A DNA stretch of 64,000 nt, taken from Christensenellaceae bacterium. Its GTDB lineage: Bacteria; Bacillota; Clostridia; Christensenellales; CAG-138. Made by a program: the position numbers and the translations under genes. Below are positions 1 to 64,000 of this stretch, one piece after another. Position 1 is the stretch's first letter. Every line of letters starts with the position of its first letter. Under the pieces are notes generated by a model. The model saw only the letters and a program-made list of their open reading frames with translations, made no database searches and was not told the DNA's origin. Location: positions 790,207 to 854,206 of the forward strand of contig OY764017.1 in NCBI GenBank assembly GCA_963667795.1. Direction: 5' to 3'.

Positions 1-1455
1 GAGTTCATGGCTCATGTTGGAAAGGAACGTGGTTTTTAACCGGCTCGCTTCCGCAAGTTGATTGCTCTGTACGTCCAGCTCCGCGTTTTGCTGCATTAGT
101 TCGTCTGCTTGTGTCATCAGCTCATTCTTATGTGCATCAAGTTCCTTGTTTTGCTGTTCCAGCGTTGCAAGCATGTCTTTTATCGTTTGGAACGCAAGGA
201 TACCCACTATTCGCGTGCTCATCGTTGCAAGTACGGTTTCAATAAGACGCATCGAATGTTCGTAGAACCGATTGACACTTGTCAGCGAAAGCACAGCAAT
301 GACCTCGCCGTCGGAAACGATTGGAATCGTAATAATCTCTCGCGGGATTAATTCGCCGCTGGAAACAATGAAGCGAAAGCGAGTATCTTCCGGTATTTCC
401 CGAATATACTGAACCTTGTGCGTAAACAGTGCCATGCCGAATTCGCCTTCTAGTGTGTGCGCATCAAACGATGCTCTCGCCTTCTCGTCCAGACCAATCG
501 AGTCAAAATAAACAAACGATTTTTTATCGTCGCTCAGTAAGTAAACCGCGGCGGTGTTTGCGCCGAGGTGTTCTGCCATTTCCTCTAGTGTGGAACGGAA
601 GAATGCCTTTGCATCCTCCTGTCGCAGCATCGTTTCAGTGAGTGACGACGATTTTCCCTTTACTTCAAGATTCCTCTGAATTGCGTCCGCCATGGTATTA
701 AATGAAACGGACAATTCGCCGAACTCATTACCTTTTGCATAATGACATCTGGCGGTCAATTCTCCTTCTCGAAAACGCCCAACTTCTCTGGTGATTTCAG
801 CAAGCGGTCTTCGAATTGACTGTATCAGATAAACGCTCGCTCCGGCCGACAGGAGCAGTATTGCACCAACAAGTACAATGCGGCCTACTGTCAACGATTG
901 ATAATAGTCGACGAACGCCGCGTTCAGTTCATCTGCCTTGTTTCTGGCAAAGTCGTCCATTACTTTGATGTTGGACGTTAAAATGATTCTGTAACTGCCG
1001 ACGTCTCCCTGATCGCCAAGGCTAGCAATAGCCCCCTCCACGTTCCCTGCTTTTGCTGATTCAATCCGGTTCTCCGTTGCTACTTTCCAGTCGATAAAGG
1101 AATCGAAAGCCCTGTCCAGATCCATTACAGAACCAAGGTATAATTCATAGAGTATATCAAATTGCTTTTCTATATCGCTGAACGAAGATTCGATCATCTG
1201 CAAGGCGGCCTGCTGTTTGCTTTCGTCTTCGAACAGAAGAAAATTTCGCACGCCTACGCGCGATTCCAGAATGTCGATTTGAATTTCATCAATCGCTTCC
1301 CTTACCTGGATCGGGTGTTCATACATCGTTTTTTCTTTCTGGTAAAGTTGACTTGTCTGTATGGACGAAACCACACCCAACACAATGACAAATGCCAGCA
1401 CCAGCGAAAAGCCGATCAGCAATTGCGCGCTTATTGTCATACTTCTCTTCTTCAC
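1..1455 (-). CDS. Sensor histidine kinase (TM-4HB sensor-TM-HAMP-GAF-coiled coil-HisKA), N-terminal part only; runs off the window edge
   Basis: Not in the ORF track because no stop lies in the window. My translation from GTG 1455 (SD GGGGGA) is open to base 1. It shows TM1 LLIGFSLVLAFVIVLGVVS, TM2 RIVLVGAILLLSAGASVYLI, HAMP RRPLAEIT..GELTARC...NEFGELSVSFNTMAD, GAF-like AAVYLL...EGEFG...ITIPIV, and ends in the H-box ASRLKTTFLSNMSHEL. Confidence 0.92.
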   Translation of the reverse strand, partial: MKKRSMTISAQLLIGFSLVLAFVIVLGVVSSIQTSQLYQKEKTMYEHPIQVREAIDEIQIDILESRVGVRNFLLFEDESKQQAALQMIESSFSDIEKQFDILYELYLGSVMDLDRAFDSFIDWKVATENRIESAKAGNVEGAIASLGDQGDVGSYRIILTSNIKVMDDFARNKADELNAAFVDYYQSLTVGRIVLVGAILLLSAGASVYLIQSIRRPLAEITREVGRFREGELTARCHYAKGNEFGELSVSFNTMADAIQRNLEVKGKSSSLTETMLRQEDAKAFFRSTLEEMAEHLGANTAAVYLLSDDKKSFVYFDSIGLDEKARASFDAHTLEGEFGMALFTHKVQYIREIPEDTRFRFIVSSGELIPREIITIPIVSDGEVIAVLSLTSVNRFYEHSMRLIETVLATMSTRIVGILAFQTIKDMLATLEQQNKELDAHKNELMTQADELMQQNAELDVQSNQLAEASRLKTTFLSNMSHEL

Positions 1456-1512
1456 GATGATTCCCCCCAACGCTTATAGAACGGTTGTGAGCCCTTTGCC
1501 AGCGAAAGCTTC

Positions 1513-2370
1513 TTAAGTTGTAAAGCTTTTCCTGGTGGTTTGCGAATAGCCGGGCATGTGGAAGATGGCGACGGGAGCGGATATCGGCTGAAAGCCGCTG
1601 TTGCTTTTCACAAAAGCGCGTTCCGCTTCCCCTACGGCTAAAAAGCCTGTTTTTGATATAGCTTGTTCGATTTTTTTGAGTATGAAAAGACGCGTTTCTT
1701 TTTTATAGTACATCATCAGATTGCTGCAGCATACGATATCAAAGCACCCGAAGATGCTTTCTGGCGGGCTTGCAGATGTGGCGTCCAGCAGGTCGTAATG
1801 TAAAAAAGCGATGTGTTGTTTCAGTTGAGGCGAAACGACATATTTTCCGTCGCTCTGGATGAAATAAGCTTGTATATATTTGAGCTGAACGTTCTTTACG
1901 TCGGACGCAGTGTAAACGCCTGCTCGCGCAGTCGCAAGCGCCGTGTCCGAAACATCGGTCGCAAAAATACGATACCGCAAGTCTTTGCCCGACGATTTTA
2001 GCTGCTCATCCAGCAGTATCGCCAGTGAATATGCCTCCTGTCCGCAGGAGCATCCCGCCGACCAGACGCGAATTTCACCGCCCATAGGGGCGCGGCGCAA
2101 TATATCCGGGATAATCCACTGTTCAAACAGCGCAAACCCCATCGGATCACGAAAAAAGCGACTGTATGTAATGTGCAGGGATCGAAAGAAATTTTCGGCT
2201 TCCTCCCGGTTCTCCTTTAAGCATTCACAATAGTCGGCAGAATTTTCTATGCCGATGGAACTACATCTTCTTGCGATTGAGTTGCGCAGGAAAACCTCAT
2301 CATAGACAATAAGATCAACAGAATAAGAACGCGCAATGTCGATAACAAGTTGCATTTGCTCCTTATCCAT
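1513..2370 (-). CDS. cheR: CheR-family protein-glutamate O-methyltransferase
   Basis: Motifs ITYSRFFRD, IRVWSAGCSCGQEAYSLAI, IFATDVS, HYDLL, FDIVCCSNLMMYY and GFLAVGEAE. Start placed at ATG 2370 (SD GGGGGA) rather than the track's 2415. Confidence 0.9.
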   Translation of the reverse strand: MDKEQMQLVIDIARSYSVDLIVYDEVFLRNSIARRCSSIGIENSADYCECLKENREEAENFFRSLHITYSRFFRDPMGFALFEQWIIPDILRRAPMGGEIRVWSAGCSCGQEAYSLAILLDEQLKSSGKDLRYRIFATDVSDTALATARAGVYTASDVKNVQLKYIQAYFIQSDGKYVVSPQLKQHIAFLHYDLLDATSASPPESIFGCFDIVCCSNLMMYYKKETRLFILKKIEQAISKTGFLAVGEAERAFVKSNSGFQPISAPVAIFHMPGYSQTTRKSFTT

Positions 2371-2637
2371 GATCTTTTCCCCCGCATCAGTTGGTCCCGG
2401 ATTAAAACGTTGCAATCGCTTGCGTCGTATATAAATTCATATTATCCTACATTTCACTTGTTTACAATATGAAATACGACAATTTGTTGTACATTTTGAA
2501 ATGTACGCGCATTATGCAAATTTCCTGATATTCCAATTAATTTATCCGACGATACGTCAATAATGATTGCCCCTTTTAACATTTGAGTACATTTGAATGT
2601 AGTAGCACGTCTCAGCAAACATCAAAATATCTACGAC

Positions 2638-2671
2638 AAAAAACAGGGTGCCGATTGAAACCCTGCTTTTT
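2638..2671 (-). terminator. Rho-independent terminator after the TPR gene
   Basis: Stem CAGGGT/ACCCTG (2644-2649, 2660-2665) followed by T6 on the minus strand. Confidence 0.7.
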
Positions 2672-2705
2672 GTATATTGACATCATTTATTTGACGCATG
2701 TTTTT

Positions 2706-3956
2706 CTAGAGCAAATCCAACATTGCCTTCGCCGAATCGTAGAGCTCCCCTTCGCTCTCCAGCTGTATGACCATTTCAAAATCACTCTTCGCCTGGGCAT
2801 AATCTTTTTGATCTGCCGCACAGACGCCACGGTTAAAATAGCTATTGGAAAGCAAAGACTCGACATTACGATCGATTGCAACGGTAAAGTCTGCAATCGC
2901 CTGCTCCATATTGCCGGTTACCATATTGCAAACGCCACGGTAATAATACACGTCGTCCATTGTAACGCCAAGGTCGACGGCACTGTTCAGCAGCTCCATC
3001 GCTTCGCTGTAATCACCAAGATTGATCTGTGACAGCCCCATATAATAATATAGCGTCTCATACGAAAAATTTTCCGATCCGATAGACACCGCCTGCTCTC
3101 CATAGGTCACAACGCTTTCATGATCCTGTTTGAGATAACTTGCAAGTGCACATTGCGCATAACACGCACTCGGGTCGGCATACCCTGCATCCAAAGCGCT
3201 CAGATAGTCTGCAATCGACGCGTCGTAATCCCCGGCTATCATATAAACGGATGCGCGCTGCATGTGGATTGATCCATCCGGGTCACCGGCTTCCAGAATG
3301 GCGTCGTATTGGCCGATAGCGGCGTCATATTCGCCAAGGTTGAGATAAACGCCCGCCAATGTCAGGCGCGTATCAATGTCGTCCGGATACGCTTGCACAT
3401 ATGTTTCAAGCGATTGGGCGGACTTTTCAATGTCTCCTTGCGCATCGTATATCTGCGCCTGAATCAGCAGCTGCTCCGCTTCATAAGCACCGCCTGTGAT
3501 ATGGGTAAAACTGTCCAACGCTTCGTCATACCGCTCCGTCAGCGTCTCCAGGCAACCACGCTTGAGCCAAAGCTCGTTCGCAACATCCTCGCCTTCTTCG
3601 TCCAGCAGTGAAATGCAGGCACATATACATTCCAGGGCTTCCTCATATTGCGCGCGTCCAATCAGGATAGAAGCATTTTGATAATACTGTTCAAGCGTCT
3701 TCGGATTGCTGAAAAACTGTGCAATCACTTCGCCCGCACGCGCAAATGCATCTTTGTTCACATATGCTGTCGTTTCATCCAGTGTACTTTCGGAAGCAGA
3801 CGCATTCTCCGTACGAAGTTTGATCCGTACCGCGTTTGCCAAAAAACCAGAAGATACCATAGCAATCGCGAGCAATGCAGCAATCAAGCGCATCCACCAC
3901 GTCCTTGCCCAACCGTTCCGTTTGTCTATACTATTTGTTTTTACGCTTTTTTCCAT
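2706..3956 (-). CDS. Membrane-anchored tetratricopeptide-repeat protein (about 10 TPRs)
   Basis: N-terminal hydrophobic helix WWMRLIAALLAIAMVSSGFLA, then repeated TPR consensus (e.g. YYYRGVCNMVTGNMEQAIADFTVAI, SYFNRGVCAADQKDYAQAKSDFEMVI). Start taken as ATG 3956. Confidence 0.85.
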   Translation of the reverse strand: MEKSVKTNSIDKRNGWARTWWMRLIAALLAIAMVSSGFLANAVRIKLRTENASASESTLDETTAYVNKDAFARAGEVIAQFFSNPKTLEQYYQNASILIGRAQYEEALECICACISLLDEEGEDVANELWLKRGCLETLTERYDEALDSFTHITGGAYEAEQLLIQAQIYDAQGDIEKSAQSLETYVQAYPDDIDTRLTLAGVYLNLGEYDAAIGQYDAILEAGDPDGSIHMQRASVYMIAGDYDASIADYLSALDAGYADPSACYAQCALASYLKQDHESVVTYGEQAVSIGSENFSYETLYYYMGLSQINLGDYSEAMELLNSAVDLGVTMDDVYYYRGVCNMVTGNMEQAIADFTVAIDRNVESLLSNSYFNRGVCAADQKDYAQAKSDFEMVIQLESEGELYDSAKAMLDLL

Positions 3957-3963
3957 TGATAAA

Positions 3964-3993
3964 ACTATAGCACGCATATAAAGAATTGTGCAA
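3964..3993 (-). promoter_or_regulatory. sigmaA-type promoter for the TPR gene (probable leaderless mRNA)
   Basis: TTGCAC (3988-3993)-N18-TATAGT (3964-3969) with TGn extension. The ATG is 7 nt downstream and has no SD. Confidence 0.6.
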
Positions 3994-4005
3994 CGTCCCT
4001 CTTGT

Positions 4006-4036
4006 AAAATAACCGGCTTGTTACCAAACAAGCCAG
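4006..4036 (-). terminator. Rho-independent terminator after the giant gene
   Basis: CTGGCTTGTT-TGGT-AACAAGCCGG (10-bp stem with one G-U) followed by TTATTTT. Confidence 0.7.
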
Positions 4037-4084
4037 TATTTTTTAGATCGTTTGTAAACGCCTAAACATTGCCAGCGGCATTGC

Positions 4085-7000
4085 TTATGCCGCGCTGCTT
4101 TGCACACCGTGGTAATTGTAGTGAGCACCACACATTGCACTATCGCTTTTTGCAACATCATTGCCCGTTTGCAGAATGGATTCATCCATCCCACGCGAAA
4201 CGAATTCCGCAGGATCGGCAAACAGCTCTGCAAGTGCGTTTATAATTTCTACAAATTCCAATTCACCGCTGCGTAGCGCCTCGGCTGCCGCAAGCAATGC
4301 ATCGGCATCCTCCATTTCTGCATTGAGCCGCTCAGTTACCGCCGGATAGAGAGCTTCCCAGCGCTCTGTAAAGCTATCCGCAACGGCTTTCATCTGTTCA
4401 ACCGTCGTCGAGTCATAGACCGTCTTCAGATCTTCTATCATTGCGGCCCAATCTCCGTCGTCGATGTCACCGCGCATCGCAGCAATCCAGAACAACGAAG
4501 CTGTCATCATCTGCATATTCGGGAACATCTCAACGATTGCTTCTGTGAATTCCGCCGACACTTCGCTTAACCCGTCGATAAATGCCATTTCGATCGAATA
4601 CAATCCGGCTTCCTGTACACCGTTTGCAATTTCACTCAGTACCGCCATATTGCCGATTTCAGCAATATAGATGCTGCGGATCTGAAGTTCACCGCTCGCC
4701 GTCACGCTAAAGAGAATGTACAGCATGAGCGGCAACGCCTGGTCGCTATCTCCCGAAAGCATCATGCCGACGAGGAATGTTGCAGCAGTAGTCCGGACAC
4801 TGTAACTCACGGCATCCGTATACAGGTGGTTGATGACATAGATCCCGCCGTAATGCATCACCAACGTGAGACCATTCGACACCCAAACCTTCAGCGGAGC
4901 ATCCGGTTGACCAATGCTGCCGAATGCATCGATCGTTAGGTTAGATGCGTGGATATTGCCGCCACCCAAATTTCCGCCAACATCAAGCACGATGTTGCCG
5001 CCGGTCAGATTGATCGAATCTGCGTGGCCGATATACGTGATATTGATATTTGCGCCCGATGCGGTCAGCTCCGGTGTGTTCATGATAACCGGCGCAGATT
5101 CCATGCCGATGTCACCATTTGCCGTTAATTTCACAAACGGGCTCTGAACATATCCGCCTGAAAGTTGTTGGATCGAGCCGCCTGCCGAGAGGAGCACTCC
5201 CGTGCCATAAGCAGTAATCGTACCAATCTTTAACGCGCCAATATTCCTGATGTAAATTTCATCGGCAAAAGCACTCAGTATACCGACGCTAACAACGGCC
5301 TCGCTGCCATGAATGCTGCCGTCGATCGCCTGAAGCGTGGCTTCGTCCGCCACGATCATGATCCCGCCCTCTGGCGCCGTATCCAAAATGTCGCCATATG
5401 CCGTGATACGAACTGTTCCAGCCGTCATACCGCCGATGTTCATCGTCTGTGAACTCGCCAGTGCAATCGTTCCGCTTTCGCCTGCCTGGACCGTTATAAT
5501 TCCGTTAACCGCGATTGTAATCTGCTTTAGCAGCGTGCCAACGTCACCGCCAGCCGTAATCGTCAAATCGCCGCCAGTGCGAATCGTCGTTCTTTCTGCA
5601 CCGGTTTCTGCATCCGCGGCATAATCCGCACCAAAGTTATCCAATGTAACGCTCGGCTGCGCCGCAAGTTTTGCTGCTAGGTCCAATTCGGCGGCGTCGA
5701 GTTCAGCCTGCGCTGCATCGATTTCATCCTGCGCTTCCGAAAGCGACGGCAGCAACGCCAGTTGTTCATCAATCGTCGTCAGCGCAGCCTGTTTTTCATC
5801 ACGTGCTTGCTGTGCATCCAGGTATTCGTTCAGCGCTGCAATCACTTCGGAGTCCGCATCCGATCCGGCGACGAGCCGTACGTCTACCCATGCTTGATAC
5901 GCAATGTCCATCGAGAGTTGTGCCGCGGCAAGTGCATTTGCGGCAATGTCACGTTCGTCCATCAGCGTGGAGATCGTGCCATAGGTTGTGTTTGCGTCGC
6001 TCAAGCGTTTTTCTGCATGGTCGACTTCAGTCTGCGCATCGTTTGTTGTTTCATGCGCTTTTAGCGTATCTTTCGCCGTGTCGAGTGCAGTTTGTGCGGC
6101 CGTTTCCGCGTCGATAACCTCCGAATATGTAGCGTAGCCGTTTTCTGACAACAGCGTTGCAAGCGCAGTTTCTGCTTCGTTCTTTGTTTGCTCCGCGTTT
6201 TCAAGTGCCGCTTCGGCTTCGGCTTTTGTCATGCCGGACGCATCAATCACCGTCTGCGCAGCAAGTTTCTCAGCTTCAGTCGCAGTCGGCGATGCAAGCA
6301 CCGCGTAAGCATCCAGAACGGCCTGCGCCGCGTCGGCGTCCAGTTGTGCCTGCTGGATTGTGTCATTGTGCTCTCTTGCGGGCACGGACGTCTGACGCAC
6401 TTGCCAATAATCATCCAATGCGTTCAACGCGTCCTTAGCCGCTTGCAGCGTCTTTTGTGCCTGAGTCAAAGCAACAAGATTGTCGGCGGACGGATCTGCT
6501 TCATAGGCCGCCTGTGCCGTGGTCAGCGTCTGTTGTGCCTTGAGGAGCGCATCCGCAATATCGAGCGCTTCGTAGTCCAGCGTTGTGTCTTCATATTTTT
6601 CAATCAAGCTGCTTGCTTCGCTGTATGCAAGATTTGCCTGATCCAATTTATCCTGTGCTGCCAGCTTATCCGCCGCGGACGCTGTTCCATCCGCCAGCAC
6701 TTCACTGGCTTCGTTGATCGCAGTTTGCACGCTCAGCAGATAGCGTGTCGCTTCCAGCGTGCCCTGCGTACGTCGCAGCGCCAGCGCCGCCGCTTCCTGT
6801 TCCGCCGCCGTTGACGCCGGATCGGCCATCACTGTGTCGTAACTTGCCTGCGCTTCGTCAAAGGCGATTGCCGCATCATTTACGGAAATCTGAAGGCTCA
6901 GCAGCGCTTTCTGTCTCGCAAGCCGTGCTTCGGCAACCGCTAACAGCGCCTGCTTCTCAGCCAGCTGCTCCGCAGCAAGCAATGCGTTTGCAACATCGAT

Positions 7001-10000
7001 CAGCGCCTGTGTAGCGTCAACCTGTGCCTCGGCCTCGGCCAGCTTCTCGCTTGCCGCGTCAAAAGTTGCACGTGCAGTCGCCGCATTTTGCTGTGCGCTT
7101 AACAGCAATGTCTGTGCGGCCGCAATCTGTTCCGCGGTCGCGGAAGGATCAGCCACCAACAAGTCGTAAGCCGCCTGTACTGTCGCAAGTTCGCCCTGTG
7201 CAATGAGCAATGCGCTGTTAGCCAGGTCATATGCAGTCTGAGCCGTATCTCTGCCAATAATCTGCTCTGCAATCTCAATTGCCTTTTTCGCCAGATATTG
7301 TGTCAACACGTCGACGCGCGCCTGCGCCGCGTCCACATCATTATGAAGTGCGTCGACCTCCAGCTGTGTTTCAACAACCTGCTGAATGATCTGCCCAAGT
7401 TCGCTTTCCGTATTCGCGTCGTAGATACTTCCCTCCACGCACAGTACAACGTTGCCCGATGCATAGAGTTTTTCGAGGTAGACATCGCCGGATAATTCGT
7501 CGACATAAACGTTTCCACCGGACAGTGCGAGTGTGCCCGCACCGGCCCGATTGGCATCGATGATGAACGGTACGTCCTTTGTGCCGATATCGCCCGCTGC
7601 GTCAATCGATATACCGTAATTCGCGTATACATAACCTGTCAACACCATATCGTTGCTGCTTACGAAGTTGACATACCCTGTAGCAACCAGTGCAACTTCG
7701 TTCGTTCCACTGCTCAGGTTCAAGGTTAAATTGCCGAATGCATTGATACGTGCTGCGCCCGCGCTGGTCGTTGTGACCGTTCCACCGGAGCTCAGCAGGA
7801 TTGGCTCGTTATAGGATGCGCCGATTGTTCCGCCTGTCGCCAACAGATTCACGTCTGTTCCTGCAACGATATTCAGATCGTCATCCAGTCGCTGCTGTTC
7901 GGTGCGATTGTCAACGATGGAACCCGGTGCACTCAGCGAAACGTTCCCATCCGCGTTGACCGATCCGAGACCCAAATCGCCGGACTGTTCTTCGATGTAT
8001 ACGCTGCCGTTTTGCGCGTTTGCATTCAGCAAAGTGCTCGCTCCCGTATAGGTAACGCGGAGCCAGTCGTAACGCACCGCAACGTCGAGCGCCCAGCCGG
8101 TTACGGGATTACCCTCTTCATCCAGCATGGGTGAACCGTCGGGATTGAGCAGCTCAATCTGCACAAGCACATAGACCGGAACGTCGTCCGCAACGGAACC
8201 TGAACCAAATGCTACGATCACGGGAGGCGCAGACGTGCCCGAACCCGCCGGATCAAAGCGTACGCCGAAGTCGGTGTTGAACGCGGTCTTGTCGCGCGAC
8301 GTTTGATCAGCCGTATATAGCTCTTCATCCACATTCACGAGTCGAATCGGATAGTTGGTCTGCTGATTAATATGGATCGGCAGCGTCTGAGTTCCAACGT
8401 CGTTATATGCATTCAGCGTGATATCCCAGCCGGTGACCAGATTGTCGCTGGAGCTTGCAAGAATGCTTCCTGCAAGCGCATTGATGTTGACATTTCCACG
8501 AGCCGAATAGATTTCACCGACCGTGAAGTTGCCAAGTTGCTGCTCAATCGTAATATCTCCATGGTTTGTGAGATTCGCCACACCCGTGCTGCGTCCGATG
8601 CTCAGGTTAAACGCACGCACAGGCGTATTCGTATAAGTATCTTCCGGCGTTGTGCTCGTCTCCAGCGCACGCTGGAAGAGGTCTGCAATATCGTCCGCAG
8701 TTAAAAGTTCGCTAAGCATGTCGCCAAGCGCACTCAGCAAGTCTTCGCCCAGCAGCGCCGACAGTACCGCAAGCGCGTCTTCGTCACCAACGACGTATTG
8801 CAGTACGCTCACGCCATCAATTTCAACCAGTTCCTGTTCGTTCAGCGCATCCAGAATTGCACTTAACAATTCTGCATCCGTCGTGATAGTCGGCGTCTCG
8901 CCGTCCATCGCATCGAACAGTGTTTCACCCAGTGTCTCACCAAACAATGCAGCAAGCGTTTCCGCATCCGCTTCGCCGGTGGCCGCCGCATGCACCGCCG
9001 TCCAAAGCGCTACAGCGTCGATCTCGCCGAAATACGCCCTGTCCACTGTACGTCCAGCAATCCACTGTGCAAGTTCTTGTGGCGTTTGTGCCGCAAGGAG
9101 AACTTCAAAGAATTGTTCATCGCTGTATTGCAGGTATACGCCGTTCCAATACACGCGGGTTTCATCGGTGCCATCCCAGCCGCCAAAGATCGCGTAAAAC
9201 GGATTCGTGGCTTCAGGCAGATCGACTGCGCCGATGTAGAAACCGGAAACCTCGTCGATGTGTACAACGATTTCAGCCGGAATATCAATTAAAAGACGAT
9301 GATCGGCGGCGCCAATGTCGCCGTACTTCGCGCTCATTGTAAGCGATGCTTCTGCAGGCGTGTCGTCCTTGGAGAAGCTGATCAACGGATTATCCAGCGT
9401 GCCGTCCAGAAGCCCGATGTTTTGATAAGCCATCAGCGAAACGTTGCTCTTCTCTGCGTTAATGGTGTTGAAAAGAATGCTCTCATCCGTGCTCATCAAC
9501 GAGAGATTGCTGTTGTGCGTTTCGGCAAGTGCAATACGCGCCGTCTTGAATACGGAAGAACTCCATGTGCTGTTGGCCAGATAGAGCCCGCCGATACTCA
9601 GGCCGCCTGTCTTGCTGTAAAGCGTTACGTCGCTGTTTGTAAGCTCGCTTGCGCCAATTTCAATGTCGCCGTAGATATTTGCTATGTTTTCGCTGTCGGA
9701 CACTCCCCAGGAATCGGACGTAAATCCGCCGTTTGTGCTGGTCAGTTCAACAGTGCTGCCATTTGTGATTTCCGCTTCGGCGATTGCAATGCTGCCGTAT
9801 ACGACGATGGAAACATAGCTGTTGTCGACGATCCACTTATCCGATGCGAATCCGCCGTTGGAGCTTGTCAATTGAATCGTGCTTGCGTTGGTAGCGCTGA
9901 AATCGTCGATCGAAATATCATCATAAACATCCGCCGTCACATCGCTGTCTTCAACCGTCCAGGTTGCGGAAGTCAGCCCGCCGTTGGAACTGGTCAGCGT

Positions 10001-13000
10001 AACCGTACTGCCGTTTGTGATATCGGCTGTGCCGATCGAGATGTCGCCGTATACGTCCGCGGTCACATCGCTGTCGTTCACAGTCCAAGATGTGGACGCC
10101 AGTCCGCCGTTAGAGCTTGTCAGTGAAACCGTACTGCCATTTGCAATGCCGGCCGTTTCAATTGCGATGTCCCCGTAAACATCGGCAGTCACAGTGCTGT
10201 TGTCAACGCTCCAAGTCGTGGATGTTAAGCCACCGCCTGTGCTGTTCATCGTCACAACGCTCTCATCCTGTGCTGTAAACGATCCGATTTCAATGTCGCC
10301 CTCGGCATCCAGATCTGCGCTGCTGAAATACACTTTGTCGGCGTCGGTTGCCGCATCCTGACCGGCATCGTAATGAACGATCAACGTTTGAATCTTAATC
10401 GCTCCCGTAATGGTCGGATCACTGCCGTTTGAATGCGCATCCAGAATCAGATTTCCGGCGATGACTTCGACGCGGTTGCCAAGAATATCGCCATTCTCGG
10501 TTTCAACATGATACGTTGCTCCGTTGATGATGCGCGTGTTTTCCTCAAGCGTCAGGCTGCCTTCCGCCGCCGGTACAAAGAGGTAAATACTGCTCGAAAT
10601 CAATCCGCGGTCGCCTGTGATGTCATAGACCGTGACGAATCCACCAGAGGAAACGTCCAGTAGCTTAGTCGGTTCGCCAACCGTACCTGTCGTTCTGAGG
10701 TAAAAGTCGATATCGCTTCCGGCCTTCATGTTCAGATCCGGTCCGTTACCGTCAATCAGGCTTCCTGCCGTATCGTGCATGGTTATGGTGATGCTGCCCT
10801 GCATCGCCTCTACATAACCGATGTAGTAGATAATGCCGGTCGCTTCGACGAAGTGGAGCGTTAACGTGTCTGCGGATGCAGGCTCTACTGTGCCGTCTGA
10901 ATATACCTTGGTATGATTCGGAAGTTCGATCACAGCGCTGTCACGCAACCACGTCGATTTCTCGTTGTCCCAAACATAGATGCGCTTGACAACAGTCGTT
11001 TCGCCGGAATACGTGACGGTATGCGTTATGGTTTTGATCGTTTCCGTCAGCGTTCCAATCACCGTCACGCCGTCCTCGCCCAGGATGTCCGTTGTGCGCG
11101 TTCCCGTGGTTTGCGTATGCGCAACATTTGAGACCACACTCCAGCTAGAGCCGCTCCAATGATAGTAATGGCCTTCGACGTCCGTTGCGATCGTATCGGT
11201 CAGTCGCTCCAGATAGACCGACTTCACCGGCGTCATTTCGAAAGCGACGCCTGTGTTTTCGACAGCTTTATAGATATAGTAAATCGCGTCGAACGCATCT
11301 CCCGTGATATCGGCCAGCTCAATCGGTGTGCCAGCGTATATTAGCGTTCCGCTGATCAGTGTGAAGGTATTCGCATCATCATCGGTATAAACACCGTTTT
11401 CAATCGGATAAATCCACTGCAGCGCTTCAATTTCGGTCAGGTCTTCAATTTCAAAGAGCATGCCGAGGTGCACGAGGTCATCACCGATTATTTGATAAAC
11501 ATTGCCGTTGATATCGATGTAATAATCGCTGTTGCCCATTCCGTACACAAGACGCAGCGCTTCCACCGCACTGCCGGCAAATTCATATTCGCCGGTCGGA
11601 TCACCGGTTACAGGATCGAGCACCGGTGACGCCTCAAATAATCTACCGAGTGATACCCAACCGTCATAATTGTTCAGCAGCCAGTCTGCCGTGTCCGATC
11701 CGTATATGCACGCCGGTGTCGAGCTTATCTCACCGGTGTAGACCAGTGCATCGAGGGCGTCGTTCAGCTGGTAAATATAACCGGTGCCGTCAGTGTAGGT
11801 TCTATTCGAAGCATCCACGCCATACACAAGGTAAAGCGCGTTGCCTTCCGTGTGTGCCTCCGCCGCAAACGTCTTCACTACACCGTTGTTGTCATACACA
11901 CGGTCGGCATACGACACAATCTGTGAAATAATATCCGAAATCAGATATTCAATTGTAATGTACGTGTCGTCCTCGGCATACCGTTCGCCGGTATAGACAT
12001 ACTGCGTATCCGAAATCTTTTCGAACAATCTGCCGTCCGCGTCTACATAGAGCGTTCTGGTATCTCCATCAATCGAGATAGGCGTGAGTCCATCCGCGTT
12101 CGCTTTGTCAGCAATGTCTTCCGGCGTGTCGACATACGTAAGCGCGTAATAAGCGTCGCCTTCCGCCGGTGTGATCATCTCCAATGCGTAGCGGTTGCCG
12201 TCCGCGTCGACATAGTATCCGTCAAGGTCTTTATCAAACTGGAATCCGGCCGCACCTACGTTTGTAATTTCACCCGTGGCATCCAGAAAAACAATCTTTT
12301 CGCCATTTGTGTAGCCGATGATCATGCCATTTAGCGTGATAAGCGCGTCTGCGGACGTGATGTCCGGCAGATCTGCAGGCGTATTATAGTAAACCAGATT
12401 GTCGCCTTCCAGGCGATACACGCTGCCGTTCTCGTGCGTGTAATACCAATACCCGTCCTCGCCCTGCGTCAGTTCGTAACGGATACGCAGCGCTTCTTCC
12501 GGTGTAATGCTGTCGTCAAACGTGTACGCAATGCCACCGCGCACGTAGTAGTAGCCGGTCGTATGGCTCATCAGCCACTCGATTGCGCTTTCACCCGTGA
12601 TGGTTTGCAGCGTCCCGCCCGCTTCGGTACGTACGATCTGTCCTTCAACAAAGCTATAGAGGTTTCCGTCGGTGTCTTTAAACGTTCCCTCACCAATGAG
12701 CTTGAAGAGTTTCAGTGCGGTTTCTTGCCCAACGGCAATGCCTTTATGTGTGTATCCAATGATGTTTCCATCAATATCCTTCAACACTTGCAGCGCTTTG
12801 TATGCGCTGGTGTCCGCGGCGACAATCGTGACCGGTGTACCGAGGTATACGAGATTCGAACCGTCAAGTTCGTAGACGTGGGAACCGGAATTATAGGCGC
12901 CGTCAACGATCTCGTAACGAATCTTCAATGCTGACGATTCGGTTACGATAGAGGTAAAATATACGCCGTTATAATAATATCCATCGCGTCCATTGATGAG

Positions 13001-16000
13001 CGTCGCACGTACATCGGCACCTGCAATGGTCGGGGTGACGCCCGTCCGTTCGCCCGTATACACAAGACTATCGCTGATCAATTCATAGATGTATCCGTCC
13101 GCGTCGGTGTAGAGGTTCGCGATTGTCGGGTAGAGCAGTGCGAGTGCTTCCACGCCGGTGATCGTAGCGGCAAAGGTTTTGCTCAAGTCTTCCGAATCAT
13201 ACAGGCGGTCAGCATTGTTTTCGACTTCGTCAATCATCGTGGATGCTGTGATATCTGCAATGCCCGTCATCATTCCGCTATATGTATAGGTAACCACCGT
13301 GGTCGTCACTTCATCCTCAGTGATGTAGGCGTAGTGTACGTTGTATATATAACCGCTTACGCTGACGGTCAGGGCTTTTCCTTCGCCGTCCGTCGTCAGT
13401 GTCGTCGTTCCGGATGGAAGCGTTTCTTCGGAATAATCGTTGCTCATACCACTCGGCAGAACAGTGCCGTCGTAAACAAGGTTGCCATCTCCGTCCAGCG
13501 TGTAACGGTTGGCCGTTTCGTCAATCTTAAAGTAGAAGCCGTAGGTTGCGTCGTTTACCGTCGTATACAGCAGGTACGCCGCGTCGCTGCCGCCAAGCTC
13601 GCCTTCCGTCATCAGGTAGACCTTGCCGTTTACCGTGTAACCCACGACCATGCCGTTCAAATCCGTCAACGCTTCGGTTCCCGTAATCGTTATATCGGAT
13701 GGAGCGCCCTGATAGACCAGATCGTTCCCAACAAGCAGATAGACGTTCCCGTTTTCATCCGTATAGTTCGGATTTGCCGTGTCTACGCCATAAACAAGAT
13801 AGAGCGCATCCAATTCTGTCAGGTTGCGGTCAAACACATAAACTTCGCCATTGTCTGCCGTGTATACATAATCCGCATGATCCAGCAGCCATTGTTTCGT
13901 TACCGCGCCGGAGATGTTGGAAACACCGCTTTGCTTGCAAATGATCGCTCCGCTCTCAAAGAAGTAGATGTTCCCCGCCGCATCTTTAAACGCACCGGTG
14001 CCGTTGAGGCTGAACACCTGCAGGGCTTCGTCTTCCGACAATTCAACGCCAAGCGCCGTGCGATAACCTGTAATATTCCCGTCTCCGTCGGTGATCGCAT
14101 CCAGGAAGAATCCGTTCTGAATGATTTCAATCGCACTTTGTCCGGTAATGTCTTCCACACCGGTCTTCATGCCGGTGTACACAAACGAACTGCCTTCTAG
14201 CCGGTAGATATAGCCGTTCTCGTCCGTATAGATAACATTGCCGTCTTCGTCGACCTCAAGCGTGCTGTACTTGGAGGTTTCACCAAGCTCCATCGCGTTC
14301 AGATAATCCGAATGATACTCCGTGCCGTCGAACTTCGCCGCGAAGCACTTACCGTTGATCATGTTGTTTTCGTTGATCATGACCGCAAGGCCGCTTGTGG
14401 TCACATACAGCGTTTCGGTCACGCGATAACCGGAGACAGAGCCAACCATGTTGTTATCAGGGATTGCCGCAACAGCCTTGATCGGAATATTCTTAACAAG
14501 CCCTTGAATGTTCAGAATCGCCTGTGCGTATCCCTGTTCTTCAACGGTTGTTTCCTGAAGTTCCCAAGTAGAGGTCACGTCGTTGTAAACGGAGGTCGTA
14601 TACGTCGCCGTGTACGTCGTCTCGCCAACGGGCGTTCCAAAGGTCAGCGTATAATCCTTGCTGGGTTGCGTACTGCTTGTTCCGTCGCCTTTGTTTTCGT
14701 TGGCCGTGAGCATCAGCGACAGCGGGACAATCGTCGTACAGTTGATATTCAGCGAATACGTATAAAGCGACGTCTTGTTGACCCAGTAATGATTCGTATC
14801 ATCTTCTTTGTATGCAAAGACCGCGAAATAAAATTTGTTGTCACCCTGCGCCGACCAGCTGCTGTAATCCGAACGCGTGTCGGTCTGCAGACTGACCGTC
14901 CAATATCGGCCTTTGAGGGATTCGTATATGCCGTTGAGCGTGCTATTGGAATTCGTGTAGTTGTCAGGCACATAGTACATGCCGTTGATCTTCTTGATAT
15001 TCAATTCGGTGCTGTTGTAATACCACTTGCCAGCATTATAATCGTATTTTATCCCCACCGACGCAAGACCGTTTACATTGAAGATCTTGGACGCGCGTGA
15101 CACGGCTTCGCTAATGACGCTTCCGTTATAGTATTCCTTTTTGAGCTCGTAATAAACCGTACCGCTGCTCATGGTAACGGTGTGCGGTTCGCCGTCGTCG
15201 GTCATCAGATGGTATGTTATCAGGCTGTCACTGCTTGAACCCGACGTGATGGAAATCGCGCCTTCCATTAGGTACGGTGCGAATGTATCGTCGCTGGAAT
15301 CATACGCAATCAGGTAATATGTTCCGTCCGTGTCGACATGCGGATACAGGCCGCTGATATAGTAGTAAGTCAGCGTACCGTAGCTCCACCAATATGAAAG
15401 CGATACGACGTTGTCCTGCGATGTGTAAACCGGAACGCCGTCCACGATTTCCGCCGTCGTCGTGGATAACACAAGATCAATGCTGCCAGCGCTCTGCCGA
15501 ATGTTGTTGACAAGCCAAGTGCCGCTGACTGCAGACAGCAACAATTCGTAGCTGCCGTTGTCTTCAACAGTCAGTTTACCGGTCGTAAGGTCGATCGATA
15601 CGCCAGCTGCGAGCGTGATGTTCGTGACCGTTCCGCTTCCGTCGGTCGTAAATTCAAAGTCGCTGACGGCAAAATCGACGCCGCCTTCGGTGATACGCAT
15701 AACATTGCCAAGCGAATCCGTATACAGGTATGTGTCGTTCGGCAGCAGGAAGCAATAGACGTCCTTCAGCGGGTCATAACTGGTCAGGTAATATTCAAGC
15801 GCGTCCATCCCCGCGATTGTAACATTCTGGGAAAGCGTTGTCAGTGCGTCGGTGACGTACTCCAACGTTCCGGGGACCGGCATGGTCAGCGTATTGGTAT
15901 TCATCAGCTGGTATGCACGGATGCCCTGCGGCAGGTCGATGTCAATATCGCCGGTCGTAGAAACGATCGATTGCATCCGCATATCAATGTTTGCGTCGGT

Positions 16001-19000
16001 CGTTGCGCTTCCGTCTTCCCAGGGCTTCGTTGCCCACTGGGTTGCATTCAGAAGCAGCAGTTCCGCAGCCGTCAGCTGCATGTAGATGCCGCCGCTCGCC
16101 GAAACGTTGACGCAGGATGCACTTCCGCTGATATTGAACAGATATGCGTTAAAGCTCTGGGTTACTACCGTCTCACCAACCATGTAAGAAGCGGCACCGA
16201 TGCTCCCGGCATTTGTGATCGTCAGGCTGCTCGCCCAAACGGGTGCAACGTTGACGGCTGCCGAAATAGACGTGACTTTCTGAACAGCGGTCAATGCGCC
16301 GCCGGTCTCACCCGTCCAGATGATGTTGACGTCGCCCGTGCTGTTGGCGATCATGCCGTTAATTGCAACTGAGCCGTCCTGCTCGTTTGTGATTGTAATC
16401 GTCGGCGTCGTTACCACGCTCTTGTTCAGGTTAATGTTACCGCTCGTGCCATAACTTGACGGCATTGAAATCGGTAGTCCCCAACTATTTCGAATCGTAG
16501 GCCGGATGAAGTTCGTGTTCTGCACCGTAATGCCGAGTAACACGATATCCAACGCCGTGCTGTTCGTGATCGTTACGGACGGAATGTACGACTGATCGTA
16601 CACAAGCAGCGAACTATAAGAAGCCTTGAGGATCGCCGTTCCGGGCAGTGCGTTCGAAATCTGTCGGAAGGTGATGGAATCACCGCTGATCGTCCAAATC
16701 TGGCTTTCATTTTTCAGGCCAACCTGGCGCACGGTGTAATTATTCAGTGTGCCGGAGATATCGATGTAAATGCCACCCGCGGCGTCGCCAAGGTGCAGCT
16801 GCGTTCCTGCGGCAACGGTTGCGCTGCCTTCGGAATCCAAGTCATTGCTGCCGGTCTTACGCTTTACAATGAAGCCGGACGTATTACGGTCGTCGTCCGT
16901 GCGGTCCTCATTATACTTGACCTTTGTAACAGTGACATATGCACCGATGAACACAACGCCGGTGTTGATCGAAGTCGTTGCAGAGATCGTGCCGCCGATA
17001 TCGACCGCGGCAACCGCTTCACCGATTGCATTCAGCCTTGCTGTCGCAACGCCGTAAATGTTGTGCGAATGATATGCCGGTTTCGAAGACGCCGCGATGT
17101 ATGTTTCATCATGTCCGGTGATGCTGACGTAGGTCAGCTTCGTCGCCGACGTGATATTGACAGTCATGTTGGTGTCCGCGTCCACGTCTGCGCCGAGCGC
17201 TTTGCCGTTGGCGTATGTATATGTGTACACGTAGAGTTGGCTGACCAGCGAAGAAACATTCACATAGCGGCCTTCAATCGTCACAGCGTTACTGTCCGAC
17301 CCGGAAATGTTGACTTTACTGCTTAGCGTAACATTCGTCGTTGCCTTGGCAAACGGACGCACACCCAGTCCGCTTGTATTGACATATGCAATGGCAGAGA
17401 GGCTGTCCATCGACGAATCGGCATAAATGCTGACGGTGTTGAACCGGTCTTGCATGCTCACGCCTGCCGATACGTTCACGGTTACGTTCGAGTTCACGGT
17501 TGTCGATATCTCTGCCTTGCCAAGCGCGACGACGCCGCCGGAGGAAATTTTTGCGTAGGTGTAAATATCGTCGTTTTCACCCGCGGACGCTTTGATCAGC
17601 AGATCCCCGAAGTCCGCCGTCAGAACAGAATTCGTTCCAATATTGATCGTTGTTGTACGGTACAGCGAGTTGATTGCTTTCATCAGATCGCCGGAGAAGA
17701 ATCCACCGCCGTCAGCGTAAGTCTTAGCATACATGTCTGCATTGGACTTTGCCAGCACGCTCAGGCTGCCGCCTGCAAACAACCGGGCCGTGACGTTGGC
17801 TAGGTTGGTAACGTCCATGTAGTTTCTTCCACGCGTACAACCCGCGTTGATGCCAAAGCCAATCTGCGTTGCGGTTGCATTGGAAACTGCCGCCGTAAAG
17901 TCTTCACTTATTATGCTTATGCTGCCATCTGCCGTGATGGACGAATTGTCCGTTACGTAAGCACTTGTATAGTAATAGGAATTCGTCGGCAGTTCAGATT
18001 CGGAAACGGCAACCAGCGCAGCGGTCATACCGCGTTCGACGACCGATCTTGCGGAGCCCGAGTTATAGGCGCGGATCGTTACGTTGCCCGCGCACGTGAT
18101 GTCGGCGTCGCCCTTAACGCCCGCGGTAACCGATTGTTTGCTGCTGTTCGTCCCGACATATGTTTCCGCCTTTGTCGACGAATCGATACCCATGCCAACG
18201 CCGCCGGCTTCTTCGCAGAGTGCATATGCCGTGGTGTTGCCGATTGCCGACACAGTAACATCGCCGCTATGTGTTTCAATCTGCGTTGCCGAAATATACG
18301 CCTGCACCGAATCGCCGGTTTCAGCGACTGCATAGAGGCTGCCGACCGTCAGTAAACCGACCGTCAGGCTCTTCTTCGCCTGTGCATTCGCTTCCGTAAT
18401 CGTTTTTGCCTTGACCGTCACCGAATTGGCGGTGATGGAACCAGCGCCGCTGATATAAGCCTTATTGACGCTCGTTGCAATCGCGCTTGCTTGGTTGACG
18501 GTCGCGCCGATCAGTGCAATGCTTAATCCCGCGCCGGACCCGCCGACGCTTGCCGACGCCATGCCGAAATCACCGGTGCGGAAAATTTCGCTTTGTACAT
18601 TTAGTGAGCCGTTGACGATTTCGATCGTTCCTGTCGTGTTCACATAGGCCGACTGATCGATATTGAGTTTGGCTTCAATGACATTGACGGCGACTTCCAG
18701 AGCGCTGACGGAGAACGAATGCGTTCTGCCGATTGCCGTGGATTTTGCATAGCCTTCCGTCAGGATGTTGACGCCGCCCGTCGAGGTGATACTCCCGCTG
18801 CCACAGATATAACTGGAAACCGTCACGTGGTTGGATGCAAAGGCCAGGTTCGACGATGCACTCGCGACCGAAACACCAAGCCCGCCGGCTGCGCCGGTCG
18901 CCGCATATGCAATGGCGTAATATTCCGTATTAACAGTGATGGTGCCCGCAAGGATGCTTGCGCCGGTGCTGTCGATATACGCAGAGAAGTCGCCCTCAGC

Positions 19001-22000
19001 CTTCGCATAGGTCGACAGCAGCGATACGCTGATGACCGAGATGCTGTACTGTGATGTAAGTATATCTGCATTTGCGTAGGAGCGCGCCTGCGTATTGACC
19101 GATACCGATCCACTCACGGCCATGGAAGCGCCACTGATGTATGCATGCGAACTTGCGGTAAAGATTGCCTGCGCAAGGCTGATTGTTCCGTCAAGGAAGG
19201 AGATGGATACGCTCTTCGACGATGCGCCGCTGCTTCCGACCTCGGCAACTGCGCCAGTCTCATCACTGTTGTTCAGTCGTGTATATATATCCAAACTACT
19301 TGCCGAAAGCGTTACGTTTTCGATGTACGCGTTCTGTGAGGCCGTTACTTTTGCATAGCACTCGTTGAGCGCTACTTTTGCAAAATTGACCGAAACCGCA
19401 ACACCACGCACAACTGCATATGCCGTAACCGTTCCGATGGAGCGGACGGCAACTGCGCCAGCGGTAATCGATCCGGTTCCGCTGATATATGCTTTTGCGG
19501 CAGTGTTTGCTTCTGCGTAGCTGATGTTTACGCTGCCACTGTACGCCGCAGCCTGAACGCCTGCCGCCGCGGGCGACAGATCAGACGTTGCGTCGGACGT
19601 AAAACTATTGATGACATTGATGCTGCCCGCCGTAATTGAACCGTTGCTGACGATGATTGCCTCAAACGTACCCGAAGCATATGCAAATCCAGTCATAATT
19701 CCTACGGCCGCATATGCAAACGTTATATTATCCACCTTTGCTTGTGCCGTCGATCTGCTGTAGCTGTAGACATTGATTGCGCCGTTCACGGTCAAATTCG
19801 ATGCTTTTACTTTTGCGCGTCCCGTTGCGCTGGCAATCGCCGTTGTCACATTGGCCGAAACCGACGTTGCCGCAGCGGAAGCCGCAAAGATGTATGCCTG
19901 CGCCATCGTAGAGAACCTGCCGCTGATGGTATCGGTCAGGCGATCGGTAATCTGGAGCAGGAAGCTCGAATAGGTGTTCAGCGTATAATTCTGTTTGGAC
20001 GTTACGTTCAGCGCACCGGTCAATGTTATAGCGGAGCTTGCATTCAATTCTGCAGTCTGCGTGCTGACCAGCGTTGCGCTGGATACCGAAATGTTGACAG
20101 AGAGCGCCGCAACGCTGACGTTTGCAATGATTGCATATGCCCGCGTATTGCCTTCCGCGTAAATATTGAGGTTTCCGGCGTTGAGCGTGCCGGACGTGCC
20201 GATGACTTTTGCATTGTTTTCAGAGGCGTTGATCGCGATAGCAAAGTTCAGCGCAACCGCGATTGCGCCCGCCGTTCCGGTAACGACCGTAACGATCGCC
20301 TGCGAATTATACGGGGCCGTCGACGTTCCGGCGTTTACATTCAGCGTGCTTGCCGTGATGGTTGCACCGGTAAGGTCGACCAGCGCGACATTCTTCGATT
20401 TGATCTGTGCAAGCGCGACCGTTGCGCCAACCGCAACACCGCCCGCGATCAGACCGGTGGTGGTCACCGTTGTATCGCCCGTCAGCACGGCGGTTACCGT
20501 AATGGTGCCCGCTTCCAGATTTGCGCCGCTGATCGCCGCATAGCCGGTCGCGCGGTTGAAGCCGAGCGCAACGATGCCGTTGACGGCGACAATGCCGCCG
20601 CGCACGCCAAAGCCATACACGGTCGTTACGCCCGTAACGTCGCTTGTAACGTTGATGCTACCTGCGGTGATCTTCCCTTTAATTGCGGCGGACGAGCCGT
20701 CGACAGCTGTGCCGACCGGCGTTATGCCGATGTACGTGTAAGAATCCAGCAGGTTGATGACGATTGCCACGGTTGCGCCGACCGCCACGCCGCCGACGGA
20801 CAAGCCGATTGTAAAGGCGATTGCATTGGCTGTGAAGTCCGTTTTCACACCGACCTGCGCAGATGGAGCATCAATCGTAACGCCCTGACCGATAAACGTA
20901 TCGATACGCGTGCGGTTGATGGAGATTGCCATGCCCGCATTGACCGCAACCACACCCGCGCTGATGGCCGAGGCCACCGCAATTGCACAGGTTGAACCGG
21001 TCGTCGTAACATCTATGGCGTGCGTAATATTGGAGAGATTTGCGTCACCGGCGATGGCAGACGTTGCCTTTGCCTGATAATACACGGCAGCGGCGGAAAC
21101 ACCGACGCCGACATAGCCTGCGCCAATTGCCAGCGTACCGGTGAGTACCTGTCCAAAGTTTACGTCCGCATTGACATATACATTCTTTGCCGCGGCAACA
21201 TCGCCCGCAAGACAACTATACACTTCTGTAAACACAGTCAACACGGCAATCGTAACGCCAACGCCCGCAAGGCCGCCGCCGCCGCAAACCGATATGAGCC
21301 GGATCGTGGACGTGTTACTGTCTGAAATCAGATCGGCAACCTGTTCATTGACCTTCTGTGTGTCTTCGTTGATTTCTTCAATTGCTTCGGATTCGGACCC
21401 CGACGCCGCCTTTACGCTGATATCACCGTTCGGTGCGCGCAGCACCGCGTCGCTTTCAACCATTGCGTTAACATTGCTGAACAGCACAGCAACCGTAAGT
21501 CCAACGCCTACGCCTGCGTAAACGCCGACACCAAACGTACCGGAGATCATGTTCGCATTGATATGGTCGTTCGCCAGAACATTGATATCGCCGTTGTTTG
21601 AGGTAAGCTGGGCTCCCGCGCGCACGACCGCAGACGTTGAATCCCGCAAACTGCCGATACGGGACGAGTGCACGACCGAATTGTCGACTGTGCCGTCATA
21701 GGTGTCGTCATTCATTTCGCTGTCGGAACCGTCGTCGCTTTGCCCGTAATCACTGCTGCCCGGGTCGAGGTCTTCAGCCTTTTGGCCGTCACCTGCGAGC
21801 AGGTCGTTCAGGCTGTCGGTCGGCTTGCCGTCCGCCGCATGCGGGTTGGCCTGGCTAAATGCCTCGTCAACCTGGGTCTGCGGGTCCATCGTTTCGGCTT
21901 CAACCATAACCGCCGTCTTCTCGCCGGAGTAGTTTGTTGAAACCATGGAATCGCCTTCCAGATAATAGAACGTTGAAACGCCGTCTTTTACATATTCGTA

Positions 22001-25000
22001 GAGACGCTTTTGGTTATCATCGAGATAGACGTAATAATCTTTATCGTTGTGTGTATAGATTTCCTGAACTTCAGAAGAATAGATTGCATCGTGTGCATCC
22101 TGGCTCATCTTATTGCCGGACACAACAACGCTGAGCGAAACAGCAACGCCTGCCGCGCCTGCACCAAACGCCATAACAATCGAAAGGATGTCGCGATTCG
22201 ATCCGGCGGTTACTGAAATATCACCGTTTGCCGTTAGGATGCTGTCCGCGCCAACGGAAGCTTCTATCGTATTAAAGCTCACGCTTGCCAGAATCGTGAT
22301 CCCAACGCCCGCAGTGCCTCCGCCGATGGTTGCAACAACGGCAAGCAAACCGTACTCGTCACAGGCGACGATGTCAATATCCCCACCTGCGTTCAGCGTA
22401 ACGGCCGATTCCGTATATGCCTTTGTAATGACTTGCGTGATAATGACGTCCAGCGTACCGCCAACGCCCGCCGATCCGCCGACCGCAGCGCCCGCGGCAT
22501 CCGCCGTGACAAATTCTTCGGAATATGCATTGATCGCGATGTTGCCGGAAATCGCGGCAATCTGTGCGTTTGCATGTGCATATGCAAGCGTTTGGTTGTA
22601 GAAATACGTAACAACGGCAATTGCGGTTACACCCGCCGTACCACCGCCGCCAACCGCAAATGCTGCGTTAACAAGCAACGAATCCGTCTTTGCCTGAACG
22701 AGCACGTTGCGTTGTGCATTTGCCGTGCCGCCCAATGCCGCGGTAACAACATTTCTAAAGACCAGAGCGTTTACGCCACCCGCAATGCCAGTTGAACCGG
22801 CCGCGCCGAATGCGATTGCCAACAGGAAGAGTTTATCATTGGAACTTGCCAGCACACGGATGCTTCCACCTGCGTTGATGGTTGCCAGTGCACTTACATC
22901 CGCCGTAACGTTCTTCATGAACACCAGCGTAACCACCGTTGCGCCAATGCCGACCGAACCGCTCGCAGACAGTGAGCCTGCGAGATTAATTATTATGGAA
23001 TCATCGTCTGCCTCAACCACAACGTCGCCGCTGCAGAGCTCTTCGGTTCCGCCGCTTTCGGCGACCGTATAGGTATCCGTACCCGTCGCAGTGATGCTTG
23101 CCGAAGGCTGCACCTGTGCGCGGACGATATTTCTCATGACCAGTGTGTTGATAACGCCATTCACCGCAGCACTGCTCGAAGCTGCTGCTCCGATCGAAAC
23201 CAGCACCAGGTCTTCAGAAGCGGTTGCGCTGATGATCACGCCGCGCCGTCTGGCGGAACGATTCGGCACCATGATGCCGGAGCCTATACCACCGGAAAGA
23301 ATGACCGCGCTCTGTCCTATGATCGTCTCAACAGTGTTCGTATAAACCGCCGTAGAGATCGTTGCGCCTACAGCATTGCTTCCGGATGCTGCCAGACCAC
23401 CGCTGACGATATAAGTATGATTGTCCAGATTGGAAATAACGCCGACCGAGTCATGTGCCGTCAACCGTGCGCTCTGTCCAATTTCTGTTCTAACCGTATC
23501 GAGGCCGACCAGCACCGGAATCGTGCCGGACAGTGCTGTGGAACCAGAAGCGCCTACAGCCAGCGTCAGCATCAGTGTAAAGTTTTCACCGGTTGCCTGC
23601 ACAACAACATTGCCGCCGGTCGACGTAAGCGCCGCACCTTCGCCAATCAACGTTTGTATGGTGCGCTGCAAAACGTTAACGCTGATGGTCGCACCCGCCG
23701 CAGTCTGGCTGGATGCGCTGAGTGACATTCCAATCACCAGCATCCAGGTTTTACCCGTCGCCGTGACCGATACATCGTTCAGACCTGAAAGGACGGCATC
23801 ACTGCCAACCCTAGCGGTCGTATGATTCAAGGCGATCAGCACACCGAGCGTACCGGCAATCGCCGTGCCGCCCGTTGATGCCGAAGCCGCCGCAAGGACA
23901 TTGATGAGTTGATCGTAGGACGCCGCACGCACACTCACAGAACCGCCCGTGCTGACAAGGCTTGCATCGTTTGCAATCTCAGCAAGCGTGACCGTGTTCG
24001 TGACTACGACCGCAATCGTACCGCCAACGGCGCACTTTCCGCCCGCGCCCGCAATAGACAGCGCAATGAGGAGCAGTTCCGCCGAGGATTCTGCAGAAAC
24101 GCTCAGGTCGGTGCCCGCGGTGATCGTTGTATACTGGCCGACAGTGGACGACACATGGTTGTCCATAACGATGACGTCGATAACGCCGCCAACGCCTGAG
24201 CCGGAGGTCGACACGCTTGCGGCAATTGTGATTGCCATATAATCGGAATCGGAAACCGCGCTCTGGGCGTAATTCCCGCCCGCGTTGATTACAACATATT
24301 CGCCGACAACTGCGTTTACATAATCGGAATTTGCAAGCGCAGCAACCGTCAATCCAACGCCCACCTTCGACGAGCTAGCGGAAATGGCTCCGGAAATGAT
24401 GCGCGCGTTGGTGTCCGCCGTCGCCGTCACTTCCGCGTCGCCGGTGACATTGATGGTTGAATGATTGCCAATCGACGCTTCGGTCGTGTTAAAGAAGAAT
24501 ACGCACGCCATCGATCCGGCTACCGATGCGGTACCACCGGAGCCGCCGCTGACCGCGCCCGCAATCGATTCGGCGTAATAATTATTAGAAGAAAGGAAGT
24601 TGAGCAAGTCGATTGCATCGAGCACGGTGTCCGTGCTGACGTTGATCGAAATGGAATATCCGTCTTTGTCACTTGAACCTTTCTTGATATCAATGATACC
24701 CTTGTCCGCATCGGGGCTTGCATTGGTGGAATCCGTCAACAGCAGGCTCATGTCGAACGTTGATTCGTAATCCGAGAAGTCCACGCGCTGTTTGGCCGCG
24801 CGGAGCAGGAAGGACGCCGCATTGATCTGAACGTATTCACCAATTGTGGATTTTACGATGTTACGCGCAAAGACCAGCGCGAACGATGCGCCGAGGCCGA
24901 CTTTCGACCCCTTGGAAATGCTGATTCCACCCGCGCGAACCGCAAGCTTGCTTTGGTCTTGGGACGATAATTTAACCTGTCCGTTTGTGGCGGTCAGTTG

Positions 25001-28000
25001 CGCATAATCAGCAATGCTTACCAGTGTCTCCGCCCTGGAAACGATGATTGCCAGCGCGCCGGAGATGCAAAGGTTGCTGTCGCTGCCCGCTACCGAACCG
25101 GCAAGCGCCTGGGCGCCGAGCAGTCCTCTGTATTCCCCATCCATGTTTTGGGTGAGCTGTGCTTCCGCTTTCAGGTCTCCATCTGTCGCCGTCAGATTAC
25201 CGGCGATTGAAACGGACGCTTTGTTTGCGTTGACCGACACGGCAACGCCGACAGCAATCGAGTTGCTGCTGGAAGCAAGACTCATTGCAACGCCGGTGCC
25301 GAGGCTTCTGAAGTTACCGTCGTTATCGGAGAGGATGCCGAACGTCTTCGCCGACAAATTACCGGAAATATCGACTTCAGCGTAATGGTGCGTGATGTTG
25401 ACCGCAACCGCCGCAGCAACCTGAACCTTTGTGGATTGCGTTTGATTATTCGTTCCGGTCAGGCCGTTTGTGTTATCGTTTGTGGTCGTGTTGGCTTGAT
25501 TGGTCGTGCTATCGGGCGTACCCGTTGTGGTCGTGTTCTGACTGCGCATCGCGTTGCTCGAAAGCGGCAGGTTGTTATTGGCCTGTGTTGTGTTTGTTCC
25601 GCCTTCTTCTTGCGTATCGTTGTTTTTATCCAGTTCGCCGTTGATCTTTCCGGCGGTTTGATTGTTTGTGTTATCGCCCTGAACGTCGTCATCCGCATAA
25701 TTGCCCTGCGCAATATCGTTTGCCGTTTTTTCAGTACCGTCCGCTGCCTTCCTGAACTTGGAAAGCATGCGCTCCATATCGGAGCCCATCGCCGTTGCAA
25801 TTGCCTGGCTCTCATCGGCGCTATATACATAGGAAACGATTCGTGCCGTTCCGTTGACGGTGCCGTTCCCATAAAACTCCGTGTCGACATCCGAATAAGA
25901 GATGTTGACTGCAACCGCCGCGCCAACCGCCGTGCCCGAACCCACGGAGAAGCCGCTGGCTTTCGTCAGGGTCGTACAGGTGTAACTTGAACCGAGATAG
26001 AAGTTGACATAGTCGGCGTTTTCTTCCGCCGCCGGATCGCCTTCCTCATATTCGGTCTTATCAAGATTGATCGTGTCCAGTCCGGTCGTCACGATGTTAG
26101 CACCGCTGCCGACATACGCACGTATCGTGTTGTACACGAGCCCGACCGCCACGGAAGCGTCGATTGAAATATCTTTTGGAGTGGTGGATGTTCCGGTGGT
26201 CGATCCTGTGGTGTTGTCCGTTCCGGAAAGTGGATCGGTTCCCGAGACGGACACCGTCTTGAGGTCGTGCCGTCCTTCCGCGTTGATATAGATCGTTCCG
26301 GATGTAAGGCTGCGATTGTCGCCAACGCCCGCTTCTACTTTGAATGTCGCGATGTTCAAAGTGAACGATGCGCCAACGCCGACGGTCTTTCCCTTGCTTG
26401 TCGTGTTGGTCGGAGTCGTTGTTATCGTTTCGCCTGCAGCCAGTGCACGGAATACGGCGTTGATCTGAATGTTCTCGTCCGGCATATAGAACGCATAGAT
26501 GTTATTGGCTTTGTCGTCGACCGTTACGATCTGTTTGGTCGTCGCCGTGCCGCCTTCCGGCGTATAGGTATATTCCAGATGATCCAGCGTATATCCGTCG
26601 ACAGGCGTGACCTTGACCAACAAGCGATCGCCAACCTTCGCGCTCGTTGCCGCGGTTTTCGTCGCATCGGTAACACTCGCCGCGCCGTTTGTCGGTGTCG
26701 TTACCGTAATCGTTTTGAGGTCTTCTTCAAATATGGCGCTGATGCTGATGGTTGCACCTTCGGCCAGCGCATCCGAACCGGTCGGTTCGACGAACGTATA
26801 CGTTCCGTCTCCATTATCCGTTAAGGTGATGTTTTTGCCCGTATCGCTGCGGACCGCCGTCAGTATTCCGTTGAGTTTGTATCCGCTGTCCGGCGTCACA
26901 CTCAGCGTATTTCCGTTGACTGAAACCTGCCCGTTTTGCATGGAACCGATGACGAACTTGCCTTCGGTCTTCGTATCATATTGTGTGCCCGCACTGCTGC
27001 CGTCGCCCGTATCAGAGCTGCCGCCGGCGGTCAGGTTTTGATCAGCCATGCCGTCGCTGCCGACTGCCGAGGATGCCACGGAGGATACTTTCTGGCGCGC
27101 ATATGCGTCGATCTCTGTATCACCGTTGACCGTTACGGAGTATGTCCCTGCGTCGGTCACGCCTGCCAGATATGCCTGTGTGTTGCCGATGATGATCGCG
27201 ATTGCACCGCTGCCGGCAACACCGACGCTCGAAGCACCCGCGCCCGCAACTGCCTGCGTAACAAATTCGTGTCCCGGCCCAAGGTCGGTTTCCTCAATCG
27301 GCAAATCCAGCCAGCCGGACAGCGCGTCCAGCGCGGTCGTCGTAAGCGCCTTGCCCGCATCCTTGAGGATCTGCGTCATCTTGGTTTTCAGCTGGGTGGC
27401 GATATCGCCCTTGAAGAATGTCTTCATCTGGTCGATATCGACGATATCGGCAAACAATTCGTTTGCGATGTTGCTGATCATTTTATTGATCTGATCGCCA
27501 TACGACAAAGTCTCCGGTGTCGTTGAACCCGGGGTGACCGTTTCCTGTATTTTGTTGAGAATCAGAGTCAGTATGGAAGAGGCAACCTGTCCGCGCAGCA
27601 CGTCCGTCAGGTCAGTGCCGAGTGTTGCAAGTTTGCTTGTAATTTTCGTTTCAATATCGGAGCTGACCAAACCTTCCAGCCCGGTACCGGAGAGCAACGT
27701 GTCCACAGCCGATCCGGCGATGCTCGAAATCAAGTCGGTCAGCGTATCATCCAGCGTGGTTTCATCCAGCAGGTCGGACAGCCCCATCAAATCGGCCAAC
27801 TCATGGATAATCTCCGTAATGGCTTGCTCAACGAGCTGTTCAACGATATTGCCGCTGGAGGAGCCGCTGTCCGAAGCGTCCGTCGTTTCCTTCTTCGCCG
27901 ATTCGTACATGTGCGCGATGATACGAAGCGTTTCAGCCTGTATCGTCGCGTCGTCGATATGCGAAAGGGTGTCATAAGATACGATGTTGATTGCAACGGC

Positions 28001-31000
28001 AACGCCCACGCCGATCTTTGCTTTTGTTGCGCTGGCATTGGCATAGATTGCCGCGTCCGTATCGCTGTAGGTCTCCACGCTGATCGTTCCGGCTTCCGTG
28101 TCCGCCGGATTATCGACCGGAATATATGCTGTGACCACGCAGCCGCCTGCAATATATGCTTCCGTATAGTTTGTCTGAATATTGAGGTTGAAGCCGGCGG
28201 CAACCTGAATGCTGCCTTCGCTGGTCTGCGACGGCTGACGATTCATGTTTTGGTTGTTGACCGAGCTCGTGCTTACATTGGAACTGCCGGTAATGGCTGC
28301 AAGTTTTGCGGCGCCGCCGACACCTTTGTCGGCTTGTTTATCCGCCTCTCCTTTGTCGTCCTCCCCGGACGTGCCATCTTGTGTCGTTGTAGACGAAGAC
28401 GTTGAACTGCTTGAACGGCTGGACGCGCCCTGCGAACCCGCGCGGGACGTAGATTTCAGAGAACTCCTGCCAACGGCCTTGATCTTTACATTTCTGGCAT
28501 ACACGCTGCGCTTCAGCGCGGCAGTGGAGCTGTCGTTCAAGATGGAGATCGCAAAGGATGCGCCGACGCCTACCTTGCCGCCCGCCGCCGCGGCGTTTGC
28601 CGCCAGCTCGCGTGCATTTACGCTGTTCGACGAAACGGCGACGTCTTCGCTTGCTTTCAAAAGTTGTGCCGACTGACCGAGCGCAGATTCGACATGCACG
28701 CCGGAGATCAGCAACGCTAGAACCGGAGTGATGGAAATGCCACCTGCGGAACCGGCTTCGGCTTTCATCGTTTCGCTGTTGTCGCTGTCAGCCGAAATGG
28801 CGATATTCTTGAGCAATGCGTCGCTTGCCACCGTAATATTCGTTTCATCCGCCACAACGGAAATCACGTCGATGCCGATAACGGCAACCGCGATGCCCGC
28901 GCCGACACCGACGCGCGACGCCGTGCCGGTGCTGACCGACTGCGCGCTAACGGACGACGTTTGGCAGGACGAACTCGTAAGCGCAAGCGTTCCATCTTCG
29001 CCAAGCGTAATGACCGCATCTTTGCCGATTAGCACTTTTGTTTTCGCGCTGGCGACCAGGACGGTGATTGCGCCGCCAATTCCGAAATCCCCCTGCGAAT
29101 ATCCGGCTTTGGAATCCGCATTGAAGATCAGCTTGCTTGTATCGCTTCCGGACGTTGCAGTGATCTCAATACTGTTCACCGTAATCGTTCCGTTCTTGAT
29201 GTACGCATAGTTTTTATGGATCGCAATCGAAACCGCAACGCCGACGCCCAGCGCAAATGTCTTTTTCTTCGTCGTAGTCGTCGTTGTCGTTTCACCCGTA
29301 TAATCCGGATCGGCTACAAACTCGGCTGAAAGCTGGATGCTCATGCTTGCGGAAGCACCGCCGGTCGGTGTCGGTACTGTATAGGTATACACACCGTTTG
29401 CGTTCTGCGTGACCGTAACGATGACTTCGCTTGCTGTTTCGACCGCTTTTGCTTTCAGGGAGTTTTCCTTGATTTTATATCCGGCACTCGGCGTGACCGT
29501 AATGGTGATCGTCTCGCCCGCATCGGCATACGCCGGTGCACTGATGGTTCCGTTTTCAACGGTTGCGGTGGTCACCTGATATGCTTTGTTCAGTGTGCTT
29601 GCGCTAACGACCAGCTTGCTGTTTGCATCCAGTCCGTCGGGAGCGGTAAACTTGTTGTCCGTCACGCTGATGGTCACGCTGGTGTCTTCCACATAATCGC
29701 CGCTGGTGGAATCCAGTTTGAAGAGTTTTACGGTGATTGTAAAATTCTTGCCTGAAGCGACTGCGTCCGCGTTGAGTTCAAACGCGACTGTCTCTCCGCT
29801 GTCGACTCTGGTGTCGGATGCATTTAAATAGGTAAGAGCGTCGCCGGTGAGTTCCAGCAGGCTCGCTTTATCGACATATATAATAGCAACCGTGACATCC
29901 TGCGCAGGCATGATGAAGGAATACGCGCCGTCAACGATGGAGAGCGTTGCACCGGTAACCGTCACGTTTGCAGTCTTGCCTTCCTGCTGCACGACTTCAA
30001 GGGTAACCTCGTCGTTCTTCTTTGCGCTTGCCGGCCCGGTGACGCCGGAAGCCGGAAGCGTGATGTTATAACGCTCCGCCTCGAACGCCGCGGTAATATT
30101 GATCGGAACGTTGACCGCCAGCGTTACGGGAATCGTGATATAGTAGCTATCGCCGGAACCCGCGGTCACATTCCCGATTACGGGAGTTCCGGTTTCGGGA
30201 TCGGTGTAGCTATACTGGAAACTGCCGTCGGTCAGTTTGTATCCCTGACGGATCGCCAATTGGAATGCCGCTTTGTTTTCGGTCGTATTAAAGGAAACGA
30301 ACGATACCGTTCCGTTGAGCGTCATGGCGATGACAATCTGTCTGCCGTCGGCCGTTTCCTTGGTCTGCTCAATTGTCACCTCATCCGTTTCGCCCGCCGC
30401 CGAATTGGCTGGGTCTAATGGATCGAGATCACTCGAAGCTCCGGTGCCGACCGGAGAACCATCCGCCAACAAGGAACTCTGCGTGGTTGCCGCAGCATTG
30501 ATGGAGAGCGTGCCTCCCGCAGTGATGGAACCTGTCGTATCGATGTATGCTTTATTTGTATTGGAAGAAACGGAAACCGCCAGAGCGCCGGAAACCTGCG
30601 CCGCAGATTTGCTGGTGCTGCCCGTGGTCGGCGTCGTGTCCGCGGGCGCTTCCTCAAACTCGGCGGAAAGCGTTACGTCGCCGGCCGGCATCGTAAGCAC
30701 ATACTGCCCTGCCGAATTGGCAACGATCGTTTGAACGCTTGTGCGTCCGTCGAGTTGTGCAGAGGCTTTCAGTGTGTCCGCCTTCAGTTGATAATTTGTG
30801 CTCGGGTTCACCGTGATCACAATTTGAATGCCTGCATCCGCACGCTGTGTGCTGATGACCAGTGCGCCGTTTGTGAGGTCCGGCGAAATCGCGATGGCGT
30901 AAGCGTCTCCCGGGTCTTCCGGTGTTTCAATCTTTTCTTCTTCCGAACCCGCGGTGCCGTTGTCAAACACATCTTCCACGCCGGAACCGTTGTCATCTTC

Positions 31001-33811
31001 TTCATCAAACAGGTTACCGGTGAGTGTGTCGTCGTCCGGATCGCCCGCCGTGCGCTCCCGCACGACAGTAACGAGTTTAACCGCCGCTTCAGGCATGACA
31101 AATGTATAGCTGCCGGTTCCGCCGGTTATATCAATGGTCTTTGTTACGTAAGCCTGTTGACCAGCCGGAAGGTAAGTGTAGGTCAACGCTTCTAATATAT
31201 ACCCTTCGTCCGGCGCGATCTTGACCGTCGCCGTTTCGCCGGCTTTGACTTTCGCAGGCGTCGTGATCGTTGCGTGTGCGTTCGTCTCGGCGGTAATTGT
31301 ATATCCGTCCACACCGTTGAGGCTGTCCGCACCTTTACCCAACGCGTCAGCAGACTGACCGGTGAGCTTTGCTTTCACTTTTGCAAAGAGCTGTTTGACG
31401 ATGGTGAGCACTTGCTTCATGCTGCCGTTGGAGGACGATGCACTCGCGGCGCCCGCCGTGATCGGGTCGGCCGATGTTGCGCGGGTCGTTACCTGCTCCA
31501 GCGCTTCCGACTCGATAGAAATGTTTTTGAAGGCGTTCAGCGTTGCAGCTCCGCCAACCGACGCCTGCACATTTTGCAATACGACCGAGATGGCGAAGAA
31601 CCCGCCGAACAAATTTCCGGAGGACGTCGTCCCGCCGGTGCCGCCTGTTGTGTTCGTTCCGGTATTGGTTGTCGTATTCTTCGTTTGCGGCGCCTTGTTG
31701 CAGGCGATGGTCTGCACCGTCGTACTGCCCGCCGCTTTGATTGAGATGCTGCCGGTTTGCGAAGTAATATCGCCGAGCACGTCAACCGTGCAGTCGGCAA
31801 CCATGACCGAAACCGCAAGCGAGATTGGAAGCTTGCCCGCAGTGGAGCGGACGATCAACGAGGTTTTTGTTTGCGAAAGAATGGTAACCGAACCGACCGC
31901 CGTGATGGATGCGTTTTCGCCGATTGTCACCTGTGCGTTTGCAACGATGACGCCGACGGCCAGCGGAACGAAAAACTTTGCCAGGGAAGAGTTGGATGCT
32001 TCGGCCGTAATCGTTGTCTTGGCGGTGATGTCGACGTTGCCGCCGGAAACGATTGTGCCGAGAATTGTGATGGTCGCAATGCCGACCTTTACGTTGACCA
32101 TGTTAAAGCCGGTGCCGAGGATCGGGATCAGCGGATTGGACTGCGATGTGATCGCGCTGATTGATACCGAACCGGAGGCCCGCAGGCTTGCGCCTTCGGC
32201 AATTGTGACCGACGCAGTGGAGACAACATCCATGATGCTGATATCTACGGTCGTCTCATCATCAATCGGAAGCGTGTCCAGTGTGTCGGACTCGGGGATC
32301 ATGTCGTCTACCGGAATGCTGATCGTCGTATCGTCATCCTGCGTGTTGATCAGGATGTTCGCCGCCTGCAGGTTTCCATCCACCGTGATGTGCTTGCCGT
32401 TAAGCGTAACATTGAGTCCCGCAGCGTTAAGATTGTGGATGGTGAACGTATCGCCGTTGATCAGCAGATTGGCAAGGAAGCCGTTACCTTCAATAGTAAT
32501 GTCCGTAACATCCGTCGGCAGGTCCGCCGCCGCAAGCGCGTAATCCGTGAACGGCTGACTCGCCGTATACGTGCCACCCACGATCTCGGCCGCCGTAATT
32601 TCCACGCGGGCTTTGTTCTTCAGTTCGTCGGTATACTGTTCGACCGTATCGATCGCAAATGCAAGAATCGAATCCGATTCGTCCTGAAGGCTGATGATCG
32701 GAACGCCGCTCGTCTCGTCAATCGAAGCCGAGCTGCTTCCGTCCTCCTTGAGTGTGCCGCTGAGATTCAGCCGGTCCACACCGTCACCACCGCTGACGGT
32801 AGCCTGCGAAGCATTCTCTGCCAGCGCGGTGTCTACGGTGACCAGGTCATCGCCGTCGCCGCAATCGACCGTGACGGTCCCGCGGCTTGCGTCGTCGGTT
32901 GCGCCCCCGGTTCCGGTCACGCTTATGGTGTCGTTTCCATCGCCGCTGTTGATCACGGCGGAAGAGTCGCCTTCTAAACTAACATTAATGTTGTCGTCCG
33001 CGCTCGTGCCGTTCACTGTAACGTCGGAACCTTTTGCGGAGACGACCTTTTCAAGCGAAAGATACAAACCGGCCAAAACGACGTTTATGCCGTCAATGCA
33101 GATATTACCGTTGACGTCGACCGTCCCGTCCGCCTGTGTGCCGATCGTCGTTGTGTCGATCAGTTCACTTTCGGCAGGTGTTTCATACGAATCGTCCGCC
33201 AGTATATATAATATGAAGTTATCGGATACATTGGTATTGGAAACAATATTGATGTCACCGTTATAGGTGCCGGATGTGACGCTGATGGTTGCCGACGTAC
33301 TGTCGGTTGTAATAGAAGAAAGAACCTTGTCGACCGCCTTTTGAATGGCATTGTCCGATTCGCTGACCGTAACCGTCGTGCGGGTGTCACCGTTGTCCGA
33401 TACGATCGTGTTGTCGCCTGTTACAGTTGTCGGGGTCTCGGGCTCAACAGCTTCGCCGGTTTCCGTCAATGTGTTTGTTACCGTCGTGTCGACCACCGCT
33501 CCGCTCGTGTCCAGCGTCTCTGTCGTTGTGGTGGTTACGGAAGGCAGATCGTTTTCAAACGTTCTGTTTGCCTCGTCCGCGTCGATGTCGTCAAGCTGGT
33601 TGCCGGTCGCGCCGTCTTCAGTATGTTCCGCAATCGTTGCCTCGCCGTCTGGCGCAACCAGTGGCACCGTCGACGTAACGTCGCTGCTGCCATCGTCATC
33701 CTCTGCAAACGCTCGGGTCTGCATTCCGCCAAAAACAGCTAGCACGATGAGCACTATCAAAAGAGCTCTCAATGCTAGCTTTATTTGCTTTTTAGATGTC
33801 GAAAACGTCAC
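4085..33811 (-). CDS. Giant (~9,900 aa) Sec-exported filamentous adhesin-like protein; LktA/FHA-like beta-solenoid with multiple inserted modules
   Basis: Single open frame of 29.7 kb. The likely start is GTG 33811 after AGAGGAAAGG, giving the signal peptide TFSTSKKQIKLALRALLIVLIVLAVFGGMQTRAFA|ED. Dozens of G/A/V/S-rich rungs are present (GVGAAVAVN-type and GDIG...P.I-type). Composition is strongly Asp/Glu/Thr/Ala-rich. Confidence 0.9.
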   Translation of the reverse strand: MTFSTSKKQIKLALRALLIVLIVLAVFGGMQTRAFAEDDDGSSDVTSTVPLVAPDGEATIAEHTEDGATGNQLDDIDADEANRTFENDLPSVTTTTTETLDTSGAVVDTTVTNTLTETGEAVEPETPTTVTGDNTIVSDNGDTRTTVTVSESDNAIQKAVDKVLSSITTDSTSATISVTSGTYNGDINIVSNTNVSDNFILYILADDSYETPAESELIDTTTIGTQADGTVDVNGNICIDGINVVLAGLYLSLEKVVSAKGSDVTVNGTSADDNINVSLEGDSSAVINSGDGNDTISVTGTGGATDDASRGTVTVDCGDGDDLVTVDTALAENASQATVSGGDGVDRLNLSGTLKEDGSSSASIDETSGVPIISLQDESDSILAFAIDTVEQYTDELKNKARVEITAAEIVGGTYTASQPFTDYALAAADLPTDVTDITIEGNGFLANLLINGDTFTIHNLNAAGLNVTLNGKHITVDGNLQAANILINTQDDDTTISIPVDDMIPESDTLDTLPIDDETTVDISIMDVVSTASVTIAEGASLRASGSVSISAITSQSNPLIPILGTGFNMVNVKVGIATITILGTIVSGGNVDITAKTTITAEASNSSLAKFFVPLAVGVIVANAQVTIGENASITAVGSVTILSQTKTSLIVRSTAGKLPISLAVSVMVADCTVDVLGDITSQTGSISIKAAGSTTVQTIACNKAPQTKNTTTNTGTNTTGGTGGTTSSGNLFGGFFAISVVLQNVQASVGGAATLNAFKNISIESEALEQVTTRATSADPITAGAASASSSNGSMKQVLTIVKQLFAKVKAKLTGQSADALGKGADSLNGVDGYTITAETNAHATITTPAKVKAGETATVKIAPDEGYILEALTYTYLPAGQQAYVTKTIDITGGTGSYTFVMPEAAVKLVTVVRERTAGDPDDDTLTGNLFDEEDDNGSGVEDVFDNGTAGSEEEKIETPEDPGDAYAIAISPDLTNGALVISTQRADAGIQIVITVNPSTNYQLKADTLKASAQLDGRTSVQTIVANSAGQYVLTMPAGDVTLSAEFEEAPADTTPTTGSTSKSAAQVSGALAVSVSSNTNKAYIDTTGSITAGGTLSINAAATTQSSLLADGSPVGTGASSDLDPLDPANSAAGETDEVTIEQTKETADGRQIVIAMTLNGTVSFVSFNTTENKAAFQLAIRQGYKLTDGSFQYSYTDPETGTPVIGNVTAGSGDSYYITIPVTLAVNVPINITAAFEAERYNITLPASGVTGPASAKKNDEVTLEVVQQEGKTANVTVTGATLSIVDGAYSFIMPAQDVTVAIIYVDKASLLELTGDALTYLNASDTRVDSGETVAFELNADAVASGKNFTITVKLFKLDSTSGDYVEDTSVTISVTDNKFTAPDGLDANSKLVVSASTLNKAYQVTTATVENGTISAPAYADAGETITITVTPSAGYKIKENSLKAKAVETASEVIVTVTQNANGVYTYTVPTPTGGASASMSIQLSAEFVADPDYTGETTTTTTTKKKTFALGVGVAVSIAIHKNYAYIKNGTITVNSIEITATSGSDTSKLIFNADSKAGYSQGDFGIGGAITVLVASAKTKVLIGKDAVITLGEDGTLALTSSSCQTSSVSAQSVSTGTASRVGVGAGIAVAVIGIDVISVVADETNITVASDALLKNIAISADSDNSETMKAEAGSAGGISITPVLALLISGVHVESALGQSAQLLKASEDVAVSSNSVNARELAANAAAAGGKVGVGASFAISILNDSSTAALKRSVYARNVKIKAVGRSSLKSTSRAGSQGASSRSSSSTSSSTTTQDGTSGEDDKGEADKQADKGVGGAAKLAAITGSSNVSTSSVNNQNMNRQPSQTSEGSIQVAAGFNLNIQTNYTEAYIAGGCVVTAYIPVDNPADTEAGTISVETYSDTDAAIYANASATKAKIGVGVAVAINIVSYDTLSHIDDATIQAETLRIIAHMYESAKKETTDASDSGSSSGNIVEQLVEQAITEIIHELADLMGLSDLLDETTLDDTLTDLISSIAGSAVDTLLSGTGLEGLVSSDIETKITSKLATLGTDLTDVLRGQVASSILTLILNKIQETVTPGSTTPETLSYGDQINKMISNIANELFADIVDIDQMKTFFKGDIATQLKTKMTQILKDAGKALTTTALDALSGWLDLPIEETDLGPGHEFVTQAVAGAGASSVGVAGSGAIAIIIGNTQAYLAGVTDAGTYSVTVNGDTEIDAYARQKVSSVASSAVGSDGMADQNLTAGGSSDTGDGSSAGTQYDTKTEGKFVIGSMQNGQVSVNGNTLSVTPDSGYKLNGILTAVRSDTGKNITLTDNGDGTYTFVEPTGSDALAEGATISISAIFEEDLKTITVTTPTNGAASVTDATKTAATSAKVGDRLLVKVTPVDGYTLDHLEYTYTPEGGTATTKQIVTVDDKANNIYAFYMPDENIQINAVFRALAAGETITTTPTNTTSKGKTVGVGASFTLNIATFKVEAGVGDNRSLTSGTIYINAEGRHDLKTVSVSGTDPLSGTDNTTGSTTGTSTTPKDISIDASVAVGLVYNTIRAYVGSGANIVTTGLDTINLDKTEYEEGDPAAEENADYVNFYLGSSYTCTTLTKASGFSVGSGTAVGAAVAVNISYSDVDTEFYGNGTVNGTARIVSYVYSADESQAIATAMGSDMERMLSKFRKAADGTEKTANDIAQGNYADDDVQGDNTNNQTAGKINGELDKNNDTQEEGGTNTTQANNNLPLSSNAMRSQNTTTTGTPDSTTNQANTTTNDNTNGLTGTNNQTQSTKVQVAAAVAVNITHHYAEVDISGNLSAKTFGILSDNDGNFRSLGTGVAMSLASSSNSIAVGVAVSVNANKASVSIAGNLTATDGDLKAEAQLTQNMDGEYRGLLGAQALAGSVAGSDSNLCISGALAIIVSRAETLVSIADYAQLTATNGQVKLSSQDQSKLAVRAGGISISKGSKVGLGASFALVFARNIVKSTIGEYVQINAASFLLRAAKQRVDFSDYESTFDMSLLLTDSTNASPDADKGIIDIKKGSSDKDGYSISINVSTDTVLDAIDLLNFLSSNNYYAESIAGAVSGGSGGTASVAGSMACVFFFNTTEASIGNHSTINVTGDAEVTATADTNARIISGAISASSSKVGVGLTVAALANSDYVNAVVGEYVVINAGGNYAQSAVSDSDYMAITIAASVSTSGSGVGGVIDVIVMDNHVSSTVGQYTTITAGTDLSVSAESSAELLLIALSIAGAGGKCAVGGTIAVVVTNTVTLAEIANDASLVSTGGSVSVRAASYDQLINVLAAASASTGGTAIAGTLGVLIALNHTTARVGSDAVLSGLNDVSVTATGKTWMLVIGMSLSASSQTAAGATISVNVLQRTIQTLIGEGAALTSTGGNVVVQATGENFTLMLTLAVGASGSTALSGTIPVLVGLDTVRTEIGQSARLTAHDSVGVISNLDNHTYIVSGGLAASGSNAVGATISTAVYTNTVETIIGQSAVILSGGIGSGIMVPNRSARRRGVIISATASEDLVLVSIGAAASSSAAVNGVINTLVMRNIVRAQVQPSASITATGTDTYTVAESGGTEELCSGDVVVEADDDSIIINLAGSLSASGSVGIGATVVTLVFMKNVTADVSALATINAGGSIRVLASSNDKLFLLAIAFGAAGSTGIAGGVNALVFRNVVTAALGGTANAQRNVLVQAKTDSLLVNAAFAVGGGGTAGVTAIAVVTYFYNQTLAYAHANAQIAAISGNIAINAYSEEFVTADAAGAAVGGSAGVGGTLDVIITQVITKAYTESAVTLNAGGDIDIVACDEYGLLAVVATIGGGTAGVGITILASVSFNTIEASVGADSILTANGDISVTAGSNRDILSIVMAFGAGAAGVAVSLSVVVSGNKMSQDAHDAIYSSEVQEIYTHNDKDYYVYLDDNQKRLYEYVKDGVSTFYYLEGDSMVSTNYSGEKTAVMVEAETMDPQTQVDEAFSQANPHAADGKPTDSLNDLLAGDGQKAEDLDPGSSDYGQSDDGSDSEMNDDTYDGTVDNSVVHSSRIGSLRDSTSAVVRAGAQLTSNNGDINVLANDHINANMISGTFGVGVYAGVGVGLTVAVLFSNVNAMVESDAVLRAPNGDISVKAASGSESEAIEEINEDTQKVNEQVADLISDSNTSTIRLISVCGGGGLAGVGVTIAVLTVFTEVYSCLAGDVAAAKNVYVNADVNFGQVLTGTLAIGAGYVGVGVSAAAVYYQAKATSAIAGDANLSNITHAIDVTTTGSTCAIAVASAISAGVVAVNAGMAISINRTRIDTFIGQGVTIDAPSAQVGVKTDFTANAIAFTIGLSVGGVAVGATVAIVINLLDSYTYIGITPVGTAVDGSSAAIKGKITAGSINVTSDVTGVTTVYGFGVRGGIVAVNGIVALGFNRATGYAAISGANLEAGTITVTAVLTGDTTVTTTGLIAGGVAVGATVALAQIKSKNVALVDLTGATITASTLNVNAGTSTAPYNSQAIVTVVTGTAGAIAVALNFAIAINASENNAKVIGTSGTLNAGNLNIYAEGNTRAYAIIANVSVAALSVNISVSSATLVSTQTAELNASSAITLTGALNVTSKQNYTLNTYSSFLLQITDRLTDTISGRFSTMAQAYIFAASAAATSVSANVTTAIASATGRAKVKASNLTVNGAINVYSYSRSTAQAKVDNITFAYAAVGIMTGFAYASGTFEAIIVSNGSITAGSINVINSFTSDATSDLSPAAAGVQAAAYSGSVNISYAEANTAAKAYISGTGSITAGAVAVRSIGTVTAYAVVRGVAVSVNFAKVALNECYAKVTASQNAYIENVTLSASSLDIYTRLNNSDETGAVAEVGSSGASSKSVSISFLDGTISLAQAIFTASSHAYISGASMAVSGSVSVNTQARSYANADILTSQYSISVISVSLLSTYAKAEGDFSAYIDSTGASILAGTITVNTEYYAIAYAATGAAGGLGVSVASASSNLAFASNHVTVSSYICGSGSITSTGGVNILTEGYAKSTAIGRTHSFSVSALEVAVNVIEAKLNIDQSAYVNTTGTIEIVNGSLNVQSEIFRTGDFGMASASVGGSGAGLSIALIGATVNQASAIATSVNKAYISGAGSITANSVTVKAKTITEANAQAKKSLTVGLLTVGSLYAVAETGDSVQAYISATQIETHSGDVTVSAIGNTTAYALCEEAGGVGMGIDSSTKAETYVGTNSSKQSVTAGVKGDADITCAGNVTIRAYNSGSARSVVERGMTAALVAVSESELPTNSYYYTSAYVTDNSSITADGSISIISEDFTAAVSNATATQIGFGINAGCTRGRNYMDVTNLANVTARLFAGGSLSVLAKSNADMYAKTYADGGGFFSGDLMKAINSLYRTTTINIGTNSVLTADFGDLLIKASAGENDDIYTYAKISSGGVVALGKAEISTTVNSNVTVNVSAGVSMQDRFNTVSIYADSSMDSLSAIAYVNTSGLGVRPFAKATTNVTLSSKVNISGSDSNAVTIEGRYVNVSSLVSQLYVYTYTYANGKALGADVDADTNMTVNITSATKLTYVSITGHDETYIAASSKPAYHSHNIYGVATARLNAIGEAVAAVDIGGTISATTSINTGVVFIGAYVTVTKVKYNEDRTDDDRNTSGFIVKRKTGSNDLDSEGSATVAAGTQLHLGDAAGGIYIDISGTLNNYTVRQVGLKNESQIWTISGDSITFRQISNALPGTAILKASYSSLLVYDQSYIPSVTITNSTALDIVLLGITVQNTNFIRPTIRNSWGLPISMPSSYGTSGNINLNKSVVTTPTITITNEQDGSVAINGMIANSTGDVNIIWTGETGGALTAVQKVTSISAAVNVAPVWASSLTITNAGSIGAASYMVGETVVTQSFNAYLFNISGSASCVNVSASGGIYMQLTAAELLLLNATQWATKPWEDGSATTDANIDMRMQSIVSTTGDIDIDLPQGIRAYQLMNTNTLTMPVPGTLEYVTDALTTLSQNVTIAGMDALEYYLTSYDPLKDVYCFLLPNDTYLYTDSLGNVMRITEGGVDFAVSDFEFTTDGSGTVTNITLAAGVSIDLTTGKLTVEDNGSYELLLSAVSGTWLVNNIRQSAGSIDLVLSTTTAEIVDGVPVYTSQDNVVSLSYWWSYGTLTYYYISGLYPHVDTDGTYYLIAYDSSDDTFAPYLMEGAISITSGSSSDSLITYHLMTDDGEPHTVTMSSGTVYYELKKEYYNGSVISEAVSRASKIFNVNGLASVGIKYDYNAGKWYYNSTELNIKKINGMYYVPDNYTNSNSTLNGIYESLKGRYWTVSLQTDTRSDYSSWSAQGDNKFYFAVFAYKEDDTNHYWVNKTSLYTYSLNINCTTIVPLSLMLTANENKGDGTSSTQPSKDYTLTFGTPVGETTYTATYTTSVYNDVTSTWELQETTVEEQGYAQAILNIQGLVKNIPIKAVAAIPDNNMVGSVSGYRVTETLYVTTSGLAVMINENNMINGKCFAAKFDGTEYHSDYLNAMELGETSKYSTLEVDEDGNVIYTDENGYIYRLEGSSFVYTGMKTGVEDITGQSAIEIIQNGFFLDAITDGDGNITGYRTALGVELSEDEALQVFSLNGTGAFKDAAGNIYFFESGAIICKQSGVSNISGAVTKQWLLDHADYVYTADNGEVYVFDRNLTELDALYLVYGVDTANPNYTDENGNVYLLVGNDLVYQGAPSDITITGTEALTDLNGMVVGYTVNGKVYLMTEGELGGSDAAYLLYTTVNDATYGFYFKIDETANRYTLDGDGNLVYDGTVLPSGMSNDYSEETLPSGTTTLTTDGEGKALTVSVSGYIYNVHYAYITEDEVTTTVVTYTYSGMMTGIADITASTMIDEVENNADRLYDSEDLSKTFAATITGVEALALLYPTIANLYTDADGYIYELISDSLVYTGERTGVTPTIAGADVRATLINGRDGYYYNGVYFTSIVTESSALKIRYEIVDGAYNSGSHVYELDGSNLVYLGTPVTIVAADTSAYKALQVLKDIDGNIIGYTHKGIAVGQETALKLFKLIGEGTFKDTDGNLYSFVEGQIVRTEAGGTLQTITGESAIEWLMSHTTGYYYVRGGIAYTFDDSITPEEALRIRYELTQGEDGYWYYTHENGSVYRLEGDNLVYYNTPADLPDITSADALITLNGMIIGYTNGEKIVFLDATGEITNVGAAGFQFDKDLDGYYVDADGNRYALEMITPAEGDAYYALTYVDTPEDIADKANADGLTPISIDGDTRTLYVDADGRLFEKISDTQYVYTGERYAEDDTYITIEYLISDIISQIVSYADRVYDNNGVVKTFAAEAHTEGNALYLVYGVDASNRTYTDGTGYIYQLNDALDALVYTGEISSTPACIYGSDTADWLLNNYDGWVSLGRLFEASPVLDPVTGDPTGEYEFAGSAVEALRLVYGMGNSDYYIDINGNVYQIIGDDLVHLGMLFEIEDLTEIEALQWIYPIENGVYTDDDANTFTLISGTLIYAGTPIELADITGDAFDAIYYIYKAVENTGVAFEMTPVKSVYLERLTDTIATDVEGHYYHWSGSSWSVVSNVAHTQTTGTRTTDILGEDGVTVIGTLTETIKTITHTVTYSGETTVVKRIYVWDNEKSTWLRDSAVIELPNHTKVYSDGTVEPASADTLTLHFVEATGIIYYIGYVEAMQGSITITMHDTAGSLIDGNGPDLNMKAGSDIDFYLRTTGTVGEPTKLLDVSSGGFVTVYDITGDRGLISSSIYLFVPAAEGSLTLEENTRIINGATYHVETENGDILGNRVEVIAGNLILDAHSNGSDPTITGAIKIQTLIVHYDAGQDAATDADKVYFSSADLDAEGDIEIGSFTAQDESVVTMNSTGGGLTSTTWSVDNSTVTADVYGDIAIETAGIANGSTVSLTSSNGGLASTSWTVNDSDVTADVYGDISIGTADITNGSTVTLTSSNGGLTSATWTVEDSDVTADVYDDISIDDFSATNASTIQLTSSNGGFASDKWIVDNSYVSIVVYGSIAIAEAEITNGSTVELTSTNGGFTSDSWGVSDSENIANIYGDIEIGASELTNSDVTLYSKTGGLSIGGLYLANSTWSSSVFKTARIALAETHNSNLSLMSTDESILFNTINAEKSNVSLMAYQNIGLLDGTLDNPLISFSKDDTPAEASLTMSAKYGDIGAADHRLLIDIPAEIVVHIDEVSGFYIGAVDLPEATNPFYAIFGGWDGTDETRVYWNGVYLQYSDEQFFEVLLAAQTPQELAQWIAGRTVDRAYFGEIDAVALWTAVHAAATGEADAETLAALFGETLGETLFDAMDGETPTITTDAELLSAILDALNEQELVEIDGVSVLQYVVGDEDALAVLSALLGEDLLSALGDMLSELLTADDIADLFQRALETSTTPEDTYTNTPVRAFNLSIGRSTGVANLTNHGDITIEQQLGNFTVGEIYSARGNVNINALAGSILASSSDNLVTGWDITLNAYNDVGTQTLPIHINQQTNYPIRLVNVDEELYTADQTSRDKTAFNTDFGVRFDPAGSGTSAPPVIVAFGSGSVADDVPVYVLVQIELLNPDGSPMLDEEGNPVTGWALDVAVRYDWLRVTYTGASTLLNANAQNGSVYIEEQSGDLGLGSVNADGNVSLSAPGSIVDNRTEQQRLDDDLNIVAGTDVNLLATGGTIGASYNEPILLSSGGTVTTTSAGAARINAFGNLTLNLSSGTNEVALVATGYVNFVSSNDMVLTGYVYANYGISIDAAGDIGTKDVPFIIDANRAGAGTLALSGGNVYVDELSGDVYLEKLYASGNVVLCVEGSIYDANTESELGQIIQQVVETQLEVDALHNDVDAAQARVDVLTQYLAKKAIEIAEQIIGRDTAQTAYDLANSALLIAQGELATVQAAYDLLVADPSATAEQIAAAQTLLLSAQQNAATARATFDAASEKLAEAEAQVDATQALIDVANALLAAEQLAEKQALLAVAEARLARQKALLSLQISVNDAAIAFDEAQASYDTVMADPASTAAEQEAAALALRRTQGTLEATRYLLSVQTAINEASEVLADGTASAADKLAAQDKLDQANLAYSEASSLIEKYEDTTLDYEALDIADALLKAQQTLTTAQAAYEADPSADNLVALTQAQKTLQAAKDALNALDDYWQVRQTSVPAREHNDTIQQAQLDADAAQAVLDAYAVLASPTATEAEKLAAQTVIDASGMTKAEAEAALENAEQTKNEAETALATLLSENGYATYSEVIDAETAAQTALDTAKDTLKAHETTNDAQTEVDHAEKRLSDANTTYGTISTLMDERDIAANALAAAQLSMDIAYQAWVDVRLVAGSDADSEVIAALNEYLDAQQARDEKQAALTTIDEQLALLPSLSEAQDEIDAAQAELDAAELDLAAKLAAQPSVTLDNFGADYAADAETGAERTTIRTGGDLTITAGGDVGTLLKQITIAVNGIITVQAGESGTIALASSQTMNIGGMTAGTVRITAYGDILDTAPEGGIMIVADEATLQAIDGSIHGSEAVVSVGILSAFADEIYIRNIGALKIGTITAYGTGVLLSAGGSIQQLSGGYVQSPFVKLTANGDIGMESAPVIMNTPELTASGANINITYIGHADSINLTGGNIVLDVGGNLGGGNIHASNLTIDAFGSIGQPDAPLKVWVSNGLTLVMHYGGIYVINHLYTDAVSYSVRTTAATFLVGMMLSGDSDQALPLMLYILFSVTASGELQIRSIYIAEIGNMAVLSEIANGVQEAGLYSIEMAFIDGLSEVSAEFTEAIVEMFPNMQMMTASLFWIAAMRGDIDDGDWAAMIEDLKTVYDSTTVEQMKAVADSFTERWEALYPAVTERLNAEMEDADALLAAAEALRSGELEFVEIINALAELFADPAEFVSRGMDESILQTGNDVAKSDSAMCGAHYNYHGVQSSAA
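4240..4830 (-). mobile_element. Degenerate IS256/Mutator-family transposase core fused in frame as the C-terminal domain of the giant protein (not an intact IS)
   Basis: Ordered motif matches to the IS256 core as I recall it: LYTDAVSYSVR ~ VFIDAIHYSVR; LYILFSVTASGELQIRSIYIAE ~ AYVVLGINxEGxKEVLGIWIGE; EMAFIDGL ~ LIACVDGL; FTEAIVEMFP ~ FxEAIxAVFP; DLKTVYDSTTVEQ ~ DLKxIYxAxTEE; FTERWEALYP ~ FxEKWxxKYP. Confidence 0.75.
5660..7410 (-). other. ~580-aa Ala/Gln-rich coiled-coil segment of the giant protein
   Basis: Continuous heptad-like A/L/Q/E pattern (AQTAYDLANSALLIAQGELATVQAAYD...) broken by recurrent DPSATAEQ-like turns. Confidence 0.8.
9640..10300 (-). repeat. Five tandem 126-nt (42-aa) repeats within the giant gene
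   Basis: Equivalent positions at 9750, 9876, 10002, 10128 and 10254 give an exact 126-nt period. Unit STVSLTSSNGGLASTSWTVNDSDVTADVYGDISIGTADITNG. Confidence 0.9.
11260..14250 (-). repeat. Tyr-rich short repeats arranged as a ~435-aa tandem duplication within the giant gene
   Basis: Recurrent (E)ALxLxY...YTDxDGxIYxLxGxxLVYxG. Paired landmarks about 1.3 kb apart: DGDGNITGY ~14100 / DIDGNIIGY ~12790 and ADRLYD ~13210 / ADRVYD ~11905. Confidence 0.8.
26450..31305 (-). repeat. About eight divergent InlB-B-like (Flg_new_2-type) beta modules in two clusters (29320-31305 and 26450-26965)
   Basis: Pattern Y-x-I/V...NG-x-I/V...G-E-x-V-x-I-x-V-x-P-x-x-GY-x-L...Y-x-F-x-MP-x-x-x-V-x-V-x-A-x-F (e.g. AGETITITVTPSAGYKI; KVTPVDGYTL...YAFYMPDENIQINAVF). 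Confidence 0.7.
32760..33025 (-). repeat. Three to four RTX-like Ca-binding turns near the N-terminus of the giant protein
   Basis: INSGDGNDTISV, VDCGDGDDLVTV, VSGGDGVDRLNL and the weaker NGTSADDNINV. Confidence 0.6.
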
Positions 33812-33999
33812 CGGAATACAAAAACCTTTCCTCTGACCGTGCAGAGTTGGAATGGAATAAATCAAGCTATAAGTGGCTTTTTCAAACTCTAACTGTGCTT
33901 TTGTAGACACATAGAATCGCGCTATAACATACGCTCCACACGAGTATACACTATCTAATTGTAAATTTCCAGTGTTTTTCACGATTTTATTACAATGTG

Positions 34000-34028
34000 A
34001 TTTTATTTTGCAATTTTGTTCAACGCAA
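34000..34028 (-). promoter_or_regulatory. Candidate sigmaA promoter for the giant gene
   Basis: TTGCGT (34023-34028)-N17-TAAAAT (34000-34005). The region is AT-rich, so other candidates exist. Confidence 0.35.
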
Positions 34029-34291
34029 TCATTGATTTCTATTCAAATCGTATATTTCTTTCAAAAGTAATTAAAACTATACTTCGTCTGACTCGGCCAG
34101 CGTTGGAACATATCTAATAGGCTAATTTCTCGTATTATAAATCGAAAATCTGCGATTATAAGAGTCGATTTCCCACATATGGTATGTATTATCGGATGAT
34201 TAACCATATATGGTAGCCATATAAAGCCATTGCGCGGTCTCTTCACCATAAACTGCCTAAAAGTGGTTGTTTTAAAATCCCCGATAGAAAT

Positions 34292-34332
34292 CGGCAGCCT
34301 AACCGGTTTATCCGTAGGCCGCCGTTTTTTTT
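34292..34332 (+). terminator. Intrinsic-terminator-like hairpin upstream of the YoaK gene
   Basis: CGGCAGCCTA (34292-34301) / TAGGCCGCCG (34315-34324), with an inner CGG/CCG pair, then T8. Confidence 0.55.
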
Positions 34333-34395
34333 CGGTGGATTTCATTTTGTCGCGCATTATGATAAGATTGTCCGCAAAGAAAGGAGCGTTCTTAT

Positions 34396-35082
34396 ATGAA
34401 ACCACACGATAAAACAGCCGGTATCCAGCGCTCGGAGTCGCTCTCCGTCGGCGCGCTGCTCGCACTTGTCGGCGGCTTTCTGGACGCTTACACCTATTTT
34501 TCACGCGGCGGTGTTTTTGCCAACGCACAGACCGGCAACATGGTTTTACTTGGTCTGCGTCTTTCCGCAGGACGCTGGGACGAGGCCATGTATTTCCTTT
34601 TTCCGATCATCGCATTCGCCGCGGGCGTTTTGCTCGCAGAACTTGTGCAGTCGTTTATGAAGTCAAACCGTATCGTCCACTGGCGTCAGATCATCATCAG
34701 TTTGGAATTGATTCTGCTCTTTAGTATCGGGTTTGTCTCGGACGGGCCGCTCAATCCTTATGTCAATATTACCGTATCATTCGTCTGCGCGCTCCAAGTG
34801 GAAAGCTTTCGTACCATGCACGGACTTACCTATGCCACAACAATGTGCACCGGAAATTTGCGCAGCGGCACCGAGCTGTTGTTTCGGTATTTAAAAGATA
34901 AAAACCGCACGCTGCTGATCTCCAGCCTGAAATATTACAGTATTATCCTGTTTTTCATTAGCGGTGCAATCGTCGGCATGTTCGTCACCCGCTCCGTAGG
35001 AGAACCCGCCGTGTGGGTGCCCTGCGCGTTACTTATGCTGGTTTTAATCCTCTTGCATAAGCGTGTTCCTAATAATATGTAA
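34396..35082 (+). CDS. YoaK/DUF1275 family membrane protein
   Basis: LLALVGGFLDAYTYF..GGVFANAQTGNMVLLG and TTMCTGNLRS signature, multiple TMs, SD AAAGGAG. Confidence 0.9.
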   Translation: MKPHDKTAGIQRSESLSVGALLALVGGFLDAYTYFSRGGVFANAQTGNMVLLGLRLSAGRWDEAMYFLFPIIAFAAGVLLAELVQSFMKSNRIVHWRQIIISLELILLFSIGFVSDGPLNPYVNITVSFVCALQVESFRTMHGLTYATTMCTGNLRSGTELLFRYLKDKNRTLLISSLKYYSIILFFISGAIVGMFVTRSVGEPAVWVPCALLMLVLILLHKRVPNNM

Positions 35083-35086
35083 TCGC

Positions 35087-35761
35087 TTAATCCCCGGCAC
35101 GTTCTTTACGGAAAAGATTCCAACCCATGAAAACAATCCAAACATATGCAAGCGTTTTTGGAATCATCAACGCGCCGACTGCAGGGAATGATGCGGAAAA
35201 CAGTACAACGGGAATGTAGAACGCAAACGACAGCGATATGGCAAGCCACATATTTCGAAAGATGCGGTCGTTCGATTCCGCTGCCTCCGAGGCAAACAAT
35301 ACGATGATAAGAATCCCCATCAGCGCAAACGGAATGTTGCGCAGCACGCCGAACAGCAGCGGCGGATGATAGCTGAGCCATTGATTCTGCGGCAGCATGC
35401 ACAAGCCGACGCGCAGCGCCGCAAGTACCCATATTGCAATTGTGAAGCGTTTTCTGTCCGTCACGTGATAACGTTCACGCCAGATATAGTACAAAATCAC
35501 ATAAAATGCCGTCATTGTAATGGAAGTAATCAGTTTGCCGACGCCAAGCGCGGCTGCGTTTGCTTCCATGCCGTCGGTCCACAGCGCAATCATTCGTGGC
35601 ACAAGATGGAATGCATCGCCGCCACCGAGTACAACCGCCATTATGCCGAATTTTTTAGTTAGCGTTCCTTTTTCGCTTTTTTTGATCAGCAATAACCCCA
35701 GCGTCAATACCGTTACAAGATATGCTATATCAAAAGTTGTTTCCATAATTGCTTGCATCAT
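35087..35761 (-). CDS. Conserved multi-pass membrane protein of unknown function
   Basis: About 7 hydrophobic helices with the motif GGGDAFHLVPR. SD GAGGGG lies inside the TetR stop region, so it is cotranscribed with TetR. Confidence 0.8.
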   Translation of the reverse strand: MMQAIMETTFDIAYLVTVLTLGLLLIKKSEKGTLTKKFGIMAVVLGGGDAFHLVPRMIALWTDGMEANAAALGVGKLITSITMTAFYVILYYIWRERYHVTDRKRFTIAIWVLAALRVGLCMLPQNQWLSYHPPLLFGVLRNIPFALMGILIIVLFASEAAESNDRIFRNMWLAISLSFAFYIPVVLFSASFPAVGALMIPKTLAYVWIVFMGWNLFRKERAGD

Positions 35762-35769
35762 TCTACCCC

Positions 35770-36318
35770 TCAATATAATATTTGCTCTACAACTTCAGTA
35801 AGAAAACGAGCGTCCTGTGCGTTGCTCCGCAAAAGAAGCAACAGATTATCCAGCACAAATTCCGCGAGCTGCTGCTGTGTAAATGTTTCACTCCAAACGT
35901 TATTTTTCACATTGCCGTCTTGCCGTAACTGCTCCAGCAGGATGTCACGAAGCGCGGTTTGCATCGCTTCCATCCGCGTACATCCTGTTTGTCGAATGTT
36001 GATCAGCGCGGTCATCATGCCGCCGGCGAAGGCTTGGATGTACTCATGTAGAAACGCATACGTCTCCCAGACTCGCTCTGAAAAACGGTCCGTTTGTGCG
36101 GACTGCCTGAGTTTCTGCAGTGCGCGGGTCCAGTCATCCTCCGTCAGTGCAAGCAAAACATCATTTTTATCGGAAAAATAGTTATACACTGTACCCGTGG
36201 CCACGCCCGCACGCTTGGCTAACCGTCGCATACTGATCGCCACGATTCCCTGCTCGTTTGCAATGTCCCGTGCACAGCTTAAAAGCAGCGCACGCGTGTG
36301 CTCGTCTTTCTTTCTCAC
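35770..36318 (-). CDS. TetR/AcrR family transcriptional regulator
   Basis: HTH ISMRRLAKRAGVATGTVYNYFSDKNDVL. Confidence 0.93.
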   Translation of the reverse strand: MRKKDEHTRALLLSCARDIANEQGIVAISMRRLAKRAGVATGTVYNYFSDKNDVLLALTEDDWTRALQKLRQSAQTDRFSERVWETYAFLHEYIQAFAGGMMTALINIRQTGCTRMEAMQTALRDILLEQLRQDGNVKNNVWSETFTQQQLAEFVLDNLLLLLRSNAQDARFLTEVVEQILY

Positions 36319-36335
36319 TCAATACCTGTCCTTAT

Positions 36336-36355
36336 TAAATGAACGTGTTCATTTA
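36336..36355. promoter_or_regulatory. Probable TetR operator
   Basis: Perfect inverted repeat TAAATGAAC-GT-GTTCATTTA overlapping the predicted transcription start of the tetR operon. Confidence 0.8.
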
Positions 36356-36357
36356 TG

Positions 36358-36386
36358 ATGATATCCCGATTGCTTGTATGCGTCAA
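36358..36386 (-). promoter_or_regulatory. sigmaA promoter of the tetR operon
   Basis: TTGACG (36381-36386)-N17-TATCAT (36358-36363). Confidence 0.8.
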
Positions 36387-36521
36387 TACTTTTGATAAAA
36401 TTGATCCGAAATCACGCAATGTTTTCATATCTTTTCAATAGGTTTATGTTTTTTCGGCATAATGTCTGAATTTTTTGAATAAAATTCGATAGAGTTCACG
36501 TATGATTCGCCCTTTGAAAGG

Positions 36522-36550
36522 TTGCGATCACAGCATTGTCGTTGTATAAT
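36522..36550 (+). promoter_or_regulatory. sigmaA promoter of the VanW-family gene
   Basis: TTGCGA (36522-36527)-N17-TATAAT (36545-36550). Confidence 0.75.
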
Positions 36551-36614
36551 ATGGTTTGCGTGCAATTTACACGCAAACGCAACAATTTGCGATTATCATC
36601 TGCAAAGGATCTAT

Positions 36615-38261
36615 ATGTACGAAAAATACTCGGGCTTACCCGATACAACAAAATCGGCACCGCAAGGCGCACACAAAGGGAGAAATTCCAAGCCTGTGCG
36701 TGATGCTAATTATGAAGGAAATAACGAGGAAATGGAATACTATTACAACCCAAATCGTGGCGGCGGCTCGTCAGGTGGACGCCGCAGCAACCAACAAGCG
36801 AAATATCGCAAACGGCGGCTGATCCTGCTGATGATGACTGTGCTCTTCCTTGTATTGATCGTTACGGCAGTCGTCGTGCTTGCGCGCAGCTGCAGTGCTA
36901 CGGAAATCGTCACAACGGCGGATGGCCGTTTCCGCAACGAAGTTTATATCAACGGCACAAATGTCTCCGGGAAGACTGCGGACGAGGTTATTGACCAGCT
37001 CAAATCCAACGAGTCGTATGCGCTCAGCAATATTGTCGTCACCCTACAGGGAGCGGATTTTTCCGCTACCGTCACGGGAACGGACATGAACGCGACTTCC
37101 AACCTCGATGAAATTATTCAGCAGGCGCTTTCCGGCGGCTCAAATCAGGTTTATTACACGACGGTTGCGATCGACGAGGAAGCACTTGCTTCACGTATTG
37201 AACAGATTAACGAAAACATGACCACGCCACCTACGGACGCGACGGTTGAAATTGAAACCTCGGACAGCAGCAAACCGACATTCCGTTATATCGAAGGCGT
37301 TCCCGGCTACGGGCTTGATGTGGATTCTACAACTCAGCTTGTAAAGGAAACGGTCGAGTCCGGTCAGTTTCAGGCGACAATAGAACCGGCACTGACAACT
37401 GTCCAGCCTTCCCTTACGGTTGCGGATGTGCAGGCACATATGTCGCTCATCGGCAGCTTCACGACGACGTACTCCTTTAAAGGAACCGCGGACGACTCTG
37501 AAGAAGCCCGGGAGACATTGATCCCCAACCGTGCGTTCAACGTTGAAAAAGCTGCCGCGCTGATCAACGGACAAGTTGTGAAGCCTGGCAAAAGCTGGAG
37601 TTTTAACAACACCGTCGGCGACCGGACAGAAAATAACGGTTGGAAGGAAGCGAACGGCATCTTTGGCGGCGATACATTGACACGGCAATATGGCGGCGGT
37701 GTCTGCCAGGTTAGTACAACGCTTTATAACGCGCTGTTGGGCGCTTATCCATATTTTGATTTCTCCCGTCGTGAACATTCCTTCCCTTCCACATATGTTG
37801 ACATTGGACTGGATGCCACCGTAGATACCAACCATATCGACTTTAAGTTCACGAATAAATCAGAGTATCCGGTTTATGTATTTGCTTATGTTTCGAAAAA
37901 TAGCAAATATACCAGCCGGAAGCGGGACATCACCGTGCGGATTTATGGAGACGCTTTGCCTGCGGGCGTTGAATATAGGACGCGCACTGTACTCGTTGAG
38001 GAGACTCCTCCGGCTGAGGATGTTATTGTCGAAAGCAGTTCCCTCTTTGTCGGTGAGCAAGAAATTATTGCCACTGCTCGTTCCAAATATGTAGTCGATG
38101 TGTTTATCGATCGTTATCTCGATGGTGTTCTTCAAGAATCCATTTGGGATCATACGGACACCTACCCGGGCAACCCGCAGAAAATCCGCGTCGGAACCAA
38201 GGCTACACCGACGCCGCTCATTGAAACCACGCCGACGCCCGTGGCCGACGACCTACCATAA
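36615..38261 (+). CDS. VanW-family membrane-anchored extracellular protein (YoaR-like)
   Basis: Single TM, then RAFNVEKAAALING, SFNNTVGDRT, GGGVCQVSTTLYNA, HSFPSTYVDIGLDATV and DFKFTN. The start is ATG 36615 (SD AAAGGA) or ATG 36732. Confidence 0.88.
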   Translation: MYEKYSGLPDTTKSAPQGAHKGRNSKPVRDANYEGNNEEMEYYYNPNRGGGSSGGRRSNQQAKYRKRRLILLMMTVLFLVLIVTAVVVLARSCSATEIVTTADGRFRNEVYINGTNVSGKTADEVIDQLKSNESYALSNIVVTLQGADFSATVTGTDMNATSNLDEIIQQALSGGSNQVYYTTVAIDEEALASRIEQINENMTTPPTDATVEIETSDSSKPTFRYIEGVPGYGLDVDSTTQLVKETVESGQFQATIEPALTTVQPSLTVADVQAHMSLIGSFTTTYSFKGTADDSEEARETLIPNRAFNVEKAAALINGQVVKPGKSWSFNNTVGDRTENNGWKEANGIFGGDTLTRQYGGGVCQVSTTLYNALLGAYPYFDFSRREHSFPSTYVDIGLDATVDTNHIDFKFTNKSEYPVYVFAYVSKNSKYTSRKRDITVRIYGDALPAGVEYRTRTVLVEETPPAEDVIVESSSLFVGEQEIIATARSKYVVDVFIDRYLDGVLQESIWDHTDTYPGNPQKIRVGTKATPTPLIETTPTPVADDLP

Positions 38262-38281
38262 CACACATAGCGTTAAGCAAC

Positions 38282-38318
38282 AAAAGAGCGAGAACGACTG
38301 GTCGTTCCCGCTCTTTTT
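38282..38318. terminator. Bidirectional terminator between the convergent VanW and GtrA genes
   Basis: AAAAGAGCG-AGAACGAC-TG-GTCGTTC-CCGCTCTTTTT. Confidence 0.75.
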
Positions 38319-38326
38319 GTATTTGT

Positions 38327-38767
38327 TTATTTGCTCTGCTTCCCGTTCCCGCGATAAAGTATCCAGCGTCTTGAAAAAAAATTAAAAAGATAGGTGATGA
38401 CGCCGGAAAAAATTCTCGATATCCTGTAATCAAAATGAAGTAGGTCCGTCAGTAAGTACATGCTCAACTCGGTTACTGCAAGCGCAGACAACGAGATGAT
38501 AACAAAGATAGACAGCTCCAAGCGCATGGTGCGGTTCCCGCGACGAAACACGAACAACACGCCGATCAGATAATTCACCGCAACACCAATTGCAAACGCA
38601 ATCGGTACCGCTGCAAGATAATGCAGCCCTAGAATCTCCTTGAGCAGCAGCAGCGTCAAGTAATCCGCAGCAAAGCCGGAGAACGCCGCCACGCCGTAGC
38701 GCAGCGCCTGAAACGGCAAACGTGTGTCCTCTCGAACATCGCCAATGTTGTGTAATAATTTACCCAT
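38327..38767 (-). CDS. GtrA family protein (lipid-linked sugar translocase-like)
   Basis: QALRYGVAAFSGFAADY...VNYLIGVLFVFR...YLFNFFSRRWILY, four TMs. Start taken as ATG 38767. Confidence 0.88.
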   Translation of the reverse strand: MGKLLHNIGDVREDTRLPFQALRYGVAAFSGFAADYLTLLLLKEILGLHYLAAVPIAFAIGVAVNYLIGVLFVFRRGNRTMRLELSIFVIISLSALAVTELSMYLLTDLLHFDYRISRIFSGVITYLFNFFSRRWILYRGNGKQSK

Positions 38768-38774
38768 ACGCAAG

Positions 38775-38804
38775 AGTATAGCACAACGCAAACGGCAAAG
38801 TAAA
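38775..38804 (-). promoter_or_regulatory. Extended -10 promoter for gtrA (probable leaderless mRNA)
   Basis: TTTACT-N18-TATACT with TGc extension. The ATG is 7 nt downstream and has no SD. Confidence 0.55.
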
Positions 38805-38885
38805 CGAACTGATACCGTATGAAAACATTAAACTGTGGTAGAAAAAGAGCCGTCCAATACTGGACGGCTCTTCTGGTGTCTTTGC

Positions 38886-41279
38886 TTATTTGTCGTCGAC
38901 CTTCAGGCCTTCGAACAGGGAAGCCAGCGATGTGGTCGTCTCCTGCACCGGCGGGAGTTCATAATCGCCATCCTCATTGCGACGGCGGCGGTCACCGCCA
39001 CGATCACGACGATCGTCGCTGCTCGAGAAACGCGGAGTGCGTCCACCGCTGTCCTTGGACGCCGTGGTGGAACGCTGCTGGCGCTGCTGCGTGCGCTGTT
39101 CCTGCCGCTCTGCATACTGACGGTCACGCTCTTCGCGCTCCGCACGAACCTTCTCTGCCAGTTCCGGATCTTCTTCCAGAAGGGCTTCTTTGCGGCTCAG
39201 ACTGATGCGCTTTGCTTCCGGATTAACTTCCAGAATCTTACAGCGAACCATTTCGCCAACCTTCAGCTCGTCTTCGACCTTCGCAATGCGATGGGTCGCG
39301 ATCTGGGAGATATGGATCAAACCGTCGATCGTGCTTTCGAGAGAAACGAATGCACCAAACGGTACGATACGTACGACTTTGCCTTCCACAATGGAACCGA
39401 CCGGATATTTTTCACCGGCAAGCGTCCAAGGCTTCGGCTGGAGCTGCTTGTATCCCAGAGATACCCGCTCCTTTTCGAGGTCGACATTAAGAATCAGGAC
39501 TTCGATCTCCTGATTGATACTGAACACATCACTCGGGTGCTTCACACGACCCCAAGCTGCATCGGTGACATGCACCAAACCGTCGATTCCGCCGATATCG
39601 ACGAATGCGCCGAAATCTGCGATTCTACGGACGATGCCCTGCACTTTGCTGCCGACAACAAGCGATTCCCACTTGGCGTGCTTTTCAGCTTCCGCTTCAG
39701 CAAGAAGAACCTGCTTCTGCGAAGCGACAATGCGCTTACGCTGACGGTCGACTTCCAGAACCTTGAGGCGCATCGGCTTGCCGATGAACTCGCCCAAGTT
39801 CTCAATATATTTAGTAGAAACATGAGAAGCGGGAACAAACGCGCGGATTCCGCTGATGTCTGCAATGATGCCGCCCTTGACGACTTCCTTACCGACTGCT
39901 TCGAACACCTCTTCTTCGATGTTCTCCGGCGTCATCATCTCGTCCCAGAGTTTCTTGCTCTCGGCATTCTTGCGAGAAAGCAACACGTTGCCCTCGCCGT
40001 CGTTCACCTTCATAACCTCGACTTCGATGGCGTCGCCTTCTTTGTAAAGGTCATCCGGCTTGTCTTCCGGATTTCTGGAGAATTCTCCAGCCGGAACGAT
40101 ACCGTCGGATTTGTAGCCGATGTTGACGAAGACTTCTCCGTCCACAACCGAAATCACGGTTCCCTCAATCACCTGACCGTTATGAATGCGGGTCATTGTC
40201 TTTTCAAAAGCCTTTGCGAATTCGGAACTCTCTTCTTGCTCAGAATCTTCCGACATTGTTTCTTCCGCCTGGGCGGGACTGGCTTCCGTTTTTGCCTCTT
40301 CGTCCTCTGTGGCTTCGGGCGCTTCCACAGTCGCCGCCTCAGCGGGTGCTTCCGCTGCCGCGGTCTCCTCGGTCATCTGGGGTGCCTGGGACACGACGAC
40401 GTCCTCAGCGGGAGCTGCCGCTTCAATGGTTTCGATCGTCGTTTTTTCCTGTTCGCTCATTACTTGTAGTACCTCCCTAATCATCCGGTCCGGCGTCGAT
40501 GCGCCCGCAACAATACCTATTATATCATCGGATAGTAATTTATCAAGAAAAAGTTTATCAATTGACTCTACGTTTTCAGTAAAATCGCAGTGTTTTTTAC
40601 ATAATTCATACAACTTCTGCGTGTTTGCGCTCATTTTGGACCCGAGTACAATCATTCGCGAGCTCTGTTTTGCAATGTCTATTGCCTCCTGCTGGCGTGC
40701 TCGCGTTGTGTCACAGATTGTATTATACACGTCAAGATCGCCGCATCGGCTCTCCAACGCCGCGCGAATGCAGAAGAACGTCTCCTCCGGCAGCGTAGTT
40801 TGCGCAACCAATGCAGCACGCTCGGTTACCGGTGCGTTTTGCGCATCCTCCTCGGTTTCCAAAACGGCCGCACAGTCACCTGCCCACCCGCAAATGCCGA
40901 CGATCTCCGGATGGAGCGCCTTGCCAGCGATAAACACCGTCCGCCCATCCTCCGCCGCTTTGCGCACGATAGTGTGAATTCGTTTCACAAACGGACAGGT
41001 CGCATCGATCAACTCCAGCTCGTTCGCTTTGCTGGCCTCATATACCGGAGGCGGCGCACCATGCGCACGGATAATCAACGTGTCGCCTTCGTCTAGCGCA
41101 TCCAATTCACTTACCGCGAATACGCCGCTTTGTTCCAACTCGGACACGACCGATTCATTATGAATGATGTGTCCATAGGTATAAACCTTGCCGCGGTCTT
41201 TCGCGCACGACTTTGCCATGTCGACCGCGCGTCTTACGCCAAAGCAGAAACCGCTGTTTTTTGCCAGTAATATGCGCAT
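38886..41279 (-). CDS. ispH-rpsA: Bifunctional 4-hydroxy-3-methylbut-2-enyl diphosphate reductase / 30S ribosomal protein S1
   Basis: IspH cysteines GFCFGV, DATCPFV and NTICDTT plus HPE and AGASTP, then an acidic linker and four S1 domains (e.g. FGAFVDIGGIDGLVHVT). Confidence 0.95.
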   Translation of the reverse strand: MRILLAKNSGFCFGVRRAVDMAKSCAKDRGKVYTYGHIIHNESVVSELEQSGVFAVSELDALDEGDTLIIRAHGAPPPVYEASKANELELIDATCPFVKRIHTIVRKAAEDGRTVFIAGKALHPEIVGICGWAGDCAAVLETEEDAQNAPVTERAALVAQTTLPEETFFCIRAALESRCGDLDVYNTICDTTRARQQEAIDIAKQSSRMIVLGSKMSANTQKLYELCKKHCDFTENVESIDKLFLDKLLSDDIIGIVAGASTPDRMIREVLQVMSEQEKTTIETIEAAAPAEDVVVSQAPQMTEETAAAEAPAEAATVEAPEATEDEEAKTEASPAQAEETMSEDSEQEESSEFAKAFEKTMTRIHNGQVIEGTVISVVDGEVFVNIGYKSDGIVPAGEFSRNPEDKPDDLYKEGDAIEVEVMKVNDGEGNVLLSRKNAESKKLWDEMMTPENIEEEVFEAVGKEVVKGGIIADISGIRAFVPASHVSTKYIENLGEFIGKPMRLKVLEVDRQRKRIVASQKQVLLAEAEAEKHAKWESLVVGSKVQGIVRRIADFGAFVDIGGIDGLVHVTDAAWGRVKHPSDVFSINQEIEVLILNVDLEKERVSLGYKQLQPKPWTLAGEKYPVGSIVEGKVVRIVPFGAFVSLESTIDGLIHISQIATHRIAKVEDELKVGEMVRCKILEVNPEAKRISLSRKEALLEEDPELAEKVRAEREERDRQYAERQEQRTQQRQQRSTTASKDSGGRTPRFSSSDDRRDRGGDRRRRNEDGDYELPPVQETTTSLASLFEGLKVDDK

Positions 41280-41280
41280 G

Positions 41281-41877
41281 TCAGAATTCCAGCTCCATCT
41301 CGTTTTTCAGCATCTGCATGCGATCACGGATCGCTTCGGTCACTGCATCCACCGTGCGGCCTGCGTGCTCTTTTGCAATTTTGTTCGGATCCATCGGTTC
41401 ACCGACGATCATGCGTACCTTGTGGCCGTGCTTTTTCCAGTCCGGATCAGCAAAGACAGGGACGATACGCGCATTGCAGCGAAGAGCCAGGAAGGCGGCG
41501 CCTTTTTCAAAGGTATCCAGTTCCCCCGTGATCGAGCGTCGTCCTTCGGGAAAGATGCCGAAGAGTCGGCCACGATCTAAAACTGTCATAGCCTGCTTGA
41601 GGGACGCCATGTCCGCATGTTTGCGATATACGGGGAATGCAAGCAGCTGCTTTAAAAAGAATCGTTTCAGCGGCGAATTGAAAAGCTCCTGCTTTGCCAT
41701 AAAATGCACCGGACGCGGCACGACCATCGCAAGCCGAATTGGATCGCCCAATGAAAAATGGTTGGAGATTAAAATCCCGCGGCCTCTGAAAAACAGATTG
41801 CCAAGGTTCTTAATCTTCGGGCGATAGATCAGCCAAAAAAAAGGCGTCAGCAGATATTTGAAAAGGATATAGATCAT
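41281..41877 (-). CDS. plsC: 1-acyl-sn-glycerol-3-phosphate acyltransferase
   Basis: NHFSLGD (HX4D), FMAKQELF and FPEGRRS. Confidence 0.9.
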   Translation of the reverse strand: MIYILFKYLLTPFFWLIYRPKIKNLGNLFFRGRGILISNHFSLGDPIRLAMVVPRPVHFMAKQELFNSPLKRFFLKQLLAFPVYRKHADMASLKQAMTVLDRGRLFGIFPEGRRSITGELDTFEKGAAFLALRCNARIVPVFADPDWKKHGHKVRMIVGEPMDPNKIAKEHAGRTVDAVTEAIRDRMQMLKNEMELEF

Positions 41878-41880
41878 GTC

Positions 41881-42561
41881 TCAGCGCGCTTCTTTCTCGA
41901 TGATAGCCTTCATCACCAGCTCAATCGCCTGTTCGGCGTTCAGCATCGTCGTGTCGACCAGCATCGCGTCGTCCGCCTTTCGCAGAGGCATATAGGCGCG
42001 TGTGCTGTCCTGATGGTCGCGTTTTTTTAATTCTTCGAGTACATGCTCATAAGTTTCGGTTTCGTCACCGCGTGCACGCAGTTCTTTCAGCCTGCGGTTT
42101 GCCCGCTCTTCCGGGGAGGCGGTCACGTAAAATTTATGCTTCGTATGCGGCAGAACGTTCGTCGTAATATCACGCCCGTCCATGACCACGTCATACTGTC
42201 GTCCGACTTCTCGCTGAAGCTCGGCGAGCTTTTTTCGCACGCAGGGATGTTTGCTGACGGTGGACGCGCCCATCGAGAGCTCTTCGGTGCGCAGGTTGTC
42301 GGTAACATCCTCTTCGCCGAGAAATACGCGTTGTCCGCGTTCGCCATACACGACCCGGATGTCTGCACCGTCTATGATCTTCTCAATGCCAGCTTCATCG
42401 GCAAACGTCAAACCGTTTCTTTTGGTATACATCGCCATGGCACGGTACATGGATCCTGTGTCGAGATACCGTATGTTCAGCCGCTTTGCGATGCCTTTTG
42501 CAAGCGTGGATTTGCCCGCGCCAGCCGGTCCGTCGATTGCGATATTCAGATGCTCACCCAT
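41881..42561 (-). CDS. cmk: (d)CMP kinase
   Basis: IAIDGPAGAGKST, YLDTGSMYRA, VMDGRDI and RDHQDSTR. Start ATG 42561 (SD GGAGA) or 42573. Confidence 0.95.
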   Translation of the reverse strand: MGEHLNIAIDGPAGAGKSTLAKGIAKRLNIRYLDTGSMYRAMAMYTKRNGLTFADEAGIEKIIDGADIRVVYGERGQRVFLGEEDVTDNLRTEELSMGASTVSKHPCVRKKLAELQREVGRQYDVVMDGRDITTNVLPHTKHKFYVTASPEERANRRLKELRARGDETETYEHVLEELKKRDHQDSTRAYMPLRKADDAMLVDTTMLNAEQAIELVMKAIIEKEAR

Positions 42562-42573
42562 AATCGTCTCCAT

Positions 42574-43794
42574 TTATTCGTTAATACTGTCACCGGCAAG
42601 CGCGCCGGTCGACCACGCGATCTGAAGATTATACCCACCGGTGGTCGCGTCCACGTCCAAAACCTCTCCGGCAAAATACAGTCCTCTCACCAGTCTGGAT
42701 TCCATCGTGGATGCGTTGACTTCCTTTACGTTTACGCCGCCGCGTGTTATAACGGCTTCCTCAAGCCCACGTGCGCCGGAAACAGTCAGCGGCAGGCCTT
42801 TCAGTGTCTCTACCAATCGAGCGCGCATTTGTTTTGTCAGTTCGCCGACAGCCAGCGTTTCCGGAATCTCTGCAATCTCCAGCACAACGCTCAGCAGCCG
42901 GGCCGGCAGCAACGCATGCAGCGCGGTTTTCACTTGCTGACGTGCGTTTTGCTGTAAGTCACGCAAAATACGCGCATCGAGCTTCTCATTCGACAACGCG
43001 GGTTTTAAATCGATAAACAGTCTCGTTCCGGCCGGTTTGCTTGCAACCGCGCCGGAGAGCGACAACACCAGCGGCCCGCTTACGCCAAAGTGCGTAAACA
43101 ACATTTCGCCGAGTTCTGAGAACACGACCTTCTTGCCGCATTTTGCCGTCAGCGTCACGTTTTTCAGCGTCAGGCCGGAAAGCTCGTGCGGCCATGTTTC
43201 ATTCGTCGTTAGAGGAACGAGAGACGCCACAGGCTGTTCAATCGTGTGGCCGAGCGCTTTAGCAAACGAATAGCCATCGCCAGTGGAGCCCGTTTGCGGA
43301 TAGGATACACCGCCGGTCGCAATCACGACCGCGTCGCACGTCAACTCGCGTCCGTCGACTTTTAATCCGTATACGCTTCCGTCGCGGGACAGCACCTCGT
43401 CCACACGTGCATTTAACCGCACTTCCACACCGCTTTCGCGCACAATGCACTCCATTGCGCGGAGGATGTCGTTTGACTTGTCCGAAACCGGAAACACGCG
43501 TCCGCCACGCTCGGTCTTCAGTGGAACACCCGCGTTCTCCAGCCGCGTCATCAGAGCGCGGTTGTCAAAATGTGAAAATGCACTGAATAAAAAGCGTGGA
43601 TTTTTCAGCACATGCGAAAAAAACAAATCACGGTCGGCAACATTTGTCACGTTGCAGCGGCCTTTGCCTGTTATATAAAGCTTTTTGCCGAGTTTTTCGT
43701 TTTTCTCGAACAGCGTAACCCGGTGACCGGCATTTGCCGCATTTGCCGCGGCCATCATGCCCGCGGGACCACCGCCGATAACGAAAACAATCAT
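42574..43794 (-). CDS. HI0933/BaiN-family NAD(P)/FAD-dependent oxidoreductase
   Basis: IGGGPAGMMAA, GKKLYITGKGRCNVTN, ATGGVSYPQTGSTGDGY and GEVLDVDATTGGYNLQ. Confidence 0.93.
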   Translation of the reverse strand: MIVFVIGGGPAGMMAAANAANAGHRVTLFEKNEKLGKKLYITGKGRCNVTNVADRDLFFSHVLKNPRFLFSAFSHFDNRALMTRLENAGVPLKTERGGRVFPVSDKSNDILRAMECIVRESGVEVRLNARVDEVLSRDGSVYGLKVDGRELTCDAVVIATGGVSYPQTGSTGDGYSFAKALGHTIEQPVASLVPLTTNETWPHELSGLTLKNVTLTAKCGKKVVFSELGEMLFTHFGVSGPLVLSLSGAVASKPAGTRLFIDLKPALSNEKLDARILRDLQQNARQQVKTALHALLPARLLSVVLEIAEIPETLAVGELTKQMRARLVETLKGLPLTVSGARGLEEAVITRGGVNVKEVNASTMESRLVRGLYFAGEVLDVDATTGGYNLQIAWSTGALAGDSINE

Positions 43795-44663
43795 CTGCCG
43801 CGCTCCTCTTTGACCGTTTCGGAGAGATAAACACCCTCGTCATGCCAAATATCCTCAAGCTGCGTGAGATGCTGACAGGCTTCATCCTTCCGCGCGTGTC
43901 CGACGGCGACGATGATCGCGTTGATCAACGACAGCGGCGCAACGAGCGAATCCGCAAACGAAGCCATATCGCTGCGCGCACAAAGCGCATAATCGGAAAT
44001 CACCGCCAGCGGAGAAGTCGGCATGTCGGTCAGCGCAATCAGTTTTGCCCCCTTGGACTTTGCATACTTCATCGCGTCTACCGTACGTGCGCTGTATCGT
44101 GGAAAACTGATGCCGTAGCATACATCCTGCGGGCCGATACGGAGCATACGCTCGTGAATATCCTGAACGGCGCCGTTGACGAACATGACGTTGTCGCAAA
44201 CATAGTCCAAATAGTAGGTTAAAAACTGTGCAAGCGACATTGCGCTGCGGATGCCGAGTACATAGATGCGGCGTGCGCGCAGGGTCGCGTTGATTGCGCC
44301 TTCGAAGCTTTCGTTGTCGATCATATCGATCGTGGCGCGGATATTATTCATGTCAGACGTTAAAACGGTTTTTAATACGTCCTGCTGCGGAATGTTCGCC
44401 GCAAGACGAATTCTCTGTACGCTGGTGAGCCGGTGGCGGATCAAATCCTGCAGCGCTTCCTGCAGTGCGGGATAGCCGTCCAGACCGAGCATATAAGCAA
44501 AACGAACGACGGTCGATTCAGAAACGCCGACACGTTCGCCAAGTTTTGCGGCCGTCATAAACGCCGCATCATCATATGAATTAAAAATGTAGTCCGCAAT
44601 TCGCTTCTGTCCCTTTGAAAACGTTTGATACTGCTTCTCCATCAGCGAAAACAAAGCGTCCAT
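43791..44663 (-). CDS. MurR/RpiR family transcriptional regulator (HTH + SIS)
   Basis: SKGQKRIADYI...VGVSESTVVRFA..LG..GYPALQ, and SIS motifs GISFPRYS and LTDMPTSPL. Confidence 0.93.
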   Translation of the reverse strand: MDALFSLMEKQYQTFSKGQKRIADYIFNSYDDAAFMTAAKLGERVGVSESTVVRFAYMLGLDGYPALQEALQDLIRHRLTSVQRIRLAANIPQQDVLKTVLTSDMNNIRATIDMIDNESFEGAINATLRARRIYVLGIRSAMSLAQFLTYYLDYVCDNVMFVNGAVQDIHERMLRIGPQDVCYGISFPRYSARTVDAMKYAKSKGAKLIALTDMPTSPLAVISDYALCARSDMASFADSLVAPLSLINAIIVAVGHARKDEACQHLTQLEDIWHDEGVYLSETVKEERGR

Positions 44664-44705
44664 TCCGTTGATCCCCTTCCGGCTTTTGTTTCGTCGAACG
44701 CGTAC

Positions 44706-45479
44706 TCAGGCGCGCTTTACCCAGTCCAGTTTCGTTTGCTCCATCTCTTCCATTCGCTTAAAGTTTGTTAAATCATAGGTCAGTGGCGTCAGTGTAACGT
44801 ATCCTTCCCGCGACCAGCGGTCATCCACGTCCATTCCGTCTGAGCAGGAGGTCTTTCCGCGTGGCGCCCAGTAATACTTCTGGCCAATCGGGTCTTCGCG
44901 TTCAACATATTTAAGCGTGTATTGCTCCACGCAAGCGGGTGCAATCTTCACACCCTTAAGTTCTTCAAACGGGACGCCGGGCACGTTGACATTCAGCAAC
45001 GTGCCGAATTCCAACGGATGCTGCCGCACATAGTCTACGGCCATCGCCGCAATGCGCGCCGCGGTCTCCAGGTGCTGTCCGCTATAGGACGCACAGGATA
45101 CTGCGATCGACTGGTAGCCAAGCAGCGCCGCTTCGTGCGCGGCAGCTACCGTTCCGCTGTACAATACGTCCGTACCGAGGTTTGGCCCGAGGTTGATGCC
45201 CGATACAACGATATCCGGTTCGGGAAACAGATTGCCGAGCGCAAGACGCACACAATCGACCGGCGTGCCGCTGACGGCATAGGCCGGTACATCCGGTAAA
45301 CCTTCTATTCTTGTCTCTCTCGCGCGAAGCGGGTTGAACAGTGTCATGGACCGGCTAACCGCGCTGCGCTCGGCATCCGGCGCGGATACGTATATTTCAT
45401 GCGTCTTTACAAGCTCTTGTGCCAGGGCTTTGATACCGCTTGCGAACACGCCGTCATCATTGCTTAATAATAGTTTCAT
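44706..45479 (-). CDS. surE: 5'/3'-nucleotidase SurE
   Basis: LLSNDDG, SGTPVDCV and SGINLGPNLGTDVLYSGTVAAA. Confidence 0.95.
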   Translation of the reverse strand: MKLLLSNDDGVFASGIKALAQELVKTHEIYVSAPDAERSAVSRSMTLFNPLRARETRIEGLPDVPAYAVSGTPVDCVRLALGNLFPEPDIVVSGINLGPNLGTDVLYSGTVAAAHEAALLGYQSIAVSCASYSGQHLETAARIAAMAVDYVRQHPLEFGTLLNVNVPGVPFEELKGVKIAPACVEQYTLKYVEREDPIGQKYYWAPRGKTSCSDGMDVDDRWSREGYVTLTPLTYDLTNFKRMEEMEQTKLDWVKRA

Positions 45480-45621
45480 GCAGGAACTCCGTCAAATATA
45501 TGTAAAGTTATTGTATCACAACTCGCTTATGAATGCCATAGCGAGAAGAATGTGCAGGAAAAATCCGCTTCCCCTGCACATCATTGTCCAGTTTGTATAT
45601 AATTACTGTTTTCGCCGTTGA

Positions 45622-46137
45622 TCAGTCCACGGGAAGCTGGGAGATCGATTCGATGTTGAACCCATTTGTTCCGTCCACAAACCCGTAACCGAAAATCGCA
45701 ACGATTGCCGCCGCCTGAATGACGACGATGACAAGCACCGCAAACAACCAAGTTCCCCTTGGGAATCGTCCGTGTCCACGAAAAACGCGATACAACAAAC
45801 GATTGATGATGATCGTTAAAATCACAGGCGAGAACAGAAGCAACAACTGCAGGACCGTTTCCAGAATACCGTTCAGGCTGCCCGTGCTCAGAGAAGTCCA
45901 GTCGAACATCAGCGCAAAGCCAAGCATATAAAGCGCGAAGACGGCAAGCAGGACGTTGAGCACGATCAAAAGAACGAAGTAGACGGCTACGCGTCCAGCC
46001 CCGTGCCGGTGCTCCGGCGGTGGCCCGCCATGCGGTCCGTGCCGCGGATGCGGCGGTCTCGGTCCGTCCGTTTCGTGCGTCGGGCATGGTTCGCCTGGTT
46101 CATTCGGGTAAAGCTCACCCTGGTGTTCCATTGGCAT
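45622..46137 (-). CDS. Hypothetical membrane protein with a His/Pro/Gly-rich N-terminus
   Basis: Strong SD (AAGGAGGG). N-terminus PCPTHETDGPRPPHPRHGPHGGPPPEHRHG, then 3-4 hydrophobic helices. Confidence 0.75.
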   Translation of the reverse strand: MPMEHQGELYPNEPGEPCPTHETDGPRPPHPRHGPHGGPPPEHRHGAGRVAVYFVLLIVLNVLLAVFALYMLGFALMFDWTSLSTGSLNGILETVLQLLLLFSPVILTIIINRLLYRVFRGHGRFPRGTWLFAVLVIVVIQAAAIVAIFGYGFVDGTNGFNIESISQLPVD

Positions 46138-46181
46138 TCCCTCCTTTTTTCCTTCATGATCAGGAGCCTCTTTGAAAGGCG

Positions 46182-46862
46182 TTACTCCTGCGCTCCGGTC
46201 GGCTCGGTCGGTATTGCGCAGGAATACTGTCGTCCGTCTTCCTCAAAGCGCTCCGCTAAAACCTTTGTCGTCAGATAAGCGGAGATCGCGTCGATCGCCA
46301 TCTTGTTTTTACCACCACGCATGACGGCAAAATCCGCGTCATTGATATAGTTTGCAATGTACTTTTCATACATCGGCTTCACGGTCTCCATGTACTGCAT
46401 GGCAATGTTATCGATCGTGCGGCCGCGCGCTTTGATATCGCGCTTGATGCGGCGCAGCAGGCAGATATCCACGTCCACATGCAGATAGACCTTCAACGAC
46501 ATTAAATCGCAAAGCCGCTTGTCATAAAACATGTGGATGCCCTCTAAAATGAGAACTTCCGGCGGCTGGATAATAATGTCCGGCGAGTCTGCGCGCAAGT
46601 GATTCGTATAATCGTAACCTTTGGTCGTGATCGCTTCCCCACGCTCCATCTTTTGAACGTCTTCGCAAAGCTCGTCAAAGTTAAAGATGGCCGGTTCGTC
46701 ATAATTGAGCTTGACGCGCTTCTCAAACGGCAGTTCCGGGAAACTTCTGTAATAGCAATCCTGCCCGATGATGACGCAGCTGCAAGCCAACGAATCCCTG
46801 ATGCGTTTTGCCAGCGTGCTTTTTCCGCTTCCGCTGGCACCGCAAATTCCTACGATGATCAT
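46182..46862 (-). CDS. udk: Uridine kinase
   Basis: GICGASGSGKST, DCYY, NYDEPAIF, LEGI, RRIKRDIKARGR and VKPMYEKYI. Confidence 0.9.
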   Translation of the reverse strand: MIIVGICGASGSGKSTLAKRIRDSLACSCVIIGQDCYYRSFPELPFEKRVKLNYDEPAIFNFDELCEDVQKMERGEAITTKGYDYTNHLRADSPDIIIQPPEVLILEGIHMFYDKRLCDLMSLKVYLHVDVDICLLRRIKRDIKARGRTIDNIAMQYMETVKPMYEKYIANYINDADFAVMRGGKNKMAIDAISAYLTTKVLAERFEEDGRQYSCAIPTEPTGAQE

Positions 46863-46955
46863 ACCCCGTTCACCCCTGAACCGTATTTAGCGCATGTAAA
46901 CAGTCGATAAACATTCACCGATACCGTATTGCTTTTGTGCGCTTTTATTTGTGTC

Positions 46956-46984
46956 AGTGTACCATGATTCCGTTGGTTTTACAA
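46956..46984 (-). promoter_or_regulatory. sigmaA promoter of udk
   Basis: TTGTAA-N17-TACACT with TGg extension. Confidence 0.6.
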
Positions 46985-47045
46985 TCGCGTTACTTGCATC
47001 CAACAGAGCATAACTTCACTTTGATATCGCCTTTACAGTATGAAG

Positions 47046-47086
47046 CAAAAAGGAACGGCGCGGAACCATAAAATTCCGTGCCGTTC
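47046..47086 (-). terminator. Terminator after rplL
   Basis: GAACGGCACGGAA / TTCCGCGCCGTTC stem followed by CTTTTTG. Confidence 0.75.
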
Positions 47087-47108
47087 AATGCTGTAACCGT
47101 TTCCGGTC

Positions 47109-47477
47109 TTATTTGATTTCGCAGGTTGCGCCAACTTCTTTGAAAGAAGCAACGATCTTCTCGGCGTCTTCCTTGCTGATGCCTTCCTTAACTTTGCCGG
47201 GTGCGTTGTCGACGACTTCCTTGGCTTCTTTGAGGCCAAGACCGGTCAGCTCGCGAACGACCTTGATAACCTTGATCTTTTCTGCGCCGATTTCGGTGAG
47301 AATTACATCAAATTCGGTCTTCTCTTCGGCTTCCTCTGCTGCTGCAGCGGGGCCAGCAACCGCAACGGCAGTCGCCGCGGCAGATACGCCAAACTCTTCT
47401 TCGAGAGCCTTAACGATATCGTACAGCTCTAAAACGGACATCGCTTTAATGTCAGCGATTAATTTTTCCTTATCCAT
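47109..47477 (-). CDS. rplL: 50S ribosomal protein L7/L12
   Basis: EEFGVSAAA...[10 protein letters not shown]...[24 protein letters not shown]. Start ATG 47477 after GGAGG. Confidence 0.98.
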
Positions 47478-47539
47478 AATATCCTCCAATAAATTTCATA
47501 TTGCGGTTACCCCGCATATTTTTTGTTTGTTCCTGCGGG

Positions 47540-48058
47540 TTATTCCGCCTGCGCTTGCGCGCCGTCCTGTTTCTTTGCGATCTGATCGAGTACGATTGCG
47601 AACTTGGAGATTGGGGACATCATGGAGCCCAGCATACGTGCAATCAGCACCTCGCGGCTCGGCATATCTGCGATCGCTTCCATTCCCTTTGCGTCCAAAA
47701 CGTCGTTTTCGACGATACCACCCTTGATTTCGCACTTCTTGCTCTTCTTAACGAAGCTTTTAAGGATGCGCGCGGGTGCCGCCAGATCTTCATACCCAAA
47801 TGCGAAAGCGCTCGGCCCCTTCAGCATTTCGGCAATTTTCGAATCGATTCCGCTTGCTTCACAAGCACGTGCCACGATGTGATTTTTGATGACCACATAT
47901 TCCACGTTTTCTTTGCGCATTTCAGCGCGAAGTGCGGTATCCTCAGCCACGGAGATTCCGCGATAATCAAAAATCACGACGCTCTGCGCCTTCTGAACCT
48001 TTTCCGCAACGATGTTTACCTGTTCCGCTTTGCGTTCAATGTTATTAGCGTTTGCCAT
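47540..48058 (-). CDS. rplJ: 50S ribosomal protein L10
   Basis: DYRGISVAE..ALR...VIKN...LKGP.A.AF and PSREVLIARMLG. Confidence 0.97.
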   Translation of the reverse strand: MANANNIERKAEQVNIVAEKVQKAQSVVIFDYRGISVAEDTALRAEMRKENVEYVVIKNHIVARACEASGIDSKIAEMLKGPSAFAFGYEDLAAPARILKSFVKKSKKCEIKGGIVENDVLDAKGMEAIADMPSREVLIARMLGSMMSPISKFAIVLDQIAKKQDGAQAQAE

Positions 48059-48099
48059 ACAGTTGTTTCACCTCCTTGCAATAAATCTATGGGAAACAT

Positions 48100-48205
48100 A
48101 AAAATCCTCCCGCCAAAAAACAGTCGGGAGGACAGCATACAAACATTCTGTATACGTCACCTCGGCAGGTCTTATGCGGTTTCCCGCTGCCGGCTGTCTT
48201 TGGCG
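48100..48205 (-). ncRNA. L10 leader (r-protein autoregulatory attenuator) with terminator
   Basis: AAGACAGCCGG...TAAGACCTGCCGAGG upstream of rplJ, matching the L10-leader pattern as I recall it, then the hairpin CCTCCCG/CGGGAGG + ATTTTT. Confidence 0.75.
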
Positions 48206-48221
48206 ATCTTTACCGCGAAGA

Positions 48222-48251
48222 ATCATATCATGAGCGAGTTGCAATTGTCAA
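48222..48251 (-). promoter_or_regulatory. sigmaA promoter of rplJL
   Basis: TTGACA-N18-TATGAT with TGa extension. Confidence 0.75.
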
Positions 48252-48293
48252 CATCGCTTTTCAGAAAGATATGTTTTCCGGTAAAATGAAGCG

Positions 48294-48326
48294 TTCCGAA
48301 AGGCCGAATAAAACGGCCTTTCGGAA
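48294..48326 (-). terminator. Strong hairpin after rplA
   Basis: Perfect 13-bp stem TTCCGAAAGGCCG/CGGCCTTTCGGAA. The U-tract is weak on the minus strand. Confidence 0.55.
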
Positions 48327-48333
48327 TTCGTTT

Positions 48334-49023
48334 TTAGAATTTCATCGTGTTGAATTTCACGCCGGGACCCATCGTCGCGCTCAGCACGACGCTCTTGAGG
48401 TAGGTGCCCTTTGCCGCGGACGGCTTCGCCTTGACAATCGCGTCCATCAGCGTGGTGAGATTCTCTTCCAGCTTATCCACGCCGAACGAAGCTTTTCCGA
48501 TCGGGCAGTGAATGATGCTGGTCTTGTCGACGCGGTACTCGACCTTACCGGCTTTGATATCGGAAATGGCTTTCGCAACGTCCATGGTGACCGTGCCGGA
48601 CTTCGGGTTCGGCATGAGACCTTTCGGTCCGAGGACGCGACCGATACGGCCGACGACACCCATCATGTCCGGGGTCGCGACGCAAACGTCGAAATCAAAC
48701 CAGTTTTCGGTCTGGATTTTCTTTACAAGATCCTCATCGCCAACGTAATCCGCGCCGGCTTCCTGCGCTTCACGCGCTTTGTCGGCCTTTGCAAAAACGA
48801 GGACGCGGACTTTCTTGCCCGTGCCGTGCGGCAGAACGACGGCACCGCGGACCTGCTGGTCAGCATGGCGCGGGTCGACACCCAGGCGGACAGATGCTTC
48901 GATCGTCTCGTCAAACTTTGCTTTCGCGGTGGTCAGAACGAGTTCGAGTCCTTCATGAACATCATAATATTTTTGGCTTTCGATGCTCTTGCTGCTTTCT
49001 TGATACTTCTTACCGTGTTTCAT
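48334..49023 (-). CDS. rplA: 50S ribosomal protein L1
   Basis: [33 protein letters not shown] and [16 protein letters not shown]. Confidence 0.99.
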
Positions 49024-49037
49024 TGCTCGTTCCTCCC

Positions 49038-49463
49038 TCAGTCCCCGACGATGATGCCCATGCTGCGCGCCGTTCCGGCGATCATGGACATGGCCGTTTC
49101 GAGATTCGCAGCGTTGAGATCCGGCATTTTCAGCTCGGCAATCTCCTGCACCTGCGCCTTTGTGATGGTTGCGACCTTGTTACGGTTCGGCTCGCCGGAA
49201 GCGTGCTCGAGTCCGCAGGCTTTCTTAATCAAAACAGCCGCAGGCGGCGTCTTGGTTATGAAAGAGAACGAGTGATCCTGATATACGGTGATGACGACCG
49301 GGATGATGAGTCCCGCGGACTTCTGCGTACGCTCATTGAACTCTTTGCAGAACCCCATGATGTTTACGCCGTGCTGACCCAGTGCTGGGCCGACCGGCGG
49401 CGCGGGCGTAGCCTTGCCCGCAGGAATTTGCAGCTTGATGTAGCCTTGGATTTTCTTTGCCAT
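49038..49463 (-). CDS. rplK: 50S ribosomal protein L11
   Basis: [34 protein letters not shown]. Confidence 0.99.
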
Positions 49464-49488
49464 TGCAGTTCCCTCCGTTAAATATGTT

Positions 49489-49515
49489 GTGGTGCGGGGT
49501 GCCTCCCCCTCCCAC
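49489..49515 (-). promoter_or_regulatory. Probable L1-binding leader hairpin upstream of rplK
   Basis: GTGGGAGGGGGAGGCACCCCGCACCAC, resembling the L1-binding mimic found before rplK in Bacillota. Confidence 0.55.
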
Positions 49516-49575
49516 GGTTCTATCGACTACAAACCGTTCCGATGAAGGATCGATTTATAGATAACAGACGATTGG

Positions 49576-50163
49576 TCAGATCCTCTGAACCTGGACAAAA
49601 TCCAGTTCCACAGGTGTTTCGCGTCCAAACATGGACACAGTCAGTTTGATCTTTTGCCTTTCCGGATCCAGCGCTTCCACACGCCCGGTGAAGTTCTCCA
49701 GCGGGCCAGACACGACGCGGACGGTTTCGCCGACTTCGATATTGAGCACGATCGGTATGCGCTCAACGCCCATCGCGGTAACTTCTTCGTCCGACAGCGG
49801 TACGGGTTTGCTCCCCGGACCGACAAAGCCGGTCACACCGCGTGTGTTTCGGACGACGTACCATGCCCGCGGGTTCATAACAAGATCGACGGACTTGCCG
49901 CCGCCCTTTTCCGCGGGGCGCTCTTTTTCCACTACGTCAACGACCATTTTGACCATGACGTAACCCGGAAAAACCTTCCTTTGCGTGACTTTGCGCTTTC
50001 CGTTGGGCAAAATTTCGATGGTTTCCTCCGTGGGATATTTGACCTCTAGGATGATATCCTGAAGGCCTGCGTTTTCCACAGATTTTTCAAGGTCTTCTTT
50101 TACCTTGTTTTCATACCCAGAATAGGTATGTACCACGTACCATTTTGCTTCCTGCACGCTCAA
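49576..50163 (-). CDS. nusG: Transcription termination/antitermination factor NusG (with ~20-aa insertion)
   Basis: WYVVHTYSGYENKVK, FPGYVMV, VRNTRGVTGFVG and KOW GETVRVVSGPLENF. Confidence 0.97.
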   Translation of the reverse strand: MSVQEAKWYVVHTYSGYENKVKEDLEKSVENAGLQDIILEVKYPTEETIEILPNGKRKVTQRKVFPGYVMVKMVVDVVEKERPAEKGGGKSVDLVMNPRAWYVVRNTRGVTGFVGPGSKPVPLSDEEVTAMGVERIPIVLNIEVGETVRVVSGPLENFTGRVEALDPERQKIKLTVSMFGRETPVELDFVQVQRI

Positions 50164-50169
50164 ATCTCC

Positions 50170-50802
50170 TTATCCGATGTTGATGTTGCTGATTGCGCCA
50201 AATCCGGACGAGAACGCGAGGTCCAGCAGGTAGATGATTGCGGCCATCGCAAGAACAAAGGTCACAACGGCAAGCGTATGTGAAAACAATTCTTTGCGAG
50301 AAAGCCACGTAAGCTTTTTCACTTCGCCGTTCATCTCGCGGAAGAAACGGGTCAGTCCCATTTCGAACATGCCGTCCACTGCGAGTACGAAGAATGCGGA
50401 CAATACGATCGCAACAATGCCGGATGCAATTGCGATTGCGCCTGCTTTAGCCGTTGCGGTCAGGACGATGATCGCATAGATCAGACCCAGAACGCCGAGC
50501 GTCATAAGTGCGCGTCTGGATTTCTTCATGATGCCGAGTACACCGGCAATGACGAAGAGCAGTCCGAGGATTGCGCTTGAAACCATCATGCCGGACGACA
50601 TTGCGGATTCCGCGCCTGCGGAATACTGTCTCATCTGCATGACATTGTAAACGGCCAGGAACAACCCGCCCGCAACGAACAAAATGCTCGCGGGTAGCAG
50701 CAGTTTCTTGCTGATCTTGCTCCAGAGAGTCTTTCGTCCGGATGATTTTTTAGCGATTGTACCTTTTGAATCCTTCTGGACCTTGTTGTTATTTTGTGCC
50801 AT
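50170..50802 (-). CDS. secE: Preprotein translocase subunit SecE with a long multi-TM N-terminal extension
   Basis: Position rpmG-secE-nusG. C-terminal FFREMNGEVKKLTWLSRKEL + TM, preceded by four additional hydrophobic helices. Confidence 0.88.
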   Translation of the reverse strand: MAQNNNKVQKDSKGTIAKKSSGRKTLWSKISKKLLLPASILFVAGGLFLAVYNVMQMRQYSAGAESAMSSGMMVSSAILGLLFVIAGVLGIMKKSRRALMTLGVLGLIYAIIVLTATAKAGAIAIASGIVAIVLSAFFVLAVDGMFEMGLTRFFREMNGEVKKLTWLSRKELFSHTLAVVTFVLAMAAIIYLLDLAFSSGFGAISNINIG

Positions 50803-50825
50803 ATCGTTCCTCTTTCGTCAGTGCG

Positions 50826-50987
50826 TTACTTGGATTCGCGATGTACGGTATGCTTGCGGCAGAAACGGCAGTATTTCTTCATTTCCAGCCGGTCCGGGTC
50901 GTTCTTTTTGTTCTTAAAAGTGTTGTAGTTTCTCTGCTTGCACTCCGTGCATGCCAGTGTTACTTTTACGCGTGCATCTGCTGCCAT
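50826..50987 (-). CDS. rpmG: 50S ribosomal protein L33 (Zn-ribbon, C+ form)
   Basis: 53 aa, below the ORF-track cutoff. My translation: [53 protein letters not shown]. Confidence 0.97.
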
Positions 50988-51054
50988 TGTTGAAAACCCT
51001 CCATTAATTAGGTCTAAACATCATAAAGTGAGCCCCTTTGCGGGGCACCTAGAA

Positions 51055-51083
51055 ACGATACCATAGCAAAGGGGTTCTGTCAA
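51055..51083 (-). promoter_or_regulatory. sigmaA promoter of the rpmG-secE-nusG-rplKA operon
   Basis: TTGACA (51078-51083)-N17-TATCGT (51055-51060) with TGg extension. Confidence 0.8.
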
Positions 51084-51135
51084 CAAAATGTTTGTATTTT
51101 CGCTGTTTTTTTCAGAAAAAATTGTTGTTTTCTCC

Positions 51136-52467
51136 TTAGCTTCCCGCCACCGAAAGTTTAGCCACAAGCAAACTCGGCGATGCGAAATACCCGTTGGCCG
51201 GAAGCGCGTATTTTAGGTCGCTCCCAACCGTGACGACATCCTTCATCAAGCTGATGAAATTCCCCGCAACGGTGATGCCGGAAACAGGCCGGACGACCTC
51301 TCCATCCTTTACAAGCAATCCCGCCGCCTTCAGCGAGAAATCGCCGGAGATGGTATCTACACCCGCGTGCAGCCCTTCGAGTTCGACGATGATCAATCCG
51401 TCCCTCATTTCCGTAACGAGCGCTTCCAGTGCTTTGTCGCCCGGTTCTATGCGGAACACAGTCGGCGCTACGCCGACCGTTGGCGCCGCGCTGCCGCGGC
51501 TTGCGTTGCCCGTGCTCTCAACGCCCGCTTTTGCAGCGGTTTTGAGATTATGCAGCAGTGTCTTTAGAACGCCTTGCTCAACGACCGATTTTCTCACGCA
51601 GGGCGTCCCCTCGCCGTCGAACGCGCGCGGGGCTATCTCATCGAACGGATCGTCCGTAATGGTGACCAGCTTGCTTGCAATGCTTTGGCCTTCCTTTCCG
51701 GCCAGTAGAGAGCAACCTTTTTGCGCTTCGTCCGCCGAAAACATTGGCGCAAATGCCGTAAGCAGGTCACAGATTGCATATGGTTTCAGCAGCACGCGGT
51801 ACTCGCCGGATTCAACGGGTTTTGCGCCCAGCTTGGTCAGCGCGTCGGCAACCGCTTCTTTTGCACAGCCTTCGACGTCTGTCGCGTCCACACCCATGCG
51901 AAACGCAAAACCGGTTTGCACCTCTTCGCCTTCCTGAACGGACGGCATGACATACGTGAATGAAATGTCAGATCGCTTTTCGGCATGCAGGCCGCAGGTG
52001 TTTTCGATGACGACACTTCCCGCCTCATATGCGGCGGTGCAGTACACAACGCGCTTGACGCGCGGGTCTTCGGCGAGAGCCACTTCTTCCATACGCTTTG
52101 CAAGTGCGATGCGTTCCTGCTCACTCAGGCTTGCCAGTGCAGACGGCGCACGTTCGATTTTTCGGTATTCGCTCTTCACCTGCATCGGGTTTAAGTCGTC
52201 GGTTTCAATGCACTTTGCGTTGTCGATTGCGTGGTCTACAAGCTTCTCCGGATCTTCGATCAATTCCGTATATGCATAGCCGTTACGTCCCTTGAACGAA
52301 ACGCGGACGGACACGCCCGCCGCGCGGCTGACGCTGTAGCGGTCGATTTCGCCGCCGTTTGCGTTTACTTCAAACGATTCTCCGTTGGCATAAAAGGTTT
52401 CGCAGTTTTCACAGCCCGATTGCTGTGCATATGCCGTGGCCAGTTTTGAAAACTCAGAATTCGTCAT
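51136..52467 (-). CDS. pmbA: PmbA/TldE family protein
   Basis: RAFDGEGTP...VVEQGVLKTLLHN, STGNASRG and GDFSL...G.LVKDGE. ATG 52467 overlaps the tldD stop (ATGA). Confidence 0.9.
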   Translation of the reverse strand: MTNSEFSKLATAYAQQSGCENCETFYANGESFEVNANGGEIDRYSVSRAAGVSVRVSFKGRNGYAYTELIEDPEKLVDHAIDNAKCIETDDLNPMQVKSEYRKIERAPSALASLSEQERIALAKRMEEVALAEDPRVKRVVYCTAAYEAGSVVIENTCGLHAEKRSDISFTYVMPSVQEGEEVQTGFAFRMGVDATDVEGCAKEAVADALTKLGAKPVESGEYRVLLKPYAICDLLTAFAPMFSADEAQKGCSLLAGKEGQSIASKLVTITDDPFDEIAPRAFDGEGTPCVRKSVVEQGVLKTLLHNLKTAAKAGVESTGNASRGSAAPTVGVAPTVFRIEPGDKALEALVTEMRDGLIIVELEGLHAGVDTISGDFSLKAAGLLVKDGEVVRPVSGITVAGNFISLMKDVVTVGSDLKYALPANGYFASPSLLVAKLSVAGS

Positions 52468-53861
52468 TCGATCGCACCTCCCTTGCCGCCGATTGTCATG
52501 CCGGACACGCGGATGCGCGGCTGGCCGACGTTTGTTGGAACGGAGCCGGAAAGCGAACCGCACATACCCTGCGACATCCACATTTTTGGTCCTACGCGGT
52601 CAATCAGCTTGAGCACTTCGCTGCCCTTTCCGACCAGCGTTGCGCCGCGCACAGGAGAAACGATCTTGCCGTTTTTCACCCAGTAACCTTCGGCCACGCT
52701 GAAATTAAACTCACCTGTCGGCGGGTTGACAGAGCCGCCGCCCATCTTTCGGGCAAAAAGCCCTTCTCCCATGGAAGCGATCATCTCTTCTTCATTATCC
52801 TTGCCTTCACAGATAAACGTATTCGTCATACGCGATGTTGGCGCAAACATATACCCCTGCCGTCGTGAAGACCCCGTAATCGGCATGTTCATGCGGCGCG
52901 AACCGAGTTTGTCAATCAGATATCCTTTCAGGATACCGTTTTCAATCAACACGTTGCGCTGTCCGGGCGTTCCCTCGTCGTCGATGTTGATCGAGCCCCA
53001 TTCACCGGGCATCGTACCGTCGTCCACGGCGTTTACGCAGTCCGCGGCAATCTTCGTATTTAGCTTCCCACAGAACACCGAATTGTTGCGGCCAACGCTC
53101 GTAGCTTCAAGGGAGTGTCCGCAGGCCTCGTGGAAAATGACGCCACCGAAACCGCCGTCGATCACGACCGGCAGATAACCGGCCGGACAATTCGGCGCGT
53201 GCAGCATGGTGACCGCCATATCCGCCGCAGTTTTTCCCGCTTCTGCAACGTTGATCACATCACGATACGCTTCAAACCCGCGGCAGCAACCCGGACCTTC
53301 AAAGCCGGTTTGCGCCTCCCCGTTTTTCATTGCAACCGCTCGAATAAACATGCGCGTGCGTGGACGCTCATCATATGCATAAACACCGTCCGTGGAAATG
53401 ATCGTAACGCGCTGCACGGTGTCGCCATAGCGCACGTGTATCTGTGTCACCTCGTCGGAAACACTGCTCGCGGCGAGTGCGGCTTCCCGCATGAGTTTGA
53501 CGCGGTCTGCATTTCCGATTGTGTCAAACGCGCGCTCAACCTTCGTATTGTAACGTTTTACCGCAAATGCAACCGATCCATTCGGAGCAAACTTCGCTTC
53601 TCCAAGCGCGGCCGCAGCGGCACGCGCGGTTTCCAGCAGCGCCTGTTCGCTGGTGTCAGCGGAGTAAGCATAAGCGCTCAACGTACCCTTGAGCACGCGC
53701 ACGCCAGCGCCGCAGGCGCGCGTGTAGTTGGCCGACTCAACCTTGCCATCCAGCATTTCAGCCTGGTTTGTCTCCTTGTCCTCAAGGAACAACTCGGCAT
53801 AATCCGCGCCGCTTTTCTGCGCCTCGCTCAATACGGCGCGTGCAGTTGATTCGTTTATCAA
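52464..53861 (-). CDS. tldD: TldD metalloprotease
   Basis: GVIFHEACGHSLE (HExxxH), DDEGTPG, RMTNTFI and GMCGSLSGSVPTNVGQP. Confidence 0.93.
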   Translation of the reverse strand: MINESTARAVLSEAQKSGADYAELFLEDKETNQAEMLDGKVESANYTRACGAGVRVLKGTLSAYAYSADTSEQALLETARAAAAALGEAKFAPNGSVAFAVKRYNTKVERAFDTIGNADRVKLMREAALAASSVSDEVTQIHVRYGDTVQRVTIISTDGVYAYDERPRTRMFIRAVAMKNGEAQTGFEGPGCCRGFEAYRDVINVAEAGKTAADMAVTMLHAPNCPAGYLPVVIDGGFGGVIFHEACGHSLEATSVGRNNSVFCGKLNTKIAADCVNAVDDGTMPGEWGSINIDDEGTPGQRNVLIENGILKGYLIDKLGSRRMNMPITGSSRRQGYMFAPTSRMTNTFICEGKDNEEEMIASMGEGLFARKMGGGSVNPPTGEFNFSVAEGYWVKNGKIVSPVRGATLVGKGSEVLKLIDRVGPKMWMSQGMCGSLSGSVPTNVGQPRIRVSGMTIGGKGGAIE

Positions 53862-53989
53862 AGTCGCACTCCTCCTTTTACAAACTTAACAATCTTTTCT
53901 AGAAGAAAAGTAATTCGTGAACTTGCATTGCTCTTGCAGCCGCAACTAAAGCGGTGATAATCTTTTGTAACACCATCTTCGCGGGATAC

Positions 53990-54019
53990 AAAAGCCGTTT
54001 CTTTCGGAAACGGCTTTTT
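53990..54019 (-). terminator. Terminator at the end of the opp operon
   Basis: AAAAAGCCGTTTC / GAAACGGCTTTT stem with T-run. Confidence 0.75.
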
Positions 54020-54036
54020 GCTGCGTCGTAACCTGA

Positions 54037-54312
54037 TTATTTCAGCCAAACTTTGCTGGCAAACAGTAAAAACAATCCAAACCCTATCACAAAAACAGCC
54101 ATCACCAAGAGGTATGCAGAAGCGGTTCCCCAGGAAATCGAACGTTTTTCCTTTTTGGTCAGTTCAATCTGTTCGCCTTTGCGTTTTTTTCGCCCGAAAG
54201 CATCCCGGTTCCTGCGCGCGCCGCGGCGAAACGTATACGGCATGCCATCCACGTCCATATTGGCGACGACGCGTCCATCGTCCACCCACTCGTCGCGCTT
54301 CTTCTTACCCAC
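54037..54312 (-). CDS. Small basic membrane protein of unknown function
   Basis: GTG start with SD GGGAG, motif DDGRVVANMDVDGMP, Lys/Arg-rich middle and a single C-terminal TM. Confidence 0.75.
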   Translation of the reverse strand: MGKKKRDEWVDDGRVVANMDVDGMPYTFRRGARRNRDAFGRKKRKGEQIELTKKEKRSISWGTASAYLLVMAVFVIGFGLFLLFASKVWLK

Positions 54313-54330
54313 GGTTTTCGTACACTCCCG

Positions 54331-55308
54331 TCAATCCTGATTGTATAAGTGGCAGGCGACCTTGTGTCCGGGTTCGTATTCCTTGAATACCGGCGTTTTT
54401 TTTGAGCAAATGTCCATGCACTTTGCGCAGCGTGTACGGAATTTGCAGCCGGACGGCGGGTTTGCCGGACTCGGAATGTCGCCTTTGAGTATGATACGGT
54501 TCATCTTGTAGGATGGATCCGGCATCGGCACCGCGCTAAGCAGCGCCTGCGTATACGGATGCATCGGATTATCAAAAATCTGATCCTTGTCGCCCATCTC
54601 GACCATGGAACCGAGATACATAACGCCAATGGTCTTCGATATATGCTCAACGACCGACAAATCGTGCGAAATGAACAGATACGTGTAGCCGAATTCATTT
54701 TGCAGGTCCACCATAAGGTTGATGATCTGTGCCTGAATGGAAACATCAAGCGCGCTGACCGGTTCGTCGCAAATGATGAGTTCCGGGTTGAGCGCAACCG
54801 CACGCGCGATACAAATCCTCTGCCGCTGACCGCCGGAAAACTCGTGTGGGTAGCGATAGAAATACTGAGGCTGCAGTCCACAGTCCCGCATGACCTTCAT
54901 GATGTAGTTTCGATACTGTCCTTTCGGGACGATTTTATGTTCGCGCACCGCTTCGCCGATGATCTCGCCAACCGGCATACGTGGCGAAAGACTCGAATAC
55001 GGGTCCTGGAAGATCATTTGCATCTTCGGGCGCATACGGCGGAGTTGTTCCCTTTTTACTTTGGAAAGATCGTCGCCGTTAAAAAGCACAGTTCCGCCGG
55101 TCACATCATGCAGACGCAAAATCGTCCGCCCAACTGTGGTTTTGCCGCAGCCGGACTCGCCAACGAGCCCCATCGTCGTTCCGCGTTCAATTTCAAATGA
55201 CACACCGTCGACCGCTTTTACAAAGACCTTCGCCTTGCCGAACACGGACGAATTGATTGGATAATATTTTTTAAGGTCTTTTACAACCAAAATGTTATCT
55301 TTTTCCAT
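54331..55308 (-). CDS. oppF: Oligopeptide ABC transporter ATP-binding protein
   Basis: GESGCGKTT, FQDPYSSL, FSGGQRQR, DEPVSALDVSIQAQ and the C-terminal Cys cluster. Confidence 0.95.
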   Translation of the reverse strand: MEKDNILVVKDLKKYYPINSSVFGKAKVFVKAVDGVSFEIERGTTMGLVGESGCGKTTVGRTILRLHDVTGGTVLFNGDDLSKVKREQLRRMRPKMQMIFQDPYSSLSPRMPVGEIIGEAVREHKIVPKGQYRNYIMKVMRDCGLQPQYFYRYPHEFSGGQRQRICIARAVALNPELIICDEPVSALDVSIQAQIINLMVDLQNEFGYTYLFISHDLSVVEHISKTIGVMYLGSMVEMGDKDQIFDNPMHPYTQALLSAVPMPDPSYKMNRIILKGDIPSPANPPSGCKFRTRCAKCMDICSKKTPVFKEYEPGHKVACHLYNQD

Positions 55309-55317
55309 GTTTCCTCC

Positions 55318-56529
55318 TCACGCGTTCCCAATATTTGTCAGCGACGAGAAGATTTCGGCCTTCGGGTCGTCCTCGTATAGATAGCAGGCGGCAAAATGCG
55401 TGTCGCTAAACTGAACCATAGGTGGATACTCGCCATCACAACGCTCCAGACAATGCTCGCAGCGGTTTTTGAAATAGCAGTGGTTCGGCATGTTGATCGG
55501 GTTCGGAACCTGTCCGGGAATGCTGTACAACCGCTCGACCTTTTTGTTTACACTCGGCTTGCTGCGCATCAATCCTACCGTATAAGGATGCTTCGGATTA
55601 TCGAATATCTCGTAAACGGTTCCCTTTTCAACAATCCTGCCCGCGTACATAACAACTACATAGTCCGCCATCTCGGCAATGACGCCAAGGTCGTGCGTGA
55701 TCAACATAATGCTGCCGTTGATCTTCTGCTTGATATCGCGCAGCAGGTCGAGTATCTGTGCCTGAATCGTCACGTCCAGCGCCGTCGTCGGCTCGTCCGC
55801 AATGACCAAGCCCGGGTTGCATGAGAGCGCCATTGCAATCATGACACGCTGACGCATACCACCGGAGAGTTCATGCGGATAATTGGCGTATACCTTGTCA
55901 CTCATTGCGATGCCGACCAAATCGAGCATTTTGAGCGAATGCGCTTTTGCTTTCTCCGCCGTCATGTCCGGTTCATGGAGCAGGATGACTTCATCCATCT
56001 GTTCACCGATGGTAAACACCGGGTTCAGGCTCGTCATCGGCTCTTGGAAGATCATGGAAATTTCACGTCCACGGATATGCAGCATCTCGGAACGTGGCAT
56101 CTTTTCAATGTTATAGCATCTCCCGTCGCTTGACGCGAAACGGATTTCGCCTTCAACAATCTGTCCCTGCGGAGATTGCACGAGTTGCATAAGCGAGAGA
56201 CTCGTGACTGATTTGCCGCAGCCGGACTCTCCAACAACACCGACGGTCTTTCCGCGCGGCACATCGAAACTCACGCCGTTCACGGCTTTCACCGTGCCGA
56301 TATCGGTATAGAAAAACGTATGCAGGTTATCGAACTCCACGACGTTATTAGGGTTTTTCATCGTGGCAGCATACTCGGAAGGTTCAACGTTTTTACGGTT
56401 CATCTTCCTTTCGTAATCGCGCATGATCTTCGCGTTGTCGCGCTCGATTTGGCGCTCTTCTTTCACGGTCAGATAAACTACGTCGTCTACGCCTTTTATT
56501 TGCTTCTTTTTAAATAGTTTCTTTGCCAT
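55318..56529 (-). CDS. oppD: Oligopeptide ABC transporter ATP-binding protein with N-terminal extension
   Basis: GESGCGKSVT, FQEPMTSLNP, LSGGMRQR and DEPTTALDVTIQAQ. Confidence 0.95.
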   Translation of the reverse strand: MAKKLFKKKQIKGVDDVVYLTVKEERQIERDNAKIMRDYERKMNRKNVEPSEYAATMKNPNNVVEFDNLHTFFYTDIGTVKAVNGVSFDVPRGKTVGVVGESGCGKSVTSLSLMQLVQSPQGQIVEGEIRFASSDGRCYNIEKMPRSEMLHIRGREISMIFQEPMTSLNPVFTIGEQMDEVILLHEPDMTAEKAKAHSLKMLDLVGIAMSDKVYANYPHELSGGMRQRVMIAMALSCNPGLVIADEPTTALDVTIQAQILDLLRDIKQKINGSIMLITHDLGVIAEMADYVVVMYAGRIVEKGTVYEIFDNPKHPYTVGLMRSKPSVNKKVERLYSIPGQVPNPINMPNHCYFKNRCEHCLERCDGEYPPMVQFSDTHFAACYLYEDDPKAEIFSSLTNIGNA

Positions 56530-56535
56530 CGTCCG

Positions 56536-57633
56536 TCACCTCTTCATTCTCGGGTCAAACGCGTCCCTGAGACCATCGCCGATAAAGCTGAATCCCAGCA
56601 CCGTTATGATGATGAGGACACCGGCCGGCACCCACATGTTTGGATAGTTCGCCAGAATCTCCTGTCCTTTAGACGGGTCCGCCAACGCGATCATTGAGCC
56701 CCAAGCGGCACGCGGGAACGGAACACCGAGACCGAGGTAGGACAGCGTGGACTCATAAAGGATGATACCACCCAAGCCGAGCGTCATCGAAACGATAAGC
56801 TGCGGCATAACATTTGGAATCAAATGTTTGAATATCTTCTTTCTTGCGGGAATGCCGGTCGTTTCAGCCGCCATCATGTACTCCTGCTCACGCAACATCA
56901 AAATCTGGCCGCGCACAAGCCGCGCCGTACCGGACCAGCCGATCAGCGTTAGACAGCCCATGAGGTAATAGATGCGGTGTTCTGCCGGAATCGCCTCGAT
57001 CGACGCAATCGTCGCCGACAGGATCAGCAGGATCGGCAGGCCGGGCAGGCAGAAGAAAATATCGACGATACGCATGATCAACTGATCGACCCACTTGCCG
57101 AAGTAGCCGGCAACACCACCGAAAAGAACGCCCATCGCCGTTTCAAGGAAGATGACGAGGAAGGAAATCGTCAGTGAAATCCTGCCGCCGTACATCAAAC
57201 GTACAAAGATATCAAACCCGCTCGTATCCGTGCCAAGCCAATGGTCCCAGGACAGCGGAGCCTTGAAGTAAATATGAGACTGAGATTCGTCGTAATAATT
57301 ATATGTTTTTCCGTCGGCAGCATCGAACTCCGCGGTGGTCACCATACTGGAGATACGCTCTACCTTAAAGACCTGTGTTTCGCCGTAGTTCCACGTCGCA
57401 TTCACGACAAGCGGGCCAAAAAACGAAAACACAAATACGAAGATGATCATTGTAAGGCCAACGACCGACAGTTTGCTGCGGAAAAACCGCTTTGCAACCA
57501 TGCGCCACGGCGACATAACATGGAAGTTTTCGTCCTGAATGATCTCCGCGCCGGATACGTCCGTATATTTGGAACCCTGACTCTTCTTGTCCGTGCGGGG
57601 GCTCGTGCCGCTTTCTTTGCGATTTTCTTTCAT
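56536..57633 (-). CDS. oppC: Oligopeptide ABC transporter permease
   Basis: HWLGTD..GFDIFVRLMYGGRISL, EYMMAAETTG and HLIPN. Confidence 0.95.
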   Translation of the reverse strand: MKENRKESGTSPRTDKKSQGSKYTDVSGAEIIQDENFHVMSPWRMVAKRFFRSKLSVVGLTMIIFVFVFSFFGPLVVNATWNYGETQVFKVERISSMVTTAEFDAADGKTYNYYDESQSHIYFKAPLSWDHWLGTDTSGFDIFVRLMYGGRISLTISFLVIFLETAMGVLFGGVAGYFGKWVDQLIMRIVDIFFCLPGLPILLILSATIASIEAIPAEHRIYYLMGCLTLIGWSGTARLVRGQILMLREQEYMMAAETTGIPARKKIFKHLIPNVMPQLIVSMTLGLGGIILYESTLSYLGLGVPFPRAAWGSMIALADPSKGQEILANYPNMWVPAGVLIIITVLGFSFIGDGLRDAFDPRMKR

Positions 57634-57649
57634 ATTACACGCACCTCCC

Positions 57650-58648
57650 TTATTTCAGTTTTACGCGCGGATCAACGACCATATACATCAGGTCGGAAAT
57701 CAGCATGCCTACGACCGTTAGGATCGCAAGAAACATATTGTATCCCATGATGAATGGGATATCGCCCTGCATCGTTGCGCGCAGCGCGATATAGCCGATG
57801 CCGGGTACCGCAAACACCGTCTCCGTGATCATTGCGCCGCCGAATAGACCGGGCAGTGCGCCGCTCAGCGTCGTGACCAGCGGGATCAACGTGTTTCGGA
57901 ACGCATGTTTATAAACCACCGTATGCTCGGTCAAGCCTTTTGCCCGCGCAGTACGGATATAGTCCGAATTCATAACTTCAAGCATATTCGTCCTCGTAAA
58001 GCGCATGAGTCCGCCTACGCCCAGTAAAACAAGGACCGTAATTGGTAAGACCAAATGCCAGGCCTTATCTAAGAAAATTTCTAAATGTGCATCCGCTGCA
58101 AAAATTTTCGTCGCGGTCGTCAGCCCCTGCAGGGGGAACCACCCGAGTTGAATGCAGAAGACGTTCATAAGTAAGGCCGCAAGGAAGAACGACGGCAGCG
58201 CCGTTCCAATCATTGCCAGTACCGATACGGTATAGTCGTATCCGCTGTACTGGTTGACCGCAGCCCGTATTCCCATCGGAATTGATATGATAATTTCCAG
58301 AATAAACGCGATAAAGGCGAGTGTGAACGACGTCCACATATACTCACTGATCACGCTCGATACCGGCTTCCCATACAGGAACGAGAACCCGAGGTCGCCG
58401 GTGAAAGCGCCGTAGAGCCACGTCGAGTAGCTCTTTATGATACCGAAGAAGCTCTTGTCGGCAAGACCGTACAGCTCCTTTAGCCGCGTAACGTCGGCCT
58501 GCGTCATCGATCCGTTTTGAACGGCGGCCGCAGTTTGCCGGTCGATATAGTCTGTCGGCATCAGCATGGACAGCATGTAAATCAGCATCGACACGCCGAG
58601 CAATATGATAACGCCTAGAATGAGTCTTTTACGAATGTATTTCCACAT
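57650..58648 (-). CDS. oppB: Oligopeptide ABC transporter permease
   Basis: GDLGFSF, DYIRTARAKGL, HAFRN and ETVFAVPGIG. Start taken as ATG 58648. Confidence 0.94.
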   Translation of the reverse strand: MWKYIRKRLILGVIILLGVSMLIYMLSMLMPTDYIDRQTAAAVQNGSMTQADVTRLKELYGLADKSFFGIIKSYSTWLYGAFTGDLGFSFLYGKPVSSVISEYMWTSFTLAFIAFILEIIISIPMGIRAAVNQYSGYDYTVSVLAMIGTALPSFFLAALLMNVFCIQLGWFPLQGLTTATKIFAADAHLEIFLDKAWHLVLPITVLVLLGVGGLMRFTRTNMLEVMNSDYIRTARAKGLTEHTVVYKHAFRNTLIPLVTTLSGALPGLFGGAMITETVFAVPGIGYIALRATMQGDIPFIMGYNMFLAILTVVGMLISDLMYMVVDPRVKLK

Positions 58649-58686
58649 AATCCAGCACCAAGCCCTTACCCAAAATTTCCGAACCA

Positions 58687-58718
58687 ACACAAGGCTTGGC
58701 TTACGCCAAGCCTTGTGT
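58687..58718. promoter_or_regulatory. Intercistronic stem-loop between oppA and oppB
   Basis: Perfect 14-bp stem ACACAAGGCTTGGC-TTAC-GCCAAGCCTTGTGT with no U-tract. Its position is typical of a 3' stabiliser for binding-protein mRNA. Confidence 0.65.
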
Positions 58719-58756
58719 GTCGAAAGTCATGTTGCAGCTATATTTCAAGATTGAAA

Positions 58757-61213
58757 CTAACCGTTGAGTTCTACGTTCCAAATGAAGGAATTCGGATCCT
58801 GGAACGGAGTTGCGTCGTCGCCGCTGAACAGGGTGTCCGCGTTGATGACGTCCTTGTTGAACACAAACATATTCTTTCTCTGATACGTCGGGATTTCGGT
58901 CGCCAGGCTGGTGGAGATTTCAAGCGCTTCGTCGTAGATCGTCTTGCGCTCTTCAACATCCAGCGTGGAACGTCCGGCAATGATCAGCTCGTTGAGCTGC
59001 TTGAGCGCGGCCATCTGGTCGTCGCTGCCGTTTGCATACAGCCAGAAGAGGCCTTTCGCGGCAGGCGAGGTCGCCTGGTTGACTTCGGGGTCGGAATACC
59101 AGACCTGGAACATATCCGGATCCTGTCCGCCAGCACCCCATGCAGCCGCCCAAACTTCGATGCCGGAGTCATAGGCAGTGCTCAGCTTGTTAAGCAGGCT
59201 CTCATCGACTTCGATGTCCATCTTCACGCCGATTGTTTCAAACACTTTCTGCGAGTTGATCAGAACGGTGCCTGCCGGATGATCGGCAGCGTCCGAAGGC
59301 AGCGTCGCCTTGATGGTGACCTGCTGTCCGGCTTTTTCGTTGCCTTCCGGATAGTACATCATGTTGGCGGCCTCATCGTAGGTGTAGCCGGCTTCGAGGA
59401 ACAGCGCTTTGGCGGTTTCGCCGGTTTCATCATACGGGAAGAGGTTTTCCGGATTTTCCGGATACGCCCACTGGATCTTCGTCATCGTGCGGTAGTTGAC
59501 CGTAGCCAGCTCGCCGTAGAAGTCGCTGATGCACAGTTCGGTGTTAAACGTGGACGAGATTGCTTTACGGACTTCCCACTCGGGGAAGAACTGCGCGTTG
59601 ATGCCGATGTAACCATAACCATCGTTATCGACCAGCGTATAGGCCAATTTGGCATAATCGCCCTGCGCGGCAGTGATGTCGTTGATGATGGTTGTGGAAG
59701 CGGACGGATCGGTGTAATGCACAACGCCCGTCAGCACGGAATCGAGTTCAGAACCGCTTGCGATTTCCTGAATACGGAGGTTCTCAATTTTCGGGGAACC
59801 CATCAGATAGCTGTCGTTGGCCGTGAAATAAACGACATTGTCCTTGTATTCATTGAACACGTATGGGCCTGCACCCAGAGGCGCATCATTCTTGGATTTA
59901 AGCAGTTCCATGAAGGACGGATCATTCAGGGCCACGCCGTATTCGTTCAATTCACCGGCAAAGCCTTCCGTATAATAATGGAACGGAGCAACTTCGATGC
60001 CCATCTTGAAGATGGCGGTCGGGTCTACGCCGTTGACGATGATCTGAACGTATTCACGCTCTACACCGTCGTCGCCGGTCATGGTGCCACTGGTGATGCC
60101 GCTGATGCTGGCAACGCCGCCTTCAACCGCACCTTCGTTGGAGATATACAGATCGCGGACATAGTCCTCAATACGTGTTTCGCCGGCCATCTCATAGTTG
60201 ATGCCGCCGTCGGAGAGGTCATAACCAAAGTTCGTAAGGATGTTCGACCAGTAATCAGCCACAGTCAAGCCTGTGGTCTCGTCATACGTGTTGCCGAAAG
60301 CATCGGTGAAGACGCCATCCGCATACGAGCCGTAGCCCCACATGCCCATGCCGTAAGCAACCGTCAGGAAATCACTCGCTTTGATCTCTTCGGCGGTCAG
60401 GTCAGGCGAGAAGTACGCCTGTACATAATCGTCAATGCCGTAGTTAAGCATAACATAGTCGACGATTTCCTGTGCAAACATTTCGCCGGCCTGATCCAGA
60501 TACGACCAGAACGCCGCCTGCTGTTCAGCAGTTGCGCCATCGGCCGCCGGATATGCCAGAGAACCGTCTTCCGCAGAGTAGATGCCCGCGGCGACGATCG
60601 CATCGGCGACGGTCAGCGTTTCAGCACTGGTCTGGAGGCGATATTCGCTCAAACCCTGGACACCCATCGAATAGAAGGTGCTGGAGCCGTCATACATCGG
60701 ATCGCAGAGGACATAAATGTTGAACAGCACGTCCTTCGCCGTTACGGGTACGCCATCACTAAAGGTGATGCCATTTTTCAGAAGGAACGTGTAGGTCGAG
60801 GTCGCCTGATCATCGCTGACTTCCTGCGTATAGGAGTATGCGAGACACGGGAACTCGACGCCGGCCTGCGGTGCGCCTTTCTTATCCAGATAGATCAGAC
60901 CAAGCTGTGTCAGGCTTTCAACGTCAAAATCATAACCTGATGTATAGAAGATCGGGCTGAACTTGCCGTCGAGCGTCTGAGAGCTGATAACCAGCGGCAT
61001 GGTCGCATTGTTACCCGTTCTCGGTGTTACCGTCGCGTCATAACGATCTGCCGGTACGTCAGGCAGAACAACCGCCGGCTCTTCTGTCGCCGTTGTCGCA
61101 GCGGGTTCATCCGTTGTCGCGGACGGTTCTGCGGTTTTGCAGCCAACCAGCGCAAGCAGCATCATTGCCGAAAGCAAGAGTGCTACGAGTTGGGCAATTC
61201 TGTTCTTTTTCAT
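58757..61213 (-). CDS. oppA: Family-5 (oligopeptide) solute-binding lipoprotein, unusually long (818 aa)
   Basis: Lipobox LALVGC, LDGKFSP, YTFLLKNGITFSDGVPVTAKDVLF, GAGPYVF and VRKAIS. Confidence 0.92.
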   Translation of the reverse strand: MKKNRIAQLVALLLSAMMLLALVGCKTAEPSATTDEPAATTATEEPAVVLPDVPADRYDATVTPRTGNNATMPLVISSQTLDGKFSPIFYTSGYDFDVESLTQLGLIYLDKKGAPQAGVEFPCLAYSYTQEVSDDQATSTYTFLLKNGITFSDGVPVTAKDVLFNIYVLCDPMYDGSSTFYSMGVQGLSEYRLQTSAETLTVADAIVAAGIYSAEDGSLAYPAADGATAEQQAAFWSYLDQAGEMFAQEIVDYVMLNYGIDDYVQAYFSPDLTAEEIKASDFLTVAYGMGMWGYGSYADGVFTDAFGNTYDETTGLTVADYWSNILTNFGYDLSDGGINYEMAGETRIEDYVRDLYISNEGAVEGGVASISGITSGTMTGDDGVEREYVQIIVNGVDPTAIFKMGIEVAPFHYYTEGFAGELNEYGVALNDPSFMELLKSKNDAPLGAGPYVFNEYKDNVVYFTANDSYLMGSPKIENLRIQEIASGSELDSVLTGVVHYTDPSASTTIINDITAAQGDYAKLAYTLVDNDGYGYIGINAQFFPEWEVRKAISSTFNTELCISDFYGELATVNYRTMTKIQWAYPENPENLFPYDETGETAKALFLEAGYTYDEAANMMYYPEGNEKAGQQVTIKATLPSDAADHPAGTVLINSQKVFETIGVKMDIEVDESLLNKLSTAYDSGIEVWAAAWGAGGQDPDMFQVWYSDPEVNQATSPAAKGLFWLYANGSDDQMAALKQLNELIIAGRSTLDVEERKTIYDEALEISTSLATEIPTYQRKNMFVFNKDVINADTLFSGDDATPFQDPNSFIWNVELNG

Positions 61214-61416
61214 TCTTATACCTCCATTTTTATATTTTGAAAATCACCGGACGGATATCCTCCTCCGGTAATTATCAAACGTAGTTGGTTCGGACGTCGC
61301 GGCTGTACGCCGCAGTTTCCACGGGTTTTAGAAAATTACCGGACAGACATTTCCCGGCAACCGTCAAGCCTTGGTTCGTTTTGGTGCCGCAGTTGTTAGC
61401 CGCAGCTTTTTATTTG

Positions 61417-62901
61417 TTATGGAGCGACGGCAGTATCGTCGGTCGTTTCTTCCGCCACAGGAAGTTCCATGAGATCCAGCTTCAATCGTGCCGGGTTAAC
61501 AACATTTGCAACGAGCCCATCGCCCGTGCAATCGTTTAACGTAACCTTGTTCGACCGAACAAACAGGTCTCCAATCTGATATGCAGATGAGCCGGTGTCG
61601 CCCTTGCCGGAATTGATCGTCAGTCCGTTGATATGGCAGTTGGTCATTGTAACATTGCTTGCTTCAAGCGCGAGCAATGCTGCCCTCGCGTTAACGCCGT
61701 CGTTCAGGCTCAGCGTGAGCGTTGCGTTTTTAAACGTAAGATCTGTTATTTCGACATCAGTGAGCGTGTTGAACAGCGCAATCGTTTTTTCTTTGTCGTT
61801 ATCAATCTTGCCGCTGTAGGTCGAAAGCTCAATATTCGAAATCGTGTGCCCGTTGCCATAAATCACGCCGCTGTAGTTGTCCGTCATCACGAGCTTCACG
61901 CCGGAAAGGTCGATGTCGCTCTCAATGACATAGCCGTCAATCTTGTTGCCCGAGGCGTCAACATCGAAGAAGCCGTACTTTCCGCCGATCTTCAAATCGC
62001 CAGCGGAATTGACCCGAATGAAGTTGCCGTCGACAAACTGCATGTAGACGATCTTGCCCGCCGTATTGATCAGATAGTTTTCAATGGACGTTTCCACAAG
62101 ATTGTCTTTAGCCTCGCGTAATTCCGCAAGCGCGGCTTCATCCATAGTCGTCAGCTGATAGCCAAGTTTGTTTAAAAATACGTAGGAAGTGTCTGTCGTT
62201 GCCTCCACATCGTCTTCGTCCGGTTCGACATATTCGATCTGTTCGAGGTACTGCGGGAACATCTCATAGAGCACGGCGTAAAGCTCCGCCTGGGACGGTT
62301 GCGGTTCCGAATGTACATAGGAACTGAAATCATACGCCTGGGTGCATTCCGGATCCGAATAATACCCGAACAACGTCGTGTTTGCCGGTTTGCGGAAATC
62401 CACAACCGCATCGGAGAGCTCCTGAACGGGCGAATCGGCCGTAATATTCTTGCTGAAGATGACTTCACCGGTGCTCGCATTGATATACTCGACCTTGCCA
62501 CGCGGCAGCCAGCGGGCATACAGTGTCATGTCATCCTGTACGCGTTCAAGATAAAAATCCCATCGATCAGCGGCGCTAAACGTATAATCTTCGCCGTACT
62601 CGGTGGGTTCATCCGTTTTTGCAGTGTACCAACCGGCGAGGATATATCCGTCCCGTGTCGGTTCGACAAGCATGTTGCTCGAACCGGACGGTTCGAACAC
62701 ATAAGAATTCTCAAGATAATAGGTCTTTCGTATCTCGCGTGCGTTGACCATACCGCCTAAAGCATCATATGTAACCTTGCAATCGTAACCCCATGCTCCC
62801 GGATCGGCCGATTGCCCTGTTTTCCCACAAGCACTGCAAAATACGCTCACAGCTACCAAACAAAAAACAACAGCAACCTTCGTCAGCTTCGCTTTCTTCA
62901 T
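61417..62901 (-). CDS. Lipoprotein with an InlB B-repeat and GLUG-like beta-helix motifs
   Basis: Lipobox-like VFCSAC, then VTYDALGG...EPTRDGYILAGWYT...DDMTLYARW and YVIESDIDLSG...YSGVIYGNGHTISNI. Start ATG 62901. Confidence 0.8.
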   Translation of the reverse strand: MKKAKLTKVAVVFCLVAVSVFCSACGKTGQSADPGAWGYDCKVTYDALGGMVNAREIRKTYYLENSYVFEPSGSSNMLVEPTRDGYILAGWYTAKTDEPTEYGEDYTFSAADRWDFYLERVQDDMTLYARWLPRGKVEYINASTGEVIFSKNITADSPVQELSDAVVDFRKPANTTLFGYYSDPECTQAYDFSSYVHSEPQPSQAELYAVLYEMFPQYLEQIEYVEPDEDDVEATTDTSYVFLNKLGYQLTTMDEAALAELREAKDNLVETSIENYLINTAGKIVYMQFVDGNFIRVNSAGDLKIGGKYGFFDVDASGNKIDGYVIESDIDLSGVKLVMTDNYSGVIYGNGHTISNIELSTYSGKIDNDKEKTIALFNTLTDVEITDLTFKNATLTLSLNDGVNARAALLALEASNVTMTNCHINGLTINSGKGDTGSSAYQIGDLFVRSNKVTLNDCTGDGLVANVVNPARLKLDLMELPVAEETTDDTAVAP

Positions 62902-62990
62902 CACGCCATCCCTTTTCGCCGCAGGAATCAATTTAAATCAACATGCTATCCGGCAATTCCCCGGCAATCTTTGTATACATTGTCGAGATA

Positions 62991-63019
62991 ATTGTAATTC
63001 ATGCAAACTACAGTGTCAA
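62991..63019 (-). promoter_or_regulatory. Near-consensus sigmaA promoter for the lipoprotein (and possibly opp)
   Basis: TTGACA (63014-63019)-N17-TACAAT (62991-62996). Confidence 0.8.
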
Positions 63020-63229
63020 CATTTTAACGCTCATGACTTTCTTCTGTCAAAATTCATTTTTGGACAAAATGCGCAAATATGCATCACGGCAAAGACACAC
63101 ATTCCGCCTATTTTAGATTCATTTTTCCGCATCGTTGCTGGATAAACTGATTTTTTAATTTTTCCTTTAATTATCCGGTAAAAATGCATAAAAGTGTTCC
63201 ATATCGATCAAAATAATATCTTTCACATC

Positions 63230-63259
63230 TTTACAACAAATACCGTAACATGATATATT
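63230..63259 (+). promoter_or_regulatory. Extended -10 promoter for the MFS gene (probable leaderless mRNA)
   Basis: TTTACA-N18-TATATT with TGa extension. The ATG is 7 nt downstream and has no SD. Confidence 0.55.
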
Positions 63260-63266
63260 ACACGTC

Positions 63267-64000
63267 ATGGAAACGGTCAAAAACAAGCTCTGGACTCGTG
63301 ATTTTACCATCATTACACTAGGCACCGTGGTTTCCATGTTCGGCAACGCGGTAGCCGGCTTTGCCATTGGCCTGATGGTGCTCGATTATACCGAGTCAAT
63401 CTTCCTTTACGCGCTGTTTATGGTCTGCTATAGTCTGCCACGCATCGTGCTCCCCATGTTTGCAGGGCCGTTGCTTGACCGATTTTCGAGAAAGCGAATG
63501 ATCTATTCGCTGGACTTTTTTTCTTTTGTTCTTTATTTGATATTCTTTTTCCTGATTGCAAAAGGATTTTTCAATTATATTTCCTATTTGTTGCTCTCAA
63601 TGCTGATCGGTTCGATCGACAGCGTTTACAGCGTCGCTTACGACAGTTTTTATCCCCTGTTAATCAGCGAAGGCAACTATACACGCGCATATTCTATCTC
63701 TAGCCTGATTTATCCGCTGAGCAACGCTATTATGGTTCCAATCGCAGGGATTTGCTATAAAACTATCGGTCTTGCACCAATGTTTTTGTTTAACGCTGCA
63801 ACTTTTTTGATTGCCGCAATCGCTGAAACACAGATTCGCACGCCGGAGACACACACGCAGCTGCGCGGGAATGAGCGTTTTGACAACAAGCGATTTGTTA
63901 CAGATCTAAAGGAAGGTATCCAATATCTAAAACAGGAACGCGGACTGAGCACCATCACAAAGTACTTCTTTGTTACGATGCTGGCCAATTCAGTGCTCAT
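63267..64000 (+). CDS. MFS transporter (DHA3/macrolide-efflux-like), N-terminal part; runs off the window edge
   Basis: Not in the ORF track. My translation METVKNKLWTRDFTIITLGTVVSMFGNAVAGFAIGL...FAGPLLDRFSRKRMIYSLD contains MFS motif A (G-x3-D-R-x-x-R-K). Confidence 0.9.
   Translation, partial: METVKNKLWTRDFTIITLGTVVSMFGNAVAGFAIGLMVLDYTESIFLYALFMVCYSLPRIVLPMFAGPLLDRFSRKRMIYSLDFFSFVLYLIFFFLIAKGFFNYISYLLLSMLIGSIDSVYSVAYDSFYPLLISEGNYTRAYSISSLIYPLSNAIMVPIAGICYKTIGLAPMFLFNAATFLIAAIAETQIRTPETHTQLRGNERFDNKRFVTDLKEGIQYLKQERGLSTITKYFFVTMLANSVL

Follow-up and report, generated by a model that had tools for sequence, protein, structure and literature searches.

Domesticated Mutator-like transposases are known from plants, where FHY3/FAR1 and MUSTANG are intracellular, DNA-binding proteins that work as transcription factors, and to our knowledge all known domesticated transposases still act on nucleic acids inside the cell. 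In bacteria, the giant surface fibres of Gram-positive species and the FHA/TpsA-like beta-helix proteins form another described group. The solved IS256-type transposase that is most useful for comparison is ISCth4 TnpA (PDB 6xg8, 6xgw, 6xgx), whose catalytic residues are D175, D241, which is spaced 66 from the first, and E348, with a C262/H265 motif, an insertion domain at residues 261-325, and dimerisation and DNA-binding domains that are N-terminal (PMC7780238).

The window analysed here is a 64,000-nucleotide stretch of contig OY764017.1 (positions 790,207 to 854,206) from a Christensenellaceae bacterium. The last ~200 residues of a giant protein that it encodes, called the tail hereafter, descend from the catalytic domain of an IS256/Mutator transposase. 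We put the probability at roughly 85% that the tail is a dead, acidified transposase domain of this descent that selection has kept as a non-catalytic structural module of the giant. The exaptation of transposases is a known phenomenon and what is unusual here is the destination, the end of a secreted fibre; the family is small. The tail shares with ISCth4 TnpA an RNase H-like core that carries a four-helix insertion domain, and the homology of the two begins at strand beta-1 and extends over ~215 columns almost to the C-terminus, whereas the N-terminal dimerisation, NDB and HTH domains of TnpA are missing from the tail. It differs from IS256 transposases in that its DDE triad is cut to one Asp, its CxxH is replaced and it is acidic where they are basic, and unlike the mobile IS256 elements it is a single syntenic copy, without inverted repeats, that is fused to a secreted giant. 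With FHY3/FAR1 and MUSTANG it has in common an immobilised Mutator/IS256-superfamily origin, the loss of inverted repeats and purifying selection, but it lacks the DNA-binding part, its charge is reversed, and it terminates a fibre exported by a bacterium. The giant itself resembles the Gram-positive fibres and the FHA/TpsA-like proteins in its signal peptide, its thousands of rung or repeat residues and its acidic composition, but in place of an LPXTG signal, a C-terminal helix, a TPS domain or a wall-binding domain it has the transposase-derived C-terminus. Limited literature searches on bacterial IS256 domestication, on transposase-derived domains in secreted fibres and on giants in this order returned nothing relevant.

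The giant gene lies in a single open frame on the reverse strand (4085..33982) of 9,965 codons with zero internal stops, as the earlier note on this DNA, made from the letters alone, had said of it. The features of the gene and of its 3' flank are the following.

4085..33811, reverse strand: giant gene; probable start GTG 33811 after aggaaagg, stop 4085-4087, giving a protein of 9,908 aa as read from the sequence
33710..33811, reverse strand: predicted Sec-type signal peptide MTFSTSKKQIKLALRALLIVLIVLAVFGGMQTRAFA, then EDDD, read from the sequence
4012..4037: terminator-like hairpin with a T-run, 3' of the giant gene and between it and the next gene

The signal peptide is the sole terminal hydrophobic segment of the giant, and one further hydrophobic stretch lies inside the protein, at residue ~1691. 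Pfam recognised a single InlB-type B-repeat and the C-terminal PF00872, and nothing else, in what is otherwise thousands of residues of beta-helix rungs and repeats with an acidic composition. No LPXTG sorting signal was found in the protein, the nearest thing being an internal LPGTA at residue 5779, nor was a C-terminal membrane helix or hydrophobic segment, a TPS domain or a recognised wall-binding domain. From the signal peptide and the lack of a C-terminal anchor the giant is predicted to be extracellular.

The resemblance of the tail to IS256/Mutator transposases, which the earlier note had proposed, is borne out by several tests that are independent of one another. The last 301 aa matched PF00872 (Transposase_mut) with an E-value of 4.1e-11 and 42.8 bits, compared to a gathering cut-off of 21, over profile positions 182-318 of 379 (window 4304-4726), and this cut-off was exceeded by all five members of the first family alignment, that is, the window tail and four others. 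The NCBIfam IS256 model matched the tail at E=7e-9 with a score of 35, far under its equivalog cut-off of 150 bits, and by phmmer the tail matched the solved ISCth4 transposase 6xg8 at E=3e-4. With a custom HMM built from about two dozen genuine transposases of ~400 aa, the window tail alone scored 58 bits (E=4e-20). When a 20-sequence tail alignment was compared by hhalign with a profile of 11 full transposases, the probability was 99.7% and the E-value 3e-26 over 215 columns, and tail columns 37-255 were paired with transposase columns 165-380 of 408. The homology of the tail begins at column 165 of 408, with beta-helix rungs upstream of it, and the N-terminal dimerisation, DNA-binding and HTH domains are absent.

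The structure prediction agrees with the profiles. AlphaFold, run with a 43-sequence alignment, gave a tail model with a pLDDT of 77 and a pTM of 0.72 in which the order is beta1-beta2-beta3-alpha1-beta4-alpha2-beta5 followed by a helical bundle; this alignment included real transposases, which makes the model dependent on the sequence homology, and when only five family sequences were used the model was poor (pLDDT 51). The best five matches of the 43-sequence model in the PDB by Foldseek were all chains of the ISCth4 transposase (E=3.5e-8 to 1e-6, 188-213 aligned columns), and the remaining RNase H-like proteins appeared only near E=0.01. Both the PF00872 and the Foldseek comparison were significant, and the outcome that the earlier note had named as fatal to its reading, the absence of such matches, was not found. 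Reading from the last beta-helix rung towards the stop codon, the parts of the tail are as follows.

4793..4825, reverse strand: LYTDAVSYSVR, variable linker joining the last beta-helix rung to the domain (alignments, AlphaFold)
4502..4789, reverse strand: RNase H-like core, beta1-beta2-beta3-alpha1-beta4-alpha2-beta5 (AlphaFold, Foldseek, hhalign)
4769..4771, reverse strand: Val, in TFLVG, at the position of the first catalytic Asp, D175 of ISCth4 (hhalign, HMM)
4574..4576, reverse strand: Asp, in FIDGL, at the position of the second catalytic Asp, D241 of ISCth4 (phmmer, hhalign)
4490..4501, reverse strand: ASLF, replacing CxxH, C262/H265 of ISCth4 (hhalign)
4313..4498, reverse strand: four-helix insertion domain, the most conserved and best-modelled part (AlphaFold)
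4196..4306, reverse strand: C-terminal helices, equivalent to the transposase helix with TTNxIE (hhalign, AlphaFold, colinear divergent members)
4241..4243, reverse strand: Ile, in EIINAL, at the position of the catalytic Glu, E348 of ISCth4 (hhalign)
4088..4192, reverse strand: clade-specific C-terminal extension GMDESILQT...C...C...AA, common to the closest relatives only and modelled with low confidence

The peptides that the earlier note had listed are all where it had placed them, including the two Asp codons at 4814-4816 and 4574-4576, which are 80 residues apart, and its observations that ASLF stands at CxxH, that the third acid is lost (Ile), that the N-terminal DNA-binding region is missing and that there are no inverted repeats were also confirmed. 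What did not stand is its assignment of the first catalytic Asp to LYTDAVSYSVR. Transposase strand beta-1 (vfl-D-aihvkvr) aligns on TFLVGMML in three independent assignments, namely, the window sequence alone against the HMM, the family against the transposase profiles, and the AlphaFold strand assignment. The Asp at 4814-4816 is 15 residues upstream of the homologous position, it is outside every alignment, and the segment in which it lies has a pLDDT of <50. Nor is this Asp conserved, since the linker reads LYTSEVERQIR or LYTGEVERQIR in the closest relatives (73-75% identity), and the other members of the family have lost it by deletion. LYTDAVSYSVR is a chance resemblance in a variable linker that is outside the homologous block. 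The insertion of ~13 aa with which the earlier note had explained the spacing of its two Asp is also unnecessary because the homologous first position is the Val of TFLVG, and this Val is 65 residues before the second Asp, which is already near the 66 of ISCth4. Both the first-Asp alignment and the insertion were rejected on the family alignment, hhalign, the HMM and the AlphaFold strands.

None of the three catalytic positions is conserved across the tail family. The second position, which is D in the window tail, is E, A or G among its relatives, and a Glu at the third position is kept in tails P0025 and P0017. Positions conserved in at least 80% of the family are Gly, Pro and hydrophobic core residues only, the invariant residues being W129, F168, W172 and Y176 (tail numbering); the Trp that follows ASLF and the F, W and Y of FTERWEALYP are invariant across the family, and no conserved polar cluster was found in the family alignment. 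With Val at the first Asp, Ile at the Glu and ASLF at CxxH, the tail is, as read from these residues, incapable of transposition catalysis. The domain has also shifted from basic to strongly acidic, as the earlier note had claimed: the pI of the window tail is 4.05 and its net charge is -30, and the pI values of the family tails are 4.05 to 5.3, compared to 8.7-9.5 for the equivalent part of 11 real transposases. Catalysis and DNA binding by the tail are both very unlikely.

Filamentous beta-helix proteins often carry C-terminal nuclease toxins with the immunity gene next to them, as in polymorphic toxin systems, and the predicted RNase H-like nuclease fold of the tail together with the conserved gene downstream of the giant would fit a polymorphic-toxin or CDI-like fibre in which the tail is the nuclease and the downstream gene confers immunity. 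We consider this very improbable because only one of the three catalytic residues is left and that one is variable, because a pI of 4 with a net charge of -30 is unsuited to nucleic acid binding, and because one and the same domain is conserved in all members and is not swapped between strains. Moreover, the neighbour is no small cytoplasmic immunity protein but the 423-aa membrane-tethered TPR protein described below.

Other large proteins with such a C-terminus, for which the earlier note had suggested a search, were found in congeners, in a second family of the order and in metagenomes. A profile search, exhaustive over 1.84 billion representative proteins, gave 279 matches at E<1e-3 and 15 clusters at E<1e-10; the best matches are for the most part the C-terminal ends of large proteins, or fragments that are limited by their contigs (866, 2,042, 2,775, 1,528, 687 and 1,109 aa), and ordinary transposases appeared only from about E=1e-8 downward. 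Within the same genus the tail was found in 7 of 24 species genomes. It ends open frames of 9,876, 9,814, 10,001, 6,458 and 2,781 aa in five congeners and lies in a contig-limited frame of 971 aa in one, and a further copy of the tail, which has diverged more, lies in a frame of 7,550 aa in G017, one of the five. The tail is also present, at 73% identity, in the Christensenellaceae MAG OY762278.1. Among 400 genomes from 174 genera of the order, it was found in only one besides the window's genome (G209, from a different family, in a 6,372-aa open frame), the threshold of E<=1e-12 used in this search having also admitted one genuine transposase (G214). The 300 residues of beta-helix just upstream of the tail occur in the tail-bearing genomes and in no others, and since the two are present in an identical set of genomes the giant is an accessory gene and is never separated from its tail; no giant without a tail was found in these searches. 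Even in the most divergent members the tail directly adjoins the conserved last rung (AFGSIG...PL.V.VPG...S.YG.I...N).

The dN/dS of the tail, computed among orthologues as the earlier note had advised, was 0.20-0.30 in four species pairs (0.21, 0.30, 0.30 and 0.30), with 95% bootstrap upper limits of at most 0.47, whereas that of the upstream beta-helix was 0.15-0.26, so that the tail evolves somewhat faster. In several species the giant gene includes the tail as a fixed part, on which purifying selection acts. Being immobile, syntenic, in an intact frame and under purifying selection, it has the features by which a domesticated transposase is usually recognised. These values are hard to reconcile with the tail being a read-through IS256 scar that decays neutrally, for which it could be said that IS256-family elements are present in the genome, in two copies, and that congener G021 has a frameshift inside its tail. 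The tails of the other six tail-bearing congeners have no stops or frameshifts, and an intact tail is present in >10 independent sequences. In addition, no terminal inverted repeats were found around the tail between 3900 and 5200, where there is only one 14-nt pair of 86% complementarity, and no pairwise similarity was detected between the tail and the genome's own IS256 transposase by BLASTP or by single-sequence hhalign. An assembly artefact is no better supported, as the junction is covered by Logan contigs from three runs of the source sample, which span 4000-5600 with zero differences. A chimera at ~4830 is also contradicted by the presence of the junction in independent assemblies and in the open frames of other species. 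We regard a scar or an artefact as next to impossible. The long-term in-frame exaptation that the earlier note had put forward, as distinct from a fresh insertion, a scar or a chimera, is supported by these data, each of the refutations that it had named having been tested and having failed.

When 18 tails and the catalytic domains of 23 transposases were placed in one tree, a single branch with an SH-aLRT of 100 divided them into their two groups. Colinearity with transposases can be seen by eye in the divergent tails (P0019, P0025, P0020, P0078 and that of G209); it starts at the W..R.L...Y linker that precedes beta-1 and extends as far as the native C-terminus, where, for example, ...FFPEYR corresponds to ...FFADRLPY. 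Recent capture from a resident IS was ruled out by the absence of pairwise similarity to the resident copies. We infer that a single old fusion event is the simplest history. In this one ancient event the 3' ~60% of an IS256-type gene would have taken the place of the giant gene's 3' end, in frame, and the loss of the triad and the replacement of basic residues would have followed the fusion.

Next to the giant gene lies a gene that bears on what the tail may do at the end of the fibre.

2706..3977, reverse strand: predicted membrane-tethered TPR protein, 423 aa from ATG 3977, which co-occurs with the giant

In this protein basic residues are followed by an N-terminal membrane helix and by about 10 acidic TPRs, and because of the basic residues that precede the helix its N-terminus is expected to be inside and the TPRs outside the cell. 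The protein is 91% identical in the closest relative. In each of the seven giant-bearing congeners its gene lies downstream of the giant gene at a distance of 150-300 nt, it is at a contig end in congener G016, where no giant or tail was detected, and it is absent from the other 15 congeners. Among the 400 genomes of the order a homologue (E<1e-30) was found only in G209 and the window's genome, which are also the two with the tail, and in G209 the TPR gene and the tail are unlinked, on different contigs. This co-occurrence strongly suggests that the TPR protein and the giant protein work together; it concerns the whole giant gene and is not assignable to the tail, as every giant that was found has a tail. 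A point against the link is the terminator-like hairpin at 4012..4037, which lies between the two genes.

We propose that the tail would serve as a non-catalytic structural module at the fibre end, either as a cap for the last beta-helix rung, or as a docking site, or as both. As a docking site it would bind the TPR array that the membrane-tethered product of the next gene is predicted to expose outside the cytoplasm, and in this way a fibre that itself has neither an LPXTG nor a membrane anchor would be held or assembled. That the tail docks specifically to the TPR array is a guess, which we offer tentatively. It is likewise only a possible reading, and one on which we would not rely, that a fibre of ~10,000 residues carries at its tip, in the dead and acidified IS256 core, the ligand of a co-inherited, membrane-tethered TPR receptor; if this is true, the two would make up a system of two components, not described before, by which anchor-less Clostridia would anchor or assemble their giant surface fibres.

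The tail could instead be an intramolecular folding cap or chaperone of the beta-helix that has no partner, and that nucleates or terminates the folding of the last rungs after export and is maybe cleaved later. The invariable place of the tail directly after the conserved last rung, the confinement of conservation to core residues, and the giant of G209, which keeps its tail without an adjacent TPR gene, all speak for such a cap, whereas the strict co-occurrence with the TPR protein would be left unexplained by it and no cleavage motif was recognised. This too is a doubtful proposition when taken singly. The folding cap and docking are about equally likely, and they are compatible with each other.

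If the structural role of the tail is confirmed, it would show that the RNase H-like fold of a transposase can be put to extracellular use in a role that is solely one of structure or binding, and the tail together with the co-distributed TPR protein would give a handle on how anchor-less giants are held or assembled in poorly studied Clostridia. A smaller matter is one of annotation. One member of the family, of 2,775 aa, is labelled 'transposase' in the public record, and this label is misleading.

The phyletic distribution of the gene for the membrane-tethered TPR protein is the same as that of the giant gene and equally narrow.

Window 2706-3977, minus strand: membrane-tethered TPR protein gene.

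The giant gene adjoins the TPR gene in seven congeners, in an eighth the TPR gene is at a contig end, and some 400 further genomes of the order lack it. In G209, a genome from a different family of the order, the TPR gene is unlinked to the giant gene, and downstream of the latter (locus L015, about 2223-2843) a lipoprotein-like CAP/SCP-type protein is encoded in place of the TPR gene. The congener G017 has a second giant open frame of 7,550 aa, whose terminal tail copy is more divergent (E=1.3e-16), but its genome yielded no further close homologue of the TPR protein.

G017:C3:852858-853211, minus strand: second tail copy.

Beyond the tail domain the window protein and its relatives L014, P0007, and P0004 share an extension of about 35 aa.

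Window 4088-4192, minus strand: clade-specific extension, GMDESILQT...C...C...(S/N)AA.

The extension has one Cys in the window and at least two in the three relatives, and all four extensions end in Ala-Ala, as does another tail relative, P0009. When the tail locus of the congener G021, which is a single contig, was examined it was found that the stop of the giant frame falls within the tail (...GVSIAAIGMRRR*) and that the remainder of the tail is read in another frame. This interruption is either a real frameshift or pseudogene, or else a long-read indel error.

G021:C1, about 1030267-1030725: tail locus L012.

Some 130 kb upstream, outside the window, lie two IS256-family transposase genes, of which one has an in-frame TAG, and at the pairwise level both are unrelated to the tail.

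G000:C1:661277-662383: full-length IS256-family transposase gene (L001).
G000:C1:680623-681729: full-length IS256-family transposase gene (L002).

In the 214-aa protein P0006, from a 1.5-kb ENA contig, a SnoaL-like domain at the N-terminus is followed by the half of the tail family that comprises the insertion domain and C-terminal part, from ...FWIAGMR onward. This arrangement is either a genuine secondary fusion or the product of a chimeric contig. Finally, the tail family member P0012 (NCBI MEN6636450.1, 2,775 aa) is publicly recorded as 'MAG: transposase [Clostridiaceae bacterium]' because of its terminal Pfam hit, a name that misleads, since the protein is a giant beta-helix protein.
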